This document shows positions 1-64,000 of a stretch of DNA of 64,000 nt, one piece after another. Within the stretch, counting starts at the first letter, position 1; every line of letters starts with the position of its first letter. Both the position numbers and the translations under genes were made by a program. The DNA comes from an uncultured Candidatus Saccharibacteria bacterium. GTDB taxonomy: Bacteria > Patescibacteriota > Doudnabacteria > UBA920. Location of the stretch: NCBI GenBank assembly GCA_964556325.1, contig CAZKVS010000004.1, positions 2,439 to 66,438 on the forward strand, written 5' to 3'. The notes below the pieces were generated by a model, which was not told the origin of the DNA, ran no database searches, and saw nothing but the letters and a program-made list of their open reading frames with translations.

Positions 1-146
1 CCACTTCTTGAGAGTTAACTCTCGTTATTTCAACTTAAAGTACTTACAGTATACCATATAATTTATCCCTCAGAAAATAACACACTCTTGTATGCATTTG
101 CATACAAGAGTGTGTGTATAAAATATTCAAAATAACCACCGAAATT

Positions 147-560
147 TTATACTCCTCCAGTGACACCAACATTGCTGAAATAGTTTGCCACCACGTTAGC
201 TAGGAAGTAAGCCAAGATAATTATGACCAAACCGATGATAGCGTTTATGATTGTATTTTTTCCCTTGGTAGCCCGATCTTCATTACCAGCAGAGGTAATG
301 TACAAGAAACCGCCAAAGATGATAAACAATACATCGAGCGCTAACGTAATACTAAGAACCCAATTAATGACAGTGAGGATGAGCAAATTTACATCCTTTA
401 CGTCATTACAGTTCAAGCCATTCAGCTTATCACAAATACCCCCCTGTCCTCCTCCTGGCAAAGCCGAAGCTTGTGCAATAGCAGGACCAGCAACCAAAGC
501 GACTACTAACATAAACTGCAACACTGCGGTCCAGTTTATTTTTTTAACAATTTGTTTCAA
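147..560 (-). CDS. TrbC/VirB2-like type IV secretion pilin-family protein (signal peptide, TM1, '..ITSAGNE..KGK..' loop, TM2)
   Basis: 137 aa; N-terminal signal peptide, two C-terminal hydrophobic helices separated by TSAGNE-x5-KGK motif typical of T4SS_pilin/TrbC-like proteins common in CPR; first of four tandem paralogs. Confidence 0.65.
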   Translation of the reverse strand: MKQIVKKINWTAVLQFMLVVALVAGPAIAQASALPGGGQGGICDKLNGLNCNDVKDVNLLILTVINWVLSITLALDVLFIIFGGFLYITSAGNEDRATKGKNTIINAIIGLVIIILAYFLANVVANYFSNVGVTGGV

Positions 561-681
561 GTCTTATATACCTTTCACGTACCAAGAGCCACCTCTTAGT
601 GCGCCATTACATTACAGTTAGTATACCATACACTATCGAGGCAATAATGGCCATGGGGCTACACACACTTTTGAGTAATAC

Positions 682-1371
682 CTAAAACACACTCCCTGTT
701 GTAGCCAAGCGCACTACTACAGTAACAATTGCATAGGCAAACAAGACTAAGCCTAAACCAATAATTGCCCACTTGATTGTTTTCTTTCCACTTTCTGCTT
801 TTTTATCATCACCGCTTGAGGTCATGTACTGATAACCACCAATAACGATGAACAAAATAGCCAACGCGCCTGCCAACCCAAACCCAATTCTGGTTGCTCT
901 CTGAATTGCCTCACCCGGTGTATAACAATTCGCCGCTAAGGGTCCTGGAGTACCCCCTCCAAAATCTATAAAATTTTGTGACAACTGACCACACTCCGCA
1001 GCCGGCTGAGTGGTAGTGGTGGTTTGGTTTACGCATGGCCCTTGTTGACTTACGGTTGGCACCAGCGCATGCCAAGTTTCCGGCCCCACTGCACCCTCTG
1101 TACAATTTAAGGGAATACTTTGTTGAAACCTCTGAACGGCTACCCGCGTTGCTTCATCGAAGCTGGGGTTAGCGGCGTCCAAAGGAGGCGTGGCAAAGTT
1201 ACGCGTATTCATTTCCCATTTCACATATTGTACGCATTGATTACTGTCCCCAACTTTTATTTGTGGGTATCCGGCACAGGTATAGGGATTAGTCGCGGCA
1301 AATGCGGGAGCTGCTAACAAAAGACTTAATCCGAGAGTAGCCACTAATACTTTGCATTTATATATAAACAT
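682..1371 (-). CDS. T4SS pilin-like paralog with extended Cys-rich N-terminal ectodomain
   Basis: 229 aa; signal peptide, about 150-aa Cys-containing domain, then the same C-terminal module (..YQYMTSSGDDKKAESGKKTIKWAIIGLGLVLF..). Confidence 0.6.
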   Translation of the reverse strand: MFIYKCKVLVATLGLSLLLAAPAFAATNPYTCAGYPQIKVGDSNQCVQYVKWEMNTRNFATPPLDAANPSFDEATRVAVQRFQQSIPLNCTEGAVGPETWHALVPTVSQQGPCVNQTTTTTQPAAECGQLSQNFIDFGGGTPGPLAANCYTPGEAIQRATRIGFGLAGALAILFIVIGGYQYMTSSGDDKKAESGKKTIKWAIIGLGLVLFAYAIVTVVVRLATTGSVF

Positions 1372-1386
1372 GCCTTTATAAAACTC

Positions 1387-1791
1387 TTATTTTCTTCCAA
1401 TCAAACTCTGCACCATAGCAATGACAGAGAACGACATGAGAGCAACCACAAGACCAAGCACAGCCCACTGTATAGTTTGCTTTCCTGCCGTCACCGCTTT
1501 CTCATTACCGGCTGAAGTTACCATGCGCACCGCACCAATTATTATAAACAATACCGACAAGGAACCAACCATGATAAGCAAAAACCGAATAAGCGCAACT
1601 ATTAACTCGCCTAAACTGTTATAACTAATTGGGTTTACAATCTGCCCCTCAGTTACTACCGGAGCACTGGCGACTTGCGCGATAGCCGCATGAGGAAAAA
1701 ATACCCCCAACGCAGCTACTACAAACAAACTTGCAAAGGCTATCTGCTTTGTATATTTCATAAGCAAATTATTGTGGCTTAATAAGGTCAT
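1387..1791 (-). CDS. T4SS pilin-like paralog
   Basis: 134 aa; ..VRMVTSAGNEKAVTAGKQTIQWAVLGLVVAL.. motif plus signal peptide. Confidence 0.65.
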   Translation of the reverse strand: MTLLSHNNLLMKYTKQIAFASLFVVAALGVFFPHAAIAQVASAPVVTEGQIVNPISYNSLGELIVALIRFLLIMVGSLSVLFIIIGAVRMVTSAGNEKAVTAGKQTIQWAVLGLVVALMSFSVIAMVQSLIGRK

Positions 1792-2236
1792 TTGAATGGT
1801 TGTTAGGGTCAGTAAAGCTACCAGGGTCTTTCAGTATATTTCCGCCTTGGGAGTAGCCAACGACCACAAAGATAGTTTGTACCAACACGTAAGAAACGAG
1901 GATGACCGCAAGACCTATGAGAGAATTGGTCACCGCTTTTTTACCAGCGGCCTGCCCCGAAGGATTACCCGCCGAAGTAACCATTAAAAAGCCACCATAC
2001 ACCACTCCTCCGGTAGCCACTACGGCCGCACCAGAAAACAAGTATGTCACCAACCGTGCTGCGGTACTGAATAAATCTCCCAGTTTACAACCACTGGCAG
2101 CATCGCCGGTAGTCTCGTTGCCGCACGTCACTAAAGCTGCCTGTGCGTGCGGGGCTACCCGCAACAGCACCCCGCTCATAAGCGTGACGGCTACTGTAGA
2201 CAAAACAATGGCATACAAAAAGTGTCTCATAAGCAA
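1769..2236 (-). CDS. T4SS pilin-like paralog
   Basis: 155 aa; ..FLMVTSAGNPSGQAAGKKAVTNSLIGLAVIL.. motif; overlaps the previous ORF by about 20 nt, so the true start may be internal. Confidence 0.6.
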   Translation of the reverse strand: MLMRHFLYAIVLSTVAVTLMSGVLLRVAPHAQAALVTCGNETTGDAASGCKLGDLFSTAARLVTYLFSGAAVVATGGVVYGGFLMVTSAGNPSGQAAGKKAVTNSLIGLAVILVSYVLVQTIFVVVGYSQGGNILKDPGSFTDPNNHSNDLIKPQ

Positions 2237-2251
2237 TAGGTAAAAAATAAT

Positions 2252-3562
2252 TTAAGGACGCGGAATAGTAATTGCTCCAGCCTGACTTAATGCCTGGCCT
2301 AATGCTGTGCCGGCATCTATACCCCGAAGAGTCACATCGTCCAGCATTTTGGAAATAAGCGCGTCCACCTTTCTTTGATCAGGTCGATAAAAATTCTTCG
2401 CAGTTAAATTCGCATGAGCAAACACCCCAATATCTGGATCTTGTGTCTGCAATTCAATCAAGTCTTTACGACTCGAGGGTAACTTATGCGCAGCATAATA
2501 CTGATCAAGAGCCGCTTTGTCGCTAATAGTCTTCAAAAACTCCCAAGCACCATCCGTACTCTTACTCTGCTTGCTCACTACATAACCCCAATAATTAGCA
2601 AAATTAACTTCCGGATTATCTAAGTCCGGCTGGGGTACCGGAGCCACATCAAAGTTCAGGTTAGAAGCTTTTTGCTGGATAAGCTGACGTGCATACGAAT
2701 AGTCAATTATCATTGCAGCCCGGCCATTAGCAAACGCGTCTATAGAATAGTCGCTCTTGGTATTCCAGGTATAGTTGCGACTAACAGGATTTGAAAAGCC
2801 AGTATAAAAATTTATAGCATCAACTGCGGGCTGACTACTCACCCCGCTCGGGGCGGGTTGACCGAATAAAGGAGAACTTCCATCAGGCGACCAAGACTGT
2901 CCCCCTTTTTGCAATTGGAACAAATAAAACAGGTCTTCCGCTCGATGAATCTGACCTCCGGGAGCGGTACTAGAAAGACCCAGTGCTACCCCACTTCGAT
3001 TAAAATAGCCCAATTGACTCTGACGTGTGAGCTTCTGTGTATCTCGTTGTAGCTCATCCCAGGTTTTTGGGGGGGTTGCTATTCCAGCAGAACCTAAAAG
3101 GTCTTTATTATAGTACAAAGCTAAACTATCTACATAGTTTGCAGTACCGTATATCTTTCTGTCTCGCACAAAGTCATTCACCACTACATCCACAAAAGCA
3201 TTCTTGTAGTCTGTATAGTTCCATAAGGCCGCCGGAGCTGGCACAACCTTATCTAAATATTTCGGCAACCACGCATTATTAACTGTGAAAACGTCTGGAC
3301 CTTGGCCAGAGGCGAGCGCGTTTATCAAATCTTCTTCGTACGTCTCTACTGGTTTCACCACAAAAGAAACAGTGGAGCTTGGGTGCTTCTTCTGATAATA
3401 CGCCAATAAAGGCTGGAACTGGCTGCTATCCTCAAAGACTGACCACACCACCAGATTTACTGGCTTTGCACTTGGCGCGGCTCCACACCCTGAGAACACC
3501 AAAGCTATCAAAGCAAAGATGCTTATTTTTCCTAGCAAATTAGTTTTCAATTTTAATTTCAT
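2252..3562 (-). CDS. Extracellular solute-binding lipoprotein (ABC transporter family-1 SBP, sugar-type), orphan
   Basis: 436 aa; lipobox FSGC after signal peptide; SBP_bac_1-like composition; no permease or ATPase gene adjacent. Confidence 0.75.
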   Translation of the reverse strand: MKLKLKTNLLGKISIFALIALVFSGCGAAPSAKPVNLVVWSVFEDSSQFQPLLAYYQKKHPSSTVSFVVKPVETYEEDLINALASGQGPDVFTVNNAWLPKYLDKVVPAPAALWNYTDYKNAFVDVVVNDFVRDRKIYGTANYVDSLALYYNKDLLGSAGIATPPKTWDELQRDTQKLTRQSQLGYFNRSGVALGLSSTAPGGQIHRAEDLFYLFQLQKGGQSWSPDGSSPLFGQPAPSGVSSQPAVDAINFYTGFSNPVSRNYTWNTKSDYSIDAFANGRAAMIIDYSYARQLIQQKASNLNFDVAPVPQPDLDNPEVNFANYWGYVVSKQSKSTDGAWEFLKTISDKAALDQYYAAHKLPSSRKDLIELQTQDPDIGVFAHANLTAKNFYRPDQRKVDALISKMLDDVTLRGIDAGTALGQALSQAGAITIPRP

Positions 3563-3604
3563 ATACAGAGCAATTATGTACTAACAATAGTATAGCAAAA
3601 AATA

Positions 3605-3625
3605 CCCCCGACTCCGAGTCGGGGG
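3605..3625. terminator. Rho-independent terminator hairpin cccccgactccgagtcggggg (downstream of galU)
   Basis: Perfect 8-bp GC stem; the same CCCGACTCCGAGTCGGG core recurs (inverted) at 23768-23788. Confidence 0.6.
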
Positions 3626-3643
3626 TACAAATCAAGCAATTGT

Positions 3644-4543
3644 CTACAAAGCTAGACTTTTTATATATTCTCTGAGTTCGTCTCGTAAATCGTCATGTAG
3701 CAAACCAAACTCAATCACTGTTTTAAGATACTCTAACTTATTACCGCAATCATGATACTTGCCGTTCTTAATCTCTATTGCGTGCACCGCTTTACTTTGT
3801 TCCAATAAAATATTGATACCGTCTGTATAATAGAGCTCTTGTCCTGCTACTTTATTTTTTTCCATTCGATACATTGCCTCTTGTATAGCGCCAATCATTT
3901 CAGGGCCAAATAAGAAGCCAGAAACCACTGCAAAATCAGAATCAATAACCCCAGGGCCAGGCTTCTCCACCATGCGCTCAACCTGCATAACCCCCTCAGC
4001 CACGCTATGACCATCAACATAGCCGTATCGTTTATAATCATCAGGAGAACTTCGGCGCACACTACTTAGTACTGCGCTTCCACCATATTGCTCGTAAGCA
4101 GCGACTAGTTGTTGACATCGAGTCGGCGTAGCTGTAATAAAATCATCGGCCCATAAAAACAAAAATGGATCGTCACCAATAAAGCTGCGCGCGTTCCAGA
4201 TGGGTGTTCCATTACCATACGGCCCTTTCTGACGGATGTAGATAAAATTTGCCAAATTAGCAATGCGGCGAACTTCATCCGCCTGCTCGTGTTTACCTGC
4301 CTCTTCTAAACGCTTTTCTAACTCAAAAGGATAATCAAAGTGGTCTTCTATACTGCGCTTATGCCAGCCCGTCACTATGGCCACCTCTTCAATACCTGCC
4401 GACACTACATCTTCTACTACATATTGAATAATAGGCTTATCTACTAAAGGGAGCATCTCTTTAGGCATTGCCTTGGTTGCAGGTAAAAAGCGAGTACCAA
4501 ACCCCGCTGCCGCTATAACCGCTTTTCTTACTTTTTGAGCCAT
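3644..4543 (-). CDS. galU: UTP--glucose-1-phosphate uridylyltransferase
   Basis: KAVIAAAGFGTRFLPATKAMPKEMLPLVDKPIIQYVVE N-terminal signature of GalU. Confidence 0.85.
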   Translation of the reverse strand: MAQKVRKAVIAAAGFGTRFLPATKAMPKEMLPLVDKPIIQYVVEDVVSAGIEEVAIVTGWHKRSIEDHFDYPFELEKRLEEAGKHEQADEVRRIANLANFIYIRQKGPYGNGTPIWNARSFIGDDPFLFLWADDFITATPTRCQQLVAAYEQYGGSAVLSSVRRSSPDDYKRYGYVDGHSVAEGVMQVERMVEKPGPGVIDSDFAVVSGFLFGPEMIGAIQEAMYRMEKNKVAGQELYYTDGINILLEQSKAVHAIEIKNGKYHDCGNKLEYLKTVIEFGLLHDDLRDELREYIKSLAL

Positions 4544-4651
4544 ATAAAATAGTTAATTCTCATATATATGATGTACTATGCACGAAAGACTGTCAAAGCG
4601 CACAAAGCCCCCATATACTATATAATATTGACAAGTAACTAAATTCCACCA

Positions 4652-6127
4652 ATGAATCCACGGACGAAAAATATACTCCATTCGTTCCTTCACAACACGT
4701 ACCTTCACATATTTTTACTCACCCTTATTATCGCCTGCGCACAATGGTATAATCGAAATATTTTCGGAGACCCAGATGCGCAATACCACCTCACCGTTGC
4801 CAAACTGATGCCACTGTGGCCCACCTCAACCGAATTCTTCTGGCTTCCGTTCACCAGCTGGGGAAGTGCGTACGCAGACCAACACTACTTATTCCATCTA
4901 CTGCTCAAACCATTTGCTCTGCTTAATAGCGGGCAAACAGTTATACTATTTGGATTCCTGATAAACATTCTGGGTTTTAACTGGCTACTCAAACAAGTTA
5001 CCGGTACAAACCGAGTCCCCTGGCTTTGGCTCTACACGCTCGGATCCGCCGATTTACTTACCCGAGTAAGTCTCATAAAAGCGGAAGCAACCGGTATGGT
5101 GTTCCTATATTTACTTACCGGGTTACTTATCAAACGAAAATGGTCATGGCTTTTACCCGTTATGACCCTCTATACGCTTTGGTACGGGGGGAGTACAGTT
5201 TTCTTGGTCATACTGGCTGCATACTGTGCAGTAGAATTTTTTCGCACAAGGACCATTTTACTTAAACCCATATATTGGACCCTTGGCGGACTCTTACTAG
5301 GACTCTTACTAGGTCCCTACAGGGCAACCCTCCCCGCGCTCTTGTATGACCAAATAACTCGGGCCGGCCTGCTCAGAGAAATACCAGGAGGAAATGAATG
5401 GTATAGCCAGCCCGCGGCGTTCCTACCGGACAATATTCTTGTCTTCTTGCCCTGGATAGCAAGCTTGTTTTTTCTTATAAAAGAAAAAAAATATGCAACT
5501 CGAACTCTCTGGTTTATATCTCTCAGCAGTTGCACGCTCTTTCTTCTCGCGCTTTACTCAAACCGCATAACACTCTATTGGATTCCGTACGGACTTCTAC
5601 TGACGGCTTCCATGCTTCCTCACCCCGTGGAGCAAGCATGGAAAAAATTATATACATCCACCGACCAAAAACTCAGAAAAATACTTATAGTAGCGTTATT
5701 AATCTTCGCTTGCCTGCGAGGAGTACAGAATTTTTTCAACATAACCTCAACCATTCATCGAATTGGCCTACCAATCGCCCGACTACGGAATGCGGCAAAC
5801 TGGCTCAATACCCACACACAACCCGGTGATGTCATTACCAATGTGTCATGGCATATATTCCCCGAGCTTTTCTACTGGAACACAAAAAACAGATACATCG
5901 CTGGCGAAGACCCTGCTTTTCTTTGGATTGCCGACTCTTCTCGATACACCATATGGAGCCAATTGGAGACACCTCTTTCACCCCAGGAGCTAGCAACGAG
6001 TATGACTGCATTCAATAGCAGCTGGCTTATTGCACCAAAAAGCCTTTACCAAAATTTACCCAAAAATTCCTATGTAGAGCAGGTGTATGAAGACAATGCT
6101 GTCCATATTATCCACCTAATCAAATAA
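4652..6127 (+). CDS. Polytopic integral membrane protein (possibly GT-C/ArnT/PMT-like glycosyltransferase)
   Basis: 491 aa, more than 10 predicted TM helices, aromatic-rich; function not certain. Confidence 0.55.
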   Translation: MNPRTKNILHSFLHNTYLHIFLLTLIIACAQWYNRNIFGDPDAQYHLTVAKLMPLWPTSTEFFWLPFTSWGSAYADQHYLFHLLLKPFALLNSGQTVILFGFLINILGFNWLLKQVTGTNRVPWLWLYTLGSADLLTRVSLIKAEATGMVFLYLLTGLLIKRKWSWLLPVMTLYTLWYGGSTVFLVILAAYCAVEFFRTRTILLKPIYWTLGGLLLGLLLGPYRATLPALLYDQITRAGLLREIPGGNEWYSQPAAFLPDNILVFLPWIASLFFLIKEKKYATRTLWFISLSSCTLFLLALYSNRITLYWIPYGLLLTASMLPHPVEQAWKKLYTSTDQKLRKILIVALLIFACLRGVQNFFNITSTIHRIGLPIARLRNAANWLNTHTQPGDVITNVSWHIFPELFYWNTKNRYIAGEDPAFLWIADSSRYTIWSQLETPLSPQELATSMTAFNSSWLIAPKSLYQNLPKNSYVEQVYEDNAVHIIHLIK

Positions 6128-6130
6128 AGC

Positions 6131-7639
6131 CTAAGAAGTTTTAGGCCTATATTGAATACTCTCAGCCAAATGCTCTGAGTTTATATGTTCAAATCCGGAT
6201 AAATCCGCTATTGTCCGCGCAACTTTCAAAATTCTATGAATACTTCTACCAGAAAGTGCATATTTATCAGCTGCGGCAGAAAGTAAACTACTTTCAGTTT
6301 GGCCCAAAGCACAATACGTGCGTATTTCAACTACATTCATGTCGCTGTTGCTTTTGGCCTCACCGAGCCGTTGTGCTTGTACTCTACGAGCAGCAGATAC
6401 TCGAGCCGCAACCTGCTCAGACCGTTCGGAGCGAGTCACGGTATTTAATTTTTCATAAGACAAGCGAGGCACATTAATATGTATATCAATTCTATCCAAT
6501 AATGGGCCAGAAAGTTTCTTTTGATAATTATACACTTGCGTTGGTGTACACATACATCGCTTATCACCATCTCCAAAGTAACCGCAGGGGCAAGGGTTTT
6601 GAGCAGCTACAAGCATAAATTTAGCCGGAAACGTAAAGGTGTTTTTCGAACGAGAAACTGTAACAACACCGTCTTCAAGCGGCTGCCGCAAGGCTTCTAA
6701 TACATTGCGAGGGAACTCAGGGAGCTCATCTAAAAACAAAACACCTCTGTGCGCCAAGCTAATTTCTCCCGGCCGAGGGACACTGCCTCCTCCAACCAAC
6801 GCAACACTCGATGTGGTGTGATGAGGACTTCGTACGGGACGAGTCGTAACTACTCCCTTTGGGGGCAGCTGTCCCGCAATACTATATATCCTGGTCAGAT
6901 CCAAACACTCCAGCAAAGAAAGTGGAGGAAGTATTCCCGCCATTGCCCGGGCCAATAAAGTCTTGCCCGAACCAGGAGGACCTGACATAAGCACATTATG
7001 ACCACCACTTGAGGCAATTTCCAAAGCTCGTTTAGCCATTTCCTGGCCTGCTATGTCCGCAAGATCAAGACCTCCCGAAGCCACCTGTAAAAATGATTCT
7101 ACGGATACGGTGGGAACGGGCTGCATAAGACGCGTACCAAGTACGTGCAATAAAACTTGTTCGAGGTTTTGACACGCAAAGACGGCAACACCATTCACGA
7201 GCGCCGCCTCAGATGCGTTTGATTCCGGAACAAAGAGAGCCTTAACTCCCATACTTGCTGCTTTCAACGCGATGGGCAATATCCCAGAAACTGGACGAAC
7301 TGCCCCGTTTAATGCGAGCTCGCCTACAAACCACGAATCCTCCAAGGATAATACATACTGCTCCGAAGCTCCTACTATTGCAAGAGCAATTGGCAAATCA
7401 AACAAGGTCCCAATTTTCGGAGTATCAGCAGGAGCGAGATTAACAGATACTCTCGTTTGAGGATACTTGCACCCACTGTTCTTTAAGGCACTCCGCACCC
7501 TTTCTTTACTTTCTTGCACGGCTGCATCGGGCAATCCAACTATAATCGTAGCCGGTAGGCCGTTCGCAACATCAGCCTCTACCGTAATTGGCGCTGCTTC
7601 TAATCCCACTATTGTTGCAGTTGTTATATGGGCAACCAT
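6131..7639 (-). CDS. comM: YifB/ComM family Mg-chelatase-like AAA+ ATPase
   Basis: N-terminal ChlI/ComM domain (TIVGLEA..VEADV..GLP), Walker A GPPGSGKT, C-terminal Mg_chelatase_C. Confidence 0.85.
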   Translation of the reverse strand: MVAHITTATIVGLEAAPITVEADVANGLPATIIVGLPDAAVQESKERVRSALKNSGCKYPQTRVSVNLAPADTPKIGTLFDLPIALAIVGASEQYVLSLEDSWFVGELALNGAVRPVSGILPIALKAASMGVKALFVPESNASEAALVNGVAVFACQNLEQVLLHVLGTRLMQPVPTVSVESFLQVASGGLDLADIAGQEMAKRALEIASSGGHNVLMSGPPGSGKTLLARAMAGILPPLSLLECLDLTRIYSIAGQLPPKGVVTTRPVRSPHHTTSSVALVGGGSVPRPGEISLAHRGVLFLDELPEFPRNVLEALRQPLEDGVVTVSRSKNTFTFPAKFMLVAAQNPCPCGYFGDGDKRCMCTPTQVYNYQKKLSGPLLDRIDIHINVPRLSYEKLNTVTRSERSEQVAARVSAARRVQAQRLGEAKSNSDMNVVEIRTYCALGQTESSLLSAAADKYALSGRSIHRILKVARTIADLSGFEHINSEHLAESIQYRPKTS

Positions 7640-7645
7640 GAATGC

Positions 7646-8167
7646 TCAGGAAATATTCTTAGCGTGATTTCGGAGCGAAGACAAACAAATAATACATATA
7701 CCTAAAACTATCCAAACATCTCCAAGGTTAAAATATCCGTTACCGAAATGGATAAAATCCCGCACATACCCAAAATATACTCTATCAAAAATATTAGCAA
7801 TGGCACCCACGCATACCATTAACCACGCAAAATTTATTACTGTACTATGTTCGCTCCAATTACCTATCATAAATCGCACCAAGGCGATTAAAACAACTCC
7901 ATATATACCATATATAAAAACGAGCGGCACCTTAAGGCTAAAGGCAAAGTCGTAATTTCGAAACTCAGAGAAGCTAAAACCCACGAGGGTCCCATCTCCA
8001 CACGCATGGGCAAAGCAGACAAAGCGAGTTGCCATGTCGACGCTCAATAGAATAACCAAAGCGAACAAAAAAACAGGCACCGTCCCTGCGTGAGACGATA
8101 TGCCTGTTATAGTATTGGCATAATTGCCTAAACCAAAACCAATTACTTTTTTTTTAACGATTGGCAT
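7646..8167 (-). CDS. lspA: Lipoprotein signal peptidase (signal peptidase II)
   Basis: GAIANIFDRVYFGYVRDFIHFG...FNLGDVWIVLG matches LspA conserved boxes; 4 TM. Confidence 0.7.
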   Translation of the reverse strand: MPIVKKKVIGFGLGNYANTITGISSHAGTVPVFLFALVILLSVDMATRFVCFAHACGDGTLVGFSFSEFRNYDFAFSLKVPLVFIYGIYGVVLIALVRFMIGNWSEHSTVINFAWLMVCVGAIANIFDRVYFGYVRDFIHFGNGYFNLGDVWIVLGICIICLSSLRNHAKNIS

Positions 8168-8196
8168 AGGAAATACTCATCATAGTTGCAAACGCT

Positions 8197-8499
8197 CTAA
8201 ATAGCCCTGTCTGCATACGGATTCGCTTCGAGTCGTTCAGGAGGTATGTCCGCACCATCATCCCCCACCCCATACGTACCAGCATCAATTTTTTGCAAGG
8301 CAGTTTCAATTTTCAATAAATCCGCTTTAATAAGAGCAATAACATCCTGATTTGCTTCGTCTAGGGGCAACTCACCTGCAGCGTCCTCACCTTCCCCCAA
8401 TTCTGTATGAGGCGCGACGCCAGCCACCTCTTCCTGCAGTCTCTTTTGATCTGCAAGCAGTCGTTGTCGCATTTGTTCAATAAATTCTTGTGTAAGCAT
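8197..8499 (-). CDS. DksA/TraR-like protein lacking the Cys4 zinc finger
   Basis: 100 aa, acidic coiled coil plus C-terminal GTYGVGDDGADIPPERLEANPYA resembling the DksA C-terminus without cysteines. Confidence 0.4.
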   Translation of the reverse strand: MLTQEFIEQMRQRLLADQKRLQEEVAGVAPHTELGEGEDAAGELPLDEANQDVIALIKADLLKIETALQKIDAGTYGVGDDGADIPPERLEANPYADRAI

Positions 8500-9306
8500 A
8501 TATGTAGTATATCATATTGATTTCTTTTTTCTCGCATAGAGTCAAGTTTAATTCACTTCATGCAAGAAAAAACCACAAAAAAAACGAACCTAGATATGAC
8601 AAAAGGCCCCTGCAAGGGAACCACGTTAAATAAAGTGTTCCGCAGAGGCCTATAGCCCCTAAAGCTTGAATCACTTTACGCGCGGTATTAAACTACTAAG
8701 CATTTGGTAGCTTAACACCGTGCGTAAGGCAATATTTTCGTCACTTTGAGGTTTTCTCAACTGTAAACAGATGAGATAGCGTCTGACATTCAAGTCTGTG
8801 CCAAACTGGACCTTAAGCTCCTCTTCTGGTGGGCTTCCACCTAAAATAAATTGTTCTTTTGATTTTTTGATTTTTGTTTGATGTGTTCACCTAAAATTTT
8901 GTTAGGAAAACTAGAACCTACATTTTTGTTTTTATTTTGTACAATCAGCTCGGACTTGACGAGCTATGACGAAGAGCTAAAGGAGAACTGAGCATAATGA
9001 GTAGAATAAAGAATTTGGAATAATGAATTTTGAAAAATTCTTTATTTATAATTCTGAATTCTAATTTTCGCGCAGGTTTCCTTCTTCCAATCTTATCCCT
9101 TATGTTGGGATTGGCACGTATTGATTTGTTAATGTGCTATTTAACTTACATAGTAATTGTAATTTTTAGCATCATTTATGTCAATGCAATGGTGTGTATA
9201 GAGTCTTATTTGCGCATATATCTAAGGAGAATACTTTTGAAAAAATTAAAATATCACTTCATCCACATTTTATGGTATGCAATCCACATGTGGATAAGTA
9301 GGCTAC

Positions 9307-11553
9307 TTATATCAATTTATCTTGCTCCACGCTCAACAGGCGCTCGCACACCTGCGCTTCAGCTTCTAACAACGCCATAGATACTTCAAACTTCTGTGCA
9401 GTTTTCCCGAAAGGTCGAAGGCTTTGTACAAACCCCAAAGCTTGAAACGTTAAATTCGCCTCATCAACCGAGTTAAAAAACTTCTGCGCCAATGCAACAG
9501 TAAACGGATGACTCATATCAGTATTAGGTAAACCCACATATACGACACGTTTTGCATCTAGCTTCAAAGCATTAAAACCAGCAAGAGCCGCATGCGCAAT
9601 CAAAACTATTGATTTAGTGCTAAAAGCAAAATTGCGCAATACCTTATTGACACCTCCATGAACCCCAACTGCTATAATAGCCTGCTTTTGCGAGAAGCGA
9701 GCATAGTACGCATCGTAATACGCCTTTAGCGTACGCTGGTCGGGAAATACATAATACGCTAATTCACCCGTCATTGATTGCAATAACGCTGCACCCCTCT
9801 CAGCTTCGCTGGTATACACCGCCACTGTGGGATTCACCACAAGCGGAGTACTTATGGAAGCCATTAAAACAGGAGGGGTCGTACCCATGGAAACCCTTTC
9901 AGCTATATACCTCAAACACTGCCCACTTCGCACATCGGTTGTGTACACGATCTTGCGAGCACCACGCAATATATTCTGCTGAGTGAGCGCAAGGTTGAGT
10001 GGTCGACTAATAAATACACACCGACCGTCACCAATTTCTATCCACCTCAATTCATCTATTGGGGTTTCTCTCTGAAAAAACGTTTCAACGTTCTGCACTA
10101 TTCTTGTAAAATTTTTATCGCTTGCGAGAGCGGAGAGTCTTCCGAGGCGCTGTGCGTAGTTGTTGCCAGCCTGTATAAGCTGATTTTCTACAAAAGGACT
10201 TACATCTGCCTGAGCAACTATGCCCTGCGCTACACCATGGTGTTTTTTGAGCAATAACAACACAGACGCGTAAAACAGATCTGTAGCCACTACCGCCTCT
10301 TGCAACTCTATTGCCTTACTCACATCTCCAAAGCCCGTTTCCGGATTATAAATTTGACGCAATTGATGGATAATACCCTGCCAACTCAACATGTGCCCAC
10401 TTTGCTGCTCAACCCATTGGATGTACTTATCAGTTTCACAGATCCATATGGATTTACCTGGAGGGATGCCTGCAATGCTTCTGTAATCTACGACTACTAC
10501 TCCTGCAGCTTGCGGAAAAGGACGGACTTCAGAAAAGCGCTTCTTAAAATCTACCCCAAGCAAAGACCAATTAATTTCAGCCAGCAAGGGCGTAGCCGTA
10601 GTCTGATTTGCTTGCCAAACAAGGATTTTTAGTAACGCCAGCACCTCACGTTCATGCAAAGCACCCACCGATGACTCCGCCTGCTCAATCGCTTGGCTAG
10701 AAACTGCTTCAGCAATACCTAAAAATGGAGTAGCGTAACCCTTTTTTGCCACCTCCAGCACTTGTTCCCTACTGGAGAGTGCCACTACCCAAGCCTCGCG
10801 ATCATCAGCAAGCGCTTTCCAAGGCACCTCAAACGCATTATGAACCGAAAACACAGATGACGCGGTTTCAAAAATAGGCAATGTCTCCTCGGAAATACCT
10901 ATATGTCCGACTTCTTCGAGTTGCGTGAACACTACACCGTCTAATTGCTCCGCATAGGTATCGGTGAAAAAAATTGCCCACGCATACCCTCGTTGTTGCG
11001 CAATTTTCGCCACTCGCGTTCGAGTGCCTTCTGCCAAAGACCAAAATATAGCCACTAACGCACGTAAAACCCCCACCGTAGCTTGTGCATCGGACAACGC
11101 CCGATGAGCGGAACCATGATGAATGGCCAGAGCGTGCGAAAGATTCTCTAAATTATAACTATGGTACGTAGGTAAGAAAATCTGGGCCAACTCCAACGTA
11201 TCGAGTACACCAACTTTCACTTCAACCCCAAAACCTTCCAAAAATCGCTTGTCCAAACCAACCCCGTGCCCCACAAGCATTGTTCCACGCAATAAAGCCT
11301 GAACCTCAGGAAGTACTTGTTCTTTTGAAGGGGCGGACTGTAAATCGAATTCTGTAATTCCAGTCAGACCTTGAATACGAGCATGTAAAGTAGCTTTCGG
11401 TTTAATGAGGCTATCCCACTCCTTAAGAACTACCATCTTACCCGACTGTATCTCAAACAAAACAATACCAATTTCAACAACCTCATCCACTAGAGGATCA
11501 AAACCGGTGAGCTCTAAGTCCACGCTAGCATATAAGGTTTTTTCTTGTTTCAT
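9307..11553 (-). CDS. DEDDh 3'-5' exonuclease (DnaQ/epsilon-like) domain fused to about 550-aa uncharacterised C-terminal region
   Basis: N-terminus: YASVDLELTGFDP..EVVEIGIV (Exo I), HGVGLDKRFL (Exo II), HRALSDAQAT (Exo III). No Walker A found downstream, so a DinG-like helicase call is not supported. Confidence 0.6.
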   Translation of the reverse strand: MKQEKTLYASVDLELTGFDPLVDEVVEIGIVLFEIQSGKMVVLKEWDSLIKPKATLHARIQGLTGITEFDLQSAPSKEQVLPEVQALLRGTMLVGHGVGLDKRFLEGFGVEVKVGVLDTLELAQIFLPTYHSYNLENLSHALAIHHGSAHRALSDAQATVGVLRALVAIFWSLAEGTRTRVAKIAQQRGYAWAIFFTDTYAEQLDGVVFTQLEEVGHIGISEETLPIFETASSVFSVHNAFEVPWKALADDREAWVVALSSREQVLEVAKKGYATPFLGIAEAVSSQAIEQAESSVGALHEREVLALLKILVWQANQTTATPLLAEINWSLLGVDFKKRFSEVRPFPQAAGVVVVDYRSIAGIPPGKSIWICETDKYIQWVEQQSGHMLSWQGIIHQLRQIYNPETGFGDVSKAIELQEAVVATDLFYASVLLLLKKHHGVAQGIVAQADVSPFVENQLIQAGNNYAQRLGRLSALASDKNFTRIVQNVETFFQRETPIDELRWIEIGDGRCVFISRPLNLALTQQNILRGARKIVYTTDVRSGQCLRYIAERVSMGTTPPVLMASISTPLVVNPTVAVYTSEAERGAALLQSMTGELAYYVFPDQRTLKAYYDAYYARFSQKQAIIAVGVHGGVNKVLRNFAFSTKSIVLIAHAALAGFNALKLDAKRVVYVGLPNTDMSHPFTVALAQKFFNSVDEANLTFQALGFVQSLRPFGKTAQKFEVSMALLEAEAQVCERLLSVEQDKLI

Positions 11554-11636
11554 ATACAGTATTGTACCGGTACTCCCATTAACCTGGCAAACTAAAGCAC
11601 TCTCCTAATGGAGAGTGCTTAAAAAAGACAAAAATG

Positions 11637-12704
11637 CTATTCAACGTCTGCAGACTCAGGAACCAATGCGACCCCATTCTTCGCCTGCTCTCGAACCGCC
11701 GCTACCACCTTTTGCAACACGGTAGGATTTTCTTTTAAGAAGTTTTTGGCGTTCTCTCGACCAACGCCAAGTTTTACGTCTTCGAATAGATATGTATTAC
11801 CATTTTTCTGTAAAGCGCCTAACAGCACTCCCGTATCCAGCGCGTCACCGGCGGTAGAGATTCCCCAATTACCAGGCTGATACATAACGTCAAATTCAGC
11901 GACTTTAAAGGGCGCCGCGACTTTGTTTTTAACGACTTTTACTTTTACCCTATTTCCTACCACAACCTCACCACTTTTAATCTGCGCTATCCTTCTTACA
12001 TCCATTCTAATAGACGCATAAAATTTGAGCGCATTTCCACCAGTCGTCGTTTCTGGATTCCCAAACATCACCCCAATTTTCATACGTATTTGGTTTATAA
12101 ATATGACAGTGGTTTTAGATTTGGAAATAATACCCGTAAGTTTCCGCAACGCCTGACTCATAAGCCTCGCTTGCAAGCCCATATGGCTATCACCCATCTC
12201 TCCTTCAATTTCTGCCCGGGGGGTCAGGGCAGCTACAGAATCCACCACTATCAAATCCACTGCGCTACTTCTCACTAACGTTTCAACGATATCAAGCGCT
12301 TGCTCTCCCGAGTCAGGTTGGGATACAAGCAAATCGTTTACATTTACTCCTAAATTACGGGCAAACTCCGGATCAAGAGCATGCTCCGCGTCTATAAAAG
12401 CAGCTAAACCACCTTCCTTTTGCGCTTCTGCAATCATATGCAACGTTAAAGTAGTTTTCCCAGAACTTTCAGGACCATACACCTCAATAATCCTCCCGCG
12501 GGGAATTCCACCCACCCCAAGGGCCAAATCCAAACTAATACTCCCCGTTGGATAGCTTTCTACATTTAACGCTCGGGAATCTGAGAGCTTCATAATACTC
12601 CCTTCACCAAACTTATCTCGAATTTGATCAAGGGCACTTTCTACAGCTTTTACCCGGCCACCCGCAGGAGCGGAGCCCACTTTGGGTTTAGTTGCTTTAG
12701 GCAT
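11637..12704 (-). CDS. recA: Recombinase A
   Basis: [27 protein letters not shown]...[32 protein letters not shown]. Confidence 0.95.
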
Positions 12705-12732
12705 AGATTATTCCTTTCAAAAAAATTTAATA

Positions 12733-13686
12733 TTATTTAGTAATCATGGACGAATGTCCTTGTATCAAACCAGAAAACGGAATATCGGTCAAAACCTCTC
12801 CTACTTTACCAAGCTGGCCAATATCGCGACCATTTAACCGCACACGGGTACCCCCTGCATTATTTGTAGTCAAAAGAATGCGATCGTTTGCAGCGAAATA
12901 TGACTCTCCGGGCACTACAGGCAAAGTCCTACCTGCGAGCAGCACAAAAGCATCTACCCCACTCTCAACCGTTACCCCCAATACGACTGAAGGAACAGAA
13001 GGTCCAGAACCAAATTTAGCCGCCGGATTATCTGATACCAAGAAAGTAATAGTCTGTTTGTTGGCCTTACCAAACCTACTACGCGCCATTACCTGCAAAG
13101 TCTGAGCGCCTGATAAAAAGCTGATTGTTCCGGAGAAAGTACCATCACTCCCAGCAAACACTGTCTGGTTATTAAACGAAACTTCACTTCCAGGACTTGC
13201 CTTCCCAGCAACATCTACCATACCGGTTGGGTATACGTCCCCTGGCACAGGCTTGTGTACGACCAAATCCGGCACCCCACCTACCATCCATATTTGAAAA
13301 GCCAAAAAAAGCAGCAAGACAAGCACGCAGGCAAGCCCCCCCAAGAAAGCAACCCGTTTAGTTATACCCCCAACAAGCACTACCGCCCAACCCTCATTCT
13401 GTAAATGAGCCGCTCGCTCCATACAAAGCACTCGTTCTCTATTAAACTGGGAAATTAGCTCAGATGACTCTACAGCGTACAATTGGGCCAGCGACTTTAA
13501 GAAGCCAGCCACATATACTGGCTCCGGCAGTGAAGTAAAATCACCCGTTTCCAAGGCTTGCAAATACTTAGGAATAATGCCGGTACGTTCAGCCGCTTCT
13601 TCAAACGAAAAACCAAGCTCTGCCCGTATAGCACGCAAGTATTCACCCAATGTTTCAGAAGATAATTTTTTTATCTCAAATTCCAT
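12733..13686 (-). CDS. RodZ-like cytoskeleton protein (XRE-type HTH, single TM, periplasmic domain)
   Basis: N-terminal HTH (LGEYLRAIRAELGFSFEEAAERTGI), central TM, C-terminal beta-rich domain. Confidence 0.55.
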   Translation of the reverse strand: MEFEIKKLSSETLGEYLRAIRAELGFSFEEAAERTGIIPKYLQALETGDFTSLPEPVYVAGFLKSLAQLYAVESSELISQFNRERVLCMERAAHLQNEGWAVVLVGGITKRVAFLGGLACVLVLLLFLAFQIWMVGGVPDLVVHKPVPGDVYPTGMVDVAGKASPGSEVSFNNQTVFAGSDGTFSGTISFLSGAQTLQVMARSRFGKANKQTITFLVSDNPAAKFGSGPSVPSVVLGVTVESGVDAFVLLAGRTLPVVPGESYFAANDRILLTTNNAGGTRVRLNGRDIGQLGKVGEVLTDIPFSGLIQGHSSMITK

Positions 13687-13729
13687 GCCAACCTCTGTTA
13701 ATCAAAGAACCAACTACGCACACCATGCG

Positions 13730-15940
13730 TTAGTTAAACCTGTCATAACCCGTACCCATCTCTTCTTCTTCACCACCCGCGGGCGTCTCTTGAGCTCCAT
13801 ACACTTCGCGCGGCTTCGCCCCTTCGCCTGGCCCCACAACCCCTCGCTCTTCCAATAAATCAAGGAGTCGAGCTGCTCGAGCATAACCAACTTTTAACCT
13901 CCGTTGCAGAAACGAAGCAGAAGCTTTACCAGCACGCAGAACCTCTTGCTGTGCCGCCTCTAATAAATCGTCTTCACTGTCACCACCTGCCTCAAAACCT
14001 GGAATTGAAAAACCTACTTTAGGCTTTTGCGTTACGTCGTCACTATATATTACTGCACCTGCTTGCTGCTTAAAGAAGTCAGTAACCTTGCGAACTTCTT
14101 TCTCCCCAATATACGAACCTTGTATACGCCTTGGTTTGTTTGATTCGGCAGATACAAATAACATATCTCCATTACCGAGCAACTGTTCTGCACCGCTCGA
14201 GTCCAAGATAGTCCGACTATCAATTTGGCTCGCCACTGCGAATGCAACCCGGGAAGTTATGTTTGCCTTAATCAAACCCGTAATAATATCCACACTTGGG
14301 CGCTGCGTCGCTAACACCAGGTGGATACCAACCGCGCGAGCCATCTGGGCCAACCGAACAATCGCAGCTTCAATATCCGCCTGAGCCACCGCCATCAAAT
14401 CCGCCAACTCATCTACCACAATTACAATGTAGGATAATGCCAAGGGAGCAACACTATTGTACTCAGCTATGTTGCGCTTTTGCGCTTCAGCAAGAAGCTT
14501 ATATCTACGGTCCATCTCGCTTACCGCCCACTTAAGCGCATTGACCGCTTTATCAGGTTCAACTATGGGAGGGGTAAGTAAATGTGGTATACCGTTATAC
14601 AAAGTCATTTCCACGCGCTTCGGATCCACCATAATTAACTTAACATCTTGTGGAGTATTTCTATACAACAAACTAATTATGAGCGCATTCAAGGCAACGC
14701 TCTTGCCAGTACCAGTAGATCCAGCAATGAGCAAATGAGGCATTTTTGCAATATCAGTAATCTGCGCCTTGCCAGCGACATCTCTTCCAAGAGCAAACGC
14801 TAGCCGACTTGGGTGATTAATAAAATCGCTTGTTTGCAACACCTCTCTCAAACTTACAATACGACTTGATTTATTCGGAACTTCAATACCCACCAAAGCC
14901 TTTCCAGGTATGGGCAGCTCCATCCGAATAGCATGAGCAGCAAGAGCCAAGGCTAAGTCACTTTTCAAACCGGCTATCTGAGAAAGTTTTACTCCTGTAT
15001 TTGGACGTAACGTATACTGTGTAACTGTTGGGCCCACATTTACCTCTCCCATCTCCACTTCTATGCCAAAATCAGCTAAGGTTTTATGAATAATAGCTAT
15101 ATTGGCCTCGATATTCCCACTGTCGACAGAAGTTTTGTGGTCGTCAAGCAAATCAAATGGGGGTAATTTCCAATCCTTCCGCTCCTCCAACACGACTGCG
15201 TCTGGCAATTTAATATCAGCTACGCCCTTGTTAGTATTTACCACTGGCATCGTCTTCACGGCTTGTTTAGCTGGAGTCATTGCCGCCGTCTCTACCGGCA
15301 CTTGAACAAAATCAGCGCTGCCGGGGCTGTTTATTTTTATAGGCGCAACCTGAGGCTGAACGCCTGCAGGCATCACAGGCTGGGTTCGGCTTTTTATGAA
15401 AAGAGGAATATTGAGAAGAACGAGTACGCCCGATATCAAACACGCCACTAAAACCAAGGTAGCAGCGGAAAAACCGAGCAACGAATAGAGAGGGGTCGCA
15501 ATCATCCAACCAAGCAAACCAGCGCCTCCGCCCAGTAACGCAAGGTCTAGGAAAGGCTGGTTTGCCATATATTGAGCAATCCCGTGCCACAATCCAACTA
15601 GCGCCAAGAAACTCAATAAAGCACCCAGAACAGTTCGCTTACCCCATCCTAGTTCACTCAAGGTCGAAGCTCGTGGCCACCCTAATAATATAGCGAGCAA
15701 TAAGAGACCAATAGGCACTAAATAACCAAAAAAGCCAAATAATATAAATAAAAATTTGGACCAGTATTCACCTACTACACCTGCTGCATCCAATAAACTC
15801 ATGCCAGACAGGGCGACCAAAACCAGCAAACCAATAACCATAAGAGCTCGCCTCGTATCGTCACTCAAATGGACGTGAAATAGACTAAAAAGGCTACGGG
15901 TTGATTTTTTCTTTGTTTCTTCTTTCTTCTTTTTTGCCAT
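13730..15940 (-). CDS. ftsK: DNA translocase FtsK/SpoIIIE
   Basis: N-terminal TM helices, Walker A GSTGTGKSVALNALI, C-terminal gamma wHTH. Start placed at internal Met (MAKKKKEETKKK) because the hsp20 terminator hairpin (15995-16027) lies in the longer ORF. Confidence 0.85.
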   Translation of the reverse strand: MAKKKKEETKKKSTRSLFSLFHVHLSDDTRRALMVIGLLVLVALSGMSLLDAAGVVGEYWSKFLFILFGFFGYLVPIGLLLLAILLGWPRASTLSELGWGKRTVLGALLSFLALVGLWHGIAQYMANQPFLDLALLGGGAGLLGWMIATPLYSLLGFSAATLVLVACLISGVLVLLNIPLFIKSRTQPVMPAGVQPQVAPIKINSPGSADFVQVPVETAAMTPAKQAVKTMPVVNTNKGVADIKLPDAVVLEERKDWKLPPFDLLDDHKTSVDSGNIEANIAIIHKTLADFGIEVEMGEVNVGPTVTQYTLRPNTGVKLSQIAGLKSDLALALAAHAIRMELPIPGKALVGIEVPNKSSRIVSLREVLQTSDFINHPSRLAFALGRDVAGKAQITDIAKMPHLLIAGSTGTGKSVALNALIISLLYRNTPQDVKLIMVDPKRVEMTLYNGIPHLLTPPIVEPDKAVNALKWAVSEMDRRYKLLAEAQKRNIAEYNSVAPLALSYIVIVVDELADLMAVAQADIEAAIVRLAQMARAVGIHLVLATQRPSVDIITGLIKANITSRVAFAVASQIDSRTILDSSGAEQLLGNGDMLFVSAESNKPRRIQGSYIGEKEVRKVTDFFKQQAGAVIYSDDVTQKPKVGFSIPGFEAGGDSEDDLLEAAQQEVLRAGKASASFLQRRLKVGYARAARLLDLLEERGVVGPGEGAKPREVYGAQETPAGGEEEEMGTGYDRFN

Positions 15941-15994
15941 GCAAATTACACTTAGGAGACTAATATGATTGTAGCATGGTAGAAAACCTAAAAA

Positions 15995-16027
15995 AAGCAC
16001 CCCCCGCCAACGGCGGGGGGTGCTTAC
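15995..16027. terminator. Terminator hairpin agcacccccc-gccaac-ggcggggggtgct downstream of hsp20
   Basis: 10-bp GC-rich perfect stem. Confidence 0.55.
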
Positions 16028-16039
16028 CATAGCTTAGTA

Positions 16040-16684
16040 CTATATTCCTTTGACTTTAATCTTCTTTGTCTTGGCTTTAGCTGCTTTTGGTACTACAACA
16101 GTTAGAATACCATCTTTTAAATCAGCCTCAATGTGTTCACTATCAATATCGACAGGCACAATCACGCTTCTGCTAAAGTTACCCCAGTAACACTCTTGGT
16201 AAAAATAATCGTCTTCAGACACCGTCTCTTCTCGCTTGCGAGCACCTTTTATGGTTACCATATCGTTTGCTACGGTAATATCCATATCTTCTGGCCTTAC
16301 ACCAGCAATAGTAGACTTAATAATGACATTATCTTTAGTTTGATACATGTCTATATTAAGTTGACCCTCAAAATCGGACAACCACTCTTCATGGTTTTGT
16401 TCCTGCACAGCAATTGGCTCCGCAGGAGCTGCAGGGGCAGCCTGAATAACTACTTCTTCTTCGGCAATCATATCTTCATCTTCCAAAAGTAAATCTGGGT
16501 CTGCCAACTCTTCCATTTCCTCATCTGTAGCAGCGACAGATGACTGGTTTGCCCCATCATCTACTAAATTGCCGCCCATAATTTTTCCAAAAAATGATCT
16601 GTCTTTCTTAGGCATACACACGTCACTAGTTAAATCTGTTGTTTCCATCTTAGCCCATGTACCAAAAGCCGTCAAACCATACAA
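16040..16684 (-). CDS. Hsp20/alpha-crystallin family small heat-shock protein with acidic N-terminal extension
   Basis: C-terminal ACD (..DKDNVIIKSTIAGVRPEDMDITV..TIKG.R..E......Y...E...G.F.R...LP..VD...I.A.L.DGIL). Confidence 0.8.
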   Translation of the reverse strand: MYGLTAFGTWAKMETTDLTSDVCMPKKDRSFFGKIMGGNLVDDGANQSSVAATDEEMEELADPDLLLEDEDMIAEEEVVIQAAPAAPAEPIAVQEQNHEEWLSDFEGQLNIDMYQTKDNVIIKSTIAGVRPEDMDITVANDMVTIKGARKREETVSEDDYFYQECYWGNFSRSVIVPVDIDSEHIEADLKDGILTVVVPKAAKAKTKKIKVKGI

Positions 16685-16700
16685 TAAAGCTTAAGCAAGA

Positions 16701-17849
16701 CTAATTTACATGAAACAAACCTGCCAGAAACCCCCCTATGTGAGAAAGCTGGGCAGGCACTAACACCTGAAGAAAATCTGAACGAGTTGCATTATTTTGG
16801 CTTGAACCCAATAGCATGGCAGCTACGCGAGCGCTCCACTCCTCGTGTGGAACATGCACTAACGAAGTTACATATCCGCCCGCCTCTAAATACAAAAGGT
16901 TTAAATCTTCTTGTCCGGGTAACGTATGGGTAACTACCAGGGGTAAACCGAACTGCCCGGCTTCCGCTACACTCAGTCCTCCGGGCTTCGTCATAAACAC
17001 GTCTGCAATTTGATACAAGTCAGACATGGGATCGTAAAACGAAACTGGTATGAGCCATGACCGACTTTTGGAAGCTTCTTGCAACTCAGCCAATACTTCT
17101 ACACTGCGACCACACGCAACGACAACTCGCACATCTACCTGTTCCTGGGAGAGACGAGCAACGACATCCTCGCACAGTTTCAACAAATCCTTTGGCAGCC
17201 TTACACCCAAGCTCCCACTTCCAATCAAAAGCACCCGTGCCTCCAGCGGAATGGAAAACTGCTGTCGAAGATCAGCTCGCCGTTCCAGCGGCAGCGGAGG
17301 CAGTGCAAACCCAACTCGGAAAATTCGCTCTGGGGATACTCCCAAGCGTGCCAAATTCTCCGCTTGCGAATCTATGTTCGTTAAATAAAAATCTGCTCGC
17401 GGATACACCCATCCTCGATGAAAATGATAGTCGCTAAATGCAACACCCCACATACCGGTATATCGCCGCGCTTTTTTTAAAACACTCAACACTGCGGACG
17501 GAGAAGTTTGAGTCGTGAGCACAACATCGGGTGCTACCTCAGTGATTATTTTTTCAATTTCTGTTTTCTGAAGCCACGCCACTGGTAATCGCAATGGCAT
17601 CATGGTAAACCAAAAGCCCCAGAGGTACAAAAATTTCCAAAGCCAAGGCGCGTGCGTATTAACCCATACGTGTACTCGTAAAAAATATTTTACCGCTGGG
17701 CTCGGGTTTGATTTCAACACTTCGCGAAGTTCTATCTGCGCCCCCGCCTGTGCTAGCCAGTAACTAATATTTTCTGCAATACGCTTATGCCCAATAGTAT
17801 GAGCAGTATAGAGTACCAAAATTTTTTTACCGAGCAATGCTTTCTCCAT
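16701..17849 (-). CDS. MGDG-synthase/UgtP-like family-28 glycosyltransferase
   Basis: N-terminal KKILVLYTAHTIGHKRIAENI (MGDG_synth motif) plus C-terminal GT-B. Confidence 0.65.
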   Translation of the reverse strand: MEKALLGKKILVLYTAHTIGHKRIAENISYWLAQAGAQIELREVLKSNPSPAVKYFLRVHVWVNTHAPWLWKFLYLWGFWFTMMPLRLPVAWLQKTEIEKIITEVAPDVVLTTQTSPSAVLSVLKKARRYTGMWGVAFSDYHFHRGWVYPRADFYLTNIDSQAENLARLGVSPERIFRVGFALPPLPLERRADLRQQFSIPLEARVLLIGSGSLGVRLPKDLLKLCEDVVARLSQEQVDVRVVVACGRSVEVLAELQEASKSRSWLIPVSFYDPMSDLYQIADVFMTKPGGLSVAEAGQFGLPLVVTHTLPGQEDLNLLYLEAGGYVTSLVHVPHEEWSARVAAMLLGSSQNNATRSDFLQVLVPAQLSHIGGFLAGLFHVN

Positions 17850-18615
17850 GTGTATGTTGTTCTAAAAATAATTTTCTTTGCACCAGCTCTCGCACAATCA
17901 AATCCAAAGTTTTTGTTCGACGCGGTAGCATACTCATATCTTCTCGTTCCGCATCTCGTTGCACAGAAGGATAGCTAAAGTCTATCACCACCTCTCCAAA
18001 TTTTAAACCCGCATACTTGCAATCGACGAGCGGACTATAGACACAATCCCACGCGTCGCTCACCTGCTGTGTGCCTGGATAGTTTAAAAAATAACTTGCA
18101 GCTCTTTTATTCAAAACACGTGGTCCAAAAAAATAATCAAACTCTTGGCCAAGCACAGTGCTACACATAGCGTTACCAGTCGCCTCCCACGATACTTGCC
18201 ATGATGGATAGCTGGCCATATCTGCCCGTCGGGGAATAATCAAATCAGCAGCACCTTCCAAAACCGGCTGCGTGATTATTTTCAAGAACTTTCCGATTTC
18301 TATTTTCTCCGGCTCCGACCACACCAAAGCACTTGGACCCTCCTCGGGTACCAATGCAAGAGCCGCACTCAGTGCGGCTCTTCGGGTAGCTCCCGTATTT
18401 TGATTTTCCATTTGCATAGTCTGCACACCTGTCTGCCTTGCTAAGGGTTCGGATAATGAGTCAGTGACCACGACCACGTGAGGAGTCACACTTCGAACGC
18501 TTCGTAAAAATTCTTGGGCGCACATTATGCGGGCCTTAAAAACATTTTCTGACATTTGCGCACGCACTGCACTCGGCTGCCAGGCGGTAAAAACTGCTAC
18601 AGGAAAAGTTTCCAT
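17827..18615 (-). CDS. Hypothetical protein
   Basis: 262 aa ORF, overlaps the start of the GT gene by 23 nt; no recognisable motif. Confidence 0.45.
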   Translation of the reverse strand: METFPVAVFTAWQPSAVRAQMSENVFKARIMCAQEFLRSVRSVTPHVVVVTDSLSEPLARQTGVQTMQMENQNTGATRRAALSAALALVPEEGPSALVWSEPEKIEIGKFLKIITQPVLEGAADLIIPRRADMASYPSWQVSWEATGNAMCSTVLGQEFDYFFGPRVLNKRAASYFLNYPGTQQVSDAWDCVYSPLVDCKYAGLKFGEVVIDFSYPSVQRDAEREDMSMLPRRTKTLDLIVRELVQRKLFLEQHTHGESIAR

Positions 18616-18621
18616 ATACTT

Positions 18622-19455
18622 TTATATCGCGGAATGTTGTTTTAAAAATTCTACTACCGTAGAGCTTACGATAGACCATGCTAAATTCAAAAATTGTGGC
18701 GCAGTCCCTTCGCCTACTCGGGGATTGAAACCTGTTGGGTATGGCTGGACAAAACTCTGCACTGCCACAACCTCTCCCGCAGCATTCAGCACTGGTGCGC
18801 CAGATGTGCTTCTGAGGGCACCTCCGGTGGTCTCCATAAACCGAACCGCGGCGCTCTCCTGGGCTTTAGAGTTTATGAATCGAGTCACCATTCCGTCAAG
18901 CGGCAACTGCGGTACCGGCAGGCTACTTGCCTCTAACACAATCACGCCCTCTTCCACTCGGGTCGGCAAATAATAAAATGCCTGACCGAGCTTACACACA
19001 GAGTCTCCTGGGTTGCACTCTTCACCTGCGAATTTAGGTGAAGTTACTACACCCAAGTCAGCTATGTTGGATACTTTTAAGAGGGCCAAATCCACGGAAG
19101 CGTGCTCATATACTTGTTCCACGGCCAGTTTCACTTCCCCAACTCGAAATTCATGAGCTACAATCCATTGTTTTTGAGGGGCAAGTTTGCCTAGCTTTTT
19201 TCTTTTCTGTTTATCATTCAAAACAGACTCTTGTTCTATCAAAAGTCGCTCGGCCTCGTAGGCCTTAAGTTCATGGTCGTGAATCTCCGCTACCCGTTTC
19301 ACCTCAACGCTGGACGCCGCAACCAACACATATCCTGTTTGCCCCAACACGATTGCCGTACTACATGTGCTTTCAGCTTCTCCGTCGAAGTACCGTATGG
19401 ACGTGATAAACGGTTTCGTAAATTCACTCGCATTCTTGATTGCCGTGCTAAACAT
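18622..19455 (-). CDS. Trypsin-like (S1/HtrA-like) peptidase-fold protein, catalytic His uncertain
   Basis: DLALLKV and TSGAPVLNAAGEVVAVQSF resemble HtrA Asp and Ser boxes (GNSGGPLVN..GEVIGI); the canonical TNxHVV His box appears replaced by VAASSV. Confidence 0.45.
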   Translation of the reverse strand: MFSTAIKNASEFTKPFITSIRYFDGEAESTCSTAIVLGQTGYVLVAASSVEVKRVAEIHDHELKAYEAERLLIEQESVLNDKQKRKKLGKLAPQKQWIVAHEFRVGEVKLAVEQVYEHASVDLALLKVSNIADLGVVTSPKFAGEECNPGDSVCKLGQAFYYLPTRVEEGVIVLEASSLPVPQLPLDGMVTRFINSKAQESAAVRFMETTGGALRSTSGAPVLNAAGEVVAVQSFVQPYPTGFNPRVGEGTAPQFLNLAWSIVSSTVVEFLKQHSAI

Positions 19456-19658
19456 ATATTATTACTTTCTGGTTAGTTACTAAAAAAGCGGACAAACCGC
19501 TCACCTTTAAAATTGTGTTTTGGTGGAACACTACGATAGAGTTCCATGAACCAATCGCCACGCACTGACGTGACAGCTGGCGAAGAAAGGTGGCGGACCC
19601 GCTCAGCGGGTCCATCGCCACGCTTAGCGTGGCTGAGCCACGTCGTTCGAGAACGACG

Positions 19659-19748
19659 TGGCGGAGAGGGAGGGATTCGAACCCTCGGCACCCTTGCGAG
19701 CACAACGGTTTTCGAGACCGTCCCATTCGACCACTCTGGCACCTCTCC
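19659..19748 (-). tRNA. tRNA-Ser(CGA), type II, CCA encoded
   Basis: Manual fold: acceptor GGAGAGG/CCTCTCC, anticodon stem ACGGT/ACCGT, loop CUCGAAA, long variable arm, T-arm GAGGG-TTCGAAT-CCCTC. Confidence 0.85.
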
Positions 19749-19870
19749 TTATTTCTCAGTTCGCGTTTTGTGTGTATGCCTGTGCCTAGAACTAACCCAA
19801 CTCGACGACGAGCTACCGTGCAACAGGATGTGCAACGCGTATGTACTATACCGACAAACTACGGTGCGAG

Positions 19871-20500
19871 TCAACGGTTATAAAAAGTCCTTCTGTGCAC
19901 CGGACTAAGACCCAACCGTTTGATTTGAGCAAAGTGAAATTTCGTTCCATACCCCTTGTGTTGCGCGAATCCATAGCCAGAAAATTTTTCATCGAGTCGT
20001 GTCATCAACTCATCACGGTAGACCTTCGCAAGTATGGAAGCCGCGGCGATACAAAACACCGAGCCGTCTCCCCGAATGACTGACTCTTGCGTACCAAGGT
20101 AATGCGGTAATAAAAAATTTCCATCAATCAACAAAAAAGTTTTTTCTGAGCCAACTCCAAGTTGCATGTGAATCTTCTGCGCGGCTAACTCAGCAGCACG
20201 CTTTGTTGCTTGTAAAATATTTATCTTATCAATCACCGAGGCATGGACTACTCCCACACTCCAAGCTACCGCTGACTGTTTAATATGGAACGCGAGCTCA
20301 GTTCGAATACGAGCGGACAGTTGCTTGCTGTCATTGACGAGCGTGCTCCATGTAGGCCGATGCCGAAAAAAATTCTCATCAAAGGCCGCCACCCCTGCAA
20401 CTACAGGACCCGCTAAACTACCACGTCCAACTTCATCGCACCCCAACACATATATAATGGGGTCTTTTAAAATTTGCTTTTCACGTTTCGTGGACAACAT
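19871..20500 (-). CDS. rnhB: Ribonuclease HII
   Basis: VLGCDEVGRGSLAGPVVAGVAAFD N-terminal catalytic motif. Confidence 0.9.
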   Translation of the reverse strand: MLSTKREKQILKDPIIYVLGCDEVGRGSLAGPVVAGVAAFDENFFRHRPTWSTLVNDSKQLSARIRTELAFHIKQSAVAWSVGVVHASVIDKINILQATKRAAELAAQKIHMQLGVGSEKTFLLIDGNFLLPHYLGTQESVIRGDGSVFCIAAASILAKVYRDELMTRLDEKFSGYGFAQHKGYGTKFHFAQIKRLGLSPVHRRTFYNR

Positions 20501-20507
20501 GCAAAAT

Positions 20508-20912
20508 TTACTTCACGGTTACACGCATACGCGGGTAACAGGTTATCCCTAGAATCAAAAAATGCGTTGAACTCACTTGCGTGATATGCATCTCAAATTG
20601 TCCCTCAAAAATCATCAAACCGTCCTGGAAAGTTTCAAGCTCACCCTTCATACGATACACCCCATCCTCCACCTCAACTTCCAGTTCATTAAACGCAACC
20701 CGTTTCATGGGGTGTAACAAATAGGTGATGAGCGTCTGCTTACTCAATTCATCCTCTGCCAAATCTACTACTGTTAGACTGTCGTCCAAGCTACTTTGCC
20801 AGAAATCTAGGTTTCCCGTATTTATCGCTTCTGCAAAACTCTCAAACCATCGCCGCAAACTAAACCTGGGTTCGGTTGCCACATCTCTATCAAAATACAT
20901 AGTCAGTTCCAT
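20508..20912 (-). CDS. Hypothetical protein
   Basis: 134 aa ORF, 8-nt spacing to rnhB, coding-like composition. Confidence 0.45.
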   Translation of the reverse strand: MELTMYFDRDVATEPRFSLRRWFESFAEAINTGNLDFWQSSLDDSLTVVDLAEDELSKQTLITYLLHPMKRVAFNELEVEVEDGVYRMKGELETFQDGLMIFEGQFEMHITQVSSTHFLILGITCYPRMRVTVK

Positions 20913-21016
20913 GCACCTATTTTATATGAAACAAGACAAAAAAAATAGAAGCAGGTGACGAACCTGCTTCTATATAGAAGACTTACCGAGAAACACGGAC
21001 ATTCAATGCATTCAGC

Positions 21017-21883
21017 TCACACAATGATGATTGCATGATAGAGCGGATTGAGCCTTTGATCTGCTCCAAGTAAGCGAAAGGTAGCCTTGCGCCCCGTGAA
21101 GCGTTCTGCAAGTTCAACCCACTTGGCTACAGATTTAAAGTTGAGCGGAACATTCACACGGTCCGTACCCAATGCCGTGAAGACGTTATTATAAAACCAG
21201 TCCACTACGGTTGTCACGTGGCGGTGCAGCTCATGCTCCGTCCCAACCCCTGTCACTGACTCAAGAATGACTACGCGCCGCTTGGCCACGCGACAACACT
21301 CTTCGAGCAACAACTCGGGGTTATCGCTATGGTGTAGCACCGTACACAATGTCACCACATCGTAGGCATGCCGCGCAGCATGAAGATAATCGTTCTCCAC
21401 GAACAAGAATGGGAGCTGTCTAGCCACGGTATCCGTCCGCCAATCTATCGAGTCTGCCAAACCAACTTGGTAACCAGACTCGACCAGCACTCGACCGAAA
21501 TCACCACTACCACAACCCACGTCCACAACAGAACAACCAGGGTGCAAGTAAGGTTTTAATTGTTTGAACATTAATCTGCAACGTTCGTCCAAGCGCTGTG
21601 GCCAATGCTCGTAGACCCCTAAGCCGCGTAGCTTTGCAATGAGCCCTCGCTCCCAACTTAATAAGTCAATCACGCGCACCTCACACAGCTCGGTACTAAA
21701 AAAATGATCAGCCTGGCCGTACGGAACATGCAAAGCTCCGAGCATTCCAACAATGAGATGTCTCAAACAGTTAACGGCATCAAAGTCGTTTAGGGCGACC
21801 TCTAAGGCTAACCGCAATCTCTCAATCTTTTCTGCCGACATAATTCCTCCTTGCCAAAACAGTGGTATACAACCGTTATACAA
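21017..21883 (-). CDS. Class I SAM-dependent methyltransferase
   Basis: VVDVGCGSGDFGRVL motif I followed by acidic motif II. Confidence 0.7.
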   Translation of the reverse strand: MYNGCIPLFWQGGIMSAEKIERLRLALEVALNDFDAVNCLRHLIVGMLGALHVPYGQADHFFSTELCEVRVIDLLSWERGLIAKLRGLGVYEHWPQRLDERCRLMFKQLKPYLHPGCSVVDVGCGSGDFGRVLVESGYQVGLADSIDWRTDTVARQLPFLFVENDYLHAARHAYDVVTLCTVLHHSDNPELLLEECCRVAKRRVVILESVTGVGTEHELHRHVTTVVDWFYNNVFTALGTDRVNVPLNFKSVAKWVELAERFTGRKATFRLLGADQRLNPLYHAIIIV

Positions 21884-22011
21884 TAAGTCATCACATTTTT
21901 ATGACATACCATACAACAAAGCATCATACCATGTTCAATATATATTGTCAATACATATTGATGACAGATACAGATTTAAGCTCCAAAAAGCTACCGTGGT
22001 ATACTAATTTT

Positions 22012-22779
22012 ATGAATCTGCAGGAGAACTTAACTGATTTGGGTCTATCTAAAAACGAAGCGCAAGTATACCTTGCGCTTCTAGGGCTTGGACTCACCCA
22101 AGCTGGACCTATTATAAAAAGAGTAAAGTTGCACCGCATGTTGGTGTACAACGCCCTACAGTCTTTAATAGATAAAGGGTTGGCATCAGAAGTTAAAAAA
22201 AAGAACGTTAAGCTATTTCAACCAGGCGATCCCTCGGTCTTACTCGAACGGACTGAGCAGCTCCGCAATGTGGCCAAGAGCGTTTTGCCAGACTTAAAAA
22301 AACTCCAACAAAGTAAATCGAACGTAGTAAACGTCCGCACATTAATCGGCCACGAAGGCTTGGTTACTAATTTAGAACAAATTATAGAATCGGCGACTCG
22401 TCAAAAAGACCGGACTATGCGCATTATGGGGGGCGCACGAGACACAGACGCATATGAGGCATTTGGAACATGGTACCCTGAGTATGTACATTTACTCCAA
22501 GAGAAAGACGTTAAAAAAATAATGCTTTCCCCCGAACCATACTCTAGCACTTTCCGTAAACGGTACTTATCCGAGGGAAACACGGAAATGAAAACCCTAA
22601 AACAAGGACTTTCCTCCCCCACTTACACCCGCATAACCGAAGAGATGGTGTCAATAGAAATGTATCAGCCACAAATAGTCACTATCCAAATACTTAATAA
22701 GGTAATAGCTAGATCCTATCTCGATGCATTTGATTTGCTCTGGAAATCTGCCGGACCAAGTGAAAAAGGAACAAATTAA
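22012..22779 (+). CDS. TrmB-family transcriptional regulator
   Basis: N-terminal wHTH LGLSKNEAQVYLALLGLGLTQAGPIIKRVKLHRMLVYNALQSLIDKGL; start chosen at Met 22012, since the upstream part of the long ORF overlaps the divergent MTase. Confidence 0.65.
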   Translation: MNLQENLTDLGLSKNEAQVYLALLGLGLTQAGPIIKRVKLHRMLVYNALQSLIDKGLASEVKKKNVKLFQPGDPSVLLERTEQLRNVAKSVLPDLKKLQQSKSNVVNVRTLIGHEGLVTNLEQIIESATRQKDRTMRIMGGARDTDAYEAFGTWYPEYVHLLQEKDVKKIMLSPEPYSSTFRKRYLSEGNTEMKTLKQGLSSPTYTRITEEMVSIEMYQPQIVTIQILNKVIARSYLDAFDLLWKSAGPSEKGTN

Positions 22780-22802
22780 AAATCCCCACAGGGGATTTTT
22801 AA
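22778..22802. terminator. Bidirectional terminator aaaatccccacaggggatttt (TrmB gene / tRNA-Pro)
   Basis: 7-bp stem flanked by A and T tracts. Confidence 0.6.
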
Positions 22803-22804
22803 TT

Positions 22805-22878
22805 TGGTCGGGACGCCGGGAATTGAACCCGGTCTACACGAACCCGAATCGTGCGTACGACCGGCATACTCCGTCCCG
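22805..22878 (-). tRNA. tRNA-Pro(CGG), CCA encoded
   Basis: Manual fold: acceptor CGGGACG/CGTCCCG, anticodon stem CACGA/TCGTG, loop UUCGGGU (G37), T-arm CCGGG-TTCAATT-CCCGG. Confidence 0.8.
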
Positions 22879-22980
22879 ATAATTCAGAACTCGTCTATTG
22901 TAGCAAAGTTAATAATACATCCGCTAGGGCCATATTTATAACACCTCGGATAATTACCACCATTGAGAGTTCCAACATGC

Positions 22981-23033
22981 AAAGCGCCACAGGGGCGTTT
23001 TTATATTGGTGGACCTCAGGGGATTTGGTCATC
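22981..23033 (-). repeat. Direct-repeat copy of [terminator hairpin + 19-nt tRNA-Ala(GGC) 3' end (aatcccctgaggtccacca)]
   Basis: About 43-nt near-identical to 23177-23222, which is the real tRNA 3' end plus its terminator. Confidence 0.7.
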
Positions 23034-23039
23034 CACGGC

Positions 23040-23165
23040 TATTCTCGTATTCCTTCGGTCGATTCGAATGACGCCTAACGCCACCCCGCCACTATTTCAT
23101 CCTGCAAGTATTCGGATGAAATTCCCGTGGTACGGGACCGTTCTTTTCGAATCCCCTTCCGTTTC
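23040..23165 (-). repeat. tRNA-linked structured repeat element, copy 1 (minus orientation), between tRNA-Ala(GGC)+terminator and a duplicated tRNA-Ala 3' fragment
   Basis: Shares GAATCGAAAAGAACGGTCCCGTACCACGGGAATTTCATCCGAAYACTTGCAGGATGAAATAGTGGCGGGGT core with copies at 26140-26300 and 32563-32723. Confidence 0.7.
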
Positions 23166-23203
23166 TCTTCCAACATAAAAACGCCACAGGGGCGTTTTTA
23201 TGT

Positions 23204-23279
23204 TGGTGGACCTCAGGGGATTCGAACCCCTCACCTCTTCCATGCCATGGAAGCGCTCTACCAAATGAGCTAGAGGCCC
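23204..23279 (-). tRNA. tRNA-Ala(GGC) with G3:U70, CCA encoded
   Basis: GGGCCTCTAGCTCATTTGGTAGAGCGCTTCCATGGCATGGAAG..GGGGTTCGAATCCCCTGAGGTCCACCA; 76 nt. Confidence 0.9.
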
Positions 23280-23324
23280 AATTGCCGCATTATTGTAATG
23301 GAAAACCACTTATGCAGTCAATGC

Positions 23325-23606
23325 TTATTTGGCCGGATTTTGTGTTTTAAGTACCTGAGTCTTTTGCTGCTGAGTTTGTTGCAGCAGCTGACGCCAGCTG
23401 TCTGCTTCTCTTTGAAATGCCGGAATAATACCAATTATATTCAATAACCACCCGACCAACACTACGGCGATGGCTACGCCAACTACAGAACCCAAGCCAC
23501 TCATTGCGCCGTGTAATAAAGACCTCCACCAAGGAAGACCCTGTCCGACCTTTATTACATTACCATTCAAAGTCTCGAGATATTGTTTTAATTCTGGATC
23601 TAACAT
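23325..23606 (-). CDS. Small membrane protein (hypothetical)
   Basis: 93 aa; one strong TM (VVGVAIAVVLVGWLLNIIGIIPA). Confidence 0.4.
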   Translation of the reverse strand: MLDPELKQYLETLNGNVIKVGQGLPWWRSLLHGAMSGLGSVVGVAIAVVLVGWLLNIIGIIPAFQREADSWRQLLQQTQQQKTQVLKTQNPAK

Positions 23607-23737
23607 TTTTATTTCTTTAGAACTTAGTATTAATATAGTAGCAAATTTATTTCTTTAAAAATGTTAAGCTATGTTTATAAGTACAGCCTGCTTTTTTCTG
23701 CCCTTGCTGGTTGCTATTTCACCCGCACCTTTGGTCT

Positions 23738-23815
23738 CCTCACCAGGAATCGAACCTGGATCTAGACGTTAGTCCCGACTCGGAGTCGGGGTCGTTCCCC
23801 GCCCGCCTGACTCGT
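23738..23815 (-). other. tRNA-like 3' fragment (T-arm CCAGG-TTCGATT-CCTGG + acceptor TGAGGAG + A + CCA) preceded by hairpins; no matching 5' half
   Basis: The 85-nt region immediately downstream of tRNA-Arg cannot form an acceptor stem; contains inverted copy of the galU terminator core. Confidence 0.4.
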
Positions 23816-23816
23816 C

Positions 23817-23891
23817 TGGTGACCTCGATAGGAATCGAACCTATATCGGCGCGTTAGGAGTGCGCTGCTCTATCCATTGAGCTACAAGGCC
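23817..23891 (-). tRNA. tRNA-Arg(CCT), CCA encoded
   Basis: Acceptor GGCCTTG/CGAGGTC, D-arm GCTC-AATGGATA-GAGC, anticodon loop CUCCUAA, T-arm ATAGG-TTCGATT-CCTAT; one A·C mismatch at base of anticodon stem. Confidence 0.6.
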
Positions 23892-23951
23892 GTCAGGCGA
23901 GTTAGGCGAGTATCAATTTTATCCAAGGGAATCTGCAAAATCCTGTAGCAA

Positions 23952-25373
23952 TTGTATCATACCTGTATGGAAAGGTTTAAAAAAACCGTCTCACAACTAT
24001 ATCCCTGGCTTCTCAAGCCTGAAACTATCAAAAAAGCAACCACTGCCTTTATTTTTTGTTTTATTTTTTGTACGGCGGTGTCGATATATTTCAATATACG
24101 AACCCCACTAAACCAGAACTTCGCCTATTTTCTTGGTGAGAAAAAAGATTTTAGCATAAACTTTCTTTATTTAAGCGATATATTTAGTATTCTTGCTCTA
24201 TCCATCTTGTGTTTACACGTGCACAAATTCAATAAAGAGCCAAACATATATTTACCCAGCTTTTTCCCCACTCTGATTATTATTCTTTCAGTCTTCTCAT
24301 ATTTCTCAAATTTTATAAAGTTAACAATTCCTACCATATCTATATTTTACTTGCTATATATAGCTAAAGGTATTGTTTTACATGAAACGGTAAAACAAAG
24401 CGGAACCAGTATAAAAAACTTTATTCTGCGAGTAATCTGGATATTTGGCTTATTTGAAGCATTTGTATCAATTATTCAATTTTCTTTCCAGTCACCGCTC
24501 GGCATGAGGTTGTTAGGAGAACCAACTTTTGGCCCATATCTGTGGCAAATAGCTAAAGTTGAGGCTCTGGGACAAATATTTGCCCGCCCGTATGGCACAT
24601 TTTCTCACCCCAACATCTTGTCCGCTTTCTTGGTGCTTACTTTGATAATAGGTTTCTACTATTATTACTCCCAAGCTGCTCAAACAAAAAAAGCCTGGGC
24701 TCATCTAATCTTAGTTCAAATAACGGTTATTGGCTTATTTCTAAGCTTTTCTCGAGCGGCGTGGCTAGCGGCAGCTCTTGCCACAGGCTTTTTTCATGTT
24801 TTCACATGGAACATATTAAAATCGCAAAAGCGAGTTCAGCTTTTTCGGATTTTCATTGTAAGCGCCGCCTTGGGTTGTATACTATTGGCAATATACCAGC
24901 CTTTTGTAGGACAACGAGGAAATGTTTTCGATAAGGCCTACCAGGAGAGAATAAGCTATAACCGGGCTGCAGTATCAATGATTAGCAAAAATCCCATATT
25001 TGGTCTTGGCCCAGGCGAATCCGTGCTTCACATGGAACAGTTTTTAACACCAAACTCAAAACCGTGGGAGGTACAGCCAATACACAATTACTATTTACTA
25101 TTGGCTGCAGAAATTGGGTTGCCGGCAGCTTTGTTGTTCTCGCTCTACCTTGGCTTCACCCTTAAACGGCTAGTTTTTCATCAAGGCAAGCTTACAGATA
25201 AAAACACGCTTACACATGCTCTGCTTTTATCTGGCTTGGCCGGATGCGCCATTCTTATGTTTTTTGATCATTATTTCTATACAATCCAAGCCTCAACGCT
25301 CTTATTTTGGATTTGGTTAGGCTTATCTGCCTCAACAACAGAATACCCAGCTAATAAAACAAGGACTACCTAG
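23952..25373 (+). CDS. O-antigen ligase/polymerase (Wzy_C)-family membrane protein
   Basis: 473 aa, about 12 TM, FSRAAWLAAALA loop motif typical of the O-antigen ligase family. Confidence 0.65.
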   Translation: MYHTCMERFKKTVSQLYPWLLKPETIKKATTAFIFCFIFCTAVSIYFNIRTPLNQNFAYFLGEKKDFSINFLYLSDIFSILALSILCLHVHKFNKEPNIYLPSFFPTLIIILSVFSYFSNFIKLTIPTISIFYLLYIAKGIVLHETVKQSGTSIKNFILRVIWIFGLFEAFVSIIQFSFQSPLGMRLLGEPTFGPYLWQIAKVEALGQIFARPYGTFSHPNILSAFLVLTLIIGFYYYYSQAAQTKKAWAHLILVQITVIGLFLSFSRAAWLAAALATGFFHVFTWNILKSQKRVQLFRIFIVSAALGCILLAIYQPFVGQRGNVFDKAYQERISYNRAAVSMISKNPIFGLGPGESVLHMEQFLTPNSKPWEVQPIHNYYLLLAAEIGLPAALLFSLYLGFTLKRLVFHQGKLTDKNTLTHALLLSGLAGCAILMFFDHYFYTIQASTLLFWIWLGLSASTTEYPANKTRTT

Positions 25374-25843
25374 TCCTTGTGATACTCTTTGCCTTCCATA
25401 ATTGTACAGGCACGATATATTTGTTCTTCTAGTAGCACCCTCGCGAAATTGTGCGTAAAAGTGAGGGGGCTCAATGAAACAAGATGATTCGCAGCCTGTC
25501 TGAGGCTTTTATCAATCCCAGCCCCGCTGCCAATAACGCATACAATTTCTCTGTTTATAGAGATGAGCCTACTTAGGAATTGAGAAAAATCAACTGAGCC
25601 TCTTGTAACACCCTTCTCGTCTAGGACAATAATAATTGCATCCTTGGGTATGCGCCTCAAAACCGTTTCCGCTTCTTCTGCCCGCGCCCGCTCTATGTCT
25701 CCAGTTGTTTTATATGAAACTTCTTTTAGCTCTTCTATGGTTATTTTGGCGTAGAGGCGAAGTCTTTTTAAATACTCTTTTTCTAAATCAATAAAAGCTT
25801 TCTCTTTAAACTTTCCCAGACAAATAATTTTTAGCTTAAACAT
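25370..25843 (-). CDS. rlmH: 23S rRNA (pseudouridine1915-N3)-methyltransferase RlmH (SPOUT)
   Basis: 157 aa; MFKLKIICLGKFKEK..YLKRL N-terminus and C-terminal knot GSGAGIDKS typical of RlmH/YbeA. Confidence 0.8.
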   Translation of the reverse strand: MFKLKIICLGKFKEKAFIDLEKEYLKRLRLYAKITIEELKEVSYKTTGDIERARAEEAETVLRRIPKDAIIIVLDEKGVTRGSVDFSQFLSRLISINREIVCVIGSGAGIDKSLRQAANHLVSLSPLTFTHNFARVLLEEQIYRACTIMEGKEYHKD

Positions 25844-26026
25844 ATGTAAATTGTATATTTAGTTTATTTTCTCCTCCTTTAGTATAGTTGGTCGTTTCAC
25901 ATAAAACAAAAAGTTGTGGGGTTTACTAAAACAGACCATGTCCGTTACAATATTAACGTACTTACTCCTAAAATAATCGTCAATACGACTGGCTTGCCCT
26001 ACGAATCCGCCAGCTGGCGAGTAATA

Positions 26027-26100
26027 GGGCCCGTAGTAAAGTGGTATTACACGGCATTCGCATTGCTGAGGCGGGGGTTCGATTCCCCCCGGGTCCACCA
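26027..26100 (+). tRNA. tRNA-Ala(CGC) with G3:U70, CCA encoded
   Basis: Acceptor GGGCCCG/CGGGTCC, D-arm GTAA-AGTGGTA-TTAC, anticodon stem CGGCA/TGCTG, loop UUCGCAU, T-arm GGGGG-TTCGATT-CCCCC. Confidence 0.85.
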
Positions 26101-26135
26101 ACAAAAATTCTCACTGCTTAGTGAGAATTTTTGTT
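26101..26135 (+). terminator. Terminator hairpin acaaaaattctcac-tgctta-gtgagaatttttgt
   Basis: 14-bp perfect palindrome after tRNA-Ala(CGC). Confidence 0.65.
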
Positions 26136-26139
26136 GGTC

Positions 26140-26300
26140 GGATAAAAGCGGGGGGAATCGAAAAGAACGGTCCCGTACCACGGGAATTTCATCCGAACAC
26201 TTGCAGGATGAAATAGTGGCGGGGTCGCGTTAGGTGAGGCTTGATGCGACTGCAAGGAGTAGAAAGTCCACCGTGGGTGACCGATTCTTTAAATTGAAAT
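26140..26300 (+). repeat. tRNA-linked structured repeat element, copy 2 (full length)
   Basis: ...GAATCGAAAAGAACGGTCCCGTACCACGGGAATTTCATCCGAACACTTGCAGGATGAAATAGTGGCGGGGTCGCGTTAGGTGAGGCTTGATGCGACTGCAAGGAGTAGAAAGTCCACCGTGGGTGACCGATTC; followed by tccaccaa (tRNA 3'-end-like) and a second terminator at 26309-26343. Confidence 0.7.
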
Positions 26301-26358
26301 CCACCAAATTAAAAACATCTCACCAATCAGTGAGATGTTTTTAATACTGCAGAATATC

Positions 26359-26583
26359 CTACCAATGAAACAGTCGAGCAAACATACGTTCTAAGTAATG
26401 CTGTTGTTCGTTAGTATAATAGACAGCTAACAAGCCAACTAAATACACTACATTCAAAATAATTACTCGTATGAGGTCTTTGCTTATTACGTTATATTCC
26501 GAATCCCATGCGGGATTTGAGGATAAGGCTGTGCTGGAGACGTTTGCTTTACGATTTTTCTTAGACATAAGTATTCCTTTCAA
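26359..26583 (-). CDS. Small membrane protein (hypothetical)
   Basis: 74 aa, one TM (IILNVVYLVGLLAVYY). Confidence 0.35.
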   Translation of the reverse strand: MKGILMSKKNRKANVSSTALSSNPAWDSEYNVISKDLIRVIILNVVYLVGLLAVYYTNEQQHYLERMFARLFHW

Positions 26584-26706
26584 CCACTAATACCATATCA
26601 AATCGCCCATTTGAACGCAAGGCCACAAAATGATACAATAGCGCCACAAGGGCAAAAGAAATAACTATACATTGAATGCCATTTTTGGCTTAAGAAAGCG
26701 GAAATT

Positions 26707-27096
26707 ATGGAAAAAATAAATGATTCAGATGCAGCAAATGCCGAAACCGTTGTTGGTCCCTCAGTTAAAATCCAGGGGGATTTAAATTCCGAAGGCAACA
26801 TCCGCATCGAAGGCCAAGTAAACGGTAAAGTAAAAACTACCCAAAACGTACATGTTGGCAAATCCGCAAAAATTACGGCGGACATCCTCGCCGGAAATTC
26901 AACCATTGCAGGAGAAGTGTTGGGCAACATTAAAGTATCTGGAAGTCTTATTTTACAATCAACCGCAAAGGTCACGGGCGATATCTCGTGTGGGGTACTT
27001 CGAGTGGAGGATGGGGCTCTATTTACAGGTAAATGCAGCATGGGCACTACAACCGACAAGGCTAAACACACACCAGAACCTGAACCAGAAAACTAA
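26707..27096 (+). CDS. Bactofilin
   Basis: Repetitive beta-helical DUF583 pattern (GKVKTTQNVHVGKSAKITADILAGNSTIAGEVLGNIKVSGSLILQSTAKVTGDIS). Confidence 0.8.
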   Translation: MEKINDSDAANAETVVGPSVKIQGDLNSEGNIRIEGQVNGKVKTTQNVHVGKSAKITADILAGNSTIAGEVLGNIKVSGSLILQSTAKVTGDISCGVLRVEDGALFTGKCSMGTTTDKAKHTPEPEPEN

Positions 27097-27194
27097 ACGA
27101 AGCCAATTCCTAATTTCTAATTCCTAATTTCTAATTGATATCCAGTGGTGGACTGTCATTAGATATTAAAAATTAGTCATTAGGAATTTTCCTT

Positions 27195-28040
27195 ATGTAC
27201 TACTACATCCTTGATCCAGGGAAAATGTCACTGCCAAAATTTGAACAAGTGCAAGTGGAGCTTCAAGGACTCTTGCATGAATTTAATATATCTGGAGAAT
27301 TTGCGCGCATTACCACCCTACGAACTATTGCCGACTTAGTAGATGTAGCTGCAACCCGTGGTGCGACCACTGTTGTGGTTTGCGGCAATGACGATACATT
27401 AAATCAAGTACTTGCAGCTGTAGGCCAAAGAGATTTTTTGGTGGGCTTTATTCCGCTTGACCCAGCCAATTCTTACTTAGCAACAATTTTAGGGCTTCCT
27501 GATTTAATTACATCGGTAAAGACAGTTGCGGCAAGAAGAATAGTTACGATTGATACTGCCACTATTAATCAATTATCTTTTATCAGCTTTGTAGAGTTTG
27601 GGGTCACAAGCAACAACTTTAGCCAAGTAGGACCGTGGAAAACTTTTCGCCTGCTTTCAAAATCCCCCACGAAGTGGACATTGAAGATTGACAACTCGTA
27701 CACGCTGAGCATCCAGGGCTTAGGTGGGCTGGTTATAAACAGCCGAAGCACCTCCTCAAAGCAAGAAAAGCTTGCCAATCCGACCGATGGTTTTTTGGAT
27801 GTACTGGTCATGGAAGAAATTAGCAAAGTAGATATATTTAAATACAAAGAACTCATTGCCCAAGGGCGACTCGAAGAGCTGCCGAATCCAACAATAATAA
27901 AATGTAAAACTGTTGAGCTTGTAGAACCGCGGGGTTCCACAGTGACTATGTTTGGCAGACCCGTAGCAAAATTTCCGGCAATCATATCCATGACTGGCAA
28001 AAAACAACGAATGATAGTAGGAAAACAAAGAACCTTTTAA
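27195..28040 (+). CDS. Diacylglycerol-kinase catalytic-domain (YegS/DgkB-like) lipid kinase
   Basis: DAGK_cat-like N-terminus: VVVCGNDDTLNQVL (GGDGT-box variant), GFIPLDPAN. Confidence 0.65.
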   Translation: MYYYILDPGKMSLPKFEQVQVELQGLLHEFNISGEFARITTLRTIADLVDVAATRGATTVVVCGNDDTLNQVLAAVGQRDFLVGFIPLDPANSYLATILGLPDLITSVKTVAARRIVTIDTATINQLSFISFVEFGVTSNNFSQVGPWKTFRLLSKSPTKWTLKIDNSYTLSIQGLGGLVINSRSTSSKQEKLANPTDGFLDVLVMEEISKVDIFKYKELIAQGRLEELPNPTIIKCKTVELVEPRGSTVTMFGRPVAKFPAIISMTGKKQRMIVGKQRTF

Positions 28041-28145
28041 AGGCAGAAGTTAGAATTATGAATTATGAATCCTCAACTCCTTCCTACGGAAGGAGTTGAG
28101 TCATTTAATTCTGCATTCTACATTCTGACTTCTGCATTCTCGTGG
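28041..28145. repeat. AT-rich palindromic intergenic element (gcagaagtYagaat ... attctgacttctgc arms around cctcaactccttcc-tacg-gaaggagttgagtc hairpin)
   Basis: Inverted arms plus central perfect hairpin immediately after DAGK-like stop; shares the 14-nt word attctgcattctac with 30143-30228. Confidence 0.6.
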
Positions 28146-28214
28146 GGTTGCCAAGCAAAGGATAAATCAGTACAATGAGATGTATATCTATTAGAAATTT
28201 GGCCCTATTTTCAC

Positions 28215-30143
28215 ATGAATCTTTCTAGTCTGTCCTCAGAACTTAATTTATCCATCCAAGAACTCCGAACCAAAGCGGCTGCGGCAGGCTTTTTTATATC
28301 ACCCCGGGCGAATAAACTGGACAATTCCTTAGCTAAACAAATTTTAGACAAACTGAAACAGCAACCCAGAAACACCCCCACCCCTCAGCCTGCAGCGAAC
28401 ACAGTAGTAGAGTTGCCTTCTTTTATCAAAGTACGGGAATTTGCCTTACTATTAAACCGACCGGTTGTAGAAGTCATAAAAGTTCTCATACAAAATGGCG
28501 TCATGGCCACCATTAACGAAGAGATAGACTACGACACCGCAGCCATTATTGCTCAAGATTTAGGATTTGAAGTTCAAGCGCAAGCTACAGAAAATAAAGC
28601 CAACGCAGGCTTGGGCCTCCTTCACGAAATACTTACGGGAGAGCAACCGAAGGACATGACACAACGCCCACCGATAGTGGCCGTAATGGGTCATGTGGAC
28701 CACGGAAAGACCACCTTACTTGACGCCATTAGGCAAGCAAATGTGGTAGGAGGTGAATCCGGCGGAATTACTCAACACATTGGCGCGTACCAAGTGAAAC
28801 ACAACGGCAAGCTCATAACTTTTCTCGATACTCCTGGTCATGAAGCGTTCTCTGAAATGCGCGCCCGCGGTGCAAACGTTACCGATTTAATTGTATTAGT
28901 AGTGGCAGCGGACGATGGCGTACGACCCCAAACTGTTGAAGTTATTAATCGTGCTAAGTTTTCAGACGTTCCCATTATTGTTGCTATAAACAAAGTAGAT
29001 AAGGAAAACGCCAACCCCATGCGCGTTAAGCAAGAGTTGGCTGGTCTTGGTGTTGTGACTGAGGACTGGGGCGGTAAAACCATAGCAGTAGAAGTTTCCG
29101 CCAAACAACGCAAAGGAATAGAAGCATTACTAGACATGATTTTGCTTTCCGCTGAGGTAGAAAATTTTCAAGCTAACCCGAGCGGTAAAACGGTTGGAAC
29201 GGTTATCGAGTCTCACACTGAAAGTGGCAAGGGTCCTGTGGCAAGCGTTATTATCCAAAACGGAACTCTGGAAATTGGAGACATCATCGTAGCAGGAAGT
29301 GGGTACGGTAGAGTAAAAAGCCTGGAAGACGAGTACGGCAAAAAGGTAAAAAACGCCACACCTTCTACTCCAGTGGAAATTGCCGGTTTCTCTATTGCAC
29401 CCCAAGCTGGGGATATTTTACGCAAACTCGACTCAATCGAAAAAGCGAAAGAAATTTCAGATTTTTCACTGAAACAACAAAGGAGCCACACCCTCCGTTC
29501 TAAAAAACAGCTCCAAGGTGACATGACTAGCAAGTCTTTGAACCTCATTATTAAAGCCGATGTAGCAGGCTCACTAGAAGCTATCGAGCAGTCTCTTGGC
29601 AAACTTAAGAACGATGAGGTTACCTTAAATATTATTAGTAAAGGGGTAGGAGAAGTAAACGAGTCAGATGTATTACTTGCTTCTAGCAGCAACGCCGCAA
29701 TTATTGCTTTCCGCTCAAAGACCAACCCTAAGGCAATCAACCTCGCAAAACAGAAACAAGTCAGCGTAGACACCTACGAAGTTATTTACGAACTACTCGA
29801 GGACATCACTACTGCGGTAGTAAAACTCTTCACACCTGAATACGAACGCACCTCATTTGGCAAAGGTCAAATACTCGCTATTTTCCGTACGGAAAAGAAC
29901 CAGATGATTATCGGAGGCAAAGTTGCGTCTGGAGAAATACGAAAGAATAAACAAGTAGCAGTGTGGCGCGGTGAGGTTGAAGTAGGCCACGGAGAAATTC
30001 TTGAACTGCAAGAGAGCAAAATTGCCACCAAAGAAGTAGCGAGCGGTCGAGAATTTGGCATGAAAATAAAAATAGCCAGCAGACTACAAGTAGGCGATGT
30101 GTTAGAGTCCTACGAAGAAACGCTTAAACAGAAAACCCTTTAA
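28215..30143 (+). CDS. infB: Translation initiation factor IF-2
   Basis: G-domain VAVMGHVDHGKTTLLDAIR, DTPGHEAF, NKVD; C-terminal beta-barrels. Confidence 0.95.
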   Translation: MNLSSLSSELNLSIQELRTKAAAAGFFISPRANKLDNSLAKQILDKLKQQPRNTPTPQPAANTVVELPSFIKVREFALLLNRPVVEVIKVLIQNGVMATINEEIDYDTAAIIAQDLGFEVQAQATENKANAGLGLLHEILTGEQPKDMTQRPPIVAVMGHVDHGKTTLLDAIRQANVVGGESGGITQHIGAYQVKHNGKLITFLDTPGHEAFSEMRARGANVTDLIVLVVAADDGVRPQTVEVINRAKFSDVPIIVAINKVDKENANPMRVKQELAGLGVVTEDWGGKTIAVEVSAKQRKGIEALLDMILLSAEVENFQANPSGKTVGTVIESHTESGKGPVASVIIQNGTLEIGDIIVAGSGYGRVKSLEDEYGKKVKNATPSTPVEIAGFSIAPQAGDILRKLDSIEKAKEISDFSLKQQRSHTLRSKKQLQGDMTSKSLNLIIKADVAGSLEAIEQSLGKLKNDEVTLNIISKGVGEVNESDVLLASSSNAAIIAFRSKTNPKAINLAKQKQVSVDTYEVIYELLEDITTAVVKLFTPEYERTSFGKGQILAIFRTEKNQMIIGGKVASGEIRKNKQVAVWRGEVEVGHGEILELQESKIATKEVASGREFGMKIKIASRLQVGDVLESYEETLKQKTL

Positions 30144-30228
30144 CAAAGCAGAAGTCAGAATTTAGAATGCAGAAGTAAAGAGCTTATTCTCAATTCTAAA
30201 TTCATGATTCTGCATTCTACGTTTATCT
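30143..30228. repeat. AT-rich palindromic intergenic element, second copy (downstream of infB)
   Basis: gcagaagtcagaatttagaatgcagaagt...attctaaattcatgattctgcattctac. Confidence 0.55.
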
Positions 30229-30229
30229 C

Positions 30230-30601
30230 ATGCCCACCGACCAAAAAGAGCCACGACTACGCGTAACGCGTCTACAAAGCCTCATCCAGGAATTACTCGG
30301 TAAAATATTACCCGAGTATTTAAGCGATGCGAAAGCATTGGTCACCGTAAGCCAGGTAGAGGTAAGTGGCGACTTACGCCATGCAAAGGTGTGGCTTTCA
30401 GTATTGGGTGGCAATGACGACGCCGTCTTTAAAACCTTGGAAAAAAACATGTACCAAATTCAGGGGGATTTAAACCGTGAGCTGCCCATGAAGATGATTC
30501 CCCGACTCCAGTTTCAGCTGGATACAAGCCCTCGGTACGCAGAACATATTTCCGAACTCATCAATCGCATACACACTGATGACCACGCCGACACCATTTA
30601 A
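30230..30601 (+). CDS. rbfA: Ribosome-binding factor A
   Basis: KH-like RbfA signature ..SDAKALVTVSQVEVSGDLRHAKVWLSVLG.. Confidence 0.85.
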   Translation: MPTDQKEPRLRVTRLQSLIQELLGKILPEYLSDAKALVTVSQVEVSGDLRHAKVWLSVLGGNDDAVFKTLEKNMYQIQGDLNRELPMKMIPRLQFQLDTSPRYAEHISELINRIHTDDHADTI

Positions 30602-31586
30602 CACCAATATACTTACGGCCGATAGCTTAGCCGCCCTCACACTGCTTCAAGGTAAGCAGCGTGTTTTTTTGACAACCCACGAACGAACCGATGGTGATGA
30701 TTTAGGAACCGTGTTAGCCCTCGGACACGCCTTGAAAAGCCAAGGCAAACACGTAACTATAGGCATACGAGGCGGTGTTCCGAGCTCGCTTATGTTTCTC
30801 CCCGGAAGTACCCTCGTAACCGAAGACGCACCCCCTGCAGATACAGAAGTTATTATTGTCTCCGGCTGTTCTAGCCTAACACGCACCGGCCTACCACTTG
30901 AGTCTTTTAACGCGCCAATTATAAATTTCGACCACCACCCCGACAATACACGGTTCGGCACAGTAAACCTTGTAGACGCCAGCATGTCTTCCGTTGCTGA
31001 GCTTGCCTATCATTTTTGTAGAATTGTAAATTGGCCTGTTGAAAACGAAATGGCCGTATGTTTACTCACAGGAATGATGAGCGACACAGGATCATTCCTA
31101 CATAGCAACACCCAGCCTTCTACACTCTATGCGGCATCCAATCTCATGAATAAGGGTGCGCGGACAACTACCATTGCCAATAACACATTTAAAGGAAAAA
31201 CGCTCCCGGCTCTGAAAGCATGGGGTAGGGCGCTTGCCAATACGTGGTACGACACAGAGAAAAGCATGGTCTGCAGCATTATAACCAACCAGGACCTGCA
31301 AGAACTAAACCATCCACCCCAAAGCGCATTTGAAGGTATAGTGGAGACTATTAATAAAATCCCCGAAGCCCGGTTTGCTTTATTTCTAAAACAAGACGGC
31401 CCTATTGTTAAAGGAAGCCTGCGAAGTGATCCACACAAACCACTCGGAGGACTCGATGTGGGCAGTTTAGCAAGATTGCTTGGCGGAGGAGGCCACCGGA
31501 ACGCTGCAGGCTTCTCTTTCGAAGGCACACTGGTAAAACAAGACAATAAGTGGCTTATCACCCACCCCGCTCTTAAACCCATATAA
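30579..31586 (+). CDS. nrnA: DHH/DHHA1 phosphoesterase (NrnA-type nanoRNase/pAp phosphatase)
   Basis: DHH motifs (TTHERTDGDDLGT; NFDHHPDN), C-terminal DHHA1 GGGGHRNAAG. Confidence 0.8.
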   Translation: MTTPTPFNTNILTADSLAALTLLQGKQRVFLTTHERTDGDDLGTVLALGHALKSQGKHVTIGIRGGVPSSLMFLPGSTLVTEDAPPADTEVIIVSGCSSLTRTGLPLESFNAPIINFDHHPDNTRFGTVNLVDASMSSVAELAYHFCRIVNWPVENEMAVCLLTGMMSDTGSFLHSNTQPSTLYAASNLMNKGARTTTIANNTFKGKTLPALKAWGRALANTWYDTEKSMVCSIITNQDLQELNHPPQSAFEGIVETINKIPEARFALFLKQDGPIVKGSLRSDPHKPLGGLDVGSLARLLGGGGHRNAAGFSFEGTLVKQDNKWLITHPALKPI

Positions 31587-31614
31587 AAATCCCGACCATA
31601 AGTCGGGATTTTTA
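31586..31614 (+). terminator. Terminator aaaaatcccgaccataagtcgggattttt
   Basis: 8-bp stem plus T tract after nrnA. Confidence 0.6.
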
Positions 31615-31682
31615 TATTGGTGCCCATTTTTCTCGTCCCCTAATAACCATAAAACTACAGCCATATAATGACTGTAGTTTTA

Positions 31683-31770
31683 TGGTGCCCAGGAGAGGAC
31701 TCGAACCTCCACGGGATTGCTCCCACATCCACCTCAAGGATGCGTGTATACCAAATTCCACCACCTGGGC
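31683..31770 (-). tRNA. tRNA-Leu(GAG), type II, CCA encoded
   Basis: Acceptor GCCCAGG/CCTGGGC, anticodon stem CATCC/GGATG, loop UUGAGGU, long variable arm, T-arm GGAGG-TTCGAGT-CCTCT. Confidence 0.85.
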
Positions 31771-32018
31771 CCTATTGAATTAGCTCACCAATTATAACTA
31801 AAGTTGGCTTAATGTTCAAGCTTTAGACTTGCTAAAGAGAAGAGTATTTGTTACACTACTTTCGTTCTTCTCGAAGCCTCAAACAGGTCTAAAACATATC
31901 CCGAAAGGCTATATAGGGACGGTTAGCTTCCGACTTCGCGTAAAGCTACGTCGGACAAGCAGTGCAAAAAGAACATATTTACTGCACGGCTCGCCCTACG
32001 AAACTCATAGTGTAGTAG

Positions 32019-32094
32019 GGACGGTTAGCTCAGTTGGTAGAGCGCTTCGTTTACACCGAAGATGTCACAGGTTCGAGTCCTGTACCGTCCACCA
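32019..32094 (+). tRNA. tRNA-Val(TAC), CCA encoded
   Basis: GGACGGTTAGCTCAGTTGGTAGAGCGCTTCGTTTACACCGAAGATGTCACAGGTTCGAGTCCTGTACCGTCCACCA. Confidence 0.9.
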
Positions 32095-32239
32095 CTTCTT
32101 CTCCGCCAGCTGGCGGATACGAAGTGCAAGCATAATACTTAGAATTCTACAGTCTAAGAGTTTAATCGCTTTGCTGCCTGAGCGAAGAAGTGTCCTTCGA
32201 AGCTTTAGCGCAGTAGGACCGGACAACAAACTGCGACGA

Positions 32240-32314
32240 GCCTCGGTAGCTCAATGGTAGAGCGAAGCCCTGAAGAGGCTTGCGTTGTCAGTTCGATTCT
32301 GACCCGAGGCACCA
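32240..32314 (+). tRNA. tRNA-Phe(GAA), CCA encoded
   Basis: GCCTCGGTAGCTCAATGGTAGAGCGAAGCCCTGAAGAGGCTTGCGTTGTCAGTTCGATTCTGACCCGAGGCACCA. Confidence 0.9.
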
Positions 32315-32448
32315 CAGTATTTCAGATAAAACTTTTACACTTGGGCCGAAGCTTTGTGAGGTTAAGCGTAAAAGTTAGAGGAGCAGTTGTGGAAGCGCAA
32401 AGCTTTTGACCTTAGTCAAAACCGAGTGGCTGGAACAAACTGCGACGA

Positions 32449-32522
32449 GCGGGTATGGTTCAATGGTAGAACTCCTCCTTGCCAAGGAGGGGATAGGGGT
32501 TCGATTCCCCTTACCCGCTCCA
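32449..32522 (+). tRNA. tRNA-Gly(GCC), CCA encoded
   Basis: GCGGGTATGGTTCAATGGTAGAACTCCTCCTTGCCAAGGAGGGGATAGGGGTTCGATTCCCCTTACCCGCTCCA. Confidence 0.9.
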
Positions 32523-32558
32523 AAAGAAAAGACATCATAGAATGATGTCTTTTCTTTT
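32523..32558 (+). terminator. Terminator aaaagaaaagacatcatagaatgatgtcttttctttt
   Basis: Long perfect hairpin after tRNA-Gly. Confidence 0.65.
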
Positions 32559-32562
32559 GGAG

Positions 32563-32850
32563 AAAATCTGGTAAGGCGAATCGAAAGGAACCATCCTCCG
32601 GTGTACACCGGAGGAATTTCATCTGAATACTTGGAGGATGAAATAGTGGCGAGGTCGCGTTAGATGAGACTTGACGCGACTCTTAAGGAGCTAAAAGTCC
32701 ATCGTGGGCGACCGATTCCCCGCTCCAGCTATAGTTAGAGTATTGAGAAGAACCAAATGAGAGAGGGCCCGCGTTAGGCGTTATACGAATCAATCCGCCA
32801 GCCGGCGGAGAGATGAGTATAGCCGTGGGCGGGTCGATTCGCCTTACCCA
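32563..32850 (+). repeat. tRNA-linked structured repeat element, copy 3 (core 32563-32723) plus 'tail' module (32750-32826) and tRNA-Gly 3'-end-like fragment (32827-32850)
   Basis: Core about 85% identical to copy 2. Tail (gcgttaggcgttatacgaatcaatccgccagccggcgg..tatagccgtgggcgggtcgattcgccttaccc) is homologous to the tail of copy 1 and ends in tcgattcgccttaccc, matching tRNA-Gly tcgattccccttaccc. Confidence 0.65.
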
Positions 32851-33254
32851 TTAACCCATAACGAGTAACCAGCCTTACCCTACTATGTAACACTTTAGTC
32901 CACCCGACGATTAAAATGGTAAGAACTAGTGCATCTAGTGTTTTCAATACAGAAAAAACAATAATACCTTATAAATAAGCGATATTGCCAAAAATTAGAT
33001 AAGTCTAGCTAAAAAAGTCAAACACCCGTTGCTCTTGACAGCCTTTTTGACGCCCAAGCTTGGCTGAAAAAACAAATCTCCCCATAAATAAAGCAAAATA
33101 TGCCTTATAAGCATTGACCAAAACCCCATATTTTGCGATAATATATTCAGATAAGTTCTGCGAAAGCAGGATTTTTTGTTTGCCTCTCAGAGGCTATATA
33201 GAGCTTATCCTAGCTGTAATGTACAGCTACTTACTTAACTAGGAAGAAAGGGTT

Positions 33255-33917
33255 TTGAACACAATGACAACTCCTATCTCCCATGTAGAGCATAAAGGTG
33301 CTGCCATACTTATGTTTGTTGCAGCCTTGGTGTTTAGCTTTCCAGAGAGTTCTCTGGCTGCTAGCCCTGCCCTTACTGGAAACCAGAGTTTAGTCTTTGA
33401 GCTCAAACAAAACGCTTTAGAGAATATCAAGCCTTCTTCATTAACTATAGAAGAAGTTAAACAAAACGACATTCTTATTAAAAAGCTCCGAGCTTATTTA
33501 GAAGCTAAAAATTCCCCGCTCGCAATATATGCTGATCAAATTGTGGAACAGCCACAATGGCCTCGTGCCTTGGCTATCAGCTGGCAGGAAAGCCAGTTTG
33601 GTAAGTACTGCCACAGCAACAACTGTAGCGGTATTGGTGGTAGCCCAAGCCAAAAGTCTTGGCGCAAATATGAAACCAAGTTAGATTGGTTTAAAGACAT
33701 GTCTGCGCTTATGGAAAAGCCTATATATAGCAAAAAGTACACCGACTGTAAAAAGATGAATGGTGTATACAACGCAGGAAGCAAAAATTGGGAATGGTCT
33801 TGTATCCAGAAGAGTAAAGAACTTCTCAACCTTATTGCCGACGCCGAACAAGAACGCATTGCGTTAGTAAGCCAAGGAAGTGGTTATACCAACACCCAGC
33901 TTGCTATAGCTCAGTAA
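33255..33917 (+). CDS. Secreted hypothetical protein (Cys-containing; weak resemblance to lytic-transglycosylase ES motif)
   Basis: 220 aa, signal peptide (AAILMFVAALVFSFPESSLA); AISWQESQFG motif; function uncertain. Confidence 0.5.
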   Translation: MNTMTTPISHVEHKGAAILMFVAALVFSFPESSLAASPALTGNQSLVFELKQNALENIKPSSLTIEEVKQNDILIKKLRAYLEAKNSPLAIYADQIVEQPQWPRALAISWQESQFGKYCHSNNCSGIGGSPSQKSWRKYETKLDWFKDMSALMEKPIYSKKYTDCKKMNGVYNAGSKNWEWSCIQKSKELLNLIADAEQERIALVSQGSGYTNTQLAIAQ

Positions 33918-33930
33918 AATATACCGTTTA

Positions 33931-33958
33931 ACCTCCCCCCAACCGGTGGGAGGTTTTT
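33931..33958 (+). terminator. Terminator cctcccc-ccaaccggtg-ggagg + T tract
   Basis: Hairpin followed by tttttta. Confidence 0.55.
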
Positions 33959-34012
33959 TATACACCTTCGATTATGAAAAAATACACACTGATTTTGTCA
34001 GTGTGTATTTTT

Positions 34013-34097
34013 TGGTGCCCGAGGAGGGACTCGAACCCTCAATCCTTTCGGCACAACATTTTAAGTGTCGCGTGTATACCAGTTCCACCACTCGGGC
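34013..34097 (-). tRNA. tRNA-Leu(TAA), type II, CCA encoded
   Basis: Acceptor GCCCGAG/CTCGGGC, anticodon stem CGACA/TGTTG, loop CUUAAAA, variable arm, T-arm GAGGG-TTCGAGT-CCCTC. Confidence 0.85.
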
Positions 34098-34102
34098 CTA
34101 AA

Positions 34103-34582
34103 TTAAATTTTACTCCGGGTTTGATTTTTACCTCTATGAGTCGACTGTAAACTATGGCAGTTCGGGCACAGTATGCGCAAGTTCTCTAAACGATTATCTG
34201 AATGATTACCGTTTATATGGTCAAGCTCTACCGGCACTCGTCCATCTATAGATTTCTCTGCCCACCCGCACAATTCGCAACGAGCAATTTTTAGCCCGGC
34301 CGTAAATAGCCGTAGCTTTAATTTATGACTTTGAAAAGGTGTGCCTCTTTGGAGTATTTGTTCCAGCGAGACTCTCTCCACACCAACTCCACGAAGGCCT
34401 TTGTTCCAAAGTTTGCCGGTAAAATGTGCTGTACTCAAACCTTGTTGAGTTATCGCCGTTTGGACTTGCTGATAATTCCCACCAGCAGGTATTAAGCCAA
34501 GTAACTTGATTACCTGGCGCAAGCTCCTAGATTGCTCAACTGCTTCTTGCAAATTTTGATTCGTCCACTTCCTTGACCTCAT
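34103..34582 (-). CDS. HNH endonuclease
   Basis: C-terminal CELCGW..ELDHINGNHSDNRLENLRILCPNCHS HNH motif with two CxxC pairs; sits between tRNA-Leu and tRNA-Cys. Confidence 0.8.
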   Translation of the reverse strand: MRSRKWTNQNLQEAVEQSRSLRQVIKLLGLIPAGGNYQQVQTAITQQGLSTAHFTGKLWNKGLRGVGVERVSLEQILQRGTPFQSHKLKLRLFTAGLKIARCELCGWAEKSIDGRVPVELDHINGNHSDNRLENLRILCPNCHSLQSTHRGKNQTRSKI

Positions 34583-34635
34583 ACTTTATTGTACCCAAAA
34601 GGTACACGTCAGTAAAAGGTTCACGGAAAAAAATT

Positions 34636-34710
34636 TGGAGGTGCGAGCGGGATTCGAACCCGCGCATGGCGGTTTTGCAGACCGCAGTGTTACCACTTCA
34701 CCATCGCACC
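34636..34710 (-). tRNA. tRNA-Cys(GCA), CCA encoded
   Basis: GGTGCGATGGTGAAGTGGTAACACTGCGGTCTGCAAAACCGCCATGCGCGGGTTCGAATCCCGCTCGCACCTCCA. Confidence 0.9.
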
Positions 34711-35031
34711 ATATCTACTGCTGGTAGGCCTACATCGAGCCCCTACCACTTAGCCATTTTAATAAAAAAGCCAAAAATAAGCAATGTTTGTGGAAAATAA
34801 TGCATATTTGAAAGATATTTATTCTATACGATATACTTGACATTATGTCAACATACTTGTAAAATATACTTATCCGACTTAGAGCTTACTGAATTTGGCA
34901 AAAATCATGCAATTTGCCGCATAACTGTGAGTTCTAAGCAAAACCCGGAACCACTATCGACATCACCGCCCTAGTTGCATCGTAAGCAAGTATGGGCATC
35001 TCTTTCACAATTTGAATTCGAGGGAAACAAA

Positions 35032-36393
35032 ATGAAGCGAAGAATTTTCACTTTTGCGCTCGCGCTCACTTTTGCGCTCGCGCTCGTCGCACCATTCGCC
35101 ACTTTCGCCCAAAACGGCGCAGGTCAACCATCAACGTTCAACGTTGAGAACCTCAGTCGTCACCCCGTTGCTGACGGTGAAACTTTGATCGGACAAACGG
35201 GCACCAGCAAGTTGCAAAACGAACAAAACTGGCGCCAGCTTGCCGATTGGAACTCTCAAGTCAAAGACCCGGGGCGATTCAAGGTTTTTGTTAACGGCCA
35301 AAAGAAGGCAGTGAGCTTCGAAGAAGCGATGACATTCGTCAATGAAGCGCCGATTTTCTTTTACTGGAAACGACCCGAGGTCTTTCGCGGTCTTAACGAA
35401 CTCGGCTTCCAGGTCGGCAACAATCAAACGACAATCGTCAACAAGCCGGCAGAGACTGCAGAGTCGCTTATCCTGCCGCCAAAGCAAGAAGTCAGTAACG
35501 CGTACAGCTCAGCTTCAACCTGGCTACTCGGACTGCTATTGCTGGTTTTGCTCGTAGCGTTTGCAATCTGGGCGTATGCTCAGTATCTCAAACGACGACG
35601 CGGAAATGCGGCAAATGGAGGGCCGCGAATGGAGCCGAACCCAGTAACAAACGCCAACGTTGCAATCGTTTTCGCCCAGCACGCCGCAAACGAGTACAAT
35701 TCTGGTCGAGGTGGTTTTGCCATCCCGGCTGAAAGGTTCCAGATTGACCGCAGCACACTCCGCCGATGGATTGGCGTAGGACCCATTAATGTGTCCTACA
35801 ACGGCCGGCCGGCACAATTACGACACCTCAACCACGAAACCGTCTACACTGCGGACGTTGTCCTGCCAAACGAACAACGCCAAAACCGTATGATGCTCCA
35901 GGCGTGCGGCAATGACCTCACTTATGGATCAATGTCCTACCTCCCTGGCGTTGGCTTCCGACTTTACTCGCCGGAAGAAATCGTGGTTCCCACTGAAATC
36001 ATCGAGGTCCCAACCGAGGCACAACCGCAAATCAGCCGCGCCGACATCGAGCAGACAATGAGGACCGTGTTGGCGGAAATGACCAAGGCCGAGCCGGAGC
36101 AAAACACCGATCTCATCATCCGCAGAAAATCGGATGGCGCGCATACCATCACGGCAGGCGCCTTTGGCCCCTATAACTTCGGCGACCTGACGAAAGCAGG
36201 CCTGAGCATCGAGCCTATCATTGGCGATGGAAAGGTTGTCGGCTTCACGATTAACGGACTGCCGAGCAGTCTAGTGTTTCGTGAAAATACAATCAACATC
36301 CTCCCACCGGCAGATTCGATGGATGGCGACGAAAAGAAAGCTCTTTCAGCAAGTGCCGGGGCGGGCCTTTTGACGGCAGGCACCAAGCAGTAA
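35032..36393 (+). CDS. Hypothetical secreted/bitopic protein (signal peptide, central TM, C-terminal domain)
   Basis: Start at Met preceded by gagggaaacaaa; signal peptide FALALTFALALVAPFATFA, TM WLLGLLLLVLLVAFAIWAY. Confidence 0.55.
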   Translation: MKRRIFTFALALTFALALVAPFATFAQNGAGQPSTFNVENLSRHPVADGETLIGQTGTSKLQNEQNWRQLADWNSQVKDPGRFKVFVNGQKKAVSFEEAMTFVNEAPIFFYWKRPEVFRGLNELGFQVGNNQTTIVNKPAETAESLILPPKQEVSNAYSSASTWLLGLLLLVLLVAFAIWAYAQYLKRRRGNAANGGPRMEPNPVTNANVAIVFAQHAANEYNSGRGGFAIPAERFQIDRSTLRRWIGVGPINVSYNGRPAQLRHLNHETVYTADVVLPNEQRQNRMMLQACGNDLTYGSMSYLPGVGFRLYSPEEIVVPTEIIEVPTEAQPQISRADIEQTMRTVLAEMTKAEPEQNTDLIIRRKSDGAHTITAGAFGPYNFGDLTKAGLSIEPIIGDGKVVGFTINGLPSSLVFRENTINILPPADSMDGDEKKALSASAGAGLLTAGTKQ

Positions 36394-36410
36394 TTCGCTT
36401 CAATAAAGCA

Positions 36411-36453
36411 ATCAGGCCAGACGTGGACTCAATATCCATTGTTCTGGCCTGAT
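36411..36453 (+). terminator. Terminator aatcaggccagac...gttctggcctgatt + T tract
   Basis: 13-bp stem. Confidence 0.55.
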
Positions 36454-36527
36454 TTATTTTTGGAAAAAACTACAACGCAAAAGGCGCTTCACGTGAAGCG
36501 CCTTTTCTTTTTTATAGGAATAACTGT

Positions 36528-37766
36528 TTATTCAGCAGCGACTTCTTCAGTCTTCGCTTCTTCTTTCTCTTCTAACTTTTCTATCTCTTCTTTTTCTTCT
36601 GTCTTAGCTACAGCCTTCGCAGGTTTTTCTTCTAAAGCTTTGAGGGACAAGCCTAAGCGGTGATCAGCAGGTTCAATGGAAATAATCTTGAACGACTTTA
36701 CTTCACCAACCTTGAGAATGTTCTCTGGGTCTTTGATGGCTTCGTGAGACAGTTCAGCCAAGTGAGCCAAGCCTTGAATTTCCGGAGAAAGTTCTACAAA
36801 TACGCCAAACGGCATTATTTTAGTGACTTTTCCTTCTACAACCTGACCAATCTTGTACTGCTTTACTGCTTCTAACCATGGATCTGGCTGGAGTTGCTTT
36901 ACAGACAAGGACACACGGCCTTTATCTATAGCAATAATCTTTGCCTGCACTTCCTGACCAACTCGGAACAAGTCTTTCGGGTTTTCTACACGCTGCCAGG
37001 CAAGTTCGGAAATATGAGCCAAGCCTTCCAGCTCACCAAACTTCACAAAAATACCAAAGTCTACCACACCGGTGACCATACCTACTACAACGTCGCCCAT
37101 TTTAAGTTTCTGCAAGTGCTCTTCGGTTTTCTTCTCAGATACCGCTTTTTCACTCACAATCAACTTCTCTTCTTCTGGGTCAGCAGTAATGATTTGTACT
37201 GCAAACGACTGGCCAACATAGCTCTGGAGTGCGGAAAGAATCTTGGTCTTGTCGCCATCTTCTACGCGAGGATAGTGTTCCAAGTTCAACTGAGACACTG
37301 GCAAGAAACCAAGTACGCCGTTTATCTCAATCATCAAACCACCTTTGTTCGCACCCAAAATCTTAGTGCTCACAATTTCGCGGTCTTCCATCTTAGTCTT
37401 CAAGGTCTGCCATACCCGCTCGTGTCCGGCCTGACGAAGTGACAGCTCAATGTTGCCATCTTTATTCTCCGATTCAACCACGGAAGCGAAAATAGTATCG
37501 CCTACCTTAAGCGAAGCTAAGGTAGCCTGGTCATCATAGAGCTCACGCCCACGAACCACGCCCACGCCGTAGCCCACTAAGTCCACATATACTTCGTTCT
37601 TACCAACGGAAAGCAAAGTGCCTTCTACAATATCGCCCACTTTGAGCACGCGAATTTCTGCGCCACTCTCAAGTAAGCCGGTCATGGAGTCTGCCTTGGA
37701 CGCCACAGCCTCGTTTATGCTTGTCTGAGCAGTATTTACTGCTTGGACTTGGTCTGCATCTGCCAT
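36528..37766 (-). CDS. rpsA: 30S ribosomal protein S1
   Basis: Four or more S1 (OB) repeats (..GDIVEGTLLSV..; ..GQSFAVQIITAD..; ..GDVVVGMVTGV..; ..GQVVEGKVTKI..). Confidence 0.9.
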   Translation of the reverse strand: MADADQVQAVNTAQTSINEAVASKADSMTGLLESGAEIRVLKVGDIVEGTLLSVGKNEVYVDLVGYGVGVVRGRELYDDQATLASLKVGDTIFASVVESENKDGNIELSLRQAGHERVWQTLKTKMEDREIVSTKILGANKGGLMIEINGVLGFLPVSQLNLEHYPRVEDGDKTKILSALQSYVGQSFAVQIITADPEEEKLIVSEKAVSEKKTEEHLQKLKMGDVVVGMVTGVVDFGIFVKFGELEGLAHISELAWQRVENPKDLFRVGQEVQAKIIAIDKGRVSLSVKQLQPDPWLEAVKQYKIGQVVEGKVTKIMPFGVFVELSPEIQGLAHLAELSHEAIKDPENILKVGEVKSFKIISIEPADHRLGLSLKALEEKPAKAVAKTEEKEEIEKLEEKEEAKTEEVAAE

Positions 37767-38249
37767 TATAACTGTTCCTTTATGTAAAAGTTTGAAAGAA
37801 TAACCCTTTATTTAGAACCGTTAGGCACTAAAAAACCACGCCATACTGAGGGCCTGGAAGAATGTAGGATTATACTCATACAATTACTCATTAAACGACA
37901 CCTATCTTGAGCCTTACAAGGGATTACTAATTAAATAAACGTCTGGTGTCGTGCCCTGTAAGCCAATACAGTATACAAAAAAGGGAGCTCTTTGGCAAGC
38001 CCTAAGCGATGCTTAAAATAGCGAATAATCACCTCCTACTCTTTTGCCTTTCAGGCCATAAAATGTTAAAATTATGCATATTAATTGGATTAAAACGAAT
38101 TCGTAGTTATTTGTAGATTCGCATGAATTCGCCCGGCCTTCGTAGCCGTAACTCAAACAATTTTTACCCTTTAACAGCCACTCCAACCTTGCACGCCAAA
38201 TATTATATTGACGATACTTCGGCGGAGTAGGCTAGATTCGGATCGCGTT

Positions 38250-38873
38250 ATGCATATTCAATACCTTGGCCTTTCTTGCTTTAAGTTTATTACCAAAGAC
38301 GCAACGGTAGTAACCGACCCCTACGGTAAAGAGTCTGGACTGACTCCACCCCGGGGTAATACTGATATTATTGTACTCGCGGAAAACACAAACGACCTCT
38401 ACAGCAGCACAAGCTCTTTCTCCGGCACACCGTTCTTAATTGATAGCCCGGGCGAATACGACAAGAGCGGCGTCACCGTAACCGGCATCCCGCTCAAGCA
38501 AGAATCAGGTTACGTGACTATTTTCTTAATAGAAAGCGAAGACCTCAAAATACTAAACCTGGCGCATATTAAAGACTTCAACATCAAAGAAAGCGAGCTA
38601 GAAGACCTTGGTGAAATAGATATTCTCATTCTTCCCGTGGGCGGGCATACCGTACTCGGCGCCAGCGATGCAGCAAAAGTAGTAAACCAAATTGAACCAA
38701 ACATAGTCATCCCCTCTCACTACACCGCTACCGGCATAAAACTAGAGCTTGACCCCATAGACCGGTTCATAAAAGAAATGGGCAATAAACACGAAGAACT
38801 AGAAAAACTAATAATCAAAAAGAAAGACATTACTAATTCCGAGGAAACACGGTTGGTAGTGCTAACGGCATAA
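38250..38873 (+). CDS. Metallo-beta-lactamase-fold hydrolase (UPF0173-like)
   Basis: MHIQYLGLSCFKF..DPYG.. pattern of the MBL-fold YtkL/UPF0173 family; start at Met 38250. Confidence 0.55.
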   Translation: MHIQYLGLSCFKFITKDATVVTDPYGKESGLTPPRGNTDIIVLAENTNDLYSSTSSFSGTPFLIDSPGEYDKSGVTVTGIPLKQESGYVTIFLIESEDLKILNLAHIKDFNIKESELEDLGEIDILILPVGGHTVLGASDAAKVVNQIEPNIVIPSHYTATGIKLELDPIDRFIKEMGNKHEELEKLIIKKKDITNSEETRLVVLTA

Positions 38874-38883
38874 ATAAAAACGT

Positions 38884-39096
38884 ATGAAAACCATACATCG
38901 CATTCAACAACTTCCAGAAGCAAAGCGCGAGCAACTTATGTGGGTAGTGGTAGCCACCGCTCTGGTGCTCCTACTCTTTATTTGGATAGGAACCAGTTAT
39001 ATCCCGAAGCCAGACCGCACAAACGGTAATTTCTTTACCGCAGTAAAAAACGAGGTAAACAAAGCCCGAGCGAATAACCCCAGCATTAACAAGTAG
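38884..39096 (+). CDS. Small membrane protein (hypothetical)
   Basis: 70 aa; one TM ([19 protein letters not shown]). Confidence 0.35.
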
Positions 39097-39113
39097 TAGA
39101 TACCACCGTACAT

Positions 39114-41582
39114 ATGGCAAAAATCGAACGAGATGTAGCTCACTCAAACAACGTCGGACTCATACGCCCCCGGTCTCTCGAAACCGAAATGCAAGAGTCG
39201 TACTTAGACTACGCCATGACGGTTATTGTTTCGCGTGCTTTACCCGATGTACGCGACGGCTTAAAGCCAGTGAATCGTCGCATTTTATACGCCATGCGCA
39301 GCATGGGCCTCCGTGCTTCCGCCAAAACAACTAAGTCTGCCAAAATTGTTGGTGAGGTGCTTGGTAAATACCACCCCCATGGCGACACCTCTGTATATGA
39401 CGCCATGGTGCACATGGTGCAAGAGTTTTCCATGCGCTACCCGCTGGTAAAAGGTCAAGGTAACTTTGGCTCCATGGACGGTGATGGTGCAGCTGCCTAC
39501 AGGTACACTGAAGCAAAGCTCACCCCCATAGCCGAAGAATTACTCGTTGATATAGAAAAAGAAACCGTTGACTGGCGAGATAACTTTGACGCAACTGAAA
39601 AAGAACCTGTTGTGCTACCTGGTAAATTACCGAATGTTCTCCTCAACGGTACCCTTGGCATTGCGGTGGGTATGGCTACCGATTTAGCCCCTCACAACCT
39701 TACCGAGGTGACTAACGCCATTATCCATTTGATAGAAAACCCACACGCAACCATAGAGGACATTACCGATATTATAAAAGGGCCCGATTTTCCTACCGGC
39801 GGTATTATTTATGACGTTGCTGCCATTAAAAACGCCTATGCCACTGGCCGCGGAGGCGTGGTTGTTCGGGGCAAAACTGAAATTGAAGAAACCAAGACTG
39901 GCGCTTTCCGAATTGTTATCTCAGAAATCCCCTACCGAGTAAACAAGGCAACCATGCTAGAACGCATGGCAGACCTGGTGCGAGATAAAAAACTCGAAGG
40001 CATAAAGGACATTCGAGACGAGTCAGATAAAGACGGTGTCCGTGTCGTGGTGGATTTAAAAAAAGATGCTTTAGCAAATAAAATTCTGAACCAGCTGTTT
40101 TCTTATACCCAGCTCCAAGATACCTACCATTTCAACATGACCTCCCTGGTGGACGGCTTAGAGCCACACGTGCTCAACCTGAAAACCATGCTCGAGGAGT
40201 TTATTAAGCATCGTCAAATTATTATTCGTCGTCGCACAGAATACGACTTACGGAAAGCCAAGGAACGCGCTCATATCTTGGAAGGGTTAAAGATTGCGCT
40301 GGATCATATAGATGAAATAATCAACACTATTCGCAAGAGCCCCACCAAAGAAGAAGCTCATGCGAACTTGATGAAAAAGTTTAAACTTTCTGAGCTCCAA
40401 GCAACAGCTATTTTAGAAATTCGTTTGCAGACTCTTGCTGGTTTAGAACGAAAAAAAATTGAAGACGAGCTTGCAGAAAAGCGCAAACTCATTGCCAAAC
40501 TTGAAGACCTGCTTGCTCACCCAAAGAAAATACTCGGCATCGTCAAAGACGAAACCATTGAAATGCGCGACAAGTACGGCGACGAACGCCGCACGCAGGT
40601 GGTGAAACACGCGGTAGGTACGTTTGCTGCGGAAGACCTTATTCCGGAGAACCAGATGATAGTAACCATTACCAAGTCTGGGTACGTGAAGCGACTACTT
40701 CCTGACACCTACAAACAGCAAACCCGGGGTGGCAAAGGTGTTATTGGTCAGAGCCTGAAAGAAGAAGACGTGGTAGAAAAACTAATTTCTGCCAATACCC
40801 ACGACGACATTCTCTTCTTTACCAACAAGGGTCGCGTATTCCAGACGAAAGTCTACGAACTCCCTGAAGGTTCTCGAACCAGCAAAGGCCAAGCACTGGT
40901 AAACTTCCTACAACTGGGCAATGGAGAGACCACCACAGCTGTACTCATCTTAGGTAAAAAAGACGAAGCCAAATTCCTCGTTATGGCCACTAAAAAAGGC
41001 CTCATCAAAAAAGTCGCTCGCGAAGAGTTTGCCAAAGTCCGCAGAAGCGGCATGATAGCCATAGGCATTAAAGACGGTGACGAACTCAAGTGGGTTGAAA
41101 CAACCGCCGGAGACGACCAAATAATGCTTTCTACAGAGAACGGACAGGCCATTCGCTTTAATGAGAAAGACGTACGCGCCATGGGTCGCACCGCCGCCGG
41201 CGTAGGTGGCATGCGGGTGAAGAAAGATGACAACATTATTTCCATGGACGTCATTCGCAAAAACCTGGACGTGAAAACTCAAGAAGTGTTAGTCATAACC
41301 GAACTTGGTTTAGGAAAGAAAACCCCATTAGCAGACTATAAACTTCAAAAGCGGTCTGGTAGCGGCATAAAGACGGTCAAGATTAGTCCCCGGACTGGTA
41401 AAATTGTAGCCATGTACATCCTAGATGCAAAAGAAGAACATGACTTGGTTATAATCTCTCGCCAAGGCCAAACTATTCGCACGGCACTCAATGCCATCTC
41501 AACGCTCGGCCGAGCTACCCAAGGTGTCCGCGTTATGAAACTCGACACCGGCGACTCAGTAGCCAGCGCCACAATAATATAG
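39114..41582 (+). CDS. gyrA: DNA gyrase subunit A
   Basis: [29 protein letters not shown], catalytic Tyr region, C-terminal beta-pinwheel repeats. Confidence 0.95.
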
Positions 41583-41594
41583 CTCTAGAAAATA

Positions 41595-41622
41595 AAAAAG
41601 CCGCTCCGACACGGCTTTTTTA
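41595..41622. terminator. Bidirectional terminator aaaaaagccgctccgacacggctttttt
   Basis: Hairpin with A and T tracts between convergent gyrA and GHKL ATPase gene. Confidence 0.6.
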
Positions 41623-41632
41623 TTTTGCAAAT

Positions 41633-43144
41633 TTAAGAGAGCAATGCTCTTAAATTCGTAGACATTATGGACTTTAAGTTAGCCATAAGCTCGACATTGT
41701 CTTCATTTAAATTCTTTAGCTCTGCAGTAGCGAGCGCAAAGATTAAATAGTCTAGGGCAGAAATAATATTTTTACTGTCCCTATTGGCTAGAACTACCCT
41801 GTCATAAAAAGGATGATCAGAGTTCCAACGAACTATAATAATCTTACCCTCTTGGTAAGTCTCATATAGGGTACCCTCTCGGCCCATAGACGCTGTCTCA
41901 AAACGCACTCCAAGCCCCTTTGGAGACACTTGCAGGTCTTTGAAATTTTTACGTTCATGAGGCAATCTATCGCCCCTTAAAATTCGAGGATCAGCAGAAC
42001 CCTTTCGAGAAGAGCGTTTTTCTACTTGAACATCAGGAGTAATCAGAAGTTTTGCCTTCTGGGCAATCACCTGTTCAGATTCTTGATGATCTACAATATT
42101 GGCACCTTCTGTTTTCTTGTTTCTCAGCAACCACGTGCGAATAGAAGCAATCTGACCTCCAATTTCTTGTTTTAAAAAATCGGTTATTGCTTGATTAGGC
42201 GTTACTCCGTCTTTTGAAAATCGCACCCCCATCTCACTATCCAAAGTCGCACTAAAATATAGTTCGGCCCTGAGTCTATTGAAGTCGTTATGCTTTGTTA
42301 AAACATTTAATGTTTGGGCCATCGCGACCTCTCTGTTATTGCGCATAACATAAAAGCCCTGATTGGCTATATTCATTTTCTTTTCTTTTTCTAACTCATC
42401 ATTAACTTCGGGAAGCACAGCGATTTTAACTCTGATCTTTTCTTTATTTGGATTTCCAGGCAATTCATAAGTCTCGTCGCTATATATTCTAACCCCCGGA
42501 TTATCTAACATTAAAGGATCCACAATTTCCACCTTCTTACCATTCACGTAGAATTCTATTTTAGACTCTATGAATCTTCGATAAATCCTCCCAATATCCC
42601 TGGAGAGCTTGTTGGCAAATTGAGACACATTGGTAGTCGAAAGCCTGTCGACTTTCGATAATATAACAATGGTACCATGCTCACCGGCCAACCTAGAAAA
42701 ATCAACCTTTTCTTGCTGATTCGCCTTGCGCAGTACTTTAACGAACTGGTTACTTTCTATTACCTCGTCTAAATCTTGAGAGCTGTAAAAATACTCTTCT
42801 TCGTCTTTTCGAGTAATCACTTCAAGCTTACGGGCCATAGAAATAGACGCCGTGCATAAACCCATACCGAATTTACCCAAGTCGGCCACCTCGTCGCGAT
42901 CTGTTATAGACCCAAGCTTTAAGGCTTCATCTAAGACAGCTTCGCTCATACCCATACCGTTATCCCCTATAATAACCCTAAGATTCCGCTGCTCGTGCTC
43001 AACGATAATATTAATCGTTCTAGCTTGCGCGTCGATTGAATTGTCGATAATATCCTCAATAGCAGCATAGCTATCGTAGCCGGTATTGCGCAGTGAAGTG
43101 ACAAGCTTCGCGGCGTTAGGCTGGTTTGGACGTAATTGGTCCAT
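41633..43144 (-). CDS. GHKL-superfamily (MORC/MutL/Hsp90-type Bergerat fold) ATPase, stand-alone
   Basis: N-box EDIIDNSIDA, G1 box IIGDNGMGM, G2 box GKFGMG; about 300-aa C-terminal region without recognisable motif. Confidence 0.65.
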   Translation of the reverse strand: MDQLRPNQPNAAKLVTSLRNTGYDSYAAIEDIIDNSIDAQARTINIIVEHEQRNLRVIIGDNGMGMSEAVLDEALKLGSITDRDEVADLGKFGMGLCTASISMARKLEVITRKDEEEYFYSSQDLDEVIESNQFVKVLRKANQQEKVDFSRLAGEHGTIVILSKVDRLSTTNVSQFANKLSRDIGRIYRRFIESKIEFYVNGKKVEIVDPLMLDNPGVRIYSDETYELPGNPNKEKIRVKIAVLPEVNDELEKEKKMNIANQGFYVMRNNREVAMAQTLNVLTKHNDFNRLRAELYFSATLDSEMGVRFSKDGVTPNQAITDFLKQEIGGQIASIRTWLLRNKKTEGANIVDHQESEQVIAQKAKLLITPDVQVEKRSSRKGSADPRILRGDRLPHERKNFKDLQVSPKGLGVRFETASMGREGTLYETYQEGKIIIVRWNSDHPFYDRVVLANRDSKNIISALDYLIFALATAELKNLNEDNVELMANLKSIMSTNLRALLS

Positions 43145-43296
43145 ATATTCCTTTCTTTTCGATATCTAAGTTGATACCAAAAAATAAATAACACCCCTGG
43201 TAGGTGTTTAAGCAAATCAAATACAGTCGGAGAGTGTATTTGGTTTCTGTAATCGATATTGACAAGCAATACCAATACTCCACCAAGGTCATTTTA

Positions 43297-43326
43297 ATAG
43301 TAGACGATGTCTGGTAAGATTGTCAA
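43297..43326 (-). promoter_or_regulatory. Candidate sigma70-type promoter (TTGACA-18-TACTAT) for the GHKL ATPase gene
   Basis: Perfect -35 hexamer and near-consensus -10 on minus strand about 150 nt upstream of start. Confidence 0.3.
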
Positions 43327-43330
43327 TAAT

Positions 43331-43354
43331 AAAACCACCTAACTAGGTGGTTTT
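43331..43354. terminator. Terminator aaaaccacctaactaggtggtttt downstream of tRNA-Ile
   Basis: 8-bp stem, flanking A and T tracts. Confidence 0.6.
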
Positions 43355-43358
43355 ATTA

Positions 43359-43435
43359 TGGTGGGCGTGCATGGACTCGAACCATGGACCCTCAAGGTAT
43401 AAGCTTGATGCTCTAACCAGCTGAGCTACACGCCC
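43359..43435 (-). tRNA. tRNA-Ile(TAT) (UAU anticodon; AUA-decoding tRNA-Ile2 type), CCA encoded
   Basis: Acceptor GGGCGTG/CACGCCC, D-arm GCTC-AGCTGGTTA-GAGC, anticodon stem TCAAG/CTTGA fully paired, loop CUUAUAC, T-arm CATGG-TTCGAGT-CCATG. Confidence 0.7.
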
Positions 43436-43648
43436 CCTACTTCGCTAAAGCTACGTAGGGCAAGCCTACTTAGTAAAGCTGCAATGGACGAATCTCGTCC
43501 GACATAGCCTTGGCGACGTCGGAAGCTACACGCCCACGCTGAGCGTGGGCACAGAAGCGCTGAGCGCTTCGCCCGTAGAGAAATTATAGCCGAATATCCA
43601 GATTTTCAGCAACTGTACGAATCGAGGCCAAATCCGTATACTTTAATC

Positions 43649-44314
43649 ATGTTATCTATAGTTGCAACACCAATTGGAAACCTGGGAGATACAACCTTCC
43701 GGGCAGTAGAAGTACTGCGCGAGGCAGATTTTATCATTGCCGAAAACCCACTCCATACTGCCAAGCTACTTAAACACTTTGAAATACCCAAGAAGGAGTT
43801 GGTGCAGTTTGCCGACCATAATGAACAAAAAGCGCTACCCAAGATTCTCGACAGACTCGAACAAGAACACGGGGCACTGGTCAGCGATGCGGGCACGCCG
43901 GGCATTTCCGATCCAGGCTTTCGACTCGTCCGAGCCTGTGTCGAAAAAAGCATCCAAATACAAAACATTCCTGGCGCAAGCGCAATCATTACGGCACTTG
44001 CTGGTTCAGGACTTCCTACGGATCGTTTTCTTTTTGTAGGTTTCCTACCTAAAACTGAACCCAAGCTTTTGCAAGCATTGGAGTCGGGACTGCAGACCGG
44101 AAGCACATTAGTTATTTACGAGTCCCCTCAGCGCATTGGCAAAACAGTTGAAACCATCACAAAAACCTACCCCCATGCTCAAGTTGTTGTTGCTCGAGAG
44201 CTCACGAAAATGCATGAAGAGTTTATTCGTGGTAGCGCTGCGGAAGTAACAACGCTACTTAAAAAACGTGCCTCCATAAAGGGTGAACTAGTCCTCCTCG
44301 TTTCTTTTAAATAA
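43649..44314 (+). CDS. rsmI: 16S rRNA (cytidine1402-2'-O)-methyltransferase
   Basis: MLSIVATPIGNLGDTTFRAVEVLREADFIIAE tetrapyrrole-methylase RsmI N-terminus. Confidence 0.85.
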   Translation: MLSIVATPIGNLGDTTFRAVEVLREADFIIAENPLHTAKLLKHFEIPKKELVQFADHNEQKALPKILDRLEQEHGALVSDAGTPGISDPGFRLVRACVEKSIQIQNIPGASAIITALAGSGLPTDRFLFVGFLPKTEPKLLQALESGLQTGSTLVIYESPQRIGKTVETITKTYPHAQVVVARELTKMHEEFIRGSAAEVTTLLKKRASIKGELVLLVSFK

Positions 44315-44334
44315 AATTCAATCATTTACTTATT

Positions 44335-44370
44335 TTGAAACTTACTCGCAATTGCGAGTTAGTTTCAAAA
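44335..44370. repeat. 35-nt near-perfect palindrome tttgaaacttactcgcaattgcgagttagtttcaaaa (copy A)
   Basis: Near-identical copy at 45085-45120; the two flank the PaaX-like gene. Confidence 0.7.
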
Positions 44371-44418
44371 TTATGCTATAATTTACAAAAGAAAAACTTA
44401 TAAAAGTCGTTTCTATGT

Positions 44419-45084
44419 ATGGAACAAACATCACTACATAAGCTATTGGGCAAGCTTCCGACGGATCAATCCCAAAACATTGAAGCGATTCTCACATCCG
44501 AAAAAACAAAAGACATCGCAAGTACCATATTGTTACTGATTGGCGCAGCCGGCATTATAGGCATGACACTCACCATGCCTAATAGCCTGAAACTGCTTGC
44601 TCCATTTTTGCATAAGAGATATAAAAAACCTCTTCGCTCAAACGAGCAACGAGAAAAAGTGTTGCAATCCTACTATTACCTCAAACGCAGTGGACAAATA
44701 CAAATAGAAGAGACCGAACATGGCATATGGGCAAAGTTAACCGAAAAAGGAAAGAAAAAGTTCCAAAAGATCACTAGCGATATCCACGCAATTCAACGAC
44801 CACCCCTATGGCCTGGCACCTGGTGGCTGGTAGCCGCGGATATACCGACCAAAGATTTTAAAATAGCGGCAGATATGTTTAGAGTAAAGCTGCGCGAACT
44901 AAAATTTTATCCGCTACAACGCACACTCTGGATTCATCCATTTGATCCGAGAAAGGAGCTAGAATATATCAGCAACCACTATGATATCGGCAAATTTATT
45001 ACTGTGATGGAAATTAAACGGATAGACAAACAAGACGAGGCAGTTCTAAAGAAATACTTTACTGAAAAGGGTTTGCTAAAGTAA
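44419..45084 (+). CDS. PaaX-family-like protein (N-terminal TM + PaaX_C-like domain)
   Basis: C-terminal PLWPGTWWLVAADIPTKDFKIAADMFRVKLRELKFYPLQRTLWIHP matches the W-x-h-DIP..R..R..L...GF..Q.S.W..P pattern of PaaX-like proteins. Confidence 0.45.
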   Translation: MEQTSLHKLLGKLPTDQSQNIEAILTSEKTKDIASTILLLIGAAGIIGMTLTMPNSLKLLAPFLHKRYKKPLRSNEQREKVLQSYYYLKRSGQIQIEETEHGIWAKLTEKGKKKFQKITSDIHAIQRPPLWPGTWWLVAADIPTKDFKIAADMFRVKLRELKFYPLQRTLWIHPFDPRKELEYISNHYDIGKFITVMEIKRIDKQDEAVLKKYFTEKGLLK

Positions 45085-45120
45085 TTTGAAACTCACTCGC
45101 AATTGCTAGTAAGTTTCAAA
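45085..45120. repeat. 35-nt palindrome copy B tttgaaactcactcgcaattgctagtaagtttcaaa
   Basis: Starts at the first base after the stop of 44419..45084 and ends at the start codon of the next gene. Confidence 0.7.
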
Positions 45121-45566
45121 TGAGAGCAAGAGGAGTAGCAGCGACCATGAAACCATTAGCAAGAGAACAACTTAGGAAAATATATAAGAAAGTTAAACAC
45201 TTACGTCTACCTCCCAAACTGGAAGAAGCAGAATTTGAGACGCTTACCTACTACAGCTGGCTTGATCAGTCAGATATGTGCCTATTTGTGGTTTATGATT
45301 TTCGTGGAACTCCCACAGGACTCCGGCTTGAAGTGGTTCAGCCACCAGTTGGCGCGCTCCGTCTAGGCTTTTGTGAATTTTGCCATAAACACCGGAAGCA
45401 AAGCGACGTGTACTTTGTAGCCTGCGAAACTAGAAAGCAGCCCAAAGGAGTAGAATATCAATCTCGCGGCACCTGGATGTGCTCCGGGTTTGAAAAATGT
45501 AACCGCGACATGAAAAACGATACCCGCATTCATGAGTTTTTCGAACGAATCCTAGAAATCGCATAA
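45120..45566 (+). CDS. FBP C-terminal treble-clef zinc-finger domain protein
   Basis: 148 aa; C..C...H.H arrangement (CEFCHKHRKQ...C..C) resembling the elongation-factor-G-binding-protein C-terminal domain. Confidence 0.45.
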   Translation: MRARGVAATMKPLAREQLRKIYKKVKHLRLPPKLEEAEFETLTYYSWLDQSDMCLFVVYDFRGTPTGLRLEVVQPPVGALRLGFCEFCHKHRKQSDVYFVACETRKQPKGVEYQSRGTWMCSGFEKCNRDMKNDTRIHEFFERILEIA

Positions 45567-45659
45567 CTCTTGGCAGAGACGCCAAACTTCTCTATCATAA
45601 TTCTACATTTCACGTTTCCTGTATTCTTAATTCATAATTCTTAATTCCGCGCTTCGCAC

Positions 45660-46409
45660 ATGTCCGGACACAGTAAATGGTCACAAATTAAGCGAACCAA
45701 AGGAGTAAAGGACGCCAAACGAGGCGTGCTGTTTTCCAAGTTGTCTAAAAAAATAACCCTTGCCGCTAAGTCCGGCCACAGTGACCCAGCGCTCAACTTT
45801 CAACTACGTACGGAAATAGAAGCAGCCCGCGCGGAAGGCATGCCGAACGATAACATTGACCGAGCCATAAAGAAAGCATCAGACAAAGACTCGGTCCAAA
45901 TGACCGAAGCTATTTACGAAGGGTACGGACCTTACGGCACTGCGTTTCTGGTAGAAGTAGCGACCGACAACACTAACCGGGCAGTCCAACACATTAAACA
46001 TGCGTTTAGTAAACACGAAGGGTCGCTCGGAGCCATGGGAAGTGTAGCCTGGCAGTTTGAGACAAAAGGACAGATTCTCGTTGAGAATAATTCCCAATTT
46101 CTAATTTCTAATTCCCAAAATAAAACACCCAGCATGGCTGAGTTAGAATTAATAGCGATAGATGCGGGGGCGGATGATGTGCGGGAGTCAGAAGAGGGCT
46201 TGGAAGTGTACACAAAACCGGAACTACTCCAAAGCGTTAGGACTACGCTAGCGGAAGCAGGGGCAAGCATTGCGCAAGCACAAATAATAAAAGAGTCGTC
46301 TCAGGGTGTAAATTTAACCGAAGAACAGAAACCAAAAGTAGACGCACTATTCGCTGAACTAGAAGATAACGAAGACGTAGTGGCTGTGCACACCAGCGCA
46401 AATTTATAA
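45660..46409 (+). CDS. yebC: YebC/PmpR-family transcriptional regulator
   Basis: MSGHSKWSQIKRTKGVKDAKRG N-terminus; contains in-frame copy of the AT-rich intergenic repeat at 46086-46120. Confidence 0.9.
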   Translation: MSGHSKWSQIKRTKGVKDAKRGVLFSKLSKKITLAAKSGHSDPALNFQLRTEIEAARAEGMPNDNIDRAIKKASDKDSVQMTEAIYEGYGPYGTAFLVEVATDNTNRAVQHIKHAFSKHEGSLGAMGSVAWQFETKGQILVENNSQFLISNSQNKTPSMAELELIAIDAGADDVRESEEGLEVYTKPELLQSVRTTLAEAGASIAQAQIIKESSQGVNLTEEQKPKVDALFAELEDNEDVVAVHTSANL

Positions 46410-46414
46410 GACCA

Positions 46415-46505
46415 AATTTGCTAAATATCTAATGTCTAATATCTAATTTCTAATGCAATGCCAAAGATGCCTCTCATTAGGAATTAGGAATTAGGAATTA
46501 GACAT
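46415..46505. repeat. AT-rich palindromic intergenic element (tctaatatctaatttctaatg ... cattaggaattaggaattaggaattag)
   Basis: Inverted arms built from TTCTAAT/TCCTAAT units between yebC and ruvC; related copies at 27098-27135, 28041-28145, 30143-30228, 45590-45655 and 52110-52200. Confidence 0.6.
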
Positions 46506-46511
46506 TTCTTC

Positions 46512-46994
46512 ATGATTATACTTGGCATTGATCCCGGAACCGCTACAACAGGCTTCGGGTTGATTGAAAAAGACAAAAAAGGTGCGTGGAGCGCTGTTGA
46601 GTTCGGCGTTATTACTACCGATAAAAAACTAGACGACTCAGAGCGGTTAAAGATACTTGCAACAGACTTGCACGATATTATTAAAAAATACAAACCGGTT
46701 GCGGCCGGAGTAGAAAAACTCTATTTTGAGACTAACGTTAAAACAGCCATTACCGTTGCGCAAGCTCGTGGCGCCATATTGCTTACACTTGCGCAACACG
46801 CTATCCCCATACACGAATTCACCCCCCTACAGGTAAAAAGCACTTTAACTGGTTACGGCAGTGCAGACAAAAAACAAATGCAGTTTATGGTTAAACACAC
46901 CTTTGGGCTCAAAACAGTACCTAAGCCTGACGATGCAGCTGACGCATTGGCCATAGCCCTTTGTTGCGCCAACTCTATTCGCCGGCCCCGCTAG
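46512..46994 (+). CDS. ruvC: Crossover junction endodeoxyribonuclease RuvC
   Basis: MIILGIDPGTATTGFGLIE...E..Y N-terminal catalytic motif. Confidence 0.9.
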   Translation: MIILGIDPGTATTGFGLIEKDKKGAWSAVEFGVITTDKKLDDSERLKILATDLHDIIKKYKPVAAGVEKLYFETNVKTAITVAQARGAILLTLAQHAIPIHEFTPLQVKSTLTGYGSADKKQMQFMVKHTFGLKTVPKPDDAADALAIALCCANSIRRPR

Positions 46995-47110
46995 CAAAAA
47001 GACTAGACAGACCAGCTTATTCCTGCTAGACTATGCCAACAGTAGTTATTCTAGTTACTGGAATTATTTATTAACTTCTTTTCGTGTAAACGAAAAGCAA
47101 GGAGAAATAT

Positions 47111-47206
47111 ATGAGCGAAGCAGAAGAAATAAAGCCAACAACAGAAGGCGAAGAAGTTGTAGTAAATGAAACAACCGCCACCCCTGAAGCTCCTAAAGCT
47201 GAATAA
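47111..47206 (+). CDS. Small acidic protein (31 aa) MSEAEEIKPTTEGEEVVVNETTATPEAPKAE
   Basis: Consensus SD aaggag 8 nt upstream of ATG; followed by terminator hairpin 47224-47254; not in the supplied ORF track (too short). Confidence 0.3.
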   Translation: MSEAEEIKPTTEGEEVVVNETTATPEAPKAE

Positions 47207-47223
47207 GCTAGACTTCTCAAAAT

Positions 47224-47254
47224 AAAGCCCTCCGAGAATTACTCGGAGGGCTTT
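47224..47254. terminator. Bidirectional terminator aaagccctccgagaattactcggagggcttt
   Basis: 11-bp stem between small ORF and convergent tyrS. Confidence 0.6.
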
Positions 47255-47265
47255 ATTTCAACTAT

Positions 47266-48444
47266 CTAAATAATTCGTACAAACTTTCTTTTTCCAACCT
47301 GCAGGAGCAGGTTGTTTGTTTTTTGAATTTGAATTTCTTTATCGCTCATCACTTGTTGTTGGTCTATTTTCACACCCCCCTGCTCAATCAATCGGCGCGC
47401 TTCACCTTTGGAAGAAACAAGATTGGTCTCTACCAATAACTCTACTAACTTATACGTACCGGGCGTAACTTTTATTTCCGGAATGTCGCTCGGTAGTTCT
47501 TTATTACTGAACTGAGCAATGAACGCAGCCTTGGCCTCATCTGCTTTTTTACCGCCATGATATTGGCTGACAATTTGCCAGGCCAATTGTAACTTTTGAT
47601 CACGTGGGTTCGTTGTATCTCTCAGGAACGTTTTTACTTCCTTTAAAGGAACAAGGGTTGCAAGCTCAAAGTAACGCACAATAAGCTCGTCACGGAGAGA
47701 CATAACCTTGCCAAACATATCTGCTGGTTCATCTACCAAGTTTATAACATTCCCCCAAGAGCTGGACATCTTTCTCCCGTCGGTTCCTTCCAGTAAATCA
47801 AAAGTCATAATATCTTGGGACTCTTGGCCATATAAAGGCTGGATACTCCGACCTGCCAATAAATTAAAGCGCTGGTCAGTGCCCCCAAGCTCTACATCTG
47901 CCTTCACAGCCACGCTATCATAGCCCTGCATGAGCGGGTACATGAGCTCTCGCAAGCTGACTCGCTTACCCGCATCCATGCGTTTCTTGATAAGCTCACG
48001 AGACGAAAACTCGTGCAAGCCAAAAGCATCGGCCATTTTACCAATCTCCAAAAACCCTAGCTTCTTAAGCCACTTGGAATTGTAGTGCATTTCCGCCTTG
48101 GATTTGTCTATAATCTTACCCGCCTGCGCAAAATAAGATTTCATATTACTTGCCACCTGCGCCTCTGTGAGCATGGGCCGCTCAGATTCTTTATCAGAAG
48201 TGTCTCCAATTAATCCAGTAAAATCACCGCAAATAAATACCACCTGATGTCCAAGCTCCTGAAACGCACGCAGCTTCCAGAGCACCACAGCGCGGCCAAT
48301 ATGGATATTGGGGCTCGTAGGGTCAATACCCAACTTAATCCGCAGCTTCTTTTTGCCTCGAACCCGTGCGGCCAAGTGCCCTGCATCAATACTTTCCGCT
48401 ACCCCCCGACTCAACAGCTCCTCAATTTTTTCTTCTTTATTCAT
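47266..48444 (-). CDS. tyrS: Tyrosine--tRNA ligase
   Basis: Class I aaRS: HIGH-like PNIHIGRA, KMSSS, C-terminal S4 domain (..SKGEARRLIEQGGVKID..), which distinguishes TyrRS from TrpRS. Confidence 0.8.
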   Translation of the reverse strand: MNKEEKIEELLSRGVAESIDAGHLAARVRGKKKLRIKLGIDPTSPNIHIGRAVVLWKLRAFQELGHQVVFICGDFTGLIGDTSDKESERPMLTEAQVASNMKSYFAQAGKIIDKSKAEMHYNSKWLKKLGFLEIGKMADAFGLHEFSSRELIKKRMDAGKRVSLRELMYPLMQGYDSVAVKADVELGGTDQRFNLLAGRSIQPLYGQESQDIMTFDLLEGTDGRKMSSSWGNVINLVDEPADMFGKVMSLRDELIVRYFELATLVPLKEVKTFLRDTTNPRDQKLQLAWQIVSQYHGGKKADEAKAAFIAQFSNKELPSDIPEIKVTPGTYKLVELLVETNLVSSKGEARRLIEQGGVKIDQQQVMSDKEIQIQKTNNLLLQVGKRKFVRII

Positions 48445-48673
48445 AAAAAATATAGTGTAAGTAATGTATTGTAGAATTGCAGAAAACTCAAAATCTACAC
48501 TAAGAGTATACCATTTTCGGCTTATTTCAAGCCACTCCGAAAGGGGTTCCCGCAGAACCTAAAAGTCAGTATAATTACCCCATGCCCAGTAGCAAGCAAA
48601 TGCTTATATTGGGGTAAAATATTATTCGCTAAAAAATAATCCAGCACATACAAGTACCGACCTCCACGACAGT

Positions 48674-51535
48674 GTGTGCAGAAAATCTACTGGAATGCGT
48701 ATTTACAATTTTGAAACTGCTTCAAAAAAATCGACTAAATATTTTAAGCGGCTTCACAAAGGCTTAAAAAATATCTTCAGCAACAAACGCTTACTCGTCA
48801 GCTGGTTTTTCCGTTTGTTTGCCGTCGGCGTAACCGTAATGGCAGCTCTGTTTGTGTACCTCAGCTTTACTCTTCCTGACCCAAATACACTTCTGGAACG
48901 CACGGTGCCCGAGTCAACTAAAATATATGATCGAAATAACCAACTTCTCTACGAAGTTCATGGGGAAGTGAAGCGCACGTTGGTGCAGCTTGATGCTATT
49001 TCTGACTACGCAAAACACGCAACCGTTGCTGTCGAAGACAAAGATTTTTATTCCCACAGTGGATTTTCTATTCGCGGAATTTTCCGATCTATATGGAAAG
49101 ATATCAAAACCGGCAGCGCGCAACAAGGCGGCAGTACCATTACGCAACAATTTGTTAAAAACGCTCTTTTAACCAAAGACAAGCAACTTATTCGCAAAGT
49201 AAAAGAACTTGTGCTCTCAGTAGAGTTAGAAGCCCGATATACCAAAGACCAAATCTTGCAACTGTACTTAAATGAGATTCCCTACGGTAGAAATGCATAC
49301 GGCATAGAAGCTGCGAGCCAAGCATACTTTGGCAAACACGCCAACGAGCTAAGCTTAGGCGAGGCCGCGTACCTAGCCGGACTACCGCAGTCTACCACCT
49401 ACTATAACCCTTTGGGTCCGCACCGAGATGCACTTGACCGTAGACAACAAACCATCTTGGGCCTCATGGAAACTCAAGGCTACATTACAAAAGAACAAAA
49501 AGAGTCAGCCCTGCAAGAAAAGGTTGCTTTTACCCCGTTACAAAACAACCTTAAGGCACCCCACTTTGTGTTGTATGTCCAAGATTACTTAGCTAAAAAA
49601 TACGGAGAATTAAGTCTCGAACAAGGTGGGCTTAAAGTCTATACTACCCTGGATTCGAAACTTCAAGATATAGCGGAAAGCGTAGTGAAAGAGCAGGCAG
49701 ATAAAAACGAAAAAGAGTCCAAAGCTTACAATGCAGGGTTTGTGGCAATTGACCCAAAAACCGGACAAATCTTGGCCATGGTAGGTAGTCGGGACTTTTT
49801 CGGCAAGAGTGCTCCAGCGGGTTGCAACCCCGGAAAAGACTGTCTCTTTGACCCCAGCGTAAACGTAGCACTCACTCCGCAACAGCCAGGTAGCAGCTTC
49901 AAACCCTATGTATACCTGACAGCTTTTAAAGAAGGCCAAGGCTATGCACCTGCCAGTCTCCTCATGGATGTAAAAACAAACTTTGGCCGCAACGGCGACT
50001 CTGACTACGTCCCACAAAATTACAACGGCGGCTTTAATGGTCCTGTCTCCATACGTAAAGCCTTGGCCGGAAGCTTAAATATCCCCGCAGTAAAAATGCT
50101 CGCGCTAGTAGGGGTTGAAAACGCCACGCAAACAGCACGGGACCTAGGTATAACCAGCCCGCTTAAAAACTGCGGGCTCTCCCTCGTATTGGGTGGATGT
50201 GAAGTAACCCTACTCGACCACACCGCAAGCTACGCAACACTGGCCAATGGTGGCATCAAAAACCCTGCAACCCCTATATTGAAGGTTGAAGACAAATCAG
50301 GTAACACCCTAGAAGAGTTTACCGAGAAAAGCAGCCGAGTAGTAGACGCGCAAGCGGTGTATGAGCTAACCAGTATTATGACCGACAATAATGCTCGAAG
50401 TTATATCTTTGGCGTGAGTAACTTCCTTACCCTGCCGGATAGACAACTCGCATGTAAAACAGGAACTACAAACCGCTGGCGCGATGGCTGGAGTATGTGC
50501 TTTACTCCCAGCATTGCAGTGGGGGCATGGGTTGGCAATAGCAACAATAAAGAAATGAAGGCGGCCACAGCAGACGGCTCACGCGTTGCGGCGCCTATTA
50601 CTAACAAATTCCTTAAGCAAGCCCTGCAAGGCACTCCGGTAGAACAATTCCCAACCCCGGATGGGATAAGTAAAGTTATTGTAGATGCAGTCTCCGGCAA
50701 ACTTCCAACAGAATTTAGCCCTGAAACTAAAGAGGAAGTGTTTGCCAGTTACTCAGTACCCAAAGACTACGACGACGTACATATCGGAGTCAGAATAGAC
50801 CGAACGAACGGGCTTCCAGCAAACAATCTCACCCCTCCAGAAAACATTGACCTACATACCTATACGGTATTCCGCAGTGAAAGACCGGATAACGCTGCCT
50901 GGGAAACACCCGTTCGAGAATGGATGCTGTCAAAACAAATGCCCCTACCCCCAGAAGGAAGCATTATTACTAATCCAACACCTACCCCAAACACGGGAGA
51001 GGACCCAAAGGCTTCTATTACGAGCCCAGCAGAAGGTGCGGTAATAACTCAGAGCATATTTACTGTGCAAGTCGAAGCAAGTAGCCCGGTAGGTATCACT
51101 CGCGTAGACTTGCTCATTGATGGACAGCTAGTAGAAAGCAAAGCAGCTGCGCCGTATAACTTTATGGTAGGCCGCCAACCCACCGACGGCCCCAAAACAA
51201 TTGCCATACATCTGATAGATAAAAATGGCAAAACTGTCGATCAGTCTGTGCCTGTTATTTTCGCCGTCAACGCCCCAATCACTATCATAAAGCCAAGCTC
51301 AAATACAACTCAGAGTGGGCAAATTAGCATAGCAGCGGTGAGTGGCCAAGACTTGGGAACCCTTAGTTTCTATGCCAACAATATAGTCATAGCAACTGCA
51401 GACGGGCTCCAAAACCCCGATGGTTCCTATATCTATAGTACAGAATGGACGCCCGCAAGTAACGGCACATACAAGCTACAAGCTAAAAGTAATAACACAG
51501 GCAGTGAAAAAATTAGCATCGTATACAAAAAATAA
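48674..51535 (+). CDS. Class A penicillin-binding protein (transglycosylase + transpeptidase) with C-terminal Ig-like extension
   Basis: GT51 motifs (VAVEDKDFYSHSGF; GGSTITQQ), TPase SxxK (GSSFKP), SxN and KTG (KTGTT); true start may be Met 48695. Confidence 0.9.
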   Translation: MCRKSTGMRIYNFETASKKSTKYFKRLHKGLKNIFSNKRLLVSWFFRLFAVGVTVMAALFVYLSFTLPDPNTLLERTVPESTKIYDRNNQLLYEVHGEVKRTLVQLDAISDYAKHATVAVEDKDFYSHSGFSIRGIFRSIWKDIKTGSAQQGGSTITQQFVKNALLTKDKQLIRKVKELVLSVELEARYTKDQILQLYLNEIPYGRNAYGIEAASQAYFGKHANELSLGEAAYLAGLPQSTTYYNPLGPHRDALDRRQQTILGLMETQGYITKEQKESALQEKVAFTPLQNNLKAPHFVLYVQDYLAKKYGELSLEQGGLKVYTTLDSKLQDIAESVVKEQADKNEKESKAYNAGFVAIDPKTGQILAMVGSRDFFGKSAPAGCNPGKDCLFDPSVNVALTPQQPGSSFKPYVYLTAFKEGQGYAPASLLMDVKTNFGRNGDSDYVPQNYNGGFNGPVSIRKALAGSLNIPAVKMLALVGVENATQTARDLGITSPLKNCGLSLVLGGCEVTLLDHTASYATLANGGIKNPATPILKVEDKSGNTLEEFTEKSSRVVDAQAVYELTSIMTDNNARSYIFGVSNFLTLPDRQLACKTGTTNRWRDGWSMCFTPSIAVGAWVGNSNNKEMKAATADGSRVAAPITNKFLKQALQGTPVEQFPTPDGISKVIVDAVSGKLPTEFSPETKEEVFASYSVPKDYDDVHIGVRIDRTNGLPANNLTPPENIDLHTYTVFRSERPDNAAWETPVREWMLSKQMPLPPEGSIITNPTPTPNTGEDPKASITSPAEGAVITQSIFTVQVEASSPVGITRVDLLIDGQLVESKAAAPYNFMVGRQPTDGPKTIAIHLIDKNGKTVDQSVPVIFAVNAPITIIKPSSNTTQSGQISIAAVSGQDLGTLSFYANNIVIATADGLQNPDGSYIYSTEWTPASNGTYKLQAKSNNTGSEKISIVYKK

Positions 51536-51556
51536 AAAGTCTGCCGCTGTAAATAT

Positions 51557-51584
51557 AAAACTCGTCCCACTATGGACGAGTTTT
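51557..51584 (+). terminator. Terminator aaaactcgtcc-cactat-ggacgagtttt
   Basis: After PBP gene. Confidence 0.55.
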
Positions 51585-51604
51585 ATATTTCAGCAGAAAG
51601 TCCG

Positions 51605-52108
51605 CTACTTTTCATTTTCCGCAAACAAAGCCTCAATATCCTTTGTATAATTTATGTTTGTAGTTTTGATAAGGCGTATAAAAAACTTGCCTGCTAACTC
51701 TCCTAATTCATCTTCTAAACGCTGGTCTAGTTTATACGGAGAAATCCAAATACTTGACTGCCATTTCTTAAATCCAAGCGCCTTTAGCCGATTGCGGAGG
51801 AAGGTTCGAACTTGGCGCTGTCGTTCGGGTATATCAAAAATAACCATTTTCCAGACTCCATCGCGCTGTGGAAAACGTGTGGTGAGCAGAGCAGCACCGT
51901 CTGGAGTGAGCGCAAGCTGTGTGCGAGCAGGGTTGGCATACACCAGTAGCCCTTGTTGTACCAATCGAAAAATTGTATCGTACACGACTTTCCGATTTTT
52001 CGCTGTTGTTGCCTGACTCACCAGCAACTGCTGCACGGGACAAAACCCATTCGATCGAGACACTTCTGCCAAAATAGTTACACTAAAAGTAGTATGTGTA
52101 CGAGCCAT
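51605..52108 (-). CDS. PaaX-family-like regulator paralog (wHTH + PaaX_C-like domain)
   Basis: DGVWKMVIFDIPERQRQVRTFLRNRLKALGFKKWQSSIWISPY, same pattern as 44419..45084. Confidence 0.5.
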   Translation of the reverse strand: MARTHTTFSVTILAEVSRSNGFCPVQQLLVSQATTAKNRKVVYDTIFRLVQQGLLVYANPARTQLALTPDGAALLTTRFPQRDGVWKMVIFDIPERQRQVRTFLRNRLKALGFKKWQSSIWISPYKLDQRLEDELGELAGKFFIRLIKTTNINYTKDIEALFAENEK

Positions 52109-52109
52109 G

Positions 52110-52200
52110 TAAATGCAGAATCAAGAATATGGAATTAAGAATTACGGAAAGACCCCGTTCTTAATTCGTGATTCTTAATTCATAATTCTTAATTCTTAAG
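52110..52200. repeat. AT-rich palindromic intergenic element (ggaattaagaattacgg ... ccgttcttaattc gtgattcttaattcataattcttaattc)
   Basis: Same unit family (TTCTTAATTC) as the 46415 and 28041 elements. Confidence 0.5.
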
Positions 52201-52656
52201 CCTAAGCACCACTCGTCGTCCAGAACCCTGACCCTGGCTGCTCGAATCAACATCAGAATAATTATCTTGAATGAGGGCATGAATAAACCGCCGCTCGTAA
52301 TTGGGCATAGGCATAAGCCCTACCGGTCGACCTGTGCGGCGAAGCTGAACAATAGCCTGCTGCACAGTTTCTTTTAAGTACCACTCACGTTTTCGATTAA
52401 AATCATCGATGTCTAGAGAAAAACGCAAAAACTGACCTGGAAACTTCCTGTTTACAATAGACTGTACAACCTGTTCTAAACAATGAAGCGTCTCACCCTG
52501 ACGCCCAATGAGTATGTATGGGTCCTCAACTACTACAACATTAAAAACCAAACCCTTAGTAATAGTCTCTTCCGGCTCAACCGACACCTGAAAACCCATC
52601 GCCTTCAGCAGGCTCACAATCACTTCTTGCGTAGCTTGTATAATTTCAGGGTTCAT
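52189..52656 (-). CDS. Jag/KhpB-like RNA-binding protein (KH + R3H)
   Basis: C-terminal R3H (FIHALIQDNYSDVDSSSQGQGSGRRVVL); conserved position after yidC. Confidence 0.75.
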   Translation of the reverse strand: MNPEIIQATQEVIVSLLKAMGFQVSVEPEETITKGLVFNVVVVEDPYILIGRQGETLHCLEQVVQSIVNRKFPGQFLRFSLDIDDFNRKREWYLKETVQQAIVQLRRTGRPVGLMPMPNYERRFIHALIQDNYSDVDSSSQGQGSGRRVVLRLKN

Positions 52657-52673
52657 GGGAGTTCGCTTCTAGT

Positions 52674-53402
52674 CTATGACTTAATTTCTAGCTCTTGTTT
52701 GCTGTCTGATTGCCTCATTATATAGTATTGCTGGGCAACGGCAAAGAGGGTGGTGACAACCCAGTACAGCGGCAGTCCTGCCGGTAAATTCCATGCTATA
52801 AACACGCTAAACAGAGGCAAAAAATAGGTTGTTTGCCATTGAATTGCCTTAGCGGTAGCATCGGTCGGTTTAGTTTTATTTTGCGACTGCATTAAGCGCG
52901 ACTGCCAAAACTGAAGAAGGCCCGCTAAAATAGCCAAGCTTGCGCTAGGTTTGGCCAAGTTCATAAAACCCAAAAAATATGGGTTAATGCTGCCTGGGTT
53001 GGAAACTATATGGTATAACCCATTTAAATTACCGTTCAATGCGGTATTAAAAACTTGATATAGTGCAATCAAAACAGGAAGCTGAATCAAAAGTGGCAGA
53101 CAAGACCCCAAGGGGTTTACTTTATGCTCCCGATACAGCTCCATAATCGCCTTAGACTGCGCTTCTTTATCGTCCTTGTGCCGAGCTTTAATCTCGTCGA
53201 GTTTTGGCTGGAGCTTTGCCATGGCCCCTTGACTCTTCAATTGCTTATGCATAGTGGGAGCCAAAACCAAACGCACCGCAAGCGTAATTGCGATTATAAC
53301 TAAACCAACATCATGCCCGGGTATGCTGTTGTAGCCCCAAACGAGCAGGTTTAGCAGAGGACGGTAGATAGCCTCATGATACGCGGATAAAAATATATTC
53401 AT
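52674..53402 (-). CDS. yidC: Membrane protein insertase YidC (short, Gram-positive type)
   Basis: YidC/Oxa1 core TMs; ..LPLLIQLPVLIALYQV.. Confidence 0.9.
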   Translation of the reverse strand: MNIFLSAYHEAIYRPLLNLLVWGYNSIPGHDVGLVIIAITLAVRLVLAPTMHKQLKSQGAMAKLQPKLDEIKARHKDDKEAQSKAIMELYREHKVNPLGSCLPLLIQLPVLIALYQVFNTALNGNLNGLYHIVSNPGSINPYFLGFMNLAKPSASLAILAGLLQFWQSRLMQSQNKTKPTDATAKAIQWQTTYFLPLFSVFIAWNLPAGLPLYWVVTTLFAVAQQYYIMRQSDSKQELEIKS

Positions 53403-53404
53403 AA

Positions 53405-53520
53405 TAAATAGTACTAATCATTAATCGTTAATCCTTTCCCGCGCAGCGGGACCCGCCTTGGGCGGGAACCATAATCGTGGTTGATTCTGGCCAAAGATTA
53501 AAAATAAATAATTAACGATT
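53405..53520. repeat. MITE-like element: about 10-bp terminal inverted repeats (aatcgttaat/attaacgatt) enclosing GC-rich double hairpin CCTTTCCCGCGCAGCGGGACCCGCCTTGGGCGGGAACC
   Basis: Second copy at 54125-54240 with 36 of 38 identical core and its own TIRs (atccttaatc/gattaaggat); both in intergenic gaps of the rpmH-rnpA-yidD-yidC cluster. Confidence 0.65.
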
Positions 53521-53533
53521 GACCTCTGGTGCG

Positions 53534-53770
53534 CTACGGCACCGGGTCAATGCTTGGTTTTTGCCAAGGATGACAACGAGCCACTCGTCGCGTCGCAAGC
53601 GCCAAACCGGAAAAAACTCCGTATTTTATAATAGCCTGTTTTGCATACTCACTACAACTCGGATAAAACTTGCACCACCCATGCGGATGAGCGGCGGCAA
53701 ACCAGCCATGATCAGGTGAAAGTGTTCTTTGGTACGCGGTAAGCAGAAGAATCAGCAGACGAACAAGCAT
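53534..53770 (-). CDS. yidD: Membrane protein insertion efficiency factor YidD
   Basis: YQRTLSPDHGW..CKFYPSCSEYA..A.RCHPW. Confidence 0.85.
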   Translation of the reverse strand: MLVRLLILLLTAYQRTLSPDHGWFAAAHPHGWCKFYPSCSEYAKQAIIKYGVFSGLALATRRVARCHPWQKPSIDPVP

Positions 53771-53780
53771 AAAGTGTACA

Positions 53781-54119
53781 TTATGACTTTAATAGCCGAC
53801 ATTTCAATAAATGTTGCTCTAACGCGGTCCGGATATCACTATTGACCATTCGAGCTGCAGCAGGGCGAGCAACAAGCAAATAGTCTCCGGGGGCTAACCG
53901 AGAAAGATTGACCCGCATAAAGTCTCGAGCAACTCGTTTTATCTGATTACGACGCACCGCAGACTTTGCAACTTTAGTAGAGATAGAAATAGTTACTCGC
54001 GGAGATGTCGAGGCATTGAGAAATCGCACAGTAAAAATTTGACCAAAAAAAGAACGCCCTGCGGTAAAAACACGTTGGACGTCTCGGGTATGGGCGAGGC
54101 GATTTTGTTTAGCAAACAT
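53781..54119 (-). CDS. rnpA: Ribonuclease P protein component
   Basis: 112 aa basic protein, RnpA motif region; conserved position between rpmH and yidD. Confidence 0.8.
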   Translation of the reverse strand: MFAKQNRLAHTRDVQRVFTAGRSFFGQIFTVRFLNASTSPRVTISISTKVAKSAVRRNQIKRVARDFMRVNLSRLAPGDYLLVARPAAARMVNSDIRTALEQHLLKCRLLKS

Positions 54120-54124
54120 AGGCT

Positions 54125-54240
54125 ATTACAAATAAATCCTTAATCGTTTATCTCTAATCCTTTCCCGCACAGCGGGACCCGCCTGGGGCGGGAACCGAAT
54201 TCAGTTGGTCAAAGATAAAGGATGAAAGATTAAGGATGTA
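54125..54240. repeat. MITE-like GC-rich double-hairpin element, copy 2
   Basis: See 53405-53520. Confidence 0.65.
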
Positions 54241-54245
54241 TTACT

Positions 54246-54383
54246 TTATACAGTAGTAAGACGCTTTCGGCCTTTGGCACGACGACGAGCTATTACAGCC
54301 TGACCGCCTTTAGTTTGCATTTTCTTACGAAAACCATGTACCTTGGCTCTGCGTTTAACCTTTGGTTGATAGGTGCGTTTCAT
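54246..54383 (-). CDS. rpmH: 50S ribosomal protein L34
   Basis: [45 protein letters not shown] (45 aa); not in the ORF track because it is short. Confidence 0.9.
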
Positions 54384-54527
54384 ATCGGTAAGCTGCTCCT
54401 AAGAAAATCCCGGAACAAAACAATAAATTAATGCCTTTATATACCAACTAATACTTCCAACAGTATACCGATTTTAACAACAGACGTCAATACTATACAC
54501 TAAAACAGCAACGCGCGCGTAGATACG

Positions 54528-54938
54528 TTGTATAATGGTTGTATGCAAAAAAGGCAATTCAAAATTACCATATTCACAGGCACTCTCACGCTCTCACTCG
54601 TAGCGTGCATTGCCTTGTCTCAAATTCAGCCAGCTCTGCAAGCCTTTACGGAAACCTACTCAGTACCAACCGGTATAGTTGCGGGCATTGCTGTAGGAGG
54701 AACCATTGAGCCAACACCCACCAATACGCTCTACGCTGAATTACAGCAGCAACAGATTGCGTTGGATAAAAAAAATGCAGAACTCGAAGCTGAACGTAGA
54801 TATTTAGAACAAAGTAAAACTACAAAAAACACTATTCTCTATATACTCATAATTCTGCTCGGTATATTGGTTGTGGTTAATTTTTATTTTGATATTAAAC
54901 GATACCGCTCCAGTTTTAAGCAAGAACTGCACACATGA
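54528..54938 (+). CDS. Bitopic membrane protein with coiled coil (hypothetical), first gene of the surface island
   Basis: N-terminal signal-anchor, coiled coil (LYAELQQQQIALDKKNAELEAERRYLEQ), C-terminal TM. Confidence 0.45.
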   Translation: MYNGCMQKRQFKITIFTGTLTLSLVACIALSQIQPALQAFTETYSVPTGIVAGIAVGGTIEPTPTNTLYAELQQQQIALDKKNAELEAERRYLEQSKTTKNTILYILIILLGILVVVNFYFDIKRYRSSFKQELHT

Positions 54939-56446
54939 GGTCTATAACAAGTGTATTAGTATTGTTTCTACTTTTCTGCGTAGCAACAACAGCTCTAGCG
55001 GGAACACTAACCAATCGAAGTGACACGTTAGGAACGTCCGCTATTGGTGTCGAGTCAAGCCACCGAATTACCTTTAAACCAAGTTCAACCATTCCTAGTT
55101 CGGGCACTATAACTATAACTCCAACTCCGAGCTTATTTAGTGTTCACCCCCGACTCGACTATCGTGATGTAGACATTCTCGTAAATGGAGTAGAACAACA
55201 CACCGCCCCTACTCCGGGCTCTGGAAATGGAAGCGCCCTTGGCGTCGTAGCCACCGGAGGAAGCAATGGCAGCATTGTCCTCACACTCAACGACACAGAC
55301 ACCATAATCTCTGGTAGTACGGTAGACATTCTCGTTGGTTCTATTGCCGTCTACGAAGCAGCTGGCCTTTTTGGTATTACCAACCCTAACACAATTGGTA
55401 GCTATCCTATTACCATAGAGACGGCCACGGCCTCCAATACACCCCTCGATACAAGCGTTATCGGAGTAGTAACCACAATCCCCGTAGGAATAACTGGCAC
55501 GTTTAATGGCAATGTTGTGGCCAATCCCACCTTTAGCCCGAACCCCGGCACATATGCAAACAGTATTGCAGTAACCCTGTCTACGACCACCCCTGGAGCC
55601 ACGTTGTATTACACAACCGATGGTAGCACTCCGACCGCAGGAAGCGCAGTATACTCCGGCGCGCTTACTATAAACCAAAGTACTGTAATACAAGCCCTTG
55701 CAACCGCCCCAGGTTACGCAGATAGCGCCGTAAGTAGTGCCACGTACATTATCACCACCACTGGCGGTAGTGGCGGAGGCGGAGGCGGAGGCAGCGGCCC
55801 CGTTGTTATCCCCCCCTTCACCCCACAAGCTGGGGAAACTATTATAGACGGCGGGGTTGGAGGACTCGCCTATGGGGGTTGTAGTAATGGAAGCACTATT
55901 ACTCTCACCATACCAGCCGGAGCTTGGAATGGCGCAGGATATGTTGCCCTCTCCTGTCTCCCCTATAGCACTTTTGAGAATAAAAATGGCGCTGCAAGTG
56001 GCGATGCTATAGCAGATACTATATTTGGAATATCGGTTACGGACAGCAATCACAGGCCTATTTATACAAGCCAGTCTCCCATAGCAGCTGTAATCACATA
56101 TACCCAGGGACAGTATCTCGGATTTTCAGACCCTTTCACCACCCAACAATTCAACAACTCTCGCTGGAACGAGCTTACATATATTCAAAATCAAAATACT
56201 CCCACGGTATTCAGTGCAGCCTTTACTACTATTGGTTCACTTGCCGTAATCGGATCGGCCAAAAACCAAAACTGTTCAGACAGAAAAGCGGATTTAAATT
56301 GCGATATGCATGTAGACTTAGTCGACTTTAGCATTCTCCTCTATTGGTGGAACAGTAAACAATCGGGTATACGAGCAGATATTAACAAAGATGGTATAGT
56401 AAATTTAATTGACTTTAGCATTCTCCTCTATTGGTGGACAGGCTAA
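54935..56446 (+). CDS. Secreted dockerin-containing protein (CHB_HEX_C-like Ig domain, Gly-rich linker, C-terminal type-I dockerin)
   Basis: Signal peptide; FSPNPGTYANSIAVTLSTTTPGATLYYTTDGSTP (chitobiase/hexosaminidase C-terminal-like); GGSGGGGGGGSG linker; two dockerin Ca-binding repeats ADLNCDMHVDLVDFSILLYWW / ADINKDGIVNLIDFSILLYWW. Confidence 0.75.
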   Translation: MRSITSVLVLFLLFCVATTALAGTLTNRSDTLGTSAIGVESSHRITFKPSSTIPSSGTITITPTPSLFSVHPRLDYRDVDILVNGVEQHTAPTPGSGNGSALGVVATGGSNGSIVLTLNDTDTIISGSTVDILVGSIAVYEAAGLFGITNPNTIGSYPITIETATASNTPLDTSVIGVVTTIPVGITGTFNGNVVANPTFSPNPGTYANSIAVTLSTTTPGATLYYTTDGSTPTAGSAVYSGALTINQSTVIQALATAPGYADSAVSSATYIITTTGGSGGGGGGGSGPVVIPPFTPQAGETIIDGGVGGLAYGGCSNGSTITLTIPAGAWNGAGYVALSCLPYSTFENKNGAASGDAIADTIFGISVTDSNHRPIYTSQSPIAAVITYTQGQYLGFSDPFTTQQFNNSRWNELTYIQNQNTPTVFSAAFTTIGSLAVIGSAKNQNCSDRKADLNCDMHVDLVDFSILLYWWNSKQSGIRADINKDGIVNLIDFSILLYWWTG

Positions 56447-56455
56447 GCCCTACAC

Positions 56456-57410
56456 TATGCGTATACGAACTATTTCAATCAGCATACTTGTGGCGAGTGG
56501 CATCGCACTAGTAAGCCCGACGCACGGAGCCCGTGCCGCAAATACAGACTTGCATATCTCCGGACCAAAAAGCGTAGCCCTAGGCCAAACTTTTTCTGTT
56601 CGACTCATCATGAGCAGTGCCAGCTCAATTAATGCAATGAGCGGAAACGTGCAATATTCTGGCGAGCTCTTAGGCGTTCAAGGAGTCAGCTACAATAGGT
56701 CCATATTCAAACTCTGGCAACAAACTCCTAATAACAGCCCCCAAACAAACCAGGTAGTATTTGCAGGCGGACTCCCCAACCCAGGCTTTAGTGGTGAAAA
56801 CGGAGAAATTATTCAAATAACCTTTAAAGCTCGAGCGCTCGGCACTGCGACGGTGCAGCTACTCAACAACTCACAGGTGCTTCTCAACGATGGACAAGGG
56901 AGCAGAGCAGAATGGTCAGCTACTCCCTACACGGTTCAAATAAACAAACCAGAAACAGAGCCTACTCCACCACCCGCCGAGCCCTCCCCAGTCGCGAAAG
57001 ACACGACACCACCCACCAATCTTGAACTCTTGATTGGCCACGATAGCCATTTATTTGAAGGTAATTGGTTTGCAGTATTTCGCGCTGAAGACTTGGAAAG
57101 CGGCATAGATCATTACGAACTGGCCGAGGTAGACAATAGCCAAACCTATCCTGTCGACACCGACTGGAGAAAAGTAACCAGTCCATACCAACTCTTAAAG
57201 CAGGAGCAAGGCACTAAAGTATTCTTAAAAGCTGTTGATAAGTCAGGCAACATAAGTACAATCAGCAGAGAGCATAAGCCCACACTCATATCCTTCCCTA
57301 GACCAGACTGGCGTCTCTTGCTCATATTAGCGGTCATACTTGCTCTAGGACTTATCCTGCCTATCTTTGTCTACCATAGAAAAAAACTAGAGGCCTCTGT
57401 ACAAAAGTAG
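56456..57410 (+). CDS. Membrane-anchored cohesin-like domain protein
   Basis: Signal peptide; cohesin-like beta-sandwich signature (GQTFSVRLIM.S...NAMSGNVQYSGELLGVQGV......NQVVFAGG...SGENGEIIQITFKARALGTATVQL); Pro/Thr linker; second beta domain; C-terminal TM + HRKK stop-transfer. Confidence 0.55.
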
Positions 57411-57474
57411 TTTTTTCTGCTACAATATATTTAAACCTGACTCAACTCAAGAAATAAAGATTAAATAAAAAAGC

Positions 57475-58605
57475 ATGAAGTTCCTCCAGAGGGTAAGAAA
57501 AGTTAGTTACAGAAATCTTATAAGCAAATTTGTTATTGGCACCTTAGTACTCAGTGGTATTCTCATTGCCCCACACCATGCCGATGCTGCTCAGGTCACT
57601 TCATTTTCTGACACGTTGACCAGGCTTAAGGCAAGCACCAACGCTAACCACGAAATATTTTTTGTGTCCCCAACAGGCATAGCCTCAACCGGCAACATGA
57701 CGCTTACCTTTACTGGTTTCTCTAACGCAACTGTGAACGCCATACTTTTTAGCGATGTTGACTTTGCTACTGGCAGCACCGCTGTTTGTACAAGCGCTGT
57801 TTACACTGAGCAAACTCTGGTTGCCTCTGGCGCCACCTCTGCCCAATGGAATGTGGCCACCGCCAGCCAAGTTATGACCATTACTTCCGGAGGTGCTTCA
57901 GCCACATTGACGGCTAACAAATGTGTTCGCATACGTATTGGAACCAACGCGACCAACCAAACAACTGGTGTAAACCAAATCCAAAACAATACGGCCGGCA
58001 CAGCTACTATCGCTGTCGGTGGTGGATTTGGAGACACTGGCACTATCGCTATACCTATTATCTCAAACGACCAGGTTACCATAAGCGCTACTGTAGACCC
58101 AACTATAACATTCTCTATTTCGCAAACCACAGTAAGCTTTGGCTCCCTTTCTGCTGCCACTGGTCGCTGGGCCACAAACGCCGGTGGCGCAAACGCCTCC
58201 GCAGCCACCGACCCTACAGCAGCCAACACCGCACATACCCTGACTGTTGGGACCAATGCAAGCAGTGGGTATACAGTCACATATAACGGCGCCCTTCTCA
58301 CAAGCGGCGCAAACACTATAGCAGCTGCTACTATCACTGGGGACAGCGATGGAACTGTAAACTCCAACCAATTTGCACTCTGCGGAAAAGGCACTTCTGG
58401 TAGCCCAACAGTTGCCTCTGGATATGTTTGTGGTACCAACAGCGACTATAACTTTGTAGCCGGCACAACAACAACGCTCGCGAGCGCAACTGCCCCCGCC
58501 AGCAGCGATGTGGTAAGCGTCGCCTATCTTGCCAACATTGCCAGCTCAAAACCGGCTGGTACATACACAACCACCCTCACTTACGTTGCCACGGGAAACT
58601 TTTAA
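57475..58605 (+). CDS. Thr/Ala/Gly-rich secreted surface protein with WxL-like C-terminal motif (AGTYTTTLTYVATGNF)
   Basis: Signal peptide (..IAPHHADA); beta-rich low-complexity; C-terminal AG-Y-x3-TLT(W/Y) resembles the WxL domain second motif of Firmicutes WxL proteins. Confidence 0.55.
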   Translation: MKFLQRVRKVSYRNLISKFVIGTLVLSGILIAPHHADAAQVTSFSDTLTRLKASTNANHEIFFVSPTGIASTGNMTLTFTGFSNATVNAILFSDVDFATGSTAVCTSAVYTEQTLVASGATSAQWNVATASQVMTITSGGASATLTANKCVRIRIGTNATNQTTGVNQIQNNTAGTATIAVGGGFGDTGTIAIPIISNDQVTISATVDPTITFSISQTTVSFGSLSAATGRWATNAGGANASAATDPTAANTAHTLTVGTNASSGYTVTYNGALLTSGANTIAAATITGDSDGTVNSNQFALCGKGTSGSPTVASGYVCGTNSDYNFVAGTTTTLASATAPASSDVVSVAYLANIASSKPAGTYTTTLTYVATGNF

Positions 58606-58620
58606 CCACTTTTAATAACC

Positions 58621-59625
58621 GTGTCAAAAACACACTCATTTTATAAAATTTTTACTATCAGCAGCCTTTTGCTGATAGTTTTTATTACACTCCCCAGCAC
58701 CGCTACTGCAACTACCATGTCACCGGTGCGCCTAGAACTCACAGCAAACCCGGGTGAAACTGTACAAACATCGGTCAAAGTCATAAACGAAACCCAAAAC
58801 TCTCAGGTACTGTACACAGCAACGCTAAACTTCGAACCAAAAGGAGATGAAAGCGGAGAGCCCAACTTTATATCCACCAAAGACGGACTCGCTGCATGGA
58901 CCAAAGCACCGAACTCCATTACACTAGGCCCAAAAGAACAAAAAACTATACCAGTCAGCATACAAATCCCCGCCGACACCGAACCAGGGGGGTACTTTGG
59001 TGCAGTATTTACCTCCAGCACCCCACCCAAAGAGAACGGGAGTGGAAGTGTAATGTTAACGGAACGCGTAGGCAGTCTTATATTGCTACGGGTCAATGGC
59101 GACCTAGCCGATTCCGGGGATATTCTTGAATTTAACACCAAAGACAAGTCCTACTGGCACACCTATTTGCCGATTAATTTATTCTACCGCTTTCAAAATA
59201 GCGGCCTAGACCGTGTCAGACCCCTGGGGGATGTGCTTATAAAAAACTGGTTTGGTAGAACTACCAAAATATTTGAAGCAAACCCAGAAGGCGGCAACGT
59301 ACTGCCAAAGAGTATTCGTCGGTTTAATATCAGCTGGAATAATGCTGATACGCAGGACGATCCAGCAGCGCTGAGCGGTTTCTGGAGCAAAGTACGTTAC
59401 CAAATACAGCACTTCGCCCTTGGCCCTTACACAATTCAGCTCAACTTAGCCTACGGGACAGGCTCATTGCACGCCGCAACTGCATCGGTAAAAGTTTTTA
59501 TGTTCCCCTGGCAGCTTGTGTTGGTAAGCACCATTAGCATTCTGCTGGCGTTCTTTATATCCCGTTTCTGTATTCGTCGTTACAACCGCTGGATAATAGG
59601 CAAAGCATCCAAAGCAAAAAGATAG
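58621..59625 (+). CDS. DUF916/DUF3324-like cell-surface protein with C-terminal TM anchor
   Basis: MSPVRLELTANPGETVQTSVKVINETQNS...EPGGYFGAVF resembles DUF916 N-terminus of WxL-locus (csc-type) proteins; C-terminal TM (LVLVSTISILLAFFI) + RRYNR. Confidence 0.55.
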   Translation: MSKTHSFYKIFTISSLLLIVFITLPSTATATTMSPVRLELTANPGETVQTSVKVINETQNSQVLYTATLNFEPKGDESGEPNFISTKDGLAAWTKAPNSITLGPKEQKTIPVSIQIPADTEPGGYFGAVFTSSTPPKENGSGSVMLTERVGSLILLRVNGDLADSGDILEFNTKDKSYWHTYLPINLFYRFQNSGLDRVRPLGDVLIKNWFGRTTKIFEANPEGGNVLPKSIRRFNISWNNADTQDDPAALSGFWSKVRYQIQHFALGPYTIQLNLAYGTGSLHAATASVKVFMFPWQLVLVSTISILLAFFISRFCIRRYNRWIIGKASKAKR

Positions 59626-59648
59626 ACCTTCTCACATATACCCCACAA

Positions 59649-59676
59649 TCAACGTGGGGTATTTTTTACATCCATG
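59649..59676 (+). terminator. Terminator accccac-aatcaac-gtggggt + T tract
   Basis: After 58621..59625. Confidence 0.55.
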
Positions 59677-59690
59677 ATAAAATTAACTAT

Positions 59691-60788
59691 ATGCGAAGCT
59701 TGAAGAAATTATTTTTATACATAAGTGTAGCGCTTGTAAGCGTCCTACCTTTTCCCACTCTTGCGGAAACGCTTTCGAGTTCAAATTATTCCGTAGAAAA
59801 TCCCTCTGTGGACGTGGGCGGCCAGCTCTCCAACTCAACCAACTATACTTCCCGCGACTCTATCGGAGGCAGCAACGACTCAGCCGCCACTTCTACAAAC
59901 TACAAAATATTCCCTGGGTTTATGCAGCACGCCTACCCTGGCGTCCCCGCTCAACCAACGCTTACAAACACCGGTGGCGTGCTCTATAACGCATTAGATT
60001 TTATTATGGCCACAGGAGCAGGCCAACAAACAGATACTGTCTATGCTATAGCTATTTCCAGCGACAGCTTTACCACTACTAACTTTATACAGGCAGACGA
60101 CACCGTAGGTAGCACTGCCGTATGGCAAAGCTATATTTCCTGGGGTTCAGGCACGGGACAACGCGTAACTGGCTTAGTTCCCAACACAACCTATCAAATA
60201 AAAGTAAAAGCCCGCTATGCAGCAGACACTGAGACCGCTTATTCTCTAACTGCAAGCGCAACAACAGGCGGCCCCACACTCACCGTATCATTCAGTGGAG
60301 TAAACTCGGGCACAGTTGTCGCCGGAGCCACAACGACAGTAACCAGCGCGGCCAACTCCATAACCTATGGATCGCTCACACCGAGCGTGACCGCTGTTGC
60401 AGCCCAGACAATTACCGTAAGCACCAATGCCACAGGCGGTTATACCACCACACTGCAACAAGACGGCAATCTTCGAAACAATAACGGCGATGCTATTAGC
60501 GCCACCACCGGATCCAACGCTTCCCCTGCGGCTTGGCCAACCGGCATTACCGCGGGCTATTTTGGCTATCATACAACCGATAGCAGCCTCTGCACTGGTA
60601 CCACCAGCCGTTTTTCCAGTAACAATACCTACGCTGCCGCAACTACGACACCTGCTGAAATTGCCTGCTCAACAACTACGGCAGCCAACGAGCAAACTTC
60701 TATCGTATACAAAGTCGAGGTGGGCACCTTACAAGATGCGGGAACCTACCAAAATATAATTACCTATATTACTACAGCTCAGTTCTAA
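59691..60788 (+). CDS. Thr/Ala-rich secreted surface protein, paralog with WxL-like C-terminus (AGTYQNIITYITTAQF)
   Basis: Signal peptide (..FPTLA); same architecture and C-terminal motif as 57475..58605. Confidence 0.55.
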   Translation: MRSLKKLFLYISVALVSVLPFPTLAETLSSSNYSVENPSVDVGGQLSNSTNYTSRDSIGGSNDSAATSTNYKIFPGFMQHAYPGVPAQPTLTNTGGVLYNALDFIMATGAGQQTDTVYAIAISSDSFTTTNFIQADDTVGSTAVWQSYISWGSGTGQRVTGLVPNTTYQIKVKARYAADTETAYSLTASATTGGPTLTVSFSGVNSGTVVAGATTTVTSAANSITYGSLTPSVTAVAAQTITVSTNATGGYTTTLQQDGNLRNNNGDAISATTGSNASPAAWPTGITAGYFGYHTTDSSLCTGTTSRFSSNNTYAAATTTPAEIACSTTTAANEQTSIVYKVEVGTLQDAGTYQNIITYITTAQF

Positions 60789-60791
60789 AAT

Positions 60792-61751
60792 ATGCGCATT
60801 CATCGCCTACAACACATTCTAGCGCTTGGATTCTTGGTTATGGCCCTCTTGGGCCTTGCCCACAAAAAAACTAATGCCCAGGAGCAAGAATTAATCGTGC
60901 AAGGCGTCCGAGTTTCGCCGTTTATCTTTGAACAAAGCTTAGAAAAAGGTCATTCTTTTAAAGGCGAAGTTACGCTCAGCAACACGACCAACTCCCCTAT
61001 AACCTTAGCCCTGGCAATACAAGATTTTATTCCCGCGGGAAGACATGGAGAGGTGCGTTTTTTACCTACCAACGAGCAGTCAGATGTTCACTTTTCACTC
61101 ACCGATTGGGTACAAATCACAACTCAGCCGAACTACACTCTCGCTCCTGGAGCTACCACCAAAACCGGCTTTACGGTAACAGCGCCTGTGGACGCCGACG
61201 ACAGCACACACTACGGAGGAATTGTGTTTTCGTTCAATAATGGTAAAACAGAAAATGGAACGGCAGTCATTCAAAGCGTGGGCGCCCTCCTCATTGTAAA
61301 AATTGGCCACTCAAATGGCCAAGGCACTATCCAAAGCTTTACCACCCCAAAACACCTCTATACAAACAGCTACGTCCCCTTCACTGTAGATTTTAATAAT
61401 ACGGGCAATACCCACTTGAGCCCAAAAGGTAAAATTGAAATATACAATGCTTTCAAAAAGCTTGTAGGCGTGGCATATATAAACAAAGATGCTCAAATTA
61501 GCCTCCCAAACACCGTCCGACAATTTGACAGCGACTACCAAGGCGGCTTTATGCTGGGTAAATACACAGCCAGCTTAACTATGTATTTCGGCAACCCCAA
61601 GCTAGAAGCTCGAAGCGTAGTGCAGTTTTGGGTCATACCGTGGAAGCCAATAATTAAAGCAATAAGCCTGACCATTCTCTGTGTTGCACTGCTCACTCTG
61701 GCTATTATCCGCTATAATACTTGGGTCATTAAAAAAGCTCGAAAAAAATGA
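60792..61751 (+). CDS. DUF916/DUF3324-like cell-surface protein, TM-anchored (paralog)
   Basis: VRVSPFIFEQSLEKGHSFKGEVTLSNTTNSPITLALAIQDF...HYGGIVFSF; C-terminal TM (ISLTILCVALLTLAII) + RYNTW. Confidence 0.5.
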   Translation: MRIHRLQHILALGFLVMALLGLAHKKTNAQEQELIVQGVRVSPFIFEQSLEKGHSFKGEVTLSNTTNSPITLALAIQDFIPAGRHGEVRFLPTNEQSDVHFSLTDWVQITTQPNYTLAPGATTKTGFTVTAPVDADDSTHYGGIVFSFNNGKTENGTAVIQSVGALLIVKIGHSNGQGTIQSFTTPKHLYTNSYVPFTVDFNNTGNTHLSPKGKIEIYNAFKKLVGVAYINKDAQISLPNTVRQFDSDYQGGFMLGKYTASLTMYFGNPKLEARSVVQFWVIPWKPIIKAISLTILCVALLTLAIIRYNTWVIKKARKK

Positions 61752-62722
61752 AGTCTCTAAATAAAATATGTACCCTTCTCGGACTCGGGCTACTTTGCGC
61801 AATAGTACCACTACAGGCCCAGGCCTTAACTGCGTCCCCGATTAAAGTTGAACTCAACACAGACCCCGGTAAAACTACTACCTCCCAGTTCAAGCTATAT
61901 AACGAGGGCAAAACTACCGAAACATTTTATATTCTCGCCCAAAACTTTGAAGCAAAAGGTGAGGACGGCACACCAACACTAGTGTCGGGCACTGACGGTC
62001 TTGCGGGCTGGATAGAACCAATAAATTCGGTTACGATCGGGCCAAAAGAATATAAAACCATACCACTTGCCATAACAGTGCCAAAATCCGCGGAGCCAGG
62101 AGGCTACTTTGCCGCCATACTTTCTTCTACAGTACCACCCGTAAGCAAGGGCAACCAAAACGTGCTCTTAGAAGGCCAAGTAGGGACCCTAGTTCTTTTA
62201 CAGGTAAATGGAGACTTTCAACAAGGGGCGCACATTTTAGAGTTTGGCACTAGCTCAAAGTCTAGCTGGTTTACTTCGCTCCCCGTTGAGTTCTATTATC
62301 GCTTTCAAAACGCCGGGGCAAGTTACGAAAAGCCCATCGGAGACCTGCAAATTAAAAATATTTTCGGCGGTACAACCAAAACCATCCCCACCAACTCCGA
62401 TCGGGGCAACGTGCTCCCCAAAAGTATCAGAAGATTTACTACTACGTGGTTTGGCGCCGAAGAAAACGGCAAATTCCCTAAGGGCTTTTTTAACCAGGTC
62501 AGATACGAATGGAATAACTTCGCACTGGGAAGATATACCGCCAATCTAAACTTGATTTACGGTAATAGTACGGACCAAACCGCCTTTGCTCACACCGCAG
62601 TCTGGATCTTCCCTTGGCAGCTTATACTGACCGTACTTGTCACCGCTATAGTAGTATTTGGCTTATCTATAAGCATTGCAGCCCTCATAATTTTACGTAT
62701 ACTAAAAAAGCGGCGTAAATAA
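61748..62722 (+). CDS. DUF916/DUF3324-like cell-surface protein, TM-anchored (paralog of 58621..59625)
   Basis: LTASPIKVELNTDPGKTTTSQFKLYNEGKTTE...EPGGYFAAILSS; about 45% identity by eye to 58621 product; C-terminal TM + KKRRK. Confidence 0.55.
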   Translation: MKSLNKICTLLGLGLLCAIVPLQAQALTASPIKVELNTDPGKTTTSQFKLYNEGKTTETFYILAQNFEAKGEDGTPTLVSGTDGLAGWIEPINSVTIGPKEYKTIPLAITVPKSAEPGGYFAAILSSTVPPVSKGNQNVLLEGQVGTLVLLQVNGDFQQGAHILEFGTSSKSSWFTSLPVEFYYRFQNAGASYEKPIGDLQIKNIFGGTTKTIPTNSDRGNVLPKSIRRFTTTWFGAEENGKFPKGFFNQVRYEWNNFALGRYTANLNLIYGNSTDQTAFAHTAVWIFPWQLILTVLVTAIVVFGLSISIAALIILRILKKRRK

Positions 62723-62743
62723 AGGCATAATTACAAAAACGAT

Positions 62744-62768
62744 AAAAGAGCTCACCATGAGCTCTTTT
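62744..62768 (+). terminator. Terminator aaaagagctcaccatgagctctttt
   Basis: After last DUF916-like gene. Confidence 0.6.
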
Positions 62769-63074
62769 AATTTTAAACAACATATAAAAGCCGCATATTT
62801 AAGCCAAGCCAACTTTGATATAGCACTCCTCCAGGAATACCCATAACCTACCAAAACAACTTAAAATCAATCTTATTTAAGCGCTTTATATCTATTGACT
62901 TTAGCAAAAATATGTGCTAAAATACTTATATGTTTTGTTAGGTTATGTGAGCAAAATATCTTACTATTACCTACCAAAAATCTTAGGTCGAAACAAAAAA
63001 CTCAACAAAAATTAAAAAACTCTTATATAAGCGGTATTCATTCTATACCGGCCAAAATAAGACAAAAAAATAAA

Positions 63075-63275
63075 ATGCCACAAAATCAAATGCCTGAGCT
63101 TCTTACACTCAAAGAAGCATGTGAGTTACTACGCGTACATGCAAATACCCTACGAAACTGGGAACGCGACGGTAAACTCCAAACTATTCGTATTGGTGCC
63201 CGCCGAGATCGACGCTTTACCAAAGCAAGTCTTGAGCAGTTTTTCCAAACGAGCAACCAAGTTATAGCCGCCTAA
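63075..63275 (+). CDS. Excisionase/Xis-family (MerR-superfamily) HTH DNA-binding protein
   Basis: 66 aa from Met 63075: ELLTLKEACELLRVHANTLRNWERDGKLQTIRIGARRDRRFTKASLEQFF matches the helix_turn_helix_17 / excisionase pattern. Confidence 0.55.
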   Translation: MPQNQMPELLTLKEACELLRVHANTLRNWERDGKLQTIRIGARRDRRFTKASLEQFFQTSNQVIAA

Positions 63276-63434
63276 ATTCTAGGTTGGTTTTATTTGTGCT
63301 CAAAATCAAAAAATTCAAACCAAAGCAACCACCGATGCACAGATGTCTCAGATAACGCTGATTGAAGCCAAAATTCGCTTTCAATCTACGTAATACATCT
63401 AATCTGCGCACCTGCGGTCAAACAAAAATCAAAG

Positions 63435-64000
63435 GTGTACCCACCCAAACTGAAATTTAAATTTACTTTTCGGAAGCATACTAAGTCGTATGCTCTTTTG
63501 GCGTTAATCGCCACTGCACTCAGCTGGGTACCCATCAATACAAACGTCGCGCAAGCAACTGTGCCAAAATATGTAAACTTCCAAGGCAAACTTACAAAAG
63601 TTTCCGACGGCACCAACGTTACCAATGGTAGCTATGCTTTTGAATTTAAATTATACGACGCCAGCACAAGCGGGACTTTACTTTGGACAGAAACCTACGA
63701 CCAACCAAGTGGCGCATGTACCAAACTTGTGGTAACGAGCGGCGTCTTCAATGCCAAGCTTGGATCCTGTGCCTCCTTGTCTGGCATAGATTTTACTGGG
63801 GGTTCCATATACCTCAGCGTAAACTTTGCTCCAACAGGCGTAAGCTACGATGGTGAAATGTCACCTCGGAAGCAACTCGTTGCCGCACCCTTTGCCCTGG
63901 TCGCCAACAGCGTATCCGGCGACGGACCCGTTAATACGGTAAACTCTTCTGCTACGGCCTTAACCGTAGCCAAGTCCGGAAGTAACTATGGCCTCCAAGT
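63435..64000 (+). CDS. Secreted protein, partial (runs off window end); start codon uncertain (GTG 63435 or TTG 63498)
   Basis: Open frame with signal-peptide-like N-terminus (KSYALLALIATALSWVPINTNVAQA) and beta-rich Thr/Ser/Gly composition; no ATG start, hence absent from the ORF track. Confidence 0.3.
   Translation, partial: MYPPKLKFKFTFRKHTKSYALLALIATALSWVPINTNVAQATVPKYVNFQGKLTKVSDGTNVTNGSYAFEFKLYDASTSGTLLWTETYDQPSGACTKLVVTSGVFNAKLGSCASLSGIDFTGGSIYLSVNFAPTGVSYDGEMSPRKQLVAAPFALVANSVSGDGPVNTVNSSATALTVAKSGSNYGLQ

Follow-up and report, generated by a model that had tools for sequence, protein, structure and literature searches.

In the ultra-small Patescibacteria, 441 arrays of VirB2-like pilin genes have been described, each consisting of 2-11 genes whose products share a mean identity of 25% (Quinonero-Coronel et al. 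2025, PMC12102498). One such pilin series belongs to the T4SS cluster SEML1_0006-0019 of Southlakia epibionticum ML1, where it is essential (Wang et al. 2023, PMC10633639; PMC12857230), and a 2025 review states that pili have so far not been observed on the cells of any member of the group (PMC12857230). PrgF_B2 of Enterococcus faecalis pCF10 is likewise an essential VirB2-like protein; its loop cysteines are chemically accessible from the outside, and modelling arranges it into a pilus that sits on a pentamer of VirB6 (ter Beek et al. 2025, bioRxiv 10.64898/2025.12.18.695078). The locus analysed here is a further example of the published Patescibacteria pilin arrays, with some additional details, and not a new kind of system. 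It resembles these arrays, including that of S. epibionticum, in its tandem chromosomal PF18895 genes, which have about 25% mutual identity and a conserved structure, and its full complement of about six genes compares with six pilins reported for S. epibionticum. Unlike the published arrays, it lies neither in nor beside a T4SS cluster but between the gene of a solute-binding protein (SBP) and, judging from relatives, those of FtsH, RNase III and SMC; in addition, one member carries a PG_binding_1-like domain, and the adjoining SBP is a lipoprotein. We consider it probable that the genes described below are the first four of a PF18895 array encoding a T4SS-assembled, mixed-subunit, pilus-like structure, in which the subunits have distinct roles.

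In architecture, the encoded proteins also resemble PrgF_B2 and other Gram-positive VirB2-like proteins: small two-TM proteins with a short charged cytoplasmic loop, in a bacterium with a single membrane. For PrgF_B2, stacking on the VirB6 pentamer has been proposed, with the loop lining the lumen. However, PrgF is encoded by one gene per system, located beside virB6 and without cleaved, ectodomain-bearing variants, whereas the array described here comprises four to seven paralogues, which carry signal peptides and additional domains.

The stretch of DNA analysed, referred to as the window, is 64 kb long and contains, as the original prediction stated, four neighbouring pilin-family genes on the minus strand between positions 147 and 2236. 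In order of the array these are pil4 (1769..2236), identified by ORF, Pfam match and topology; pil3 (1387..1791), whose product is free of cysteines; pil2 (682..1371), encoding 229 aa with an N-terminal PG_binding_1-like ectodomain followed by the pilin module (aa 154-219); and pil1 (147..560), the last array gene within the window, with a TTG start and 137 aa. Public gene calls on identical or near-identical contigs place the probable start of pil4 at the ATG at 2230, giving 153 aa. For pil3, calls on some public contigs point to the ATG at 1761, giving 124 aa, and on others the protein is called as 134 or 147 aa. The pil1 product has a Cys43/Cys51 pair, and that of pil4 has a Cys36/Cys48 pair and continues for about 30 aa past TM2. 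An HMM built from the four modules recovered only pil1-pil4 in a six-frame scan of the window (E 1e-29 to 1e-37; next match E 0.25), so the four-gene module family is not a product of chance; the 112 bits that pil3 scores against this HMM are circular, pil3 being among its source modules. Plus-strand ORFs over the array genes (223-621, 1902-2243 and others) were treated as shadow ORFs. A look-up of the exact pil1 protein returned no record, a tblastn search of plasmids with pil1 gave no match, and a tblastn search of phages with pil2 gave a single weak, unannotated match (E 0.1).

Assignment to the T4SS pilin family held up in the HMM search. All four proteins match PF18895 (T4SS_pilin), with 47.2 bits for pil1, 56.5 for pil2, 26.2 for pil3 and 33.5 for pil4; relative to the gathering score of 26.6 bits, pil3 falls 0.4 bit short and the other three pass. 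Despite this sub-threshold score, the pil3 module is 94% identical to its orthologue inside an array of the same type in the syntenic genome locus L005. PF18895 further matches all 51 homologues in our alignment (A3). Against NF045849, the family of Mbov_0395, pil2 scores 44.4 bits, above the cut-off of 40, while pil1, pil3 and pil4 reach 30.0, 17.7 and 16.2 bits; we found no literature on the function of this family. Its members Mbov_0395 and MMCAP2_0565 stem from Mycoplasma ICEs, whose hosts likewise have a single membrane, but they are single genes on mobile elements, whereas here several genes make up an array on the chromosome, in a housekeeping context.

The predicted topology, a signal peptide followed by two TM segments, was also borne out for all four proteins. 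Hydropathy reveals three hydrophobic segments in each: an N-terminal signal-like segment with an AxA site, TM1 and TM2. The AxA sites, in signal peptides judged by simple rules, are AQA31 before S, AFA25 before A, AIA28 before Q and AQA31 before A. TM1 and TM2 are joined by a short, net-positive loop with the motifs ITSAGNE, MTSSGDD, VTSAGNE and VTSAGNP; an invariant G-K comes after the motif in all four, which gives the consensus TS(A/S)G(N/D)...GK. AlphaFold models pil1 as a helical hairpin (H51-88/H94-134, pLDDT 84-92), and the corresponding hairpin of pil2 spans H152-183/H189-225. What did not survive was the description of the C-terminal module as identical among the four: any two modules are only 24-34% identical, any two full-length proteins 22-32%, and just eight columns are invariant. 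In arrangement and in their mutual identity of 22-34%, the four adjacent genes agree with the published definition of an array, which asks for at least two genes found by pilin HMMs, in tandem or with one non-pilin gene in between, of low mutual identity and in a Patescibacteria genome that encodes VirB4 as well (PMC12102498).

The label 'TrbC/VirB2-like' was not upheld at the sequence level. The plan is the same as in Agrobacterium VirB2/TrbC (PF04956), namely two hydrophobic helices with a basic loop, preceded by a long signal peptide, but sequence homology could not be demonstrated, neither virB1 nor virB3 is adjacent, and the bacterium has a single membrane. PF04956 scores only 16.5 bits for pil1 and 19.5 for pil2, compared to a gathering score of 27.9, and does not match pil3 or pil4; it reaches E<=0.01 in only 5 of the 51 homologues, comparable to spurious Cytochrom_C_asm matches. 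When A3 was compared by hhalign with five annotated VirB2/TrbC proteins of Ti, Ri and pSym plasmids, the probability was 0.3, the narrow VirB2 alignment limiting sensitivity, and a profile search of PDB sequences found nothing. Homology to classical VirB2 was thus tested and not demonstrated by sequence. In Foldseek, the sole pilus-type fold match was the Aeropyrum pernix conjugation pilus (8dfu), with a target-normalised TM-score of 0.62-0.66 that is not significant. Non-significant pilus matches are to be expected for a plain helical hairpin.

Could these then be unrelated small secreted or membrane proteins that match PF18895 through hydrophobic composition and have no link to a T4SS? The same proteins do give spurious Pfam matches to TM proteins at E 1e-4 to 1e-5, and neither fold nor sequence ties them significantly to solved pilins. 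Yet PF18895 scores of up to 56 bits and the match of every homologue argue against this explanation, as do the conserved TSxGN...GK loop motif, which goes beyond hydrophobicity, and the homologous modules that adjoin VirB4 and VirB6-like genes in other Patescibacteria. We regard it as highly improbable.

The count of four is an effect of the window edge. The syntenic locus L005 contains seven pilin genes, followed by FtsH, RNase III and SMC, and the syntenic locus L003 contains six. Window positions 67-1 align with 89.6% identity to the spacer 5' of the fifth pilin gene of L005; therefore, the array is cut at the window edge, and by this alignment a fifth gene should start about 19 nt past position 1. 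This gene is predicted to be pil1-like, with two longer pilin genes (products of about 265 aa) and ftsH expected after it. Independent assemblies from several samples break at window position 538, and 32 nt at this point match the start of gene 5 of L005 exactly, and the contigs with pil2 or close homologues are short, all ending at or near the pil1 start. L005 has two genes of the pil1 type, with modules 98% and 86% identical to that of pil1; this type is thus duplicated in L005, and probably here. The nearest genomes carry the name Candidatus Doudnabacteria or Patescibacteria, in agreement with the predicted CPR membership. In this Doudnabacteria-like Patescibacteria genome, the full array, its part beyond the window extrapolated from the more distant L005 and L003, would be a conserved chromosomal set of six or seven genes of the PF18895 family. 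A deep conservation of six types across all Patescibacteria was considered and rejected, as the assignment of types is clear only within the close clade.

In the 121-nt spacer before pil1 lies a promoter-like element, TATGGTATACT (620..630, minus strand), a putative promoter of pil1, and 3' of pil1 there is an intrinsic-terminator-like hairpin (80..115, minus strand) with a 16-17 bp stem and a T-run (dG -30.7 kcal/mol, z -6.1). Downstream of this hairpin, a second copy of the same 11-mer (48..58, minus strand) would serve the presumed fifth pilin gene beyond the window edge. On the other side, the array is adjoined by the gene of the solute-binding lipoprotein (2252..3562, minus strand), which is SBP_bac_1, MalE/CUT1-like (Pfam 117.8 bits) with the lipobox FSGC; its NCBIfam matches are all below threshold. 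The stop of this gene lies 21 nt before the pil4 start, so the two probably form one transcription unit, the upstream limit of which is marked by a terminator-like hairpin (3602..3628, minus strand) between the SBP gene and an NTP_transferase-family (GalU-like) gene. Over the whole window, Rfam identified tRNAs only.

The original prediction that VirB4, VirB6 and VirD4 are missing from the window proved right. No T4SS ATPase or channel genes were found within the 64 kb, nor within 10 kb of the array in syntenic relatives, and co-location with virB3/virB4/virB6 was seen in neither. A search with a Patescibacteria VirB4 returned, among the best 120 matches listed, only other lineages at an identity of at least 75%; the related Doudnabacteria MAG was not among the matches listed. 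Among the other Patescibacteria loci that were fetched, 17 have VirB4 no more than 10 kb away from pilin genes. The DNA uptake role that had been suggested finds no backing in the literature on the one tested species, where competence is attributed to type IV pili together with ComEC instead of the T4SS (PMC10633639, PMC12857230).

The separation of the array from VirB4 in this clade, in a housekeeping context, makes it conceivable that the hairpins are membrane-resident subunits, which form or line a channel or platform and are never extruded, possibly serving uptake together with the adjacent SBP. The lack of any pilus observed in Patescibacteria would fit such an arrangement, as would the fact that SBP homologues adjoin pilin arrays in 20 of 56 related genome loci, a link without mention in the T4SS literature searched for it. 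Public proteins, moreover, fuse 2-8 pilin modules in a single chain after one signal peptide, and such chains of up to 8 modules (16 TM helices) resemble polytopic membrane proteins. However, the pilin family occurs inside T4SS clusters of other lineages (see also PMC12102498), the architecture is that of every characterised VirB2-like protein, and large external domains such as the PG-binding one suit a displayed subunit better than a channel wall, which leaves permanent residence in the membrane unlikely.

What do the differences between the tandem copies mean? Arrays of several tandem divergent virB2-type genes are likewise known from Bartonella and Anaplasma (cited in PMC12102498), where they are thought to be antigenically variable, and the original prediction suggested antigenic or functional variation of a surface filament here. 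On this reading, the copies would be a diversifying repertoire for antigenic or host-range variation. Several observations point in this direction. The exposed N-terminal parts are the most divergent between paralogues; ectodomains are gained or lost at one array position among relatives, with 229 aa for pil2 and 142 aa, without ectodomain, for the L005 orthologue at the same position; one type has been duplicated; dS is very unequal between adjacent genes, suggesting inter-strain recombination; and adaptation to different host strains has been suggested for such arrays (PMC12102498). The orthologues tell otherwise. Module identity is 24-34% between paralogues but 57-98% between genes of the same type in other genomes, and the modules of seven genomes group according to type, irrespective of the genome they come from, with gene order kept in the closest genomes and the first two positions swapped in others. 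Because paralogue identity is far beyond saturation, dN/dS was computed on orthologues, yielding 0.03-0.18, and 0.03-0.06 for pil4, whose module is 95% identical to that of L005. In amino acid identity to L005, pil4 (88%) and pil3 (81%) are conserved at least as well as the ComM-like (80%) and GalU-like (77%) genes. Neither DNA repeats or invertible elements linking the array genes nor silent cassettes or an invertible promoter were found, and every array gene carries a full-length signal peptide. By these comparisons, the set of paralogues is old and fixed, with distinct types that evolve under purifying selection and are each conserved, in contrast to what is thought of Bartonella and Anaplasma; this argues against antigenic variation, which we consider distinctly unlikely.

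In pil2, the predicted Cys-rich ectodomain of 150 aa does exist and has six cysteines, but it measures about 130 aa (aa 26-155) and is PG_binding_1-like. Across 19 homologues, five of the six cysteines are invariant, C90 being variable. The GPETW/DGxxGPKTW motif is conserved. The PG_binding_1 (PF01471) score of pil2 is 22.4 bits, compared to a cut-off of 23, and PF01471 occurs together with PF18895 in 13 of 24 homologue clusters. The top Foldseek matches of the ectodomain model are PG-binding domains, namely those of SleC (9h68; E 6e-3, rmsd 2.6 over 78 columns), 1lbu, LdtA and SltB2. From profile and model alike, the ectodomain is PG_binding_1-like and a putative peptidoglycan-binding domain. 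Related arrays contain further long pilins, for whose ectodomains Pfam gives no match, and the study describing the 441 arrays brings up peptidoglycan only with regard to VirB1 (PMC12102498).

In the mixed-subunit, pilus-like structure that we favour, each precursor would be exported by Sec and cleaved after the AxA site. The mature pilin would be a helical hairpin in the membrane, its two ends exposed on the outer side and its loop facing the cytoplasm; that both hairpin ends lie on the same side is indicated by the multi-module fusions, since these are workable with a single signal peptide only in this way. The fusions also speak for an assembly of the modules with one another. Analogy with VirB2, TraA and PrgF_B2 suggests that a T4SS whose VirB4, VirB6 and VirB3-like parts would be encoded at another locus lifts the hairpins from the membrane and places them on a VirB6 platform, where they would stack into a tube and turn their loops to the lumen. 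The outside would then be formed by the variable N-termini, among them the putative peptidoglycan-binding domain in pil2 and the Cys-bridged loops in pil1 and pil4. As the types are old, fixed and under purifying selection, the paralogues most likely have different structural roles in one assembly, with short 'shaft' types and ectodomain-bearing 'accessory' types, and the peptidoglycan-binding subunit would anchor the structure to a cell wall, be it the cell's own or that of the host.

Finally, only a few systems have been proven indispensable to Patescibacteria as epibionts; the T4SS with its pilin series belongs to these, and the present locus leaves that picture unchanged. What it adds is that the conservation of the pilin types favours a mixed-subunit assembly over antigenic variants, that the peptidoglycan-binding subunit suggests contact with a cell wall, and that the recurrent solute-binding lipoprotein partner may hint at what the pilin structure handles. 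Taken further, about six fixed pilin types, one of them peptidoglycan-binding, and a tethered sugar-type SBP could be a conserved module that has moved off the T4SS ATPase genes in several non-Saccharimonadia lineages of Patescibacteria, building a wall-engaging, mixed-subunit conduit or scaffold that captures host glycans or nutrients instead of secreting DNA or protein. We put this forward as speculation, and an unlikely one; if it were true, the natural fusions of 2-8 modules would be covalent versions of the same mixed assembly.

Four consecutive minus-strand genes lie between positions 147 and 2236, confirming with corrections the pilin array of the original prediction: pil1 (147-560, 137 aa), pil2 (682-1371, 229 aa), pil3 (1387-1791, 134 aa) and pil4 (1769-2236, 155 aa). 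In public annotations of identical or near-identical contigs, pil3 begins at ATG 1761 (124 aa) and pil4 at ATG 2230 (153 aa); with these later starts the apparent pil3/pil4 overlap disappears, leaving ordinary signal-peptide N-termini. Each protein has three hydrophobic segments: a signal-like segment closed by an AxA site (AQA31/S, AFA25/A, AIA28/Q and AQA31/A in the four proteins, the slash marking the predicted cut), then TM1 and TM2. The short loop between TM1 and TM2 starts with (I/M/V)TS(A/S)G(N/D), contains an invariant G-K and carries a net charge of +1 to +2 by hand count of charged residues. To call this C-terminal module 'identical', as had been done, is too strong, since the paralogues are 24-34% identical in it and share only eight invariant columns. 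A six-frame scan of the 64 kb with an HMM derived from these modules matched the four alone.

All four proteins are members of the Pfam family PF18895 (T4SS_pilin), with 47.2 (pil1), 56.5 (pil2), 26.2 (pil3) and 33.5 bits (pil4) at a gathering score of 26.6, and PF18895 also matches 51 of 51 collected homologues. In addition, pil2 passes the cut-off of NCBIfam NF045849, the Mbov_0395 pilin-like conjugal transfer protein of Mycoplasma ICEs. The family named at the outset was right, but its proposed homology to VirB2 is unproven by sequence. PF04956 (TrbC/VirB2) scores 16.5 and 19.5 bits, below its threshold of 27.9, and reaches E<=0.01 in only 5 of the 51 homologues, as do unrelated transmembrane families such as Cytochrom_C_asm. 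Profile comparison with five annotated VirB2/TrbC proteins (Ti, Ri, pSym and Acetobacter plasmids) was negative, and a profile search of PDB sequences gave no match. AlphaFold predicts confident helical hairpins (pLDDT 84-92 for the pil1 core, ~70-77 for the pil2 hairpin). The sole pilus matched by Foldseek was the Aeropyrum pernix conjugation pilus 8dfu (target-normalised TM-score 0.62-0.66, E 2.3-3.5), a plain helical hairpin having little discriminating power in fold searches. That these proteins may work like VirB2 is an analogy from architecture and literature.

Do the paralogues diversify as antigenic variants? A neighbour-joining tree covering the window's modules and those of six related genomes groups them by type and not by genome: identity is 57-98% between a window pilin and its counterparts in other genomes, but only 24-34% between neighbours in the window. 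Gene order in the array is retained in the closest genomes, and the first two positions are swapped in some others; type-wise orthology weakens outside the close clade. Comparison of orthologues with strains at 89-97% nucleotide identity gives a dN/dS of 0.03-0.06 (pil4) and of 0.05-0.18 (pil3 and pil2 alike). Relative to L005, a syntenic 111 kb ENA contig with ~70% nucleotide identity to the window, conservation of pil4 (88% amino acid identity) and pil3 (81%) equals or exceeds that of the neighbouring ComM-like (80%) and GalU-like (77%) genes. The array genes have neither DNA repeats in common nor silent cassettes or invertible elements. Antigenic variation, one of the roles first suggested for the tandem copies, does not fit this pattern; paralogues that are old and constrained, with distinct complementary roles, do. 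In one strain pair (window 682-7639 versus L010/L011), dS differs widely between adjacent genes (pil4 0.09, SBP 0.15, pil2 0.86, GalU-like 1.35), which suggests a mosaic from recombination between strains.

The comparison with L005 also indicates that the window edge cuts the array. Both share the upstream order RNase T-like exonuclease, signal peptidase II, ComM-like ATPase, 496-aa membrane protein, GalU-like NTP transferase and SBP, after which L005 carries seven PF18895 genes (153, 124, 142, 139, 135, 269 and 263 aa), one pilin type being duplicated, and then FtsH, RNase III, SMC and S16. The more distant L003 (GCA_964490395.1) has six PF18895 genes followed by the same downstream genes. 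Window positions 67-1 are 89.6% identical to the spacer directly 5' of L005 gene 5, which would place the start of a fifth pilin gene ~19 nt past position 1. A strong terminator hairpin (115-80, minus strand; dG -30.7 kcal/mol, z -6.1) follows pil1, and beyond it the promoter-like 11-nt element TATGGTATACT lies at 58-48 (minus strand), occurring again 5' of pil1 at 630-620. Fourteen nucleotides of the pil1 terminator (105-118) are repeated at 660-673, just 3' of the pil2 stop codon. Together, these repeats suggest that the duplicated unit included its own flanking signals. Five independent assemblies drawn from several samples (L001, L008, L009, L011 and L012; 88-100% identical to the window) share a contig end at window position 538, 22 nt into pil1, and two more contigs end at 447 (L002) and 451 (L010). 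A 32-nt stretch (567-536) exactly matches the start of L005 gene 5. A pil1-like duplicate as fifth gene, sharing this 5' end, would explain the breaks at 538, with short-read assembly probably failing at the repeat.

The Cys-rich ectodomain noted for pil2 (residues 26 to ~155) has six cysteines, five of which are conserved without exception in 19 homologues, and appears to contain a peptidoglycan-binding-like fold. Four lines of evidence support this assignment: a Pfam PG_binding_1 score of 22.4 bits for pil2 itself (cut-off 23); the annotation of PF01471 on 13 of 24 homologue clusters; a conserved GPETW motif, DGxxGPKTW in some homologues; and a structural model whose best PDB matches are peptidoglycan-binding domains, namely those of SleC (9h68; E 6e-3, rmsd 2.6 over 78 columns), the Zn DD-peptidase 1lbu, LdtA and SltB2. 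The orthologue at the equivalent position in L005 (10001-10429) has 142 aa and no such domain. A pil3-type gene in L003 encodes 283 aa versus 124 aa. At a fixed array position, ectodomains come and go while the module remains orthologous. An exhaustive search of 1.84 billion representatives returned 17,338 proteins at E<=1e-3; among the best 150, fewer than 10 by hand count have alignments that span the peptidoglycan-binding part as well as the module, so this fusion is uncommon.

Fusions between modules were frequent in the same search, with at least two modules in 114 of the best 150 representatives. Public proteins (P0201, P0202, P0204, P0206 and others) carry 2-8 tandem modules behind a single signal peptide, with eight in P0201 and exactly six in five proteins, and stop-free multi-module ORFs occur in related loci such as L063 (8160-9419) and L026 (9110-10183). 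They resemble the gene arrays in covalently joined form, and support a same-side topology and the co-assembly of different modules.

The array sits in a chromosomal, housekeeping-rich setting that includes matches to RecA, FtsK with a gamma domain, a Mg-chelatase/ComM-type ATPase, signal peptidase II, Hsp20, gyrase A, a class A PBP, IF-2 and a tyrosyl-tRNA synthetase-like protein, plus 12 tRNAs; the nearest genomes are Candidatus Doudnabacteria MAGs and auto-labelled 'uncultured Candidatus Saccharibacteria'. As anticipated, VirB4, VirB6 and VirD4 were not found: no large ORF of the window has such a domain, and a Patescibacteria VirB4 query (phmmer) gave no match there even at E 10. In 17 other loci the same query locates VirB4 no more than 10 kb from pilin genes. 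Across L021-L026, L034, L003 and L013-L018, FtsH and SMC lie 3' of the pilin array in most and a ComM-like ATPase 5' in several, recognised by ORF length and Walker A position and Pfam-confirmed only in L003 and L005. These recurrent flanks point to a conserved housekeeping neighbourhood in the clade rather than a T4SS cluster. At 54528-62722 (plus strand), the window also carries a gene run for probable surface proteins with CHB_HEX_C/Fn3_assoc, cohesin-like and WxLIP_PGBD-like domains, several of its ORFs lacking a Pfam match.

Directly 5' of pil4 lies the SBP gene (2252-3562, minus strand). Its product is a MalE/CUT1-type sugar-binding lipoprotein (SBP_bac_1) that carries the lipobox FSGC. 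The gene stops 21 nt short of pil4, and a terminator lies upstream of SBP. Homologues lie directly next to co-oriented pilin arrays in 20 of 56 genome loci, a sample biased by its selection with pil2-derived patterns, and in 19 of 40 arrays with at least three modules (hand count). SBP abuts the array in L005, L016, L021-L028, L031, L034, L042, L046-L048, L051, L059-L061 and L063, with lineage titles of Doudnabacteria, Moraniibacteriota, Parcubacteria group and Andersenbacteria; L042 and L051 combine SBP, array and VirB4, and Saccharimonadales-type arrays lack SBP. Most abutting SBPs have a lipobox, some an apparent N-terminal hydrophobic anchor. No ABC permease gene occurs among the window ORFs scanned, and the two T4SS papers searched are silent on an SBP.

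Using PF18895 and PF04956, Quinonero-Coronel et al. (2025; PMC12102498) described 441 arrays of 2-11 pilin genes with a mean identity of 25% in 383 Patescibacteria assemblies; only 1135 of 1948 assemblies had pilin genes near virB4, and the paper mentions peptidoglycan only with VirB1. By Tn-seq, Wang et al. (2023) found the T4SS and a series of pilin genes essential in Southlakia epibionticum, whose T4SS cluster has no recognisable relaxase or coupling proteins (PMC10633639). In light of these arrays and this essentiality, the window array is a further example of a described phenomenon. Of the original interpretation, family and context hold, and the DNA uptake idea is not supported.

How might the hairpins assemble? 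The six S. epibionticum pilins are structurally conserved and sequence-divergent, and a pilus there is still only a possibility (2025 review; PMC12857230). The main rival reading, which is less likely, is that the hairpins never leave the membrane and form a channel or platform there. In a December 2025 preprint, the charged cytoplasmic loop of PrgF_B2, an essential VirB2-like protein of pCF10, becomes accessible from outside, and the model of the protein is a tube seated on a VirB6 pentamer (10.64898/2025.12.18.695078). In the filament that we consider most likely, the precursors would be exported by Sec and cleaved after AxA, giving membrane hairpins whose two termini face outwards and whose positive loop is cytoplasmic. 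A T4SS encoded elsewhere would extract these hairpins and stack them helically, the loop lining the lumen and the variable N-terminal parts lying on the surface. Short pilin types would then form the shaft, and long types may serve as accessory or wall-anchoring subunits.

Follow-up and report, generated by a model that had tools for sequence, protein, structure and literature searches.

A short, gene-less DNA element directly behind tRNA genes in a few Doudnabacteria

Why should the same noncoding sequence stand behind different tRNA genes of one genome and be followed each time by a piece of the tRNA in front of it? In the 64-kb stretch of DNA analyzed here (the window), the preliminary description had noticed three copies with a common core, one on the minus and two on the plus strand. 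These were recovered on the same strands; a 20-base core motif gave 3 matches versus 0.04 expected, and the repeat families D4, D11, I1, and I2 of the repeat analysis likewise display the shared core in three copies. The recurring palindrome CCGCCAGCNGGCGG was found at 26007, 32103, and 32795 versus 0.01 expected, and all other features that had been listed were present at their places. The copies belong to a previously undescribed DNA element of about 170 to 290 bases, which encodes no protein and, in a few Doudnabacteria (CPR bacteria), directly follows tRNA genes.

Anatomy of the unit

The unit runs from the CCA of a tRNA through a hairpin, H', a spacer, and a left arm to a core and a right arm. 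H' is a terminator-like hairpin that starts directly after the CCA of the tRNA and pairs with it. The core of about 120 nt contains the hairpins P2 and P3, the long hairpin P4, and the invariant joiners GAAAAGAAC and TAGTGGCGGG. The right arm duplicates the preceding tRNA in direct orientation, beginning at nt 56 or 58 in the T-loop and ending with the CCA, and the left arm is antisense to the T-loop and the 3' strand of the T-stem of its own tRNA. Paired with each other, both arms form P1, which closes a cloverleaf-like four-way junction ending in a free NCCA. In four copies, the right arm is exactly nt 56 to 76 of its own tRNA, in copy c1 nt 58 to 76, and the T-loop CGA is the starting point of every right arm. 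The antisense match of the left arm begins at nt 54 and is exact to a point between nt 61 and 67; in L1, the copy behind tRNA-Asp, the arm is antisense up to nt 72 with one G·U. The G directly after the left arm is invariant (8 of 8 copies). H' ends in TGG, and from there the distance to the core hardly varies, in agreement with H' as part of the unit. With H' as the axis, the left side of the unit mirrors the tRNA 3' end imperfectly, TGG(N) included. The conserved 3' end of the element, GTGGGTGACCGA, resembles the 5' strand of the T-stem plus the T-loop of tRNA-Asp, GCGGGTTCGA.

Copy c1 on the minus strand illustrates this order. Its host, tRNA-Ala(GGC) (23204..23279; ARAGORN, 60.9 bits with the Rfam tRNA model), is followed right after the CCA by H' (ACATAAAAACGCC cctgt GGCGTTTTTATGTTGG; 23170..23203; repeat I10), the 3' end of which, TGG, pairs with the CCA, and the stem of this hairpin is also present in the relative L018. 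The next segment (23148..23169) comprises the spacer (23157-23169) and the left arm GGGGATTCG (23148-23156), antisense to tRNA nt 54-65. The core (23027..23147; CM R2, 160 bits) is composed of J1/2 AAAAGAACGG, P2, P3, J3/4 TAGTGGCGG, and P4 with a tail of type B, and the right arm (23007..23026) repeats nt 58-76 of tRNA-Ala(GGC), with the CCA, in direct orientation. A second hairpin, H'' (22972..23006), is a near-copy of H' with its loop in the same orientation and is located in a direct repeat (D1). This is the repeat of tRNA end and terminator that had been described with about 43 nt; it extends over 22981-23025 and 23178-23222 (43-45 nt, 96% identical). The window and L018 have orthologous copies behind tRNA-Ala(GGC), and in each of them the two arms track the tRNA sequence of the respective genome.

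All window copies, c1 to c3, fit the layout of tRNA, hairpin, element, and tRNA 3' fragment that had been recognized before. The 3' fragment had thus been seen correctly; the antisense arm on the 5' side, which pairs with this fragment in every copy, had been missed, and it provides the unit with a tRNA-specific closing stem.

Occupied, empty, and decayed sites

Behind tRNA-Ala(CGC) (26027..26100, plus strand; ARAGORN, Rfam), copy c2 is a complete 206-nt insertion (26101..26306, plus strand; alignment with the empty site; CM R2, 152.7 bits), divided into H' (26101-26137), spacer (26138-26149), left arm GGGGGGAATCG (26150-26160), core (26161-26282), and a degenerate right arm (26283-26306) with the end TCCACCA. 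The native terminator of this tRNA gene (26307..26345, plus strand) comes next, and it stands directly after the CCA in relatives without the element. A comparison of this locus with close relatives, as had been proposed, showed an exact empty site: in L010, L012, and L016 (95-96% RlmH identity), tRNA-Ala(CGC) is followed at once by the native terminator, and in the window the insertion is bounded by TCCACCA(A). The site is occupied in the window and in L008. The tRNA repeat at c2 had been given as only tccaccaa, which is correct. This limitation of repeat identity to 8 nt counts against reading c2 as an integrative element, and the empty site may have arisen secondarily, by a deletion from one 8-nt repeat to the other.

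Copy c3 on the plus strand is a composite behind tRNA-Gly(GCC), the last gene of a Val-Phe-Gly cluster (32449..32522; ARAGORN, Rfam). H', with a 21-bp stem including CTCCA/TGGAG, and the spacer (32523..32569; repeat I12) are similar to the region of the tRNA-Gly terminator in a distant relative that has no element, so that a plain insertion downstream of the terminator fits better at this site than a T-loop crossover. The full copy c3A (32570..32727; CM R2, 129.9 bits) possesses the left arm GGTAAGGCGAATCG, a core with a tail of type A, and an inner right arm, GATTCCCC/GCTCCA, equal to the tRNA-Gly 3' end minus 6 nt. It is followed by the 3' half of a second unit, the 5'-truncated c3B (32771..32849; CM R2, 41 bits), with a P4 tail of type B and the right arm CGATTCGCCTTACCC, which is the exact complement of the left arm of c3A. 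The tRNA-Gly 3' fragment tcgattcgccttaccc was located here as described (32834-32849), and the tail module said to be common to c1 and c3 was found as repeat I19. The common core also holds for c3 except that its first hairpin differs (CCTCCGGTG/CACCGGAGG), a difference that indicates covariation and not a shared motif.

The window contains, in addition to the three full copies behind tRNA-Ala(GGC), tRNA-Ala(CGC), and tRNA-Gly and the half copy c3B, one internally deleted copy, c4 (31618..31682, minus strand), behind tRNA-Leu(GAG) (31683..31770, minus strand; ARAGORN). It retains H' (31647-31682), the spacer with a left-arm stub, TTATTAGGGGACGAGAAAAA (31627-31646), and TGGGCACCA (31618-31626), and lacks about 128 nt of the core relative to the full copy in L010. 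The search of related CPR genomes for the core, which had also been suggested, yielded 5 further copies in three related Doudnabacteria assemblies. The family comprises 8 full copies, 2 partial copies, and 1 remnant across four assembly lineages. All are located behind a tRNA and a hairpin in the orientation of the tRNA, and the host tRNAs are all intact (ARAGORN, Rfam). Matches to the element were absent from Rfam, JGI metagenomes, viral contigs, phages, and plasmids, and more distant relatives lack it at the tRNA loci in question; the element is confined to a narrow sub-clade.

The element is both mobile and dispensable within this sub-clade. Although c1, c2, and L1 stand behind tRNA-Ala(GGC), tRNA-Ala(CGC), and tRNA-Asp in two genomes, identity among their cores amounts to 95-97%; tandem units exist in c3 and in L018, and c4 and c3B are decayed units, the latter with a full-length ortholog in L030. 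Two further observations concern tRNA flanks: tRNA-Arg(CCT) is also trailed by a decaying module similar to a tRNA 3' half, and in L031 a 598-nt ORF-poor insert with duplicated terminator flanks is located behind tRNA-Gly.

Could such units be inert scars, either decayed tandem tRNA duplicates or attR-side leftovers of larger deleted elements? Partial tRNA 3' ends are duplicated, and the tRNA-Arg(CCT) module and the L031 insert would agree with scars. The core, however, has no tRNA similarity: neither ARAGORN nor the Rfam tRNA model gives a hit in it, the tRNA models match the arms only, and tRNA-derived sequence is restricted to these two arms instead of extending across the unit, which led to rejection of a decayed tandem tRNA gene. 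The boundaries are identical at five different tRNAs, the helices covary, and no larger element with this end was present in phages, plasmids, viral contigs, or metagenomes. A tRNA-array duplication scar, one of the explanations considered previously, finds no support: the core is without tRNA similarity, possesses covarying helices of its own, and is 95-97% identical behind three tRNAs in two genomes. Inert scars of any kind are very unlikely.

Fold, covariation, and strand

The hairpins had been described as compensatory-looking, and 15 of the 36 pairs indeed carry compensatory changes, which 0 of 500 shuffles reached (RNAalifold, 15 of 30 pairs); in the proposed structure, 86.9% of the cells pair versus 75.5 ± 1.3 in shuffles, double changes affect 15 pairs versus 9.0, and the covariation score is 0.404 versus 0.200, none of these values being reached in 500 shuffles while slid controls gave 35-50% pairing, with all covariation statistics resting on only about five independent sequence lineages. 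P3 exists in five different versions and is complementary every time, and joiners and loops are better conserved than stems. Of the pairs counted, 253 are Watson-Crick, 15 G·U, and 3 A·C, and this excess of G·U over A·C assigns the structure to the tRNA-sense strand. With helices that are conserved and show compensatory changes on a single strand, the element qualifies as a structured noncoding RNA, although it may also be a folded single-stranded DNA of the same strand.

In the window, tRNAs were the only matches to Rfam 15 at the gathering threshold, scans of c1 and c3 at an E value of ≤10 returned tRNA matches and spurious hairpin matches only and no retron, and assignment of the core to any family of Rfam 15, those of tRNA, tmRNA, retron msr, and ribozymes included, was rejected, since no covariance model matched it. 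The conserved fold, the sense-strand bias, and the missing Rfam match support the earlier suggestion of an undescribed tRNA-linked structured RNA family. For libraries such as Rfam, the element is a candidate for a new RNA family.

The promoter and terminator scan found no promoter between H' and the core, and H' looks like a working terminator; for these reasons, transcription of the core is putative. The same scan flagged rc(P2) with a T-rich tail, GTTCTTTTCGA, on the antisense strand of c1, c2, and c3, and the units are located between convergent or neighboring genes. Both observations would suit a cis-acting terminator or insulator in which H' ends the tRNA transcript, rc(P2) stops antisense transcription, and the remainder is structural padding. 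This leaves P3, P4, the conserved joiners, the tRNA-matched arms, and the sense-strand G·U bias unexplained, and one ordinary terminator suffices in the relatives, making such a function highly improbable.

The fold brings to mind tRNA-like RNAs. The tRNA-like domain of tmRNA, viral TLS, and the stable RNAs in the tRNA clusters of phage T4 mimic the acceptor or T-arm of a tRNA. As in these, the element is adjacent to a tRNA, its 5' and 3' ends pair, the helix ends in NCCA, and tRNA-processing enzymes could make its ends. The element may be a functional, not selfish, tRNA-mimicking gene for a noncoding RNA, cotranscribed with the tRNA and cut out by these enzymes, with the minihelix-like P1 and NCCA serving as decoy, substrate, or regulator (of the CCA-adding enzyme, RNase P, a synthetase, or a tRNA-targeting toxin) and with new copies arising by local duplication. 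The cloverleaf-like junction with its free NCCA, the conservation of joiners and loops above that of stems, and the strand bias argue for this possibility. In L1, moreover, the fold has a 17-bp closing stem with a GCCA tail (z = -6.3), and this helix reproduces the whole acceptor and T-stem strand of tRNA-Asp; the 5' and 3' ends of the unit abut in one helix, and the CUUU of the c2 right arm, a drifted CCCC, still pairs with GGGG by G·U. Against it, the element has no T-loop, pairing of the acceptor stem is missing in 6 of 8 copies, so that minihelix mimicry is not conserved, and the helix sequence changes with the neighboring tRNA. The element is also mobile and dispensable (absent at 95-96% RlmH identity, deleted at tRNA-Leu, truncated in c3B), occurs in a narrow sub-clade only, and no promoter of its own was found. 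On balance, a functional tRNA mimic is rather unlikely.

Relation to known systems and possible origin

The Williams 2002 classification is said to contain a T-loop sublocation class of tRNA-targeting integrative elements (tyrosine-integrase prophages and islands). The element resembles this class in its position at the 3' part of an intact tRNA, in a direct repeat from T-loop to CCA that restores the tRNA (nt 56/58-76) and reaches further in c1 (43-45 nt), in occupied and empty sites among related strains, and in tandem accretion. It differs by its size of 170-290 bp instead of kilobases, by the lack of genes and of any visible integrase, and by an extra inverted copy of the tRNA end, a covarying folded core, and at least five tRNAs per core family. 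That no integrase is present had been stated and applies to the 64 kb; among its 40 ORFs, there was no integrase, transposase, reverse transcriptase, or HUH protein, and no recombinase was called at related loci, so that neither place has a tyrosine or serine recombinase with the element. Derivatives of tRNA-targeting elements without an integrase exist as CIMEs and mobilizable islands.

With MITEs, Correia, ERIC, BOX, RUP, and REP sequences, the element has in common that it is short, ORF-less, multicopy, and nonautonomous, that it decays by internal deletion, and that it is bounded by inverted repeats able to fold in the transcript. Unlike those of MITEs, its terminal inverted repeats differ per copy and equal the neighboring tRNA sequence; there are no parent IS and no target site duplication of fixed length (flanking repeats of 8, 19-21, or 43 nt or none), and strict tRNA-flank specificity and compensatory helices are additional differences. 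It was not assigned to the MITEs.

Integron attC sites and the attP hairpin of CTX phage are folded single-strand recombination sites. Similarly, a long palindrome, imperfect and with unpaired bulges, extends from the tRNA 3' end through H' to the left arm; on a single strand, it would restore the target site as a duplex copy, and the structure is kept while the sequence varies. The boxes, however, are TTCGA/TCGAA and not the attC consensus of the R''/R' boxes (RYYYAAC/GTTRRRY), R/L box consensus sequences are absent, an integron integrase or Xer context is missing, and the core has no counterpart in these sites; this class was also rejected.

Retron noncoding RNAs (msr-msd) share the size of about 150-200 nt, pairing terminal inverted repeats, the invariant G after the 5' repeat, and two short hairpins plus a long variable one, a similarity in topology that is a resemblance only. 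The terminal repeats of the element are derived from tRNA, its location is a tRNA trailer, no msr model of Rfam matched, and no reverse transcriptase or effector gene, nor any other ORF, adjoins any copy.

The topology would nevertheless suit a templated mobile element of a retroelement-like or template-switching kind. A polymerase or reverse transcriptase would copy the 3' end of the target tRNA, or of the tRNA gene, as far as the T-loop, change over to the core where both share a CGA/TCGA microhomology, and snap back on the palindromic TTCGAA, leaving one direct and one inverted arm per insertion, with the core as the RNA recognized by the enzyme and P1 corresponding to a1/a2. Arms that match the local tRNA next to nearly identical cores, the left-side mirror image of the tRNA end, the invariant G, and the duplication of tRNA end plus terminator over 43 nt in c1 are consistent with such copying. 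The start of the right arms at nt 56-58 could, speculatively, fit a stop of reverse transcriptase at a modified base; A58 is methylated in some bacteria. However, the left regions of c1, c2, L18a, and L1 align and share the Asp-like signature ACCGAGCGGGA, which suggests descent with modification rather than fresh templating. The hairpin loops of c1 have the same orientation, whereas snap-back would mirror them, and reverse transcriptase and retron matches are missing as described. Templated copying is doubtful.

Equally doubtful is an RNA-based mobile unit of a kind undescribed in bacteria, a tRNA-trailer RNA with ends set by tRNA 3' processing that would be circularized or reverse transcribed and reinserted behind a matching tRNA gene. 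The unit starts after one CCA and ends at another, and its ends abut as a nick in a continuous helix; a reverse transcriptase could start on tRNA 3' ends or switch to them. If true, this would be a bacterial SINE- or retron-like parasite of tRNA genes that borrows the T-arm and acceptor strand of its host.

Our tentatively preferred explanation is a family of ORF-less mobile insertion elements restricted to the 3' flanks of tRNA genes, miniature, nonautonomous, and tRNA-targeting, that specifies a tRNA-trailer RNA. The unit would carry its own copy of a tRNA 3' end and a terminator and recombine with the T-loop-to-CCA segment of a tRNA gene, leaving the tRNA intact and the duplicate 3' end at the far side. 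A hypothetical enzyme encoded elsewhere would act in trans. Readthrough from the tRNA promoter would yield a structured trailer RNA, and selection on this RNA, or on a folded single-stranded DNA of the same strand, would keep the helices and readapt the left arm to the tRNA end in the right arm. We infer the T-loop recombination, the trans-acting enzyme, transcription, and any cellular role of the RNA. A nonautonomous miniature integrative element had been proposed before, and the empty site, the T-loop-to-CCA repeat, the tandem and decayed copies, and a window free of recombinases bear this out, with enzyme and crossover as its putative parts. A conservative integrase model needs neither the antisense left arm nor the covarying core, which counts against our explanation.

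The element explains breaks in short-read assemblies at these tRNAs. Its host-matching stem raises the question of how it is retargeted between tRNAs, be it by recombination in the universal T-loop, templated copying, or selection on the RNA helix. If the preferred explanation is true, this would be the smallest known mobile element that targets tRNA genes, with a folded nucleic acid and not a gene as its conserved part, and CPR genomes, usually deemed streamlined and poor in mobile DNA, would harbor a parasite or commensal that is active at their tRNA loci.

Copies of the element and their anatomy

A conserved sequence follows each of three tRNA genes in the window, as stated in the preliminary description, and ARAGORN and Rfam placed these genes at 23204-23279 on the minus strand (tRNA-Ala(GGC)), at 26027-26100 (tRNA-Ala(CGC)) and at 32449-32522 (tRNA-Gly(GCC)). 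The features described there were present in the region according to these programs, a repeat finder and motif counts. A 20-base core motif occurred exactly 3 times with 0.04 occurrences expected, and the recurrent palindrome CCGCCAGCNGGCGG 3 times with 0.01 expected. The repeat finder also recovered the shared blocks, the shared tail module and the direct repeat of about 43 nt at the copy behind tRNA-Ala(GGC), c1, here with a length of 43-45 nt and 96% identity. The copy behind tRNA-Ala(CGC) is named c2. The locus behind tRNA-Gly, c3, is a composite of a full copy (c3A, 32570-32727) and the 3' half of another copy (c3B, 32771-32849). A fourth locus, c4, behind tRNA-Leu(GAG) at 31618-31682 on the minus strand, has been reduced to the terminator-like hairpin H', the beginning of the left arm and TGGGCACCA.

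Reading the copies in the orientation of the tRNA revealed a feature overlooked in the preliminary description. At its 5' end, each copy carries the reverse complement of T-loop and T-stem 3' strand of the tRNA that it follows, in some copies also of the acceptor 3' strand. This antisense left arm is GGGGATTCGAA in c1, GGGGGGAATCGAA in c2 and GGTAAGGCGAATCGAA in c3, which complement the tRNA sequences TTCGAATCCCC, TTCGATTCCCCCC and, with one change, TTCGATTCCCCTTACC, respectively. The right arm, the 3' fragment, is a direct copy of the tRNA stretch complemented by the left arm, so that both arms pair with each other in the stem P1.

The order of the unit is tRNA CCA, H', a spacer of 5-14 nt, left arm, joiner J1/2, helices P2 and P3, joiner J3/4, helix P4 and right arm. 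H' has a stem of 16-21 bp that begins with the first base after the CCA, and its 3' end TGG pairs with this CCA. J1/2 is (G)AAAAGAAC(GG), the 11-nt loop of P3 is GAAyAyTTGsA, and J3/4 is (A)TAGTGGCGGG. P4 is long and has either the A or the B version of its tail; the right arm spans the T-loop from nt 56 or 58 to the CCA, and some copies possess a second hairpin 3' of it. The predicted fold has the topology of a four-way junction, in which P1 is the closing stem and the NCCA tail remains free. The left-hand hairpin of c2 is unlike the native terminator, which is intact on the right side, and the distance between TGG and core is nearly constant across the copies, which would favour H' as part of the unit. 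Against this assignment, a distant relative has a terminator region similar to H' of c3.

Several readings were rejected. The H' sequences are wholly different between the copies and thus cannot serve as protein-recognition sites, which discards transposition of the IS200/IS605 type or another hairpin-recognising kind. An invertible segment does not agree with the same orientation of all copies relative to the tRNA. A protein-coding function was also rejected, since the differences between copies are compensatory in the stems and make P2 longer or shorter, and since there are no homologs; the stop-free antisense-frame "peptide" had no match in a set of 5.8 billion proteins, which was searched for mis-called open reading frames over other copies.

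On the opposite strand, CCGTTCTTTT or TGGTTCCTTT comes after the reverse complement of P2, a combination that scores like an intrinsic terminator in c1 (23123-23137, plus strand), c2 (26171-26185, minus strand) and c3 (32594-32615, minus strand), so that J1/2, a conserved A-rich joiner, may also provide the U-tract of antisense transcripts. This P2 complement with its T-rich tail would also be expected of a bidirectional terminator module, a most improbable explanation of the unit that leaves most of its features unaccounted for.

Distribution and turnover

As judged from RlmH, IF-2, RbfA, NrnA, RecA, FtsK, GyrA and TyrRS, the window is part of an ordinary Doudnabacteria-type chromosome. A scan of 185,579 species genomes yielded one further copy, L1, behind tRNA-Asp(GTC) on a contig of a Candidatus Doudnabacteria MAG (L001). 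Its left arm comprises 19 nt, including one G·U; the right arm is the exact 21-nt copy cgagtcccgttcggtccgcca, and its fold has a 17-bp closing stem with a GCCA overhang (z = -6.3). Syntenic contigs of relatives, obtained via RlmH and a neighbouring protein, were scanned with covariance models. This added four copies: one behind tRNA-Ala(GGC) in L018, followed by a strongly diverged second tandem unit, one each behind tRNA-Leu(GAG) in L018 and L010, and a full-length ortholog of c3B in L030. The assemblies with copies include GCA_020049755.1, GCA_964490395.1 and JAHFJI01. The element was absent at the equivalent tRNA loci in L022, L026 and L028 (63-65% RlmH identity) and in L031. Metagenome scans gave no real copy and two chance matches without support by the covariance model, viral scans no copy and chance matches at most, and blastn against phages and plasmids no match; the family is therefore rare and limited to a sub-clade. 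No Rfam family matched the element at the gathering threshold or at E ≤ 10, and a search of the literature found no account of such an element.

The tRNA loci of relatives had been proposed as a place to look for empty sites, and one was found at tRNA-Ala(CGC). Here, L010, L012 and L016 (95-96% RlmH identity) contain the terminator AAATTAAAAACATCTCAC… directly 3' of the tRNA, and 206 additional nt with TCCACCA(A) on both sides are present in the window and the identical NCBI contig L008; the contigs of intermediate relatives (84-92% RlmH identity) stop within this tRNA. Decay is visible in c4, from which 128 nt kept in L010 are missing, and in c3B, which lost the 5' half kept in L030. Tandem units occur at c3 and in L018. 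The cores of c1, c2 and L1 share 95-97% identity, although each has a different host tRNA and two genomes are involved; identity to them is 60-76% for the copies behind tRNA-Leu and in L030. Taken together, the empty site, decay, tandem units and core identity indicate that the element is dispensable, recently spread and recombining. The combination of a c2-like core with a type-B tail in c1 shows that copies exchange modules.

The Logan contigs L006, L007, L009, L034, L035 and L036, assembled from short reads of the strain of the window and close relatives, end within tRNA-Ala(CGC) or tRNA-Ala(GGC). This fits assembly breaks at the repeated element and the duplicated tRNA ends, and a tRNA with a partial internal duplication in L036 is probably an assembly artefact.

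Other modules were observed at tRNA flanks. Directly after the CCA of tRNA-Arg(CCT) (23817-23891), a conserved module (23732-23816, minus strand) begins with GACGAGTCAGGCGGGCGGGGAAC and continues into a variable hairpin; its end is a complete T-arm with acceptor 3' strand and CCA, CCAGGTTCGATTCCTGGTGAGGAGACCA in the window. It is also present in L018, L026, L010 and L036, decayed in the latter two, and its T-stem covaries between genomes (CCAGG/CCTGG, GTAGG/CCTAC, GTTGG/CCAGC). Neither ARAGORN nor Rfam called this module; it may represent either an old, partial tRNA-Arg duplicate or a tRNA-like RNA of non-canonical type. Behind tRNA-Gly of L031 (GCA_041389225.1), the terminator CAACAAAAAACTCTCCCTAAAGGAGAGTTTTTTGTTG forms a perfect 37-nt direct repeat (8185-8221 and 8820-8856) around an AT-rich insert of ~598 nt without a long open reading frame, followed by ~1.1 kb of gene-poor DNA. 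Here, too, a terminator 3' of a tRNA is duplicated, but the cargo differs from that of the element. The GC-rich palindrome CCGCCAGCyGGCGG is located upstream of tRNA-Ala(CGC) (26007-26020), at the tip of a long hairpin directly 3' of tRNA-Val (32103-32116) and as P4 apical hairpin in c3B (32795-32808) and in L030. Since its flanks (ACGAATCC…) are partly common to these sites, it may be a small REP-like module moving between contexts. The spacers between the genes for tRNA-Val, -Phe and -Gly, 145 nt (32095-32239) and 134 nt (32315-32448) in length, both end in AACAAACTGCGACGAG and do not match the element model. They look like lineage-specific insertions because the equivalent tRNAs in L022 and L031 are only 0-33 nt apart.

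Covariation and the folded strand

The hairpins had been described as compensatory-looking, and RNAalifold indeed predicted 30 pairs from the eight copies, which are only about five independent lineages, with compensatory double changes in 15 of the 30. Control counts used an author-defined structure composed of P1, P2, P3, P4a and P4b. The portion of paired cells was 86.9% (75.5 ± 1.3% after shuffling), 15 pairs were changed on both sides (9.0 ± 1.7), and the covariation score was 0.404 (0.200), each value being reached by 0 of 500 shuffles. Sliding the 3' partners by 1-3 columns decreased pairing to 35-50%, with five or fewer pairs changed on both sides. P3 alone occurs in five sequence versions, TTTCATCC/GGATGAAA, TTTCATGC/GCATGAAA, TGCAGTGC/GCACTGTA, TGTGTTGC/GCAACAAA and TGTATTGT/GCAATACA, all of them complementary. 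The hand-curated helices contain 253 Watson-Crick, 15 G·U and only 3 A·C pairs, and this bias indicates that the folded strand is the tRNA-sense strand, either as RNA or as single-stranded DNA.

Selection acts on a folded single strand, as shown by the covarying core and by the antisense arm, and the simplest candidate for this strand is the tRNA-trailer RNA. Inert scars of tRNA duplication, as considered in the preliminary description, or of larger elements are very improbable, being contradicted by this covariation, by the recurrent boundaries and by the high core identity. A cellular role may be imagined for a functional RNA gene mimicking a tRNA, with the NCCA-tailed closing helix and the conserved joiners as arguments. 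This reading is nevertheless doubtful, given that the element is dispensable and most copies are without acceptor pairing. The closing helix is reminiscent of tmRNA and TLS RNAs, but the element has no T-loop. Known small ribozymes, among them hammerhead, hairpin and twister, and fragments of group I or II introns were rejected as well, since no covariance model matched and the motifs inspected by eye did not fit.

Matching of the arms to host tRNAs and possible origin

The right arm agrees exactly with the host tRNA over nt 56-76 in L1, in L18a and L18b of L018 and in the L010 copy (L10), and over nt 58-76 in c1. The left arms are antisense from nt 54 on, and the exact match ends between nt 61 and 67; in L1 pairing extends to nt 72 with one G·U, and both Leu copies pair only over nt 59-64, in L10 with one G·U. 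In the Ala(GGC) copies of the window and L018, from host genomes with 67% RlmH identity, both arms track the tRNA of their own genome (CCCCTGAGG vs TCTCCATAGG). A C-to-G change in the outer right arm of c3 relative to tRNA-Gly and L030 is accompanied by the complementary change in the left arm, and the c2 right arm drifted from CCCC to CTTT with pairing to the left-arm GGGG kept through G·U.

The left regions of L1, c2, c1 and L18a align at a nearly constant length and share a stretch similar to ACCGAGCGGGA, the exact complement of tRNA-Asp. This alignment suggests an Asp-associated ancestor whose T-stem part was subsequently adapted to a new host tRNA, and argues against fresh templating at each insertion. 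All right arms start at the T-loop CGA. In tRNA-Asp, T-stem 5' strand and T-loop together read GCGGGTTCGA, to which the conserved 3' end of the element, GTGGGTGACCGA, is similar. A copy-based, retroelement-like mechanism, with a template switch at the palindromic T-loop and a following snap-back, would produce both arms in a single event and would agree with the invariant G that follows the left arm and with a topology like that of retrons. It is improbable, as no reverse transcriptase was found in the window and as the shared ancestry of the left regions contradicts it; the lack of this enzyme also separates the element from retron ncRNA, which its topology recalls.

The element can tentatively be regarded, with slightly less than even confidence, as a non-autonomous miniature integrative element targeting tRNA genes. 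An enzyme acting in trans would recombine the unit within the segment from T-loop to CCA, and because the unit would carry a tRNA 3' end plus terminator, the tRNA on the left would remain functional, with its 3' end duplicated on the right. Such a recombination would explain position, orientation, repeat boundaries, the empty site and tandem accretion, and also why jumps link tRNAs with similar ends. Doubts about this integrative origin come from four sides: no mobility enzyme for the element was found among the open reading frames of the window, a conservative integrase model itself needs neither left arm nor core, the upstream hairpin of c3 resembles a terminator region in a distant, element-free relative, and no promoter was found 3' of H', which itself looks like an efficient terminator.

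The T-loop-class tRNA integrative elements are closest in their way of working, but the element is more than 10 times smaller and gene-free. It looks similar to a MITE, with terminal repeats specific for the host tRNA instead of constant in the family, and its quasi-palindrome is reminiscent of folded att sites (attC, CTX), whose consensus boxes it lacks. The element fits the complete definition of none of the families compared and was therefore filed as a small non-autonomous integrative or MITE-like element, with a real chance of something more unusual.

If transcription proceeds through H', a read-through transcript would contain tRNA, H' and unit. When such transcripts of five units were folded with ViennaRNA, the predicted minimum-energy structures of four, not of c2, swapped partners: the tRNA 3' half and the left arm extend H', and the tRNA 5' half pairs with the right arm. 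P1 forms when the unit is folded alone. In the predicted folds of L1, c2 and L18a, the terminal CCA of the unit pairs with the TGG after H', so that the first and last bases of the unit abut as a nick in one helix, an arrangement that follows from the repeats and is in itself no evidence of function. These folds define two RNA states and a possible circle junction.

Follow-up and report, generated by a model that had tools for sequence, protein, structure and literature searches.

Pam pili, donor-strand-exchange filaments of CPR bacteria, have been described in Candidatus Mycosynbacter amalyticus, whose system comprises the pilins PamA and PamB, the chaperones PamC and PamD, and PamT, PamE and PamR (bioRxiv 10.64898/2026.03.03.709456). 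According to cryo-EM, the pilin linker is the donated strand; the chaperones carry C-terminal transmembrane (TM) helices, and the terminator model of PamR is an AlphaFold prediction only (same preprint). The Pam models in NCBIfam are NF058579 and NF058581. The WxL/csc loci of Firmicutes consist of WxL proteins and WxLIP (DUF916-DUF3324-TM), a strand of which is predicted by AF2 to complete the beta-sandwich of its partner (PMC10599100; PDB 9i1y, 9i25); these clusters mix small and large proteins sharing one C-terminal domain, lack a cohesin-dockerin pair, and their WxL proteins are, by description, surface proteins bound to peptidoglycan and not filaments.

The window analysed here, a stretch of 64,000 nucleotides, contains a locus of nine genes (g1 to g9, Table 1). 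The first-pass annotation had listed nine genes and called eight of them co-directional; all nine ORFs exist and, because all were found on the plus strand, the co-directional count is nine. Its idea that a CPR genome here encodes a surface apparatus of secreted and anchored proteins is supported, whereas the proposed match to WxL/csc loci is not, the locus being, very probably, a Pam-type pilus operon instead. The best explanation overall is such an operon with a dockerin-cohesin pair as terminator and anchor of the pilus (probability about 0.6); for the terminator/anchor role taken separately, the balance is tipped slightly in favour. As in the Pam system, the pilin runs from an N-terminal beta-sandwich through a linker to a C-terminal domain that passes the Pam_pilin_C model, and has paired cysteines; each chaperone is built of two Ig-like domains and a TM helix at its C-terminus; a giant tail-fibre-like gene adjoins, and the hosts are CPR bacteria. 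The differences are (i) a pilin-N-domain-dockerin protein and a TM-anchored cohesin in place of a single-chain PamR-like terminator (PamR being compared by its description); (ii) only a partial PamT match, with an FN3 insert, in g6; (iii) three chaperones; and (iv) relatives that are not mainly Saccharimonadia or Microgenomatia, but MAGs labelled Doudna-, Falkow-, Nomura-, Gracili- and Peregrinibacteria. Pam pili themselves being already described, the new elements are the dockerin-cohesin module, the make-up of g2, the donor motif in a second operon type (type A) and TM-ended substitutes for the dockerin protein; the preprint makes no mention of dockerin or cohesin proteins of this type (bioRxiv 10.64898/2026.03.03.709456).

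Table 1. Features of the locus, with positions in the window, strand and basis of the assignment.
Feature	Position	Strand	Basis
g1-g8 and g9, ORFs	54528-63275 region	+	ORF listing
g1, small membrane protein, 136 aa	54528..54938	+	hydropathy
g2, proposed terminator/base subunit, 503 aa	54935..56446	+	Pfam, hhalign, jackhmmer
g2 dockerin module, residues 452-503, two Ca-loop/helix repeats	56288..56443	+	Pfam
g3, membrane-anchored cohesin protein, 317 aa	56457..57410	+	Pfam, NCBIfam, hydropathy
Promoter-like site TGTACA-17-TACAAT with TG, upstream of g4	57398..57426	+	consensus match only
g4, major Pam-type pilin, 376 aa	57475..58605	+	NCBIfam, AF2
g4 donor-strand motif VTISATV, residues 201-207	58075..58095	+	motif count
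g5, membrane-anchored pilus chaperone, 334 aa	58621..59625	+	AF2, Foldseek, Pfam
g6, second pilin-family protein, 365 aa	59691..60788	+	NCBIfam, blastp, jackhmmer
g7, membrane-anchored chaperone, 319 aa	60792..61751	+	Pfam
g8, third membrane-anchored chaperone, 324 aa	61748..62722	+	identity to g5
Palindromic terminator-like hairpin, 12-bp, after g8	62743..62769	.	scan
g9, HTH_17/excisionase-family DNA-binding protein, 66 aa	63075..63275	+	Pfam, NCBIfam
5' end of giant secreted 'tail-fibre-like' gene, runs off window, approximate start	63450..64000	+	open frame with signal peptide

The pilin g4 is composed of a signal peptide, an N-terminal beta-sandwich (residues ~40-196), a donor/linker strand plus a pilin domain at the C-terminus (211-376), with two Cys pairs. 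It passes CPR_Pam_pilin_C (NCBIfam) at 3.8e-15 (56.3 bits, cut-off 55), and the Pam_pilin_C model matches 92 of 117 family members (best E 2e-45). In the AF2 monomer model (pLDDT 90.7), a low-confidence linker (199-205) connects two beta domains. The donor motif, which this linker carries, follows the pattern [VIL]x[VIL][STEQN]A[TQILNSE][VI], which occurs in 73/81 full pilins and 35/41 type-A dockerin proteins, against a background of 29 in 2117 other ORFs (1.4%). The second protein, g6, combines a PamT-like N-terminus (11-81; 2.4e-8 in NCBIfam, confined to the N-terminus and far under the cut-off) with an FN3-like insert (~85-195) and a pilin C-domain (221-365; Pam_pilin_C 1.3e-3); the version in L028, of 258 aa, lacks the insert. 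The C-domains of g6 and g4 are similar in blastp (8e-5), and jackhmmer runs from both converge on one common set. Judged by sequence, g4 and g6 are both Pam pilins, g6 being a candidate tip or minor pilin. The Thr-richness (~18% in both) and AGTY-type ends (AGTY..TLTY / AGTY..IITY) noted at first pass are real, but the WxL identity attached to them has to be rejected: at E<=1, the WxL model (PF13731) matched neither g4 nor g6, nor a single one of 115 relatives.

A signal peptide and a TM helix at the C-terminus are present in each of g5, g7 and g8. Identity is 46% between g5 and g8 and about 24% between g7 and either of them. The AF2 monomer model of g5 (pLDDT 86.7) shows two Ig-like domains followed by the TM helix, and a Foldseek search with it returned WxLIP (9i1y/9i25) as top PDB matches (E 1e-11), with the chaperone-usher chaperones CfaA, CsuC, Caf1M and DraB further down the same list. 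In Pfam, g7 is the paralogue nearest DUF916/WxLIP (WxLIP_PGBD 1e-6, 29.2 bits, cut-off 27.3), g5 remaining under the cut-off (2.7e-4, 21.4 bits). At family level, 54 of 120 chaperones match WxLIP_PGBD, and the top PDB match of the family profile is an E. faecium WxLIP (9i25_C, EfmWxLIP1, 6e-4). Of the earlier description as three TM-anchored, DUF916/DUF3324-like paralogues, the paralogy, the TM anchors and DUF916 thus stand, but DUF3324 (PF11797) does not, being absent from the three proteins at E<=1 and from the 120 family members at E<=0.01. These proteins are the membrane-anchored chaperones of the Pam system, related to Firmicute WxLIP by sequence and fold and to chaperone-usher chaperones by fold; we propose them as fold-mates of PapD, CfaA and CsuC. 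The pilin-chaperone order seen in g4-g5 is kept in about 80 loci and the g6-g7 pair in about 30, and a third chaperone of the g8 type occurs in about 15 related loci. Unlike chaperone-usher pili (Pap/Fim, CFA/I, Csu, Caf1), the system has no usher and no outer membrane, its chaperones are membrane-tethered, and an internal linker serves as donor strand, which in the dockerin proteins is located at the N-terminus; where those pili end by a PapH-type subunit, a groove-less subunit is proposed here.

The kinship to WxLIP also bears on a rather unlikely alternative, a static surface complex of the WxL/csc type without a filament, in which strand complementation, the mode proposed for enterococcal WxLIP-WxL, would keep the Thr-rich proteins permanently bound to the TM-anchored DUF916-like proteins at the cell surface, and a further adhesin would be presented through the cohesin-dockerin pair. 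It draws on the chaperones' homology to WxLIP, which is also their best structural match, on the AF2 models in which a WxLIP strand completes the WxL sandwich (PMC10599100), and on a similar set of parts: C-domain-only proteins, large proteins with that C-terminal end, and a TM-anchored protein of two Ig-like domains. The homology to WxLIP lies in its N-domain; no WxL domain and no DUF3324 Pfam match is present here, and an LPXTG protein was not found at the locus.

Behind its signal peptide, g2 has a pilin-type N-domain (~23-180), a linker strand (~188-196, PVGITGTF), a CHB_HEX_C domain (202-268; CHB_HEX_C_1 7e-21, Pfam), poly-Gly, an optional middle domain (~295-445) and the dockerin; the pilin C-domain is absent, the dockerin standing in its stead. 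Profile comparison shows homology of this N-domain with that of the pilins (g2-family N-domain against the g4 family, hhalign 99.4%, E 5e-21), and jackhmmer reaches the same 91 ORFs from either. The g2 linker can be aligned with the donor strand of the pilins; its sequence, PVGITGTF, falls outside the strict donor motif. The two C-terminal repeats, DLNCDMHVDLVD..FSILLYWW and DINKDGIVNLID..FSILLYWW, bear out the earlier dockerin call (Dockerin_1 24.5 bits, cut-off 22.9), as does the family, of which 45/46 members match Dockerin_1 (best E 3.6e-11). A minimal orthologue (L059, 298 aa) is reduced to N-domain, linker and dockerin, and a dockerin is always present on N-domain-only proteins. Directly upstream, g1 has a hydrophobic segment at the N-terminus, a middle part resembling a coiled coil and a TM segment at the C-terminus (hydropathy); Pfam and NCBIfam searches gave no significant match, and homologues were found only in the seven loci with a g2-type gene, always immediately before it.

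The adjacent g3 comprises a signal peptide, a cohesin (34-146; 24.5 bits, cut-off 24.1, Pfam), a Pro/Thr linker, an OmpL47-type Ig-like domain (208-269; 6e-4, NCBIfam) and a TM helix (282-310). The cohesin and the TM anchor assigned at first pass are borne out; the start given there, 56456, misses the reading frame by one base. Pfam Cohesin by itself detects just 8/46 family members at E<=0.01. The g3-family profile reaches solved R. flavefaciens scaffoldin cohesins (5aoz 4.6e-5, 5m2o 8e-5), which upholds the cohesin call at family level. All 48 short g3-family members end in a TM helix and lie directly 3' of a dockerin gene; g3 is proposed as receptor of the g2 dockerin. As in cellulosomal and non-cellulosomal cohesin-dockerin pairs, for example with the R. 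flavefaciens scaffoldin cohesins (5aoz, 5m2o), there is a two-repeat Ca-loop dockerin and a cell-anchored beta-sandwich cohesin; unlike there, no glycoside hydrolase cargo is present, the dockerin has as its fusion partner a pilin N-domain, or else a donor strand and Ig domains, a C-terminal TM helix and not SLH or sortase anchors the cohesin, and the pair lies within a pilus operon. No report was found of a cohesin-dockerin pair used to anchor a filament base to the membrane.

Far from being the unusual addition suggested at first, the pair is a conserved module: 48/81 related operons contain a dockerin protein and, next in order, a TM-anchored cohesin. The two genes co-occur and are adjacent in 48/48 cases, always within the operon, immediately behind the chaperone or ahead of the pilin. 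Outside cellulosomes, too, modules of both kinds are widespread, and g2 might accordingly be a glycan-binding adhesin on g3, in an independent non-cellulosomal display module beside the pilus genes. We consider this improbable, even slightly more so than the static complex. In its favour, g2 carries a CHB_HEX_C domain, the Big_6 Ig domains of the type-A dockerin proteins are typical of adhesins, and the pair is missing from many window-type operons; about 28 of them lack both dockerin and cohesin within 10 kb, so that the module is either not universally needed or located elsewhere in those genomes. Against a display module stand the pilin N-domain of g2, a donor motif at the start of the mature chain in 85% of type-A dockerin proteins (right behind the signal peptide and followed by poly-Gly in 35/41), the constant position of the pair inside the operon and, in L053, a TM helix in place of the dockerin. 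The dockerin tail is kept in 48 loci. Two loci without the pair have a donor-motif protein that ends in a TM helix. In L053, such a helix replaces the dockerin in a protein at the same position, whose N-terminus is homologous to type-A dockerin proteins (1e-16), and no cohesin gene is nearby; L028 has a similar protein.

A pilus anchored by the dockerin-cohesin pair could be assembled in the following manner: All products would be exported by Sec. The membrane-tethered g5, g7 and g8 may keep the groove of freshly exported pilins covered until the strand is exchanged, with g5 presumably serving g4 and g7 serving g6. In the shaft, formed by g4, the linker strand VTISATV would fill the open C-domain groove of the preceding subunit, and g6, as second pilin, would probably be located distally. 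With its groove-bearing C-domain replaced by the dockerin, g2 could donate but not accept a strand, and polymerisation would therefore stop at the cell-proximal end. Binding of its dockerin to the cohesin of g3, itself held in the membrane by the C-terminal helix, would then fix the filament, g2 and g3 jointly doing the job assigned to the single PamR in Ca. Mycosynbacter.

At the 3' end, the hairpin reported earlier as a terminator, the AT-rich gap and the Xis-family HTH gene all exist, but the hairpin was scored on the minus strand only, the plus-strand T-run being below the scan's rule; L005 has a strong plus-strand terminator at the equivalent position. The gap beyond the hairpin (349-bp, 29.5% GC) leads to g9 (HTH_17 4.7e-12, Pfam; TIGR01764 7.5e-9), whose most probable start is the ATG at 63075, since homologues have 66-85 aa. 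Homologues of g9 lie downstream of the operon in about 27-30 loci, as does the giant gene, whose N-terminal 183 aa are 50-88% identical in about 27 loci and whose orthologue in L003/L004 has about 2400 aa with a Peptidase_S74 domain. Both genes are conserved parts of the operon and would be members of the same conserved unit, with g9 as its probable regulator. In seven related loci, the cluster occupies the same place adjoining rnpA-yidC, with PBP-PaaX-jag-yidC-yidD-rnpA on one side and the HTH gene on the other; ATP synthase genes were not found among these conserved flanking genes, a further difference from the Pam system of Ca. Mycosynbacter. A horizontally acquired island bounded by an excisionase gene, as hinted at first pass from the AT-rich gap and the HTH gene, is thus very improbable, given that this placement persists in the seven loci although their flanking core proteins have diverged to 36-59% identity (36-92% among the relatives), that the HTH gene is followed by the conserved giant gene, that the composition is not anomalous (GC 0.469 against 0.447 in the remainder of the window), and that no integrase or flanking tRNA was found at the locus. 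Upstream of g4, the promoter-like site has a counterpart in L005, where TGTACA-17-TATTAT with TG likewise precedes the g4 orthologue.

The nine-gene cluster of secreted or anchored proteins described in a first-pass annotation is physically real, as judged from ORF calls, domain matches and hydrophobic segments. Nine plus-strand ORFs, g1–g9, follow one another at a spacing of -4 to 65 bp, and only g9 is set off by a wider gap of 349 bp; all of g1–g8 start with a hydrophobic segment, and g1, g3, g5, g7 and g8 end in a transmembrane (TM) helix. The proposed type-I-like dockerin of g2 (503 aa) is above the Pfam cut-off (Dockerin_1, 24.5 bits vs 22.9), has D/N at the Ca-loop positions in both repeats and is accompanied by a CHB_HEX_C_1 domain (7e-21). 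Likewise, g3 (317 aa) contains the proposed cohesin (24.5 bits vs 24.1) in addition to its TM helix; its ATG is at 56457, the earlier start at 56456 being out of frame. The DUF916 label is appropriate for g7 (WxLIP_PGBD, 29.2 bits vs a cut-off of 27.3) and for 54 of 120 related chaperone-family ORFs (best E 2.4e-12), but g5 (21.4 bits) and g8 (12.7 bits) score below the cut-off; g5 and g8 are 46% identical, and g7 is ~24% identical to either. Two further labels had to be dropped: WxL for the Thr-rich g4 and g6 (no PF13731 match in g4–g8 at E<=1) and DUF3324 for g5, g7 and g8 (no PF11797 match at E<=1, and none among the 120 relatives at E<=0.01).

Features of the pilus locus and its surroundings (window coordinates)
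Feature	Position	Strand	Remark
tRNA-Ile	43359-43435	-	anticodon TAT
g1	54528-54938	+	small double-anchored coiled-coil membrane protein; 4-bp overlap with g2 start
g2	54935-56446	+	dockerin protein, putative terminator
g3	56457-57410	+	TM-anchored cohesin
Promoter-like site	57398-57426		TGTACA, 17 nt, TAnnAT, upstream TG; just before major pilin gene g4
g4	57475-58605	+	pilin
g5	58621-59625	+	chaperone
Terminator-like hairpin	59638-59662	+	9 pairs + T-run; between g5 and g6
g6	59691-60788	+	pilin
g7	60792-61751	+	chaperone
g8	61748-62722	+	chaperone
Promoter-like site	62895-62923		TTGACT-17-TAAAAT; from scan of gap region
g9	63075-63275	+	HTH_17/excisionase family; 66-85-aa downstream neighbour of type-B pilus operons, ~27 loci
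Giant secreted 'tail-fibre-like' gene, 5' end	~63450-64000, running off window	+	open frame, after g9

Cryo-EM of the filaments of Ca. Mycosynbacter amalyticus showed PamA and PamB to be the pilins: in the two-domain Pam pilin, the N-terminal domain is a beta-sandwich, and one linker strand is donated to the next subunit, into the neighbouring subunit's groove (bioRxiv 10.64898/2026.03.03.709456). PamC and PamD are FimC/PapD-like chaperones with an unusual C-terminal TM helix; PamT is a single-domain tip pilin from the same operon; PamR is RbmA-like, begins with a strand, ends in a TM helix and is predicted by AlphaFold to terminate and anchor the pilus. The same preprint describes a 'tail fibre-like protein' as a conserved neighbour of the pam operon, and nowhere mentions WxL, DUF916, cohesin or dockerin.

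In sequence and fold tests, the window locus passes as one of Pam pilins and Pam-type chaperones. g4 matches the NCBIfam model CPR_Pam_pilin_C (NF058581; 3.8e-15, 56.3 bits, curated cut-off 55). The match of g6 to this model is weak (1.3e-3), and its match to PamT (NF058579) is only partial, covering model positions 8-81 (the N-terminal third) with 33.7 bits vs a cut-off of 240; g6 carries an FN3 insert, and its likeness to g4 is confined to the C-terminal 130 residues (E 8e-5). Among 117 pilin-family ORFs of related loci, Pam_pilin_C is matched by 92 (best E 2e-45), PamT by 95 and WxL by none; g4 and g6 are thus ruled out as WxL proteins by their Pam_pilin_C matches and the absence of WxL matches. 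The AF2 model of the g4 monomer (39 sequences, pLDDT 90.7) comprises two beta-rich domains (residues 40-196 and 211-376), and its sole low-confidence segment is the linker between them (199-205), which carries a family-wide motif. Each domain contains one Cys pair, as reported for Pam pilins. One related locus, L028, encodes two minimal pilins (8474-9049 and 9288-9869; 191 and 193 aa) with signal peptide, donor motif and C-domain and without the N-domain, a layout that recalls classical chaperone-usher pilins with their N-terminal extension.

The 'DUF916-like' proteins are Pam-type membrane-tethered chaperones and true, remote relatives of Firmicute WxLIP, because both the fold of g5 and the sequences of its family point there. 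In the AF2 model of g5 (pLDDT 86.7), two beta-sandwich domains precede a long C-terminal helix. Its best PDB matches are the Enterococcus faecium WxLIP structures 9i1y and 9i25 (E 1e-11, TM-score 0.57-0.61), the latter bound to a long WxL protein; the alignment to 9i1y covers both its domains (269 columns). Lower in the list are CfaA, CsuC, Caf1M and DraB, interspersed with RbmA and unrelated two-domain proteins. With the TM helices of g5, g7 and g8, these fold matches describe a PapD/FimC-like chaperone with a C-terminal TM segment. A profile of 120 chaperone sequences retrieves EfmWxLIP1 as the top two PDB sequences (6e-4), whereas searches of PDB sequences with a single chaperone or a g5-only profile gave no match. 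AF2 models of WxL complexes show a hairpin strand of WxLIP filling a gap in the WxL sandwich (PMC10599100); as modelled, this amounts to donor-strand complementation under another name. A literature search found no paper tying WxLIP to pili or chaperones. Compared with WxL/csc clusters, the locus shares only the WxLIP N-domain (PF06030) with C-terminal TM helix: both the WxL domain and DUF3324 are missing, a CscD-type small LPXTG protein is absent, and none of g1–g9 has a C-terminal LPXTG motif, the sole LPxT[GAN] match being LPSTA at g5 residue 24, within the signal peptide.

For comparison, 81 related loci were assembled, 77 from a genome-collection scan with 10-kb flanks and four from contig look-ups (L001–L004); ORFs were called in all of them and searched with g1–g9. 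The g5 family had 348 detected members. Among the MAG labels are Doudna-, Falkow-, Nomura-, Staskawicz-, Magasanik-, Gracili- and Peregrinibacteria; TPA MAG titles such as 'uncultured Gammaproteobacteria' or 'Candidatus Saccharibacteria' (L008, L010, L019, L022 and others) look generic or wrong, so that lineage statements from such titles are unsafe. Two operon types are seen. Type A (~41 loci) starts with a large protein ending in a pilin C-domain (up to 1551 aa); between one and three g4-like pilins come next, then a chaperone, then a dockerin protein of 172-457 aa and a TM-anchored cohesin (~300 aa), with a second cohesin protein usually last. Type B, that of the window, has the order pilin (g4), chaperone (g5), pilin (g6), chaperone (g7) and at times a g8-like chaperone; seven type-B loci have g1, g2 and g3 ahead of this series, which is also the layout of the window. 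The second cohesin-family protein (366-682 aa) follows the TM-anchored one in 32 type-A loci (e.g. L001 12610-14214, L042 12793-14514) and has a C-terminal TM helix in only 11; the window has no such gene. In L071, the N-terminal half of one gene product (10955-11914) is near-identical to the adjacent dockerin protein and the C-terminal half is a chaperone, indicating either recombination or a chimeric assembly.

Pam pilins and TM chaperones being already known, what is new here is the cohesin-dockerin pair within a Pam-type pilus operon. The pair is real and conserved: the same 48 loci hold both genes, adjacent in 48/48 with the dockerin gene first, and the short cohesin proteins, 48 in number, each have a C-terminal TM helix. 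Dockerin_1 is matched by 45 of 46 dockerin-protein family members (best E 3.6e-11). Single cohesin-family members pass Pfam in 8 of 46 cases, and the family profile matches solved cohesins of R. flavefaciens scaffoldin (5aoz, 4.6e-5; 5m2o, 8e-5).

The dockerin proteins are predicted to be chain terminators, on the grounds of a pilin N-domain in g2, a shared donor motif, a TM swap in two loci and the geometry of a donor that lacks a groove. (i) The N-terminal 180 residues of g2 form a pilin N-domain (g2 vs g4 family in hhalign, 99.4%, E 5e-21), and jackhmmer started from either N-domain retrieves the identical 91 ORFs; no N-domain-only protein of the data set lacks a C-terminal dockerin. Since the smallest g2 orthologue (L059, 298 aa) has nothing but the signal peptide, the N-domain, a conserved (P/S/T)VG(I/V)xG strand and a short linker leading to the dockerin, the CHB_HEX_C and middle domains of g2 are optional inserts. 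The g2-type strand aligns with the pilin linker column for column (VGITGTF / VTISATV). (ii) The donor motif [VIL]x[VIL][STEQN]A[TQILNSE][VI] is present in 73 of 81 full pilins and 35 of 41 type-A dockerin proteins, compared with 29 of 2117 other ORFs and one of 80 cohesins. In type-A dockerin proteins it lies right behind the signal peptide and ahead of a poly-Gly spacer, the Ig (Big_6) domains and the dockerin; most of the six without the strict motif have the near-motif LISAQV. (iii) L053 has neither dockerin nor cohesin, and the gene at its dockerin-protein position codes for a TM-ending protein, whose N-terminus (donor motif and Cys-rich module) is homologous to type-A dockerin proteins (1e-16); L028 has a similar protein of signal peptide, donor motif and TM helix. 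(iv) For a strand donor without an acceptor groove, the only possible place would be opposite the acceptor-only tip, at the cell-proximal end. The terminator's dockerin may then plug into the membrane-anchored cohesin, and the pair (g2 and g3 in the window) would replace a single-chain PamR-type anchor.

Because the g2 linker departs from the strict donor motif, and because ~28 type-B loci have neither dockerin nor cohesin within 10 kb, we put the odds that the dockerin proteins end the chain and anchor the pilus via a membrane cohesin only slightly above even. A broader reading joins to this detachable anchor and terminator the proposal that Pam and WxL/WxLIP (csc) form one superfamily, two branches of ancient, usher-less pilus/adhesin systems of monoderm bacteria with membrane-tethered chaperones; its probability as a whole is roughly 0.4. 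In literature searches, no report was found of cohesin-dockerin as a pilus anchor or terminator, and no paper connecting cohesin or dockerin with CPR pili. The small protein g1, present only alongside g2-type dockerin-pilin genes (seven loci), is possibly a further anchor component. One difference from the Pam system is that the window has no single-chain PamR-type protein (PamR being compared by its published description); PamR-like single chains with donor motif and TM helix are those of L053 and L028. Pam pilins form extracellular helical filaments, and the same is predicted for the products of the window locus. In relation to chaperone-usher pili, the system is proposed to work alike but without an usher.

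To our knowledge, no surface filament of CPR episymbionts other than Pam pili and type IV pili has an atomic structure. Pam pili are believed to establish the first contact with the host cell, and for how they are stopped and tethered without outer membrane or usher there was so far only the AlphaFold guess of PamR. For much of the CPR, the window locus and 80 relatives offer a specific answer that can be tested: the proposed terminator is a groove-less subunit that either has a TM helix itself or carries a dockerin plugging into a membrane cohesin. Such a non-covalent, Ca-dependent tether could also account for the easy shedding of Pam pili. Pam-type operons are now seen on contigs bearing the labels of many more CPR lineages, cohesin-dockerin would gain a role beyond polysaccharide degradation, and the little-understood WxL/WxLIP clusters for adhesion in enterococci, listeriae and lactobacilli become tied to pilus chaperone biology; if the superfamily holds true, WxL clusters would also operate by strand complementation or exchange.

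A horizontal origin, hinted at in the first-pass annotation, is rejected because of its gene context and GC content. All seven related loci that have the block PBP-PaaX-jag-yidC-yidD-rnpA carry it immediately ahead (upstream) of g1-g2-g3, at flanking-protein identities from 92% down to 36%; the HTH gene recurs downstream of the operon in ~27 loci, and GC is 0.469 in the locus vs 0.447 in the rest of the window. g9 (66 aa), for which a 126-aa TTG-start ORF is an over-extension, is probably a regulator and not a mobile-element Xis. A relationship of g9 to RwpL, an HTH protein that regulates the WxL genes in L. plantarum, was rejected, RwpL being MarR-type and unrelated. Orthologues of the giant gene in L003 and L004 measure ~2400 aa and contain Peptidase_S74; the first 183 residues of the giant protein are 50-88% identical over ~27 loci and are more conserved than the pilins.

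The AT-rich gap and the hairpin resemble a normal operon boundary that includes a promoter region. The promoter-like element before g4 suggests a separate, strong pilin-chaperone transcript; a matching element precedes the major pilin gene of L005 (8781-8809), whose g5 protein is 69% identical. The g5-g6 hairpin is not conserved in L005, and attenuation is therefore not claimed. An Rfam search of the locus returned no riboswitch or other known RNA at E<=0.1. Elsewhere in the window, the minus-strand tRNA-Ile has an anticodon that is uncommon for this tRNA in bacteria.
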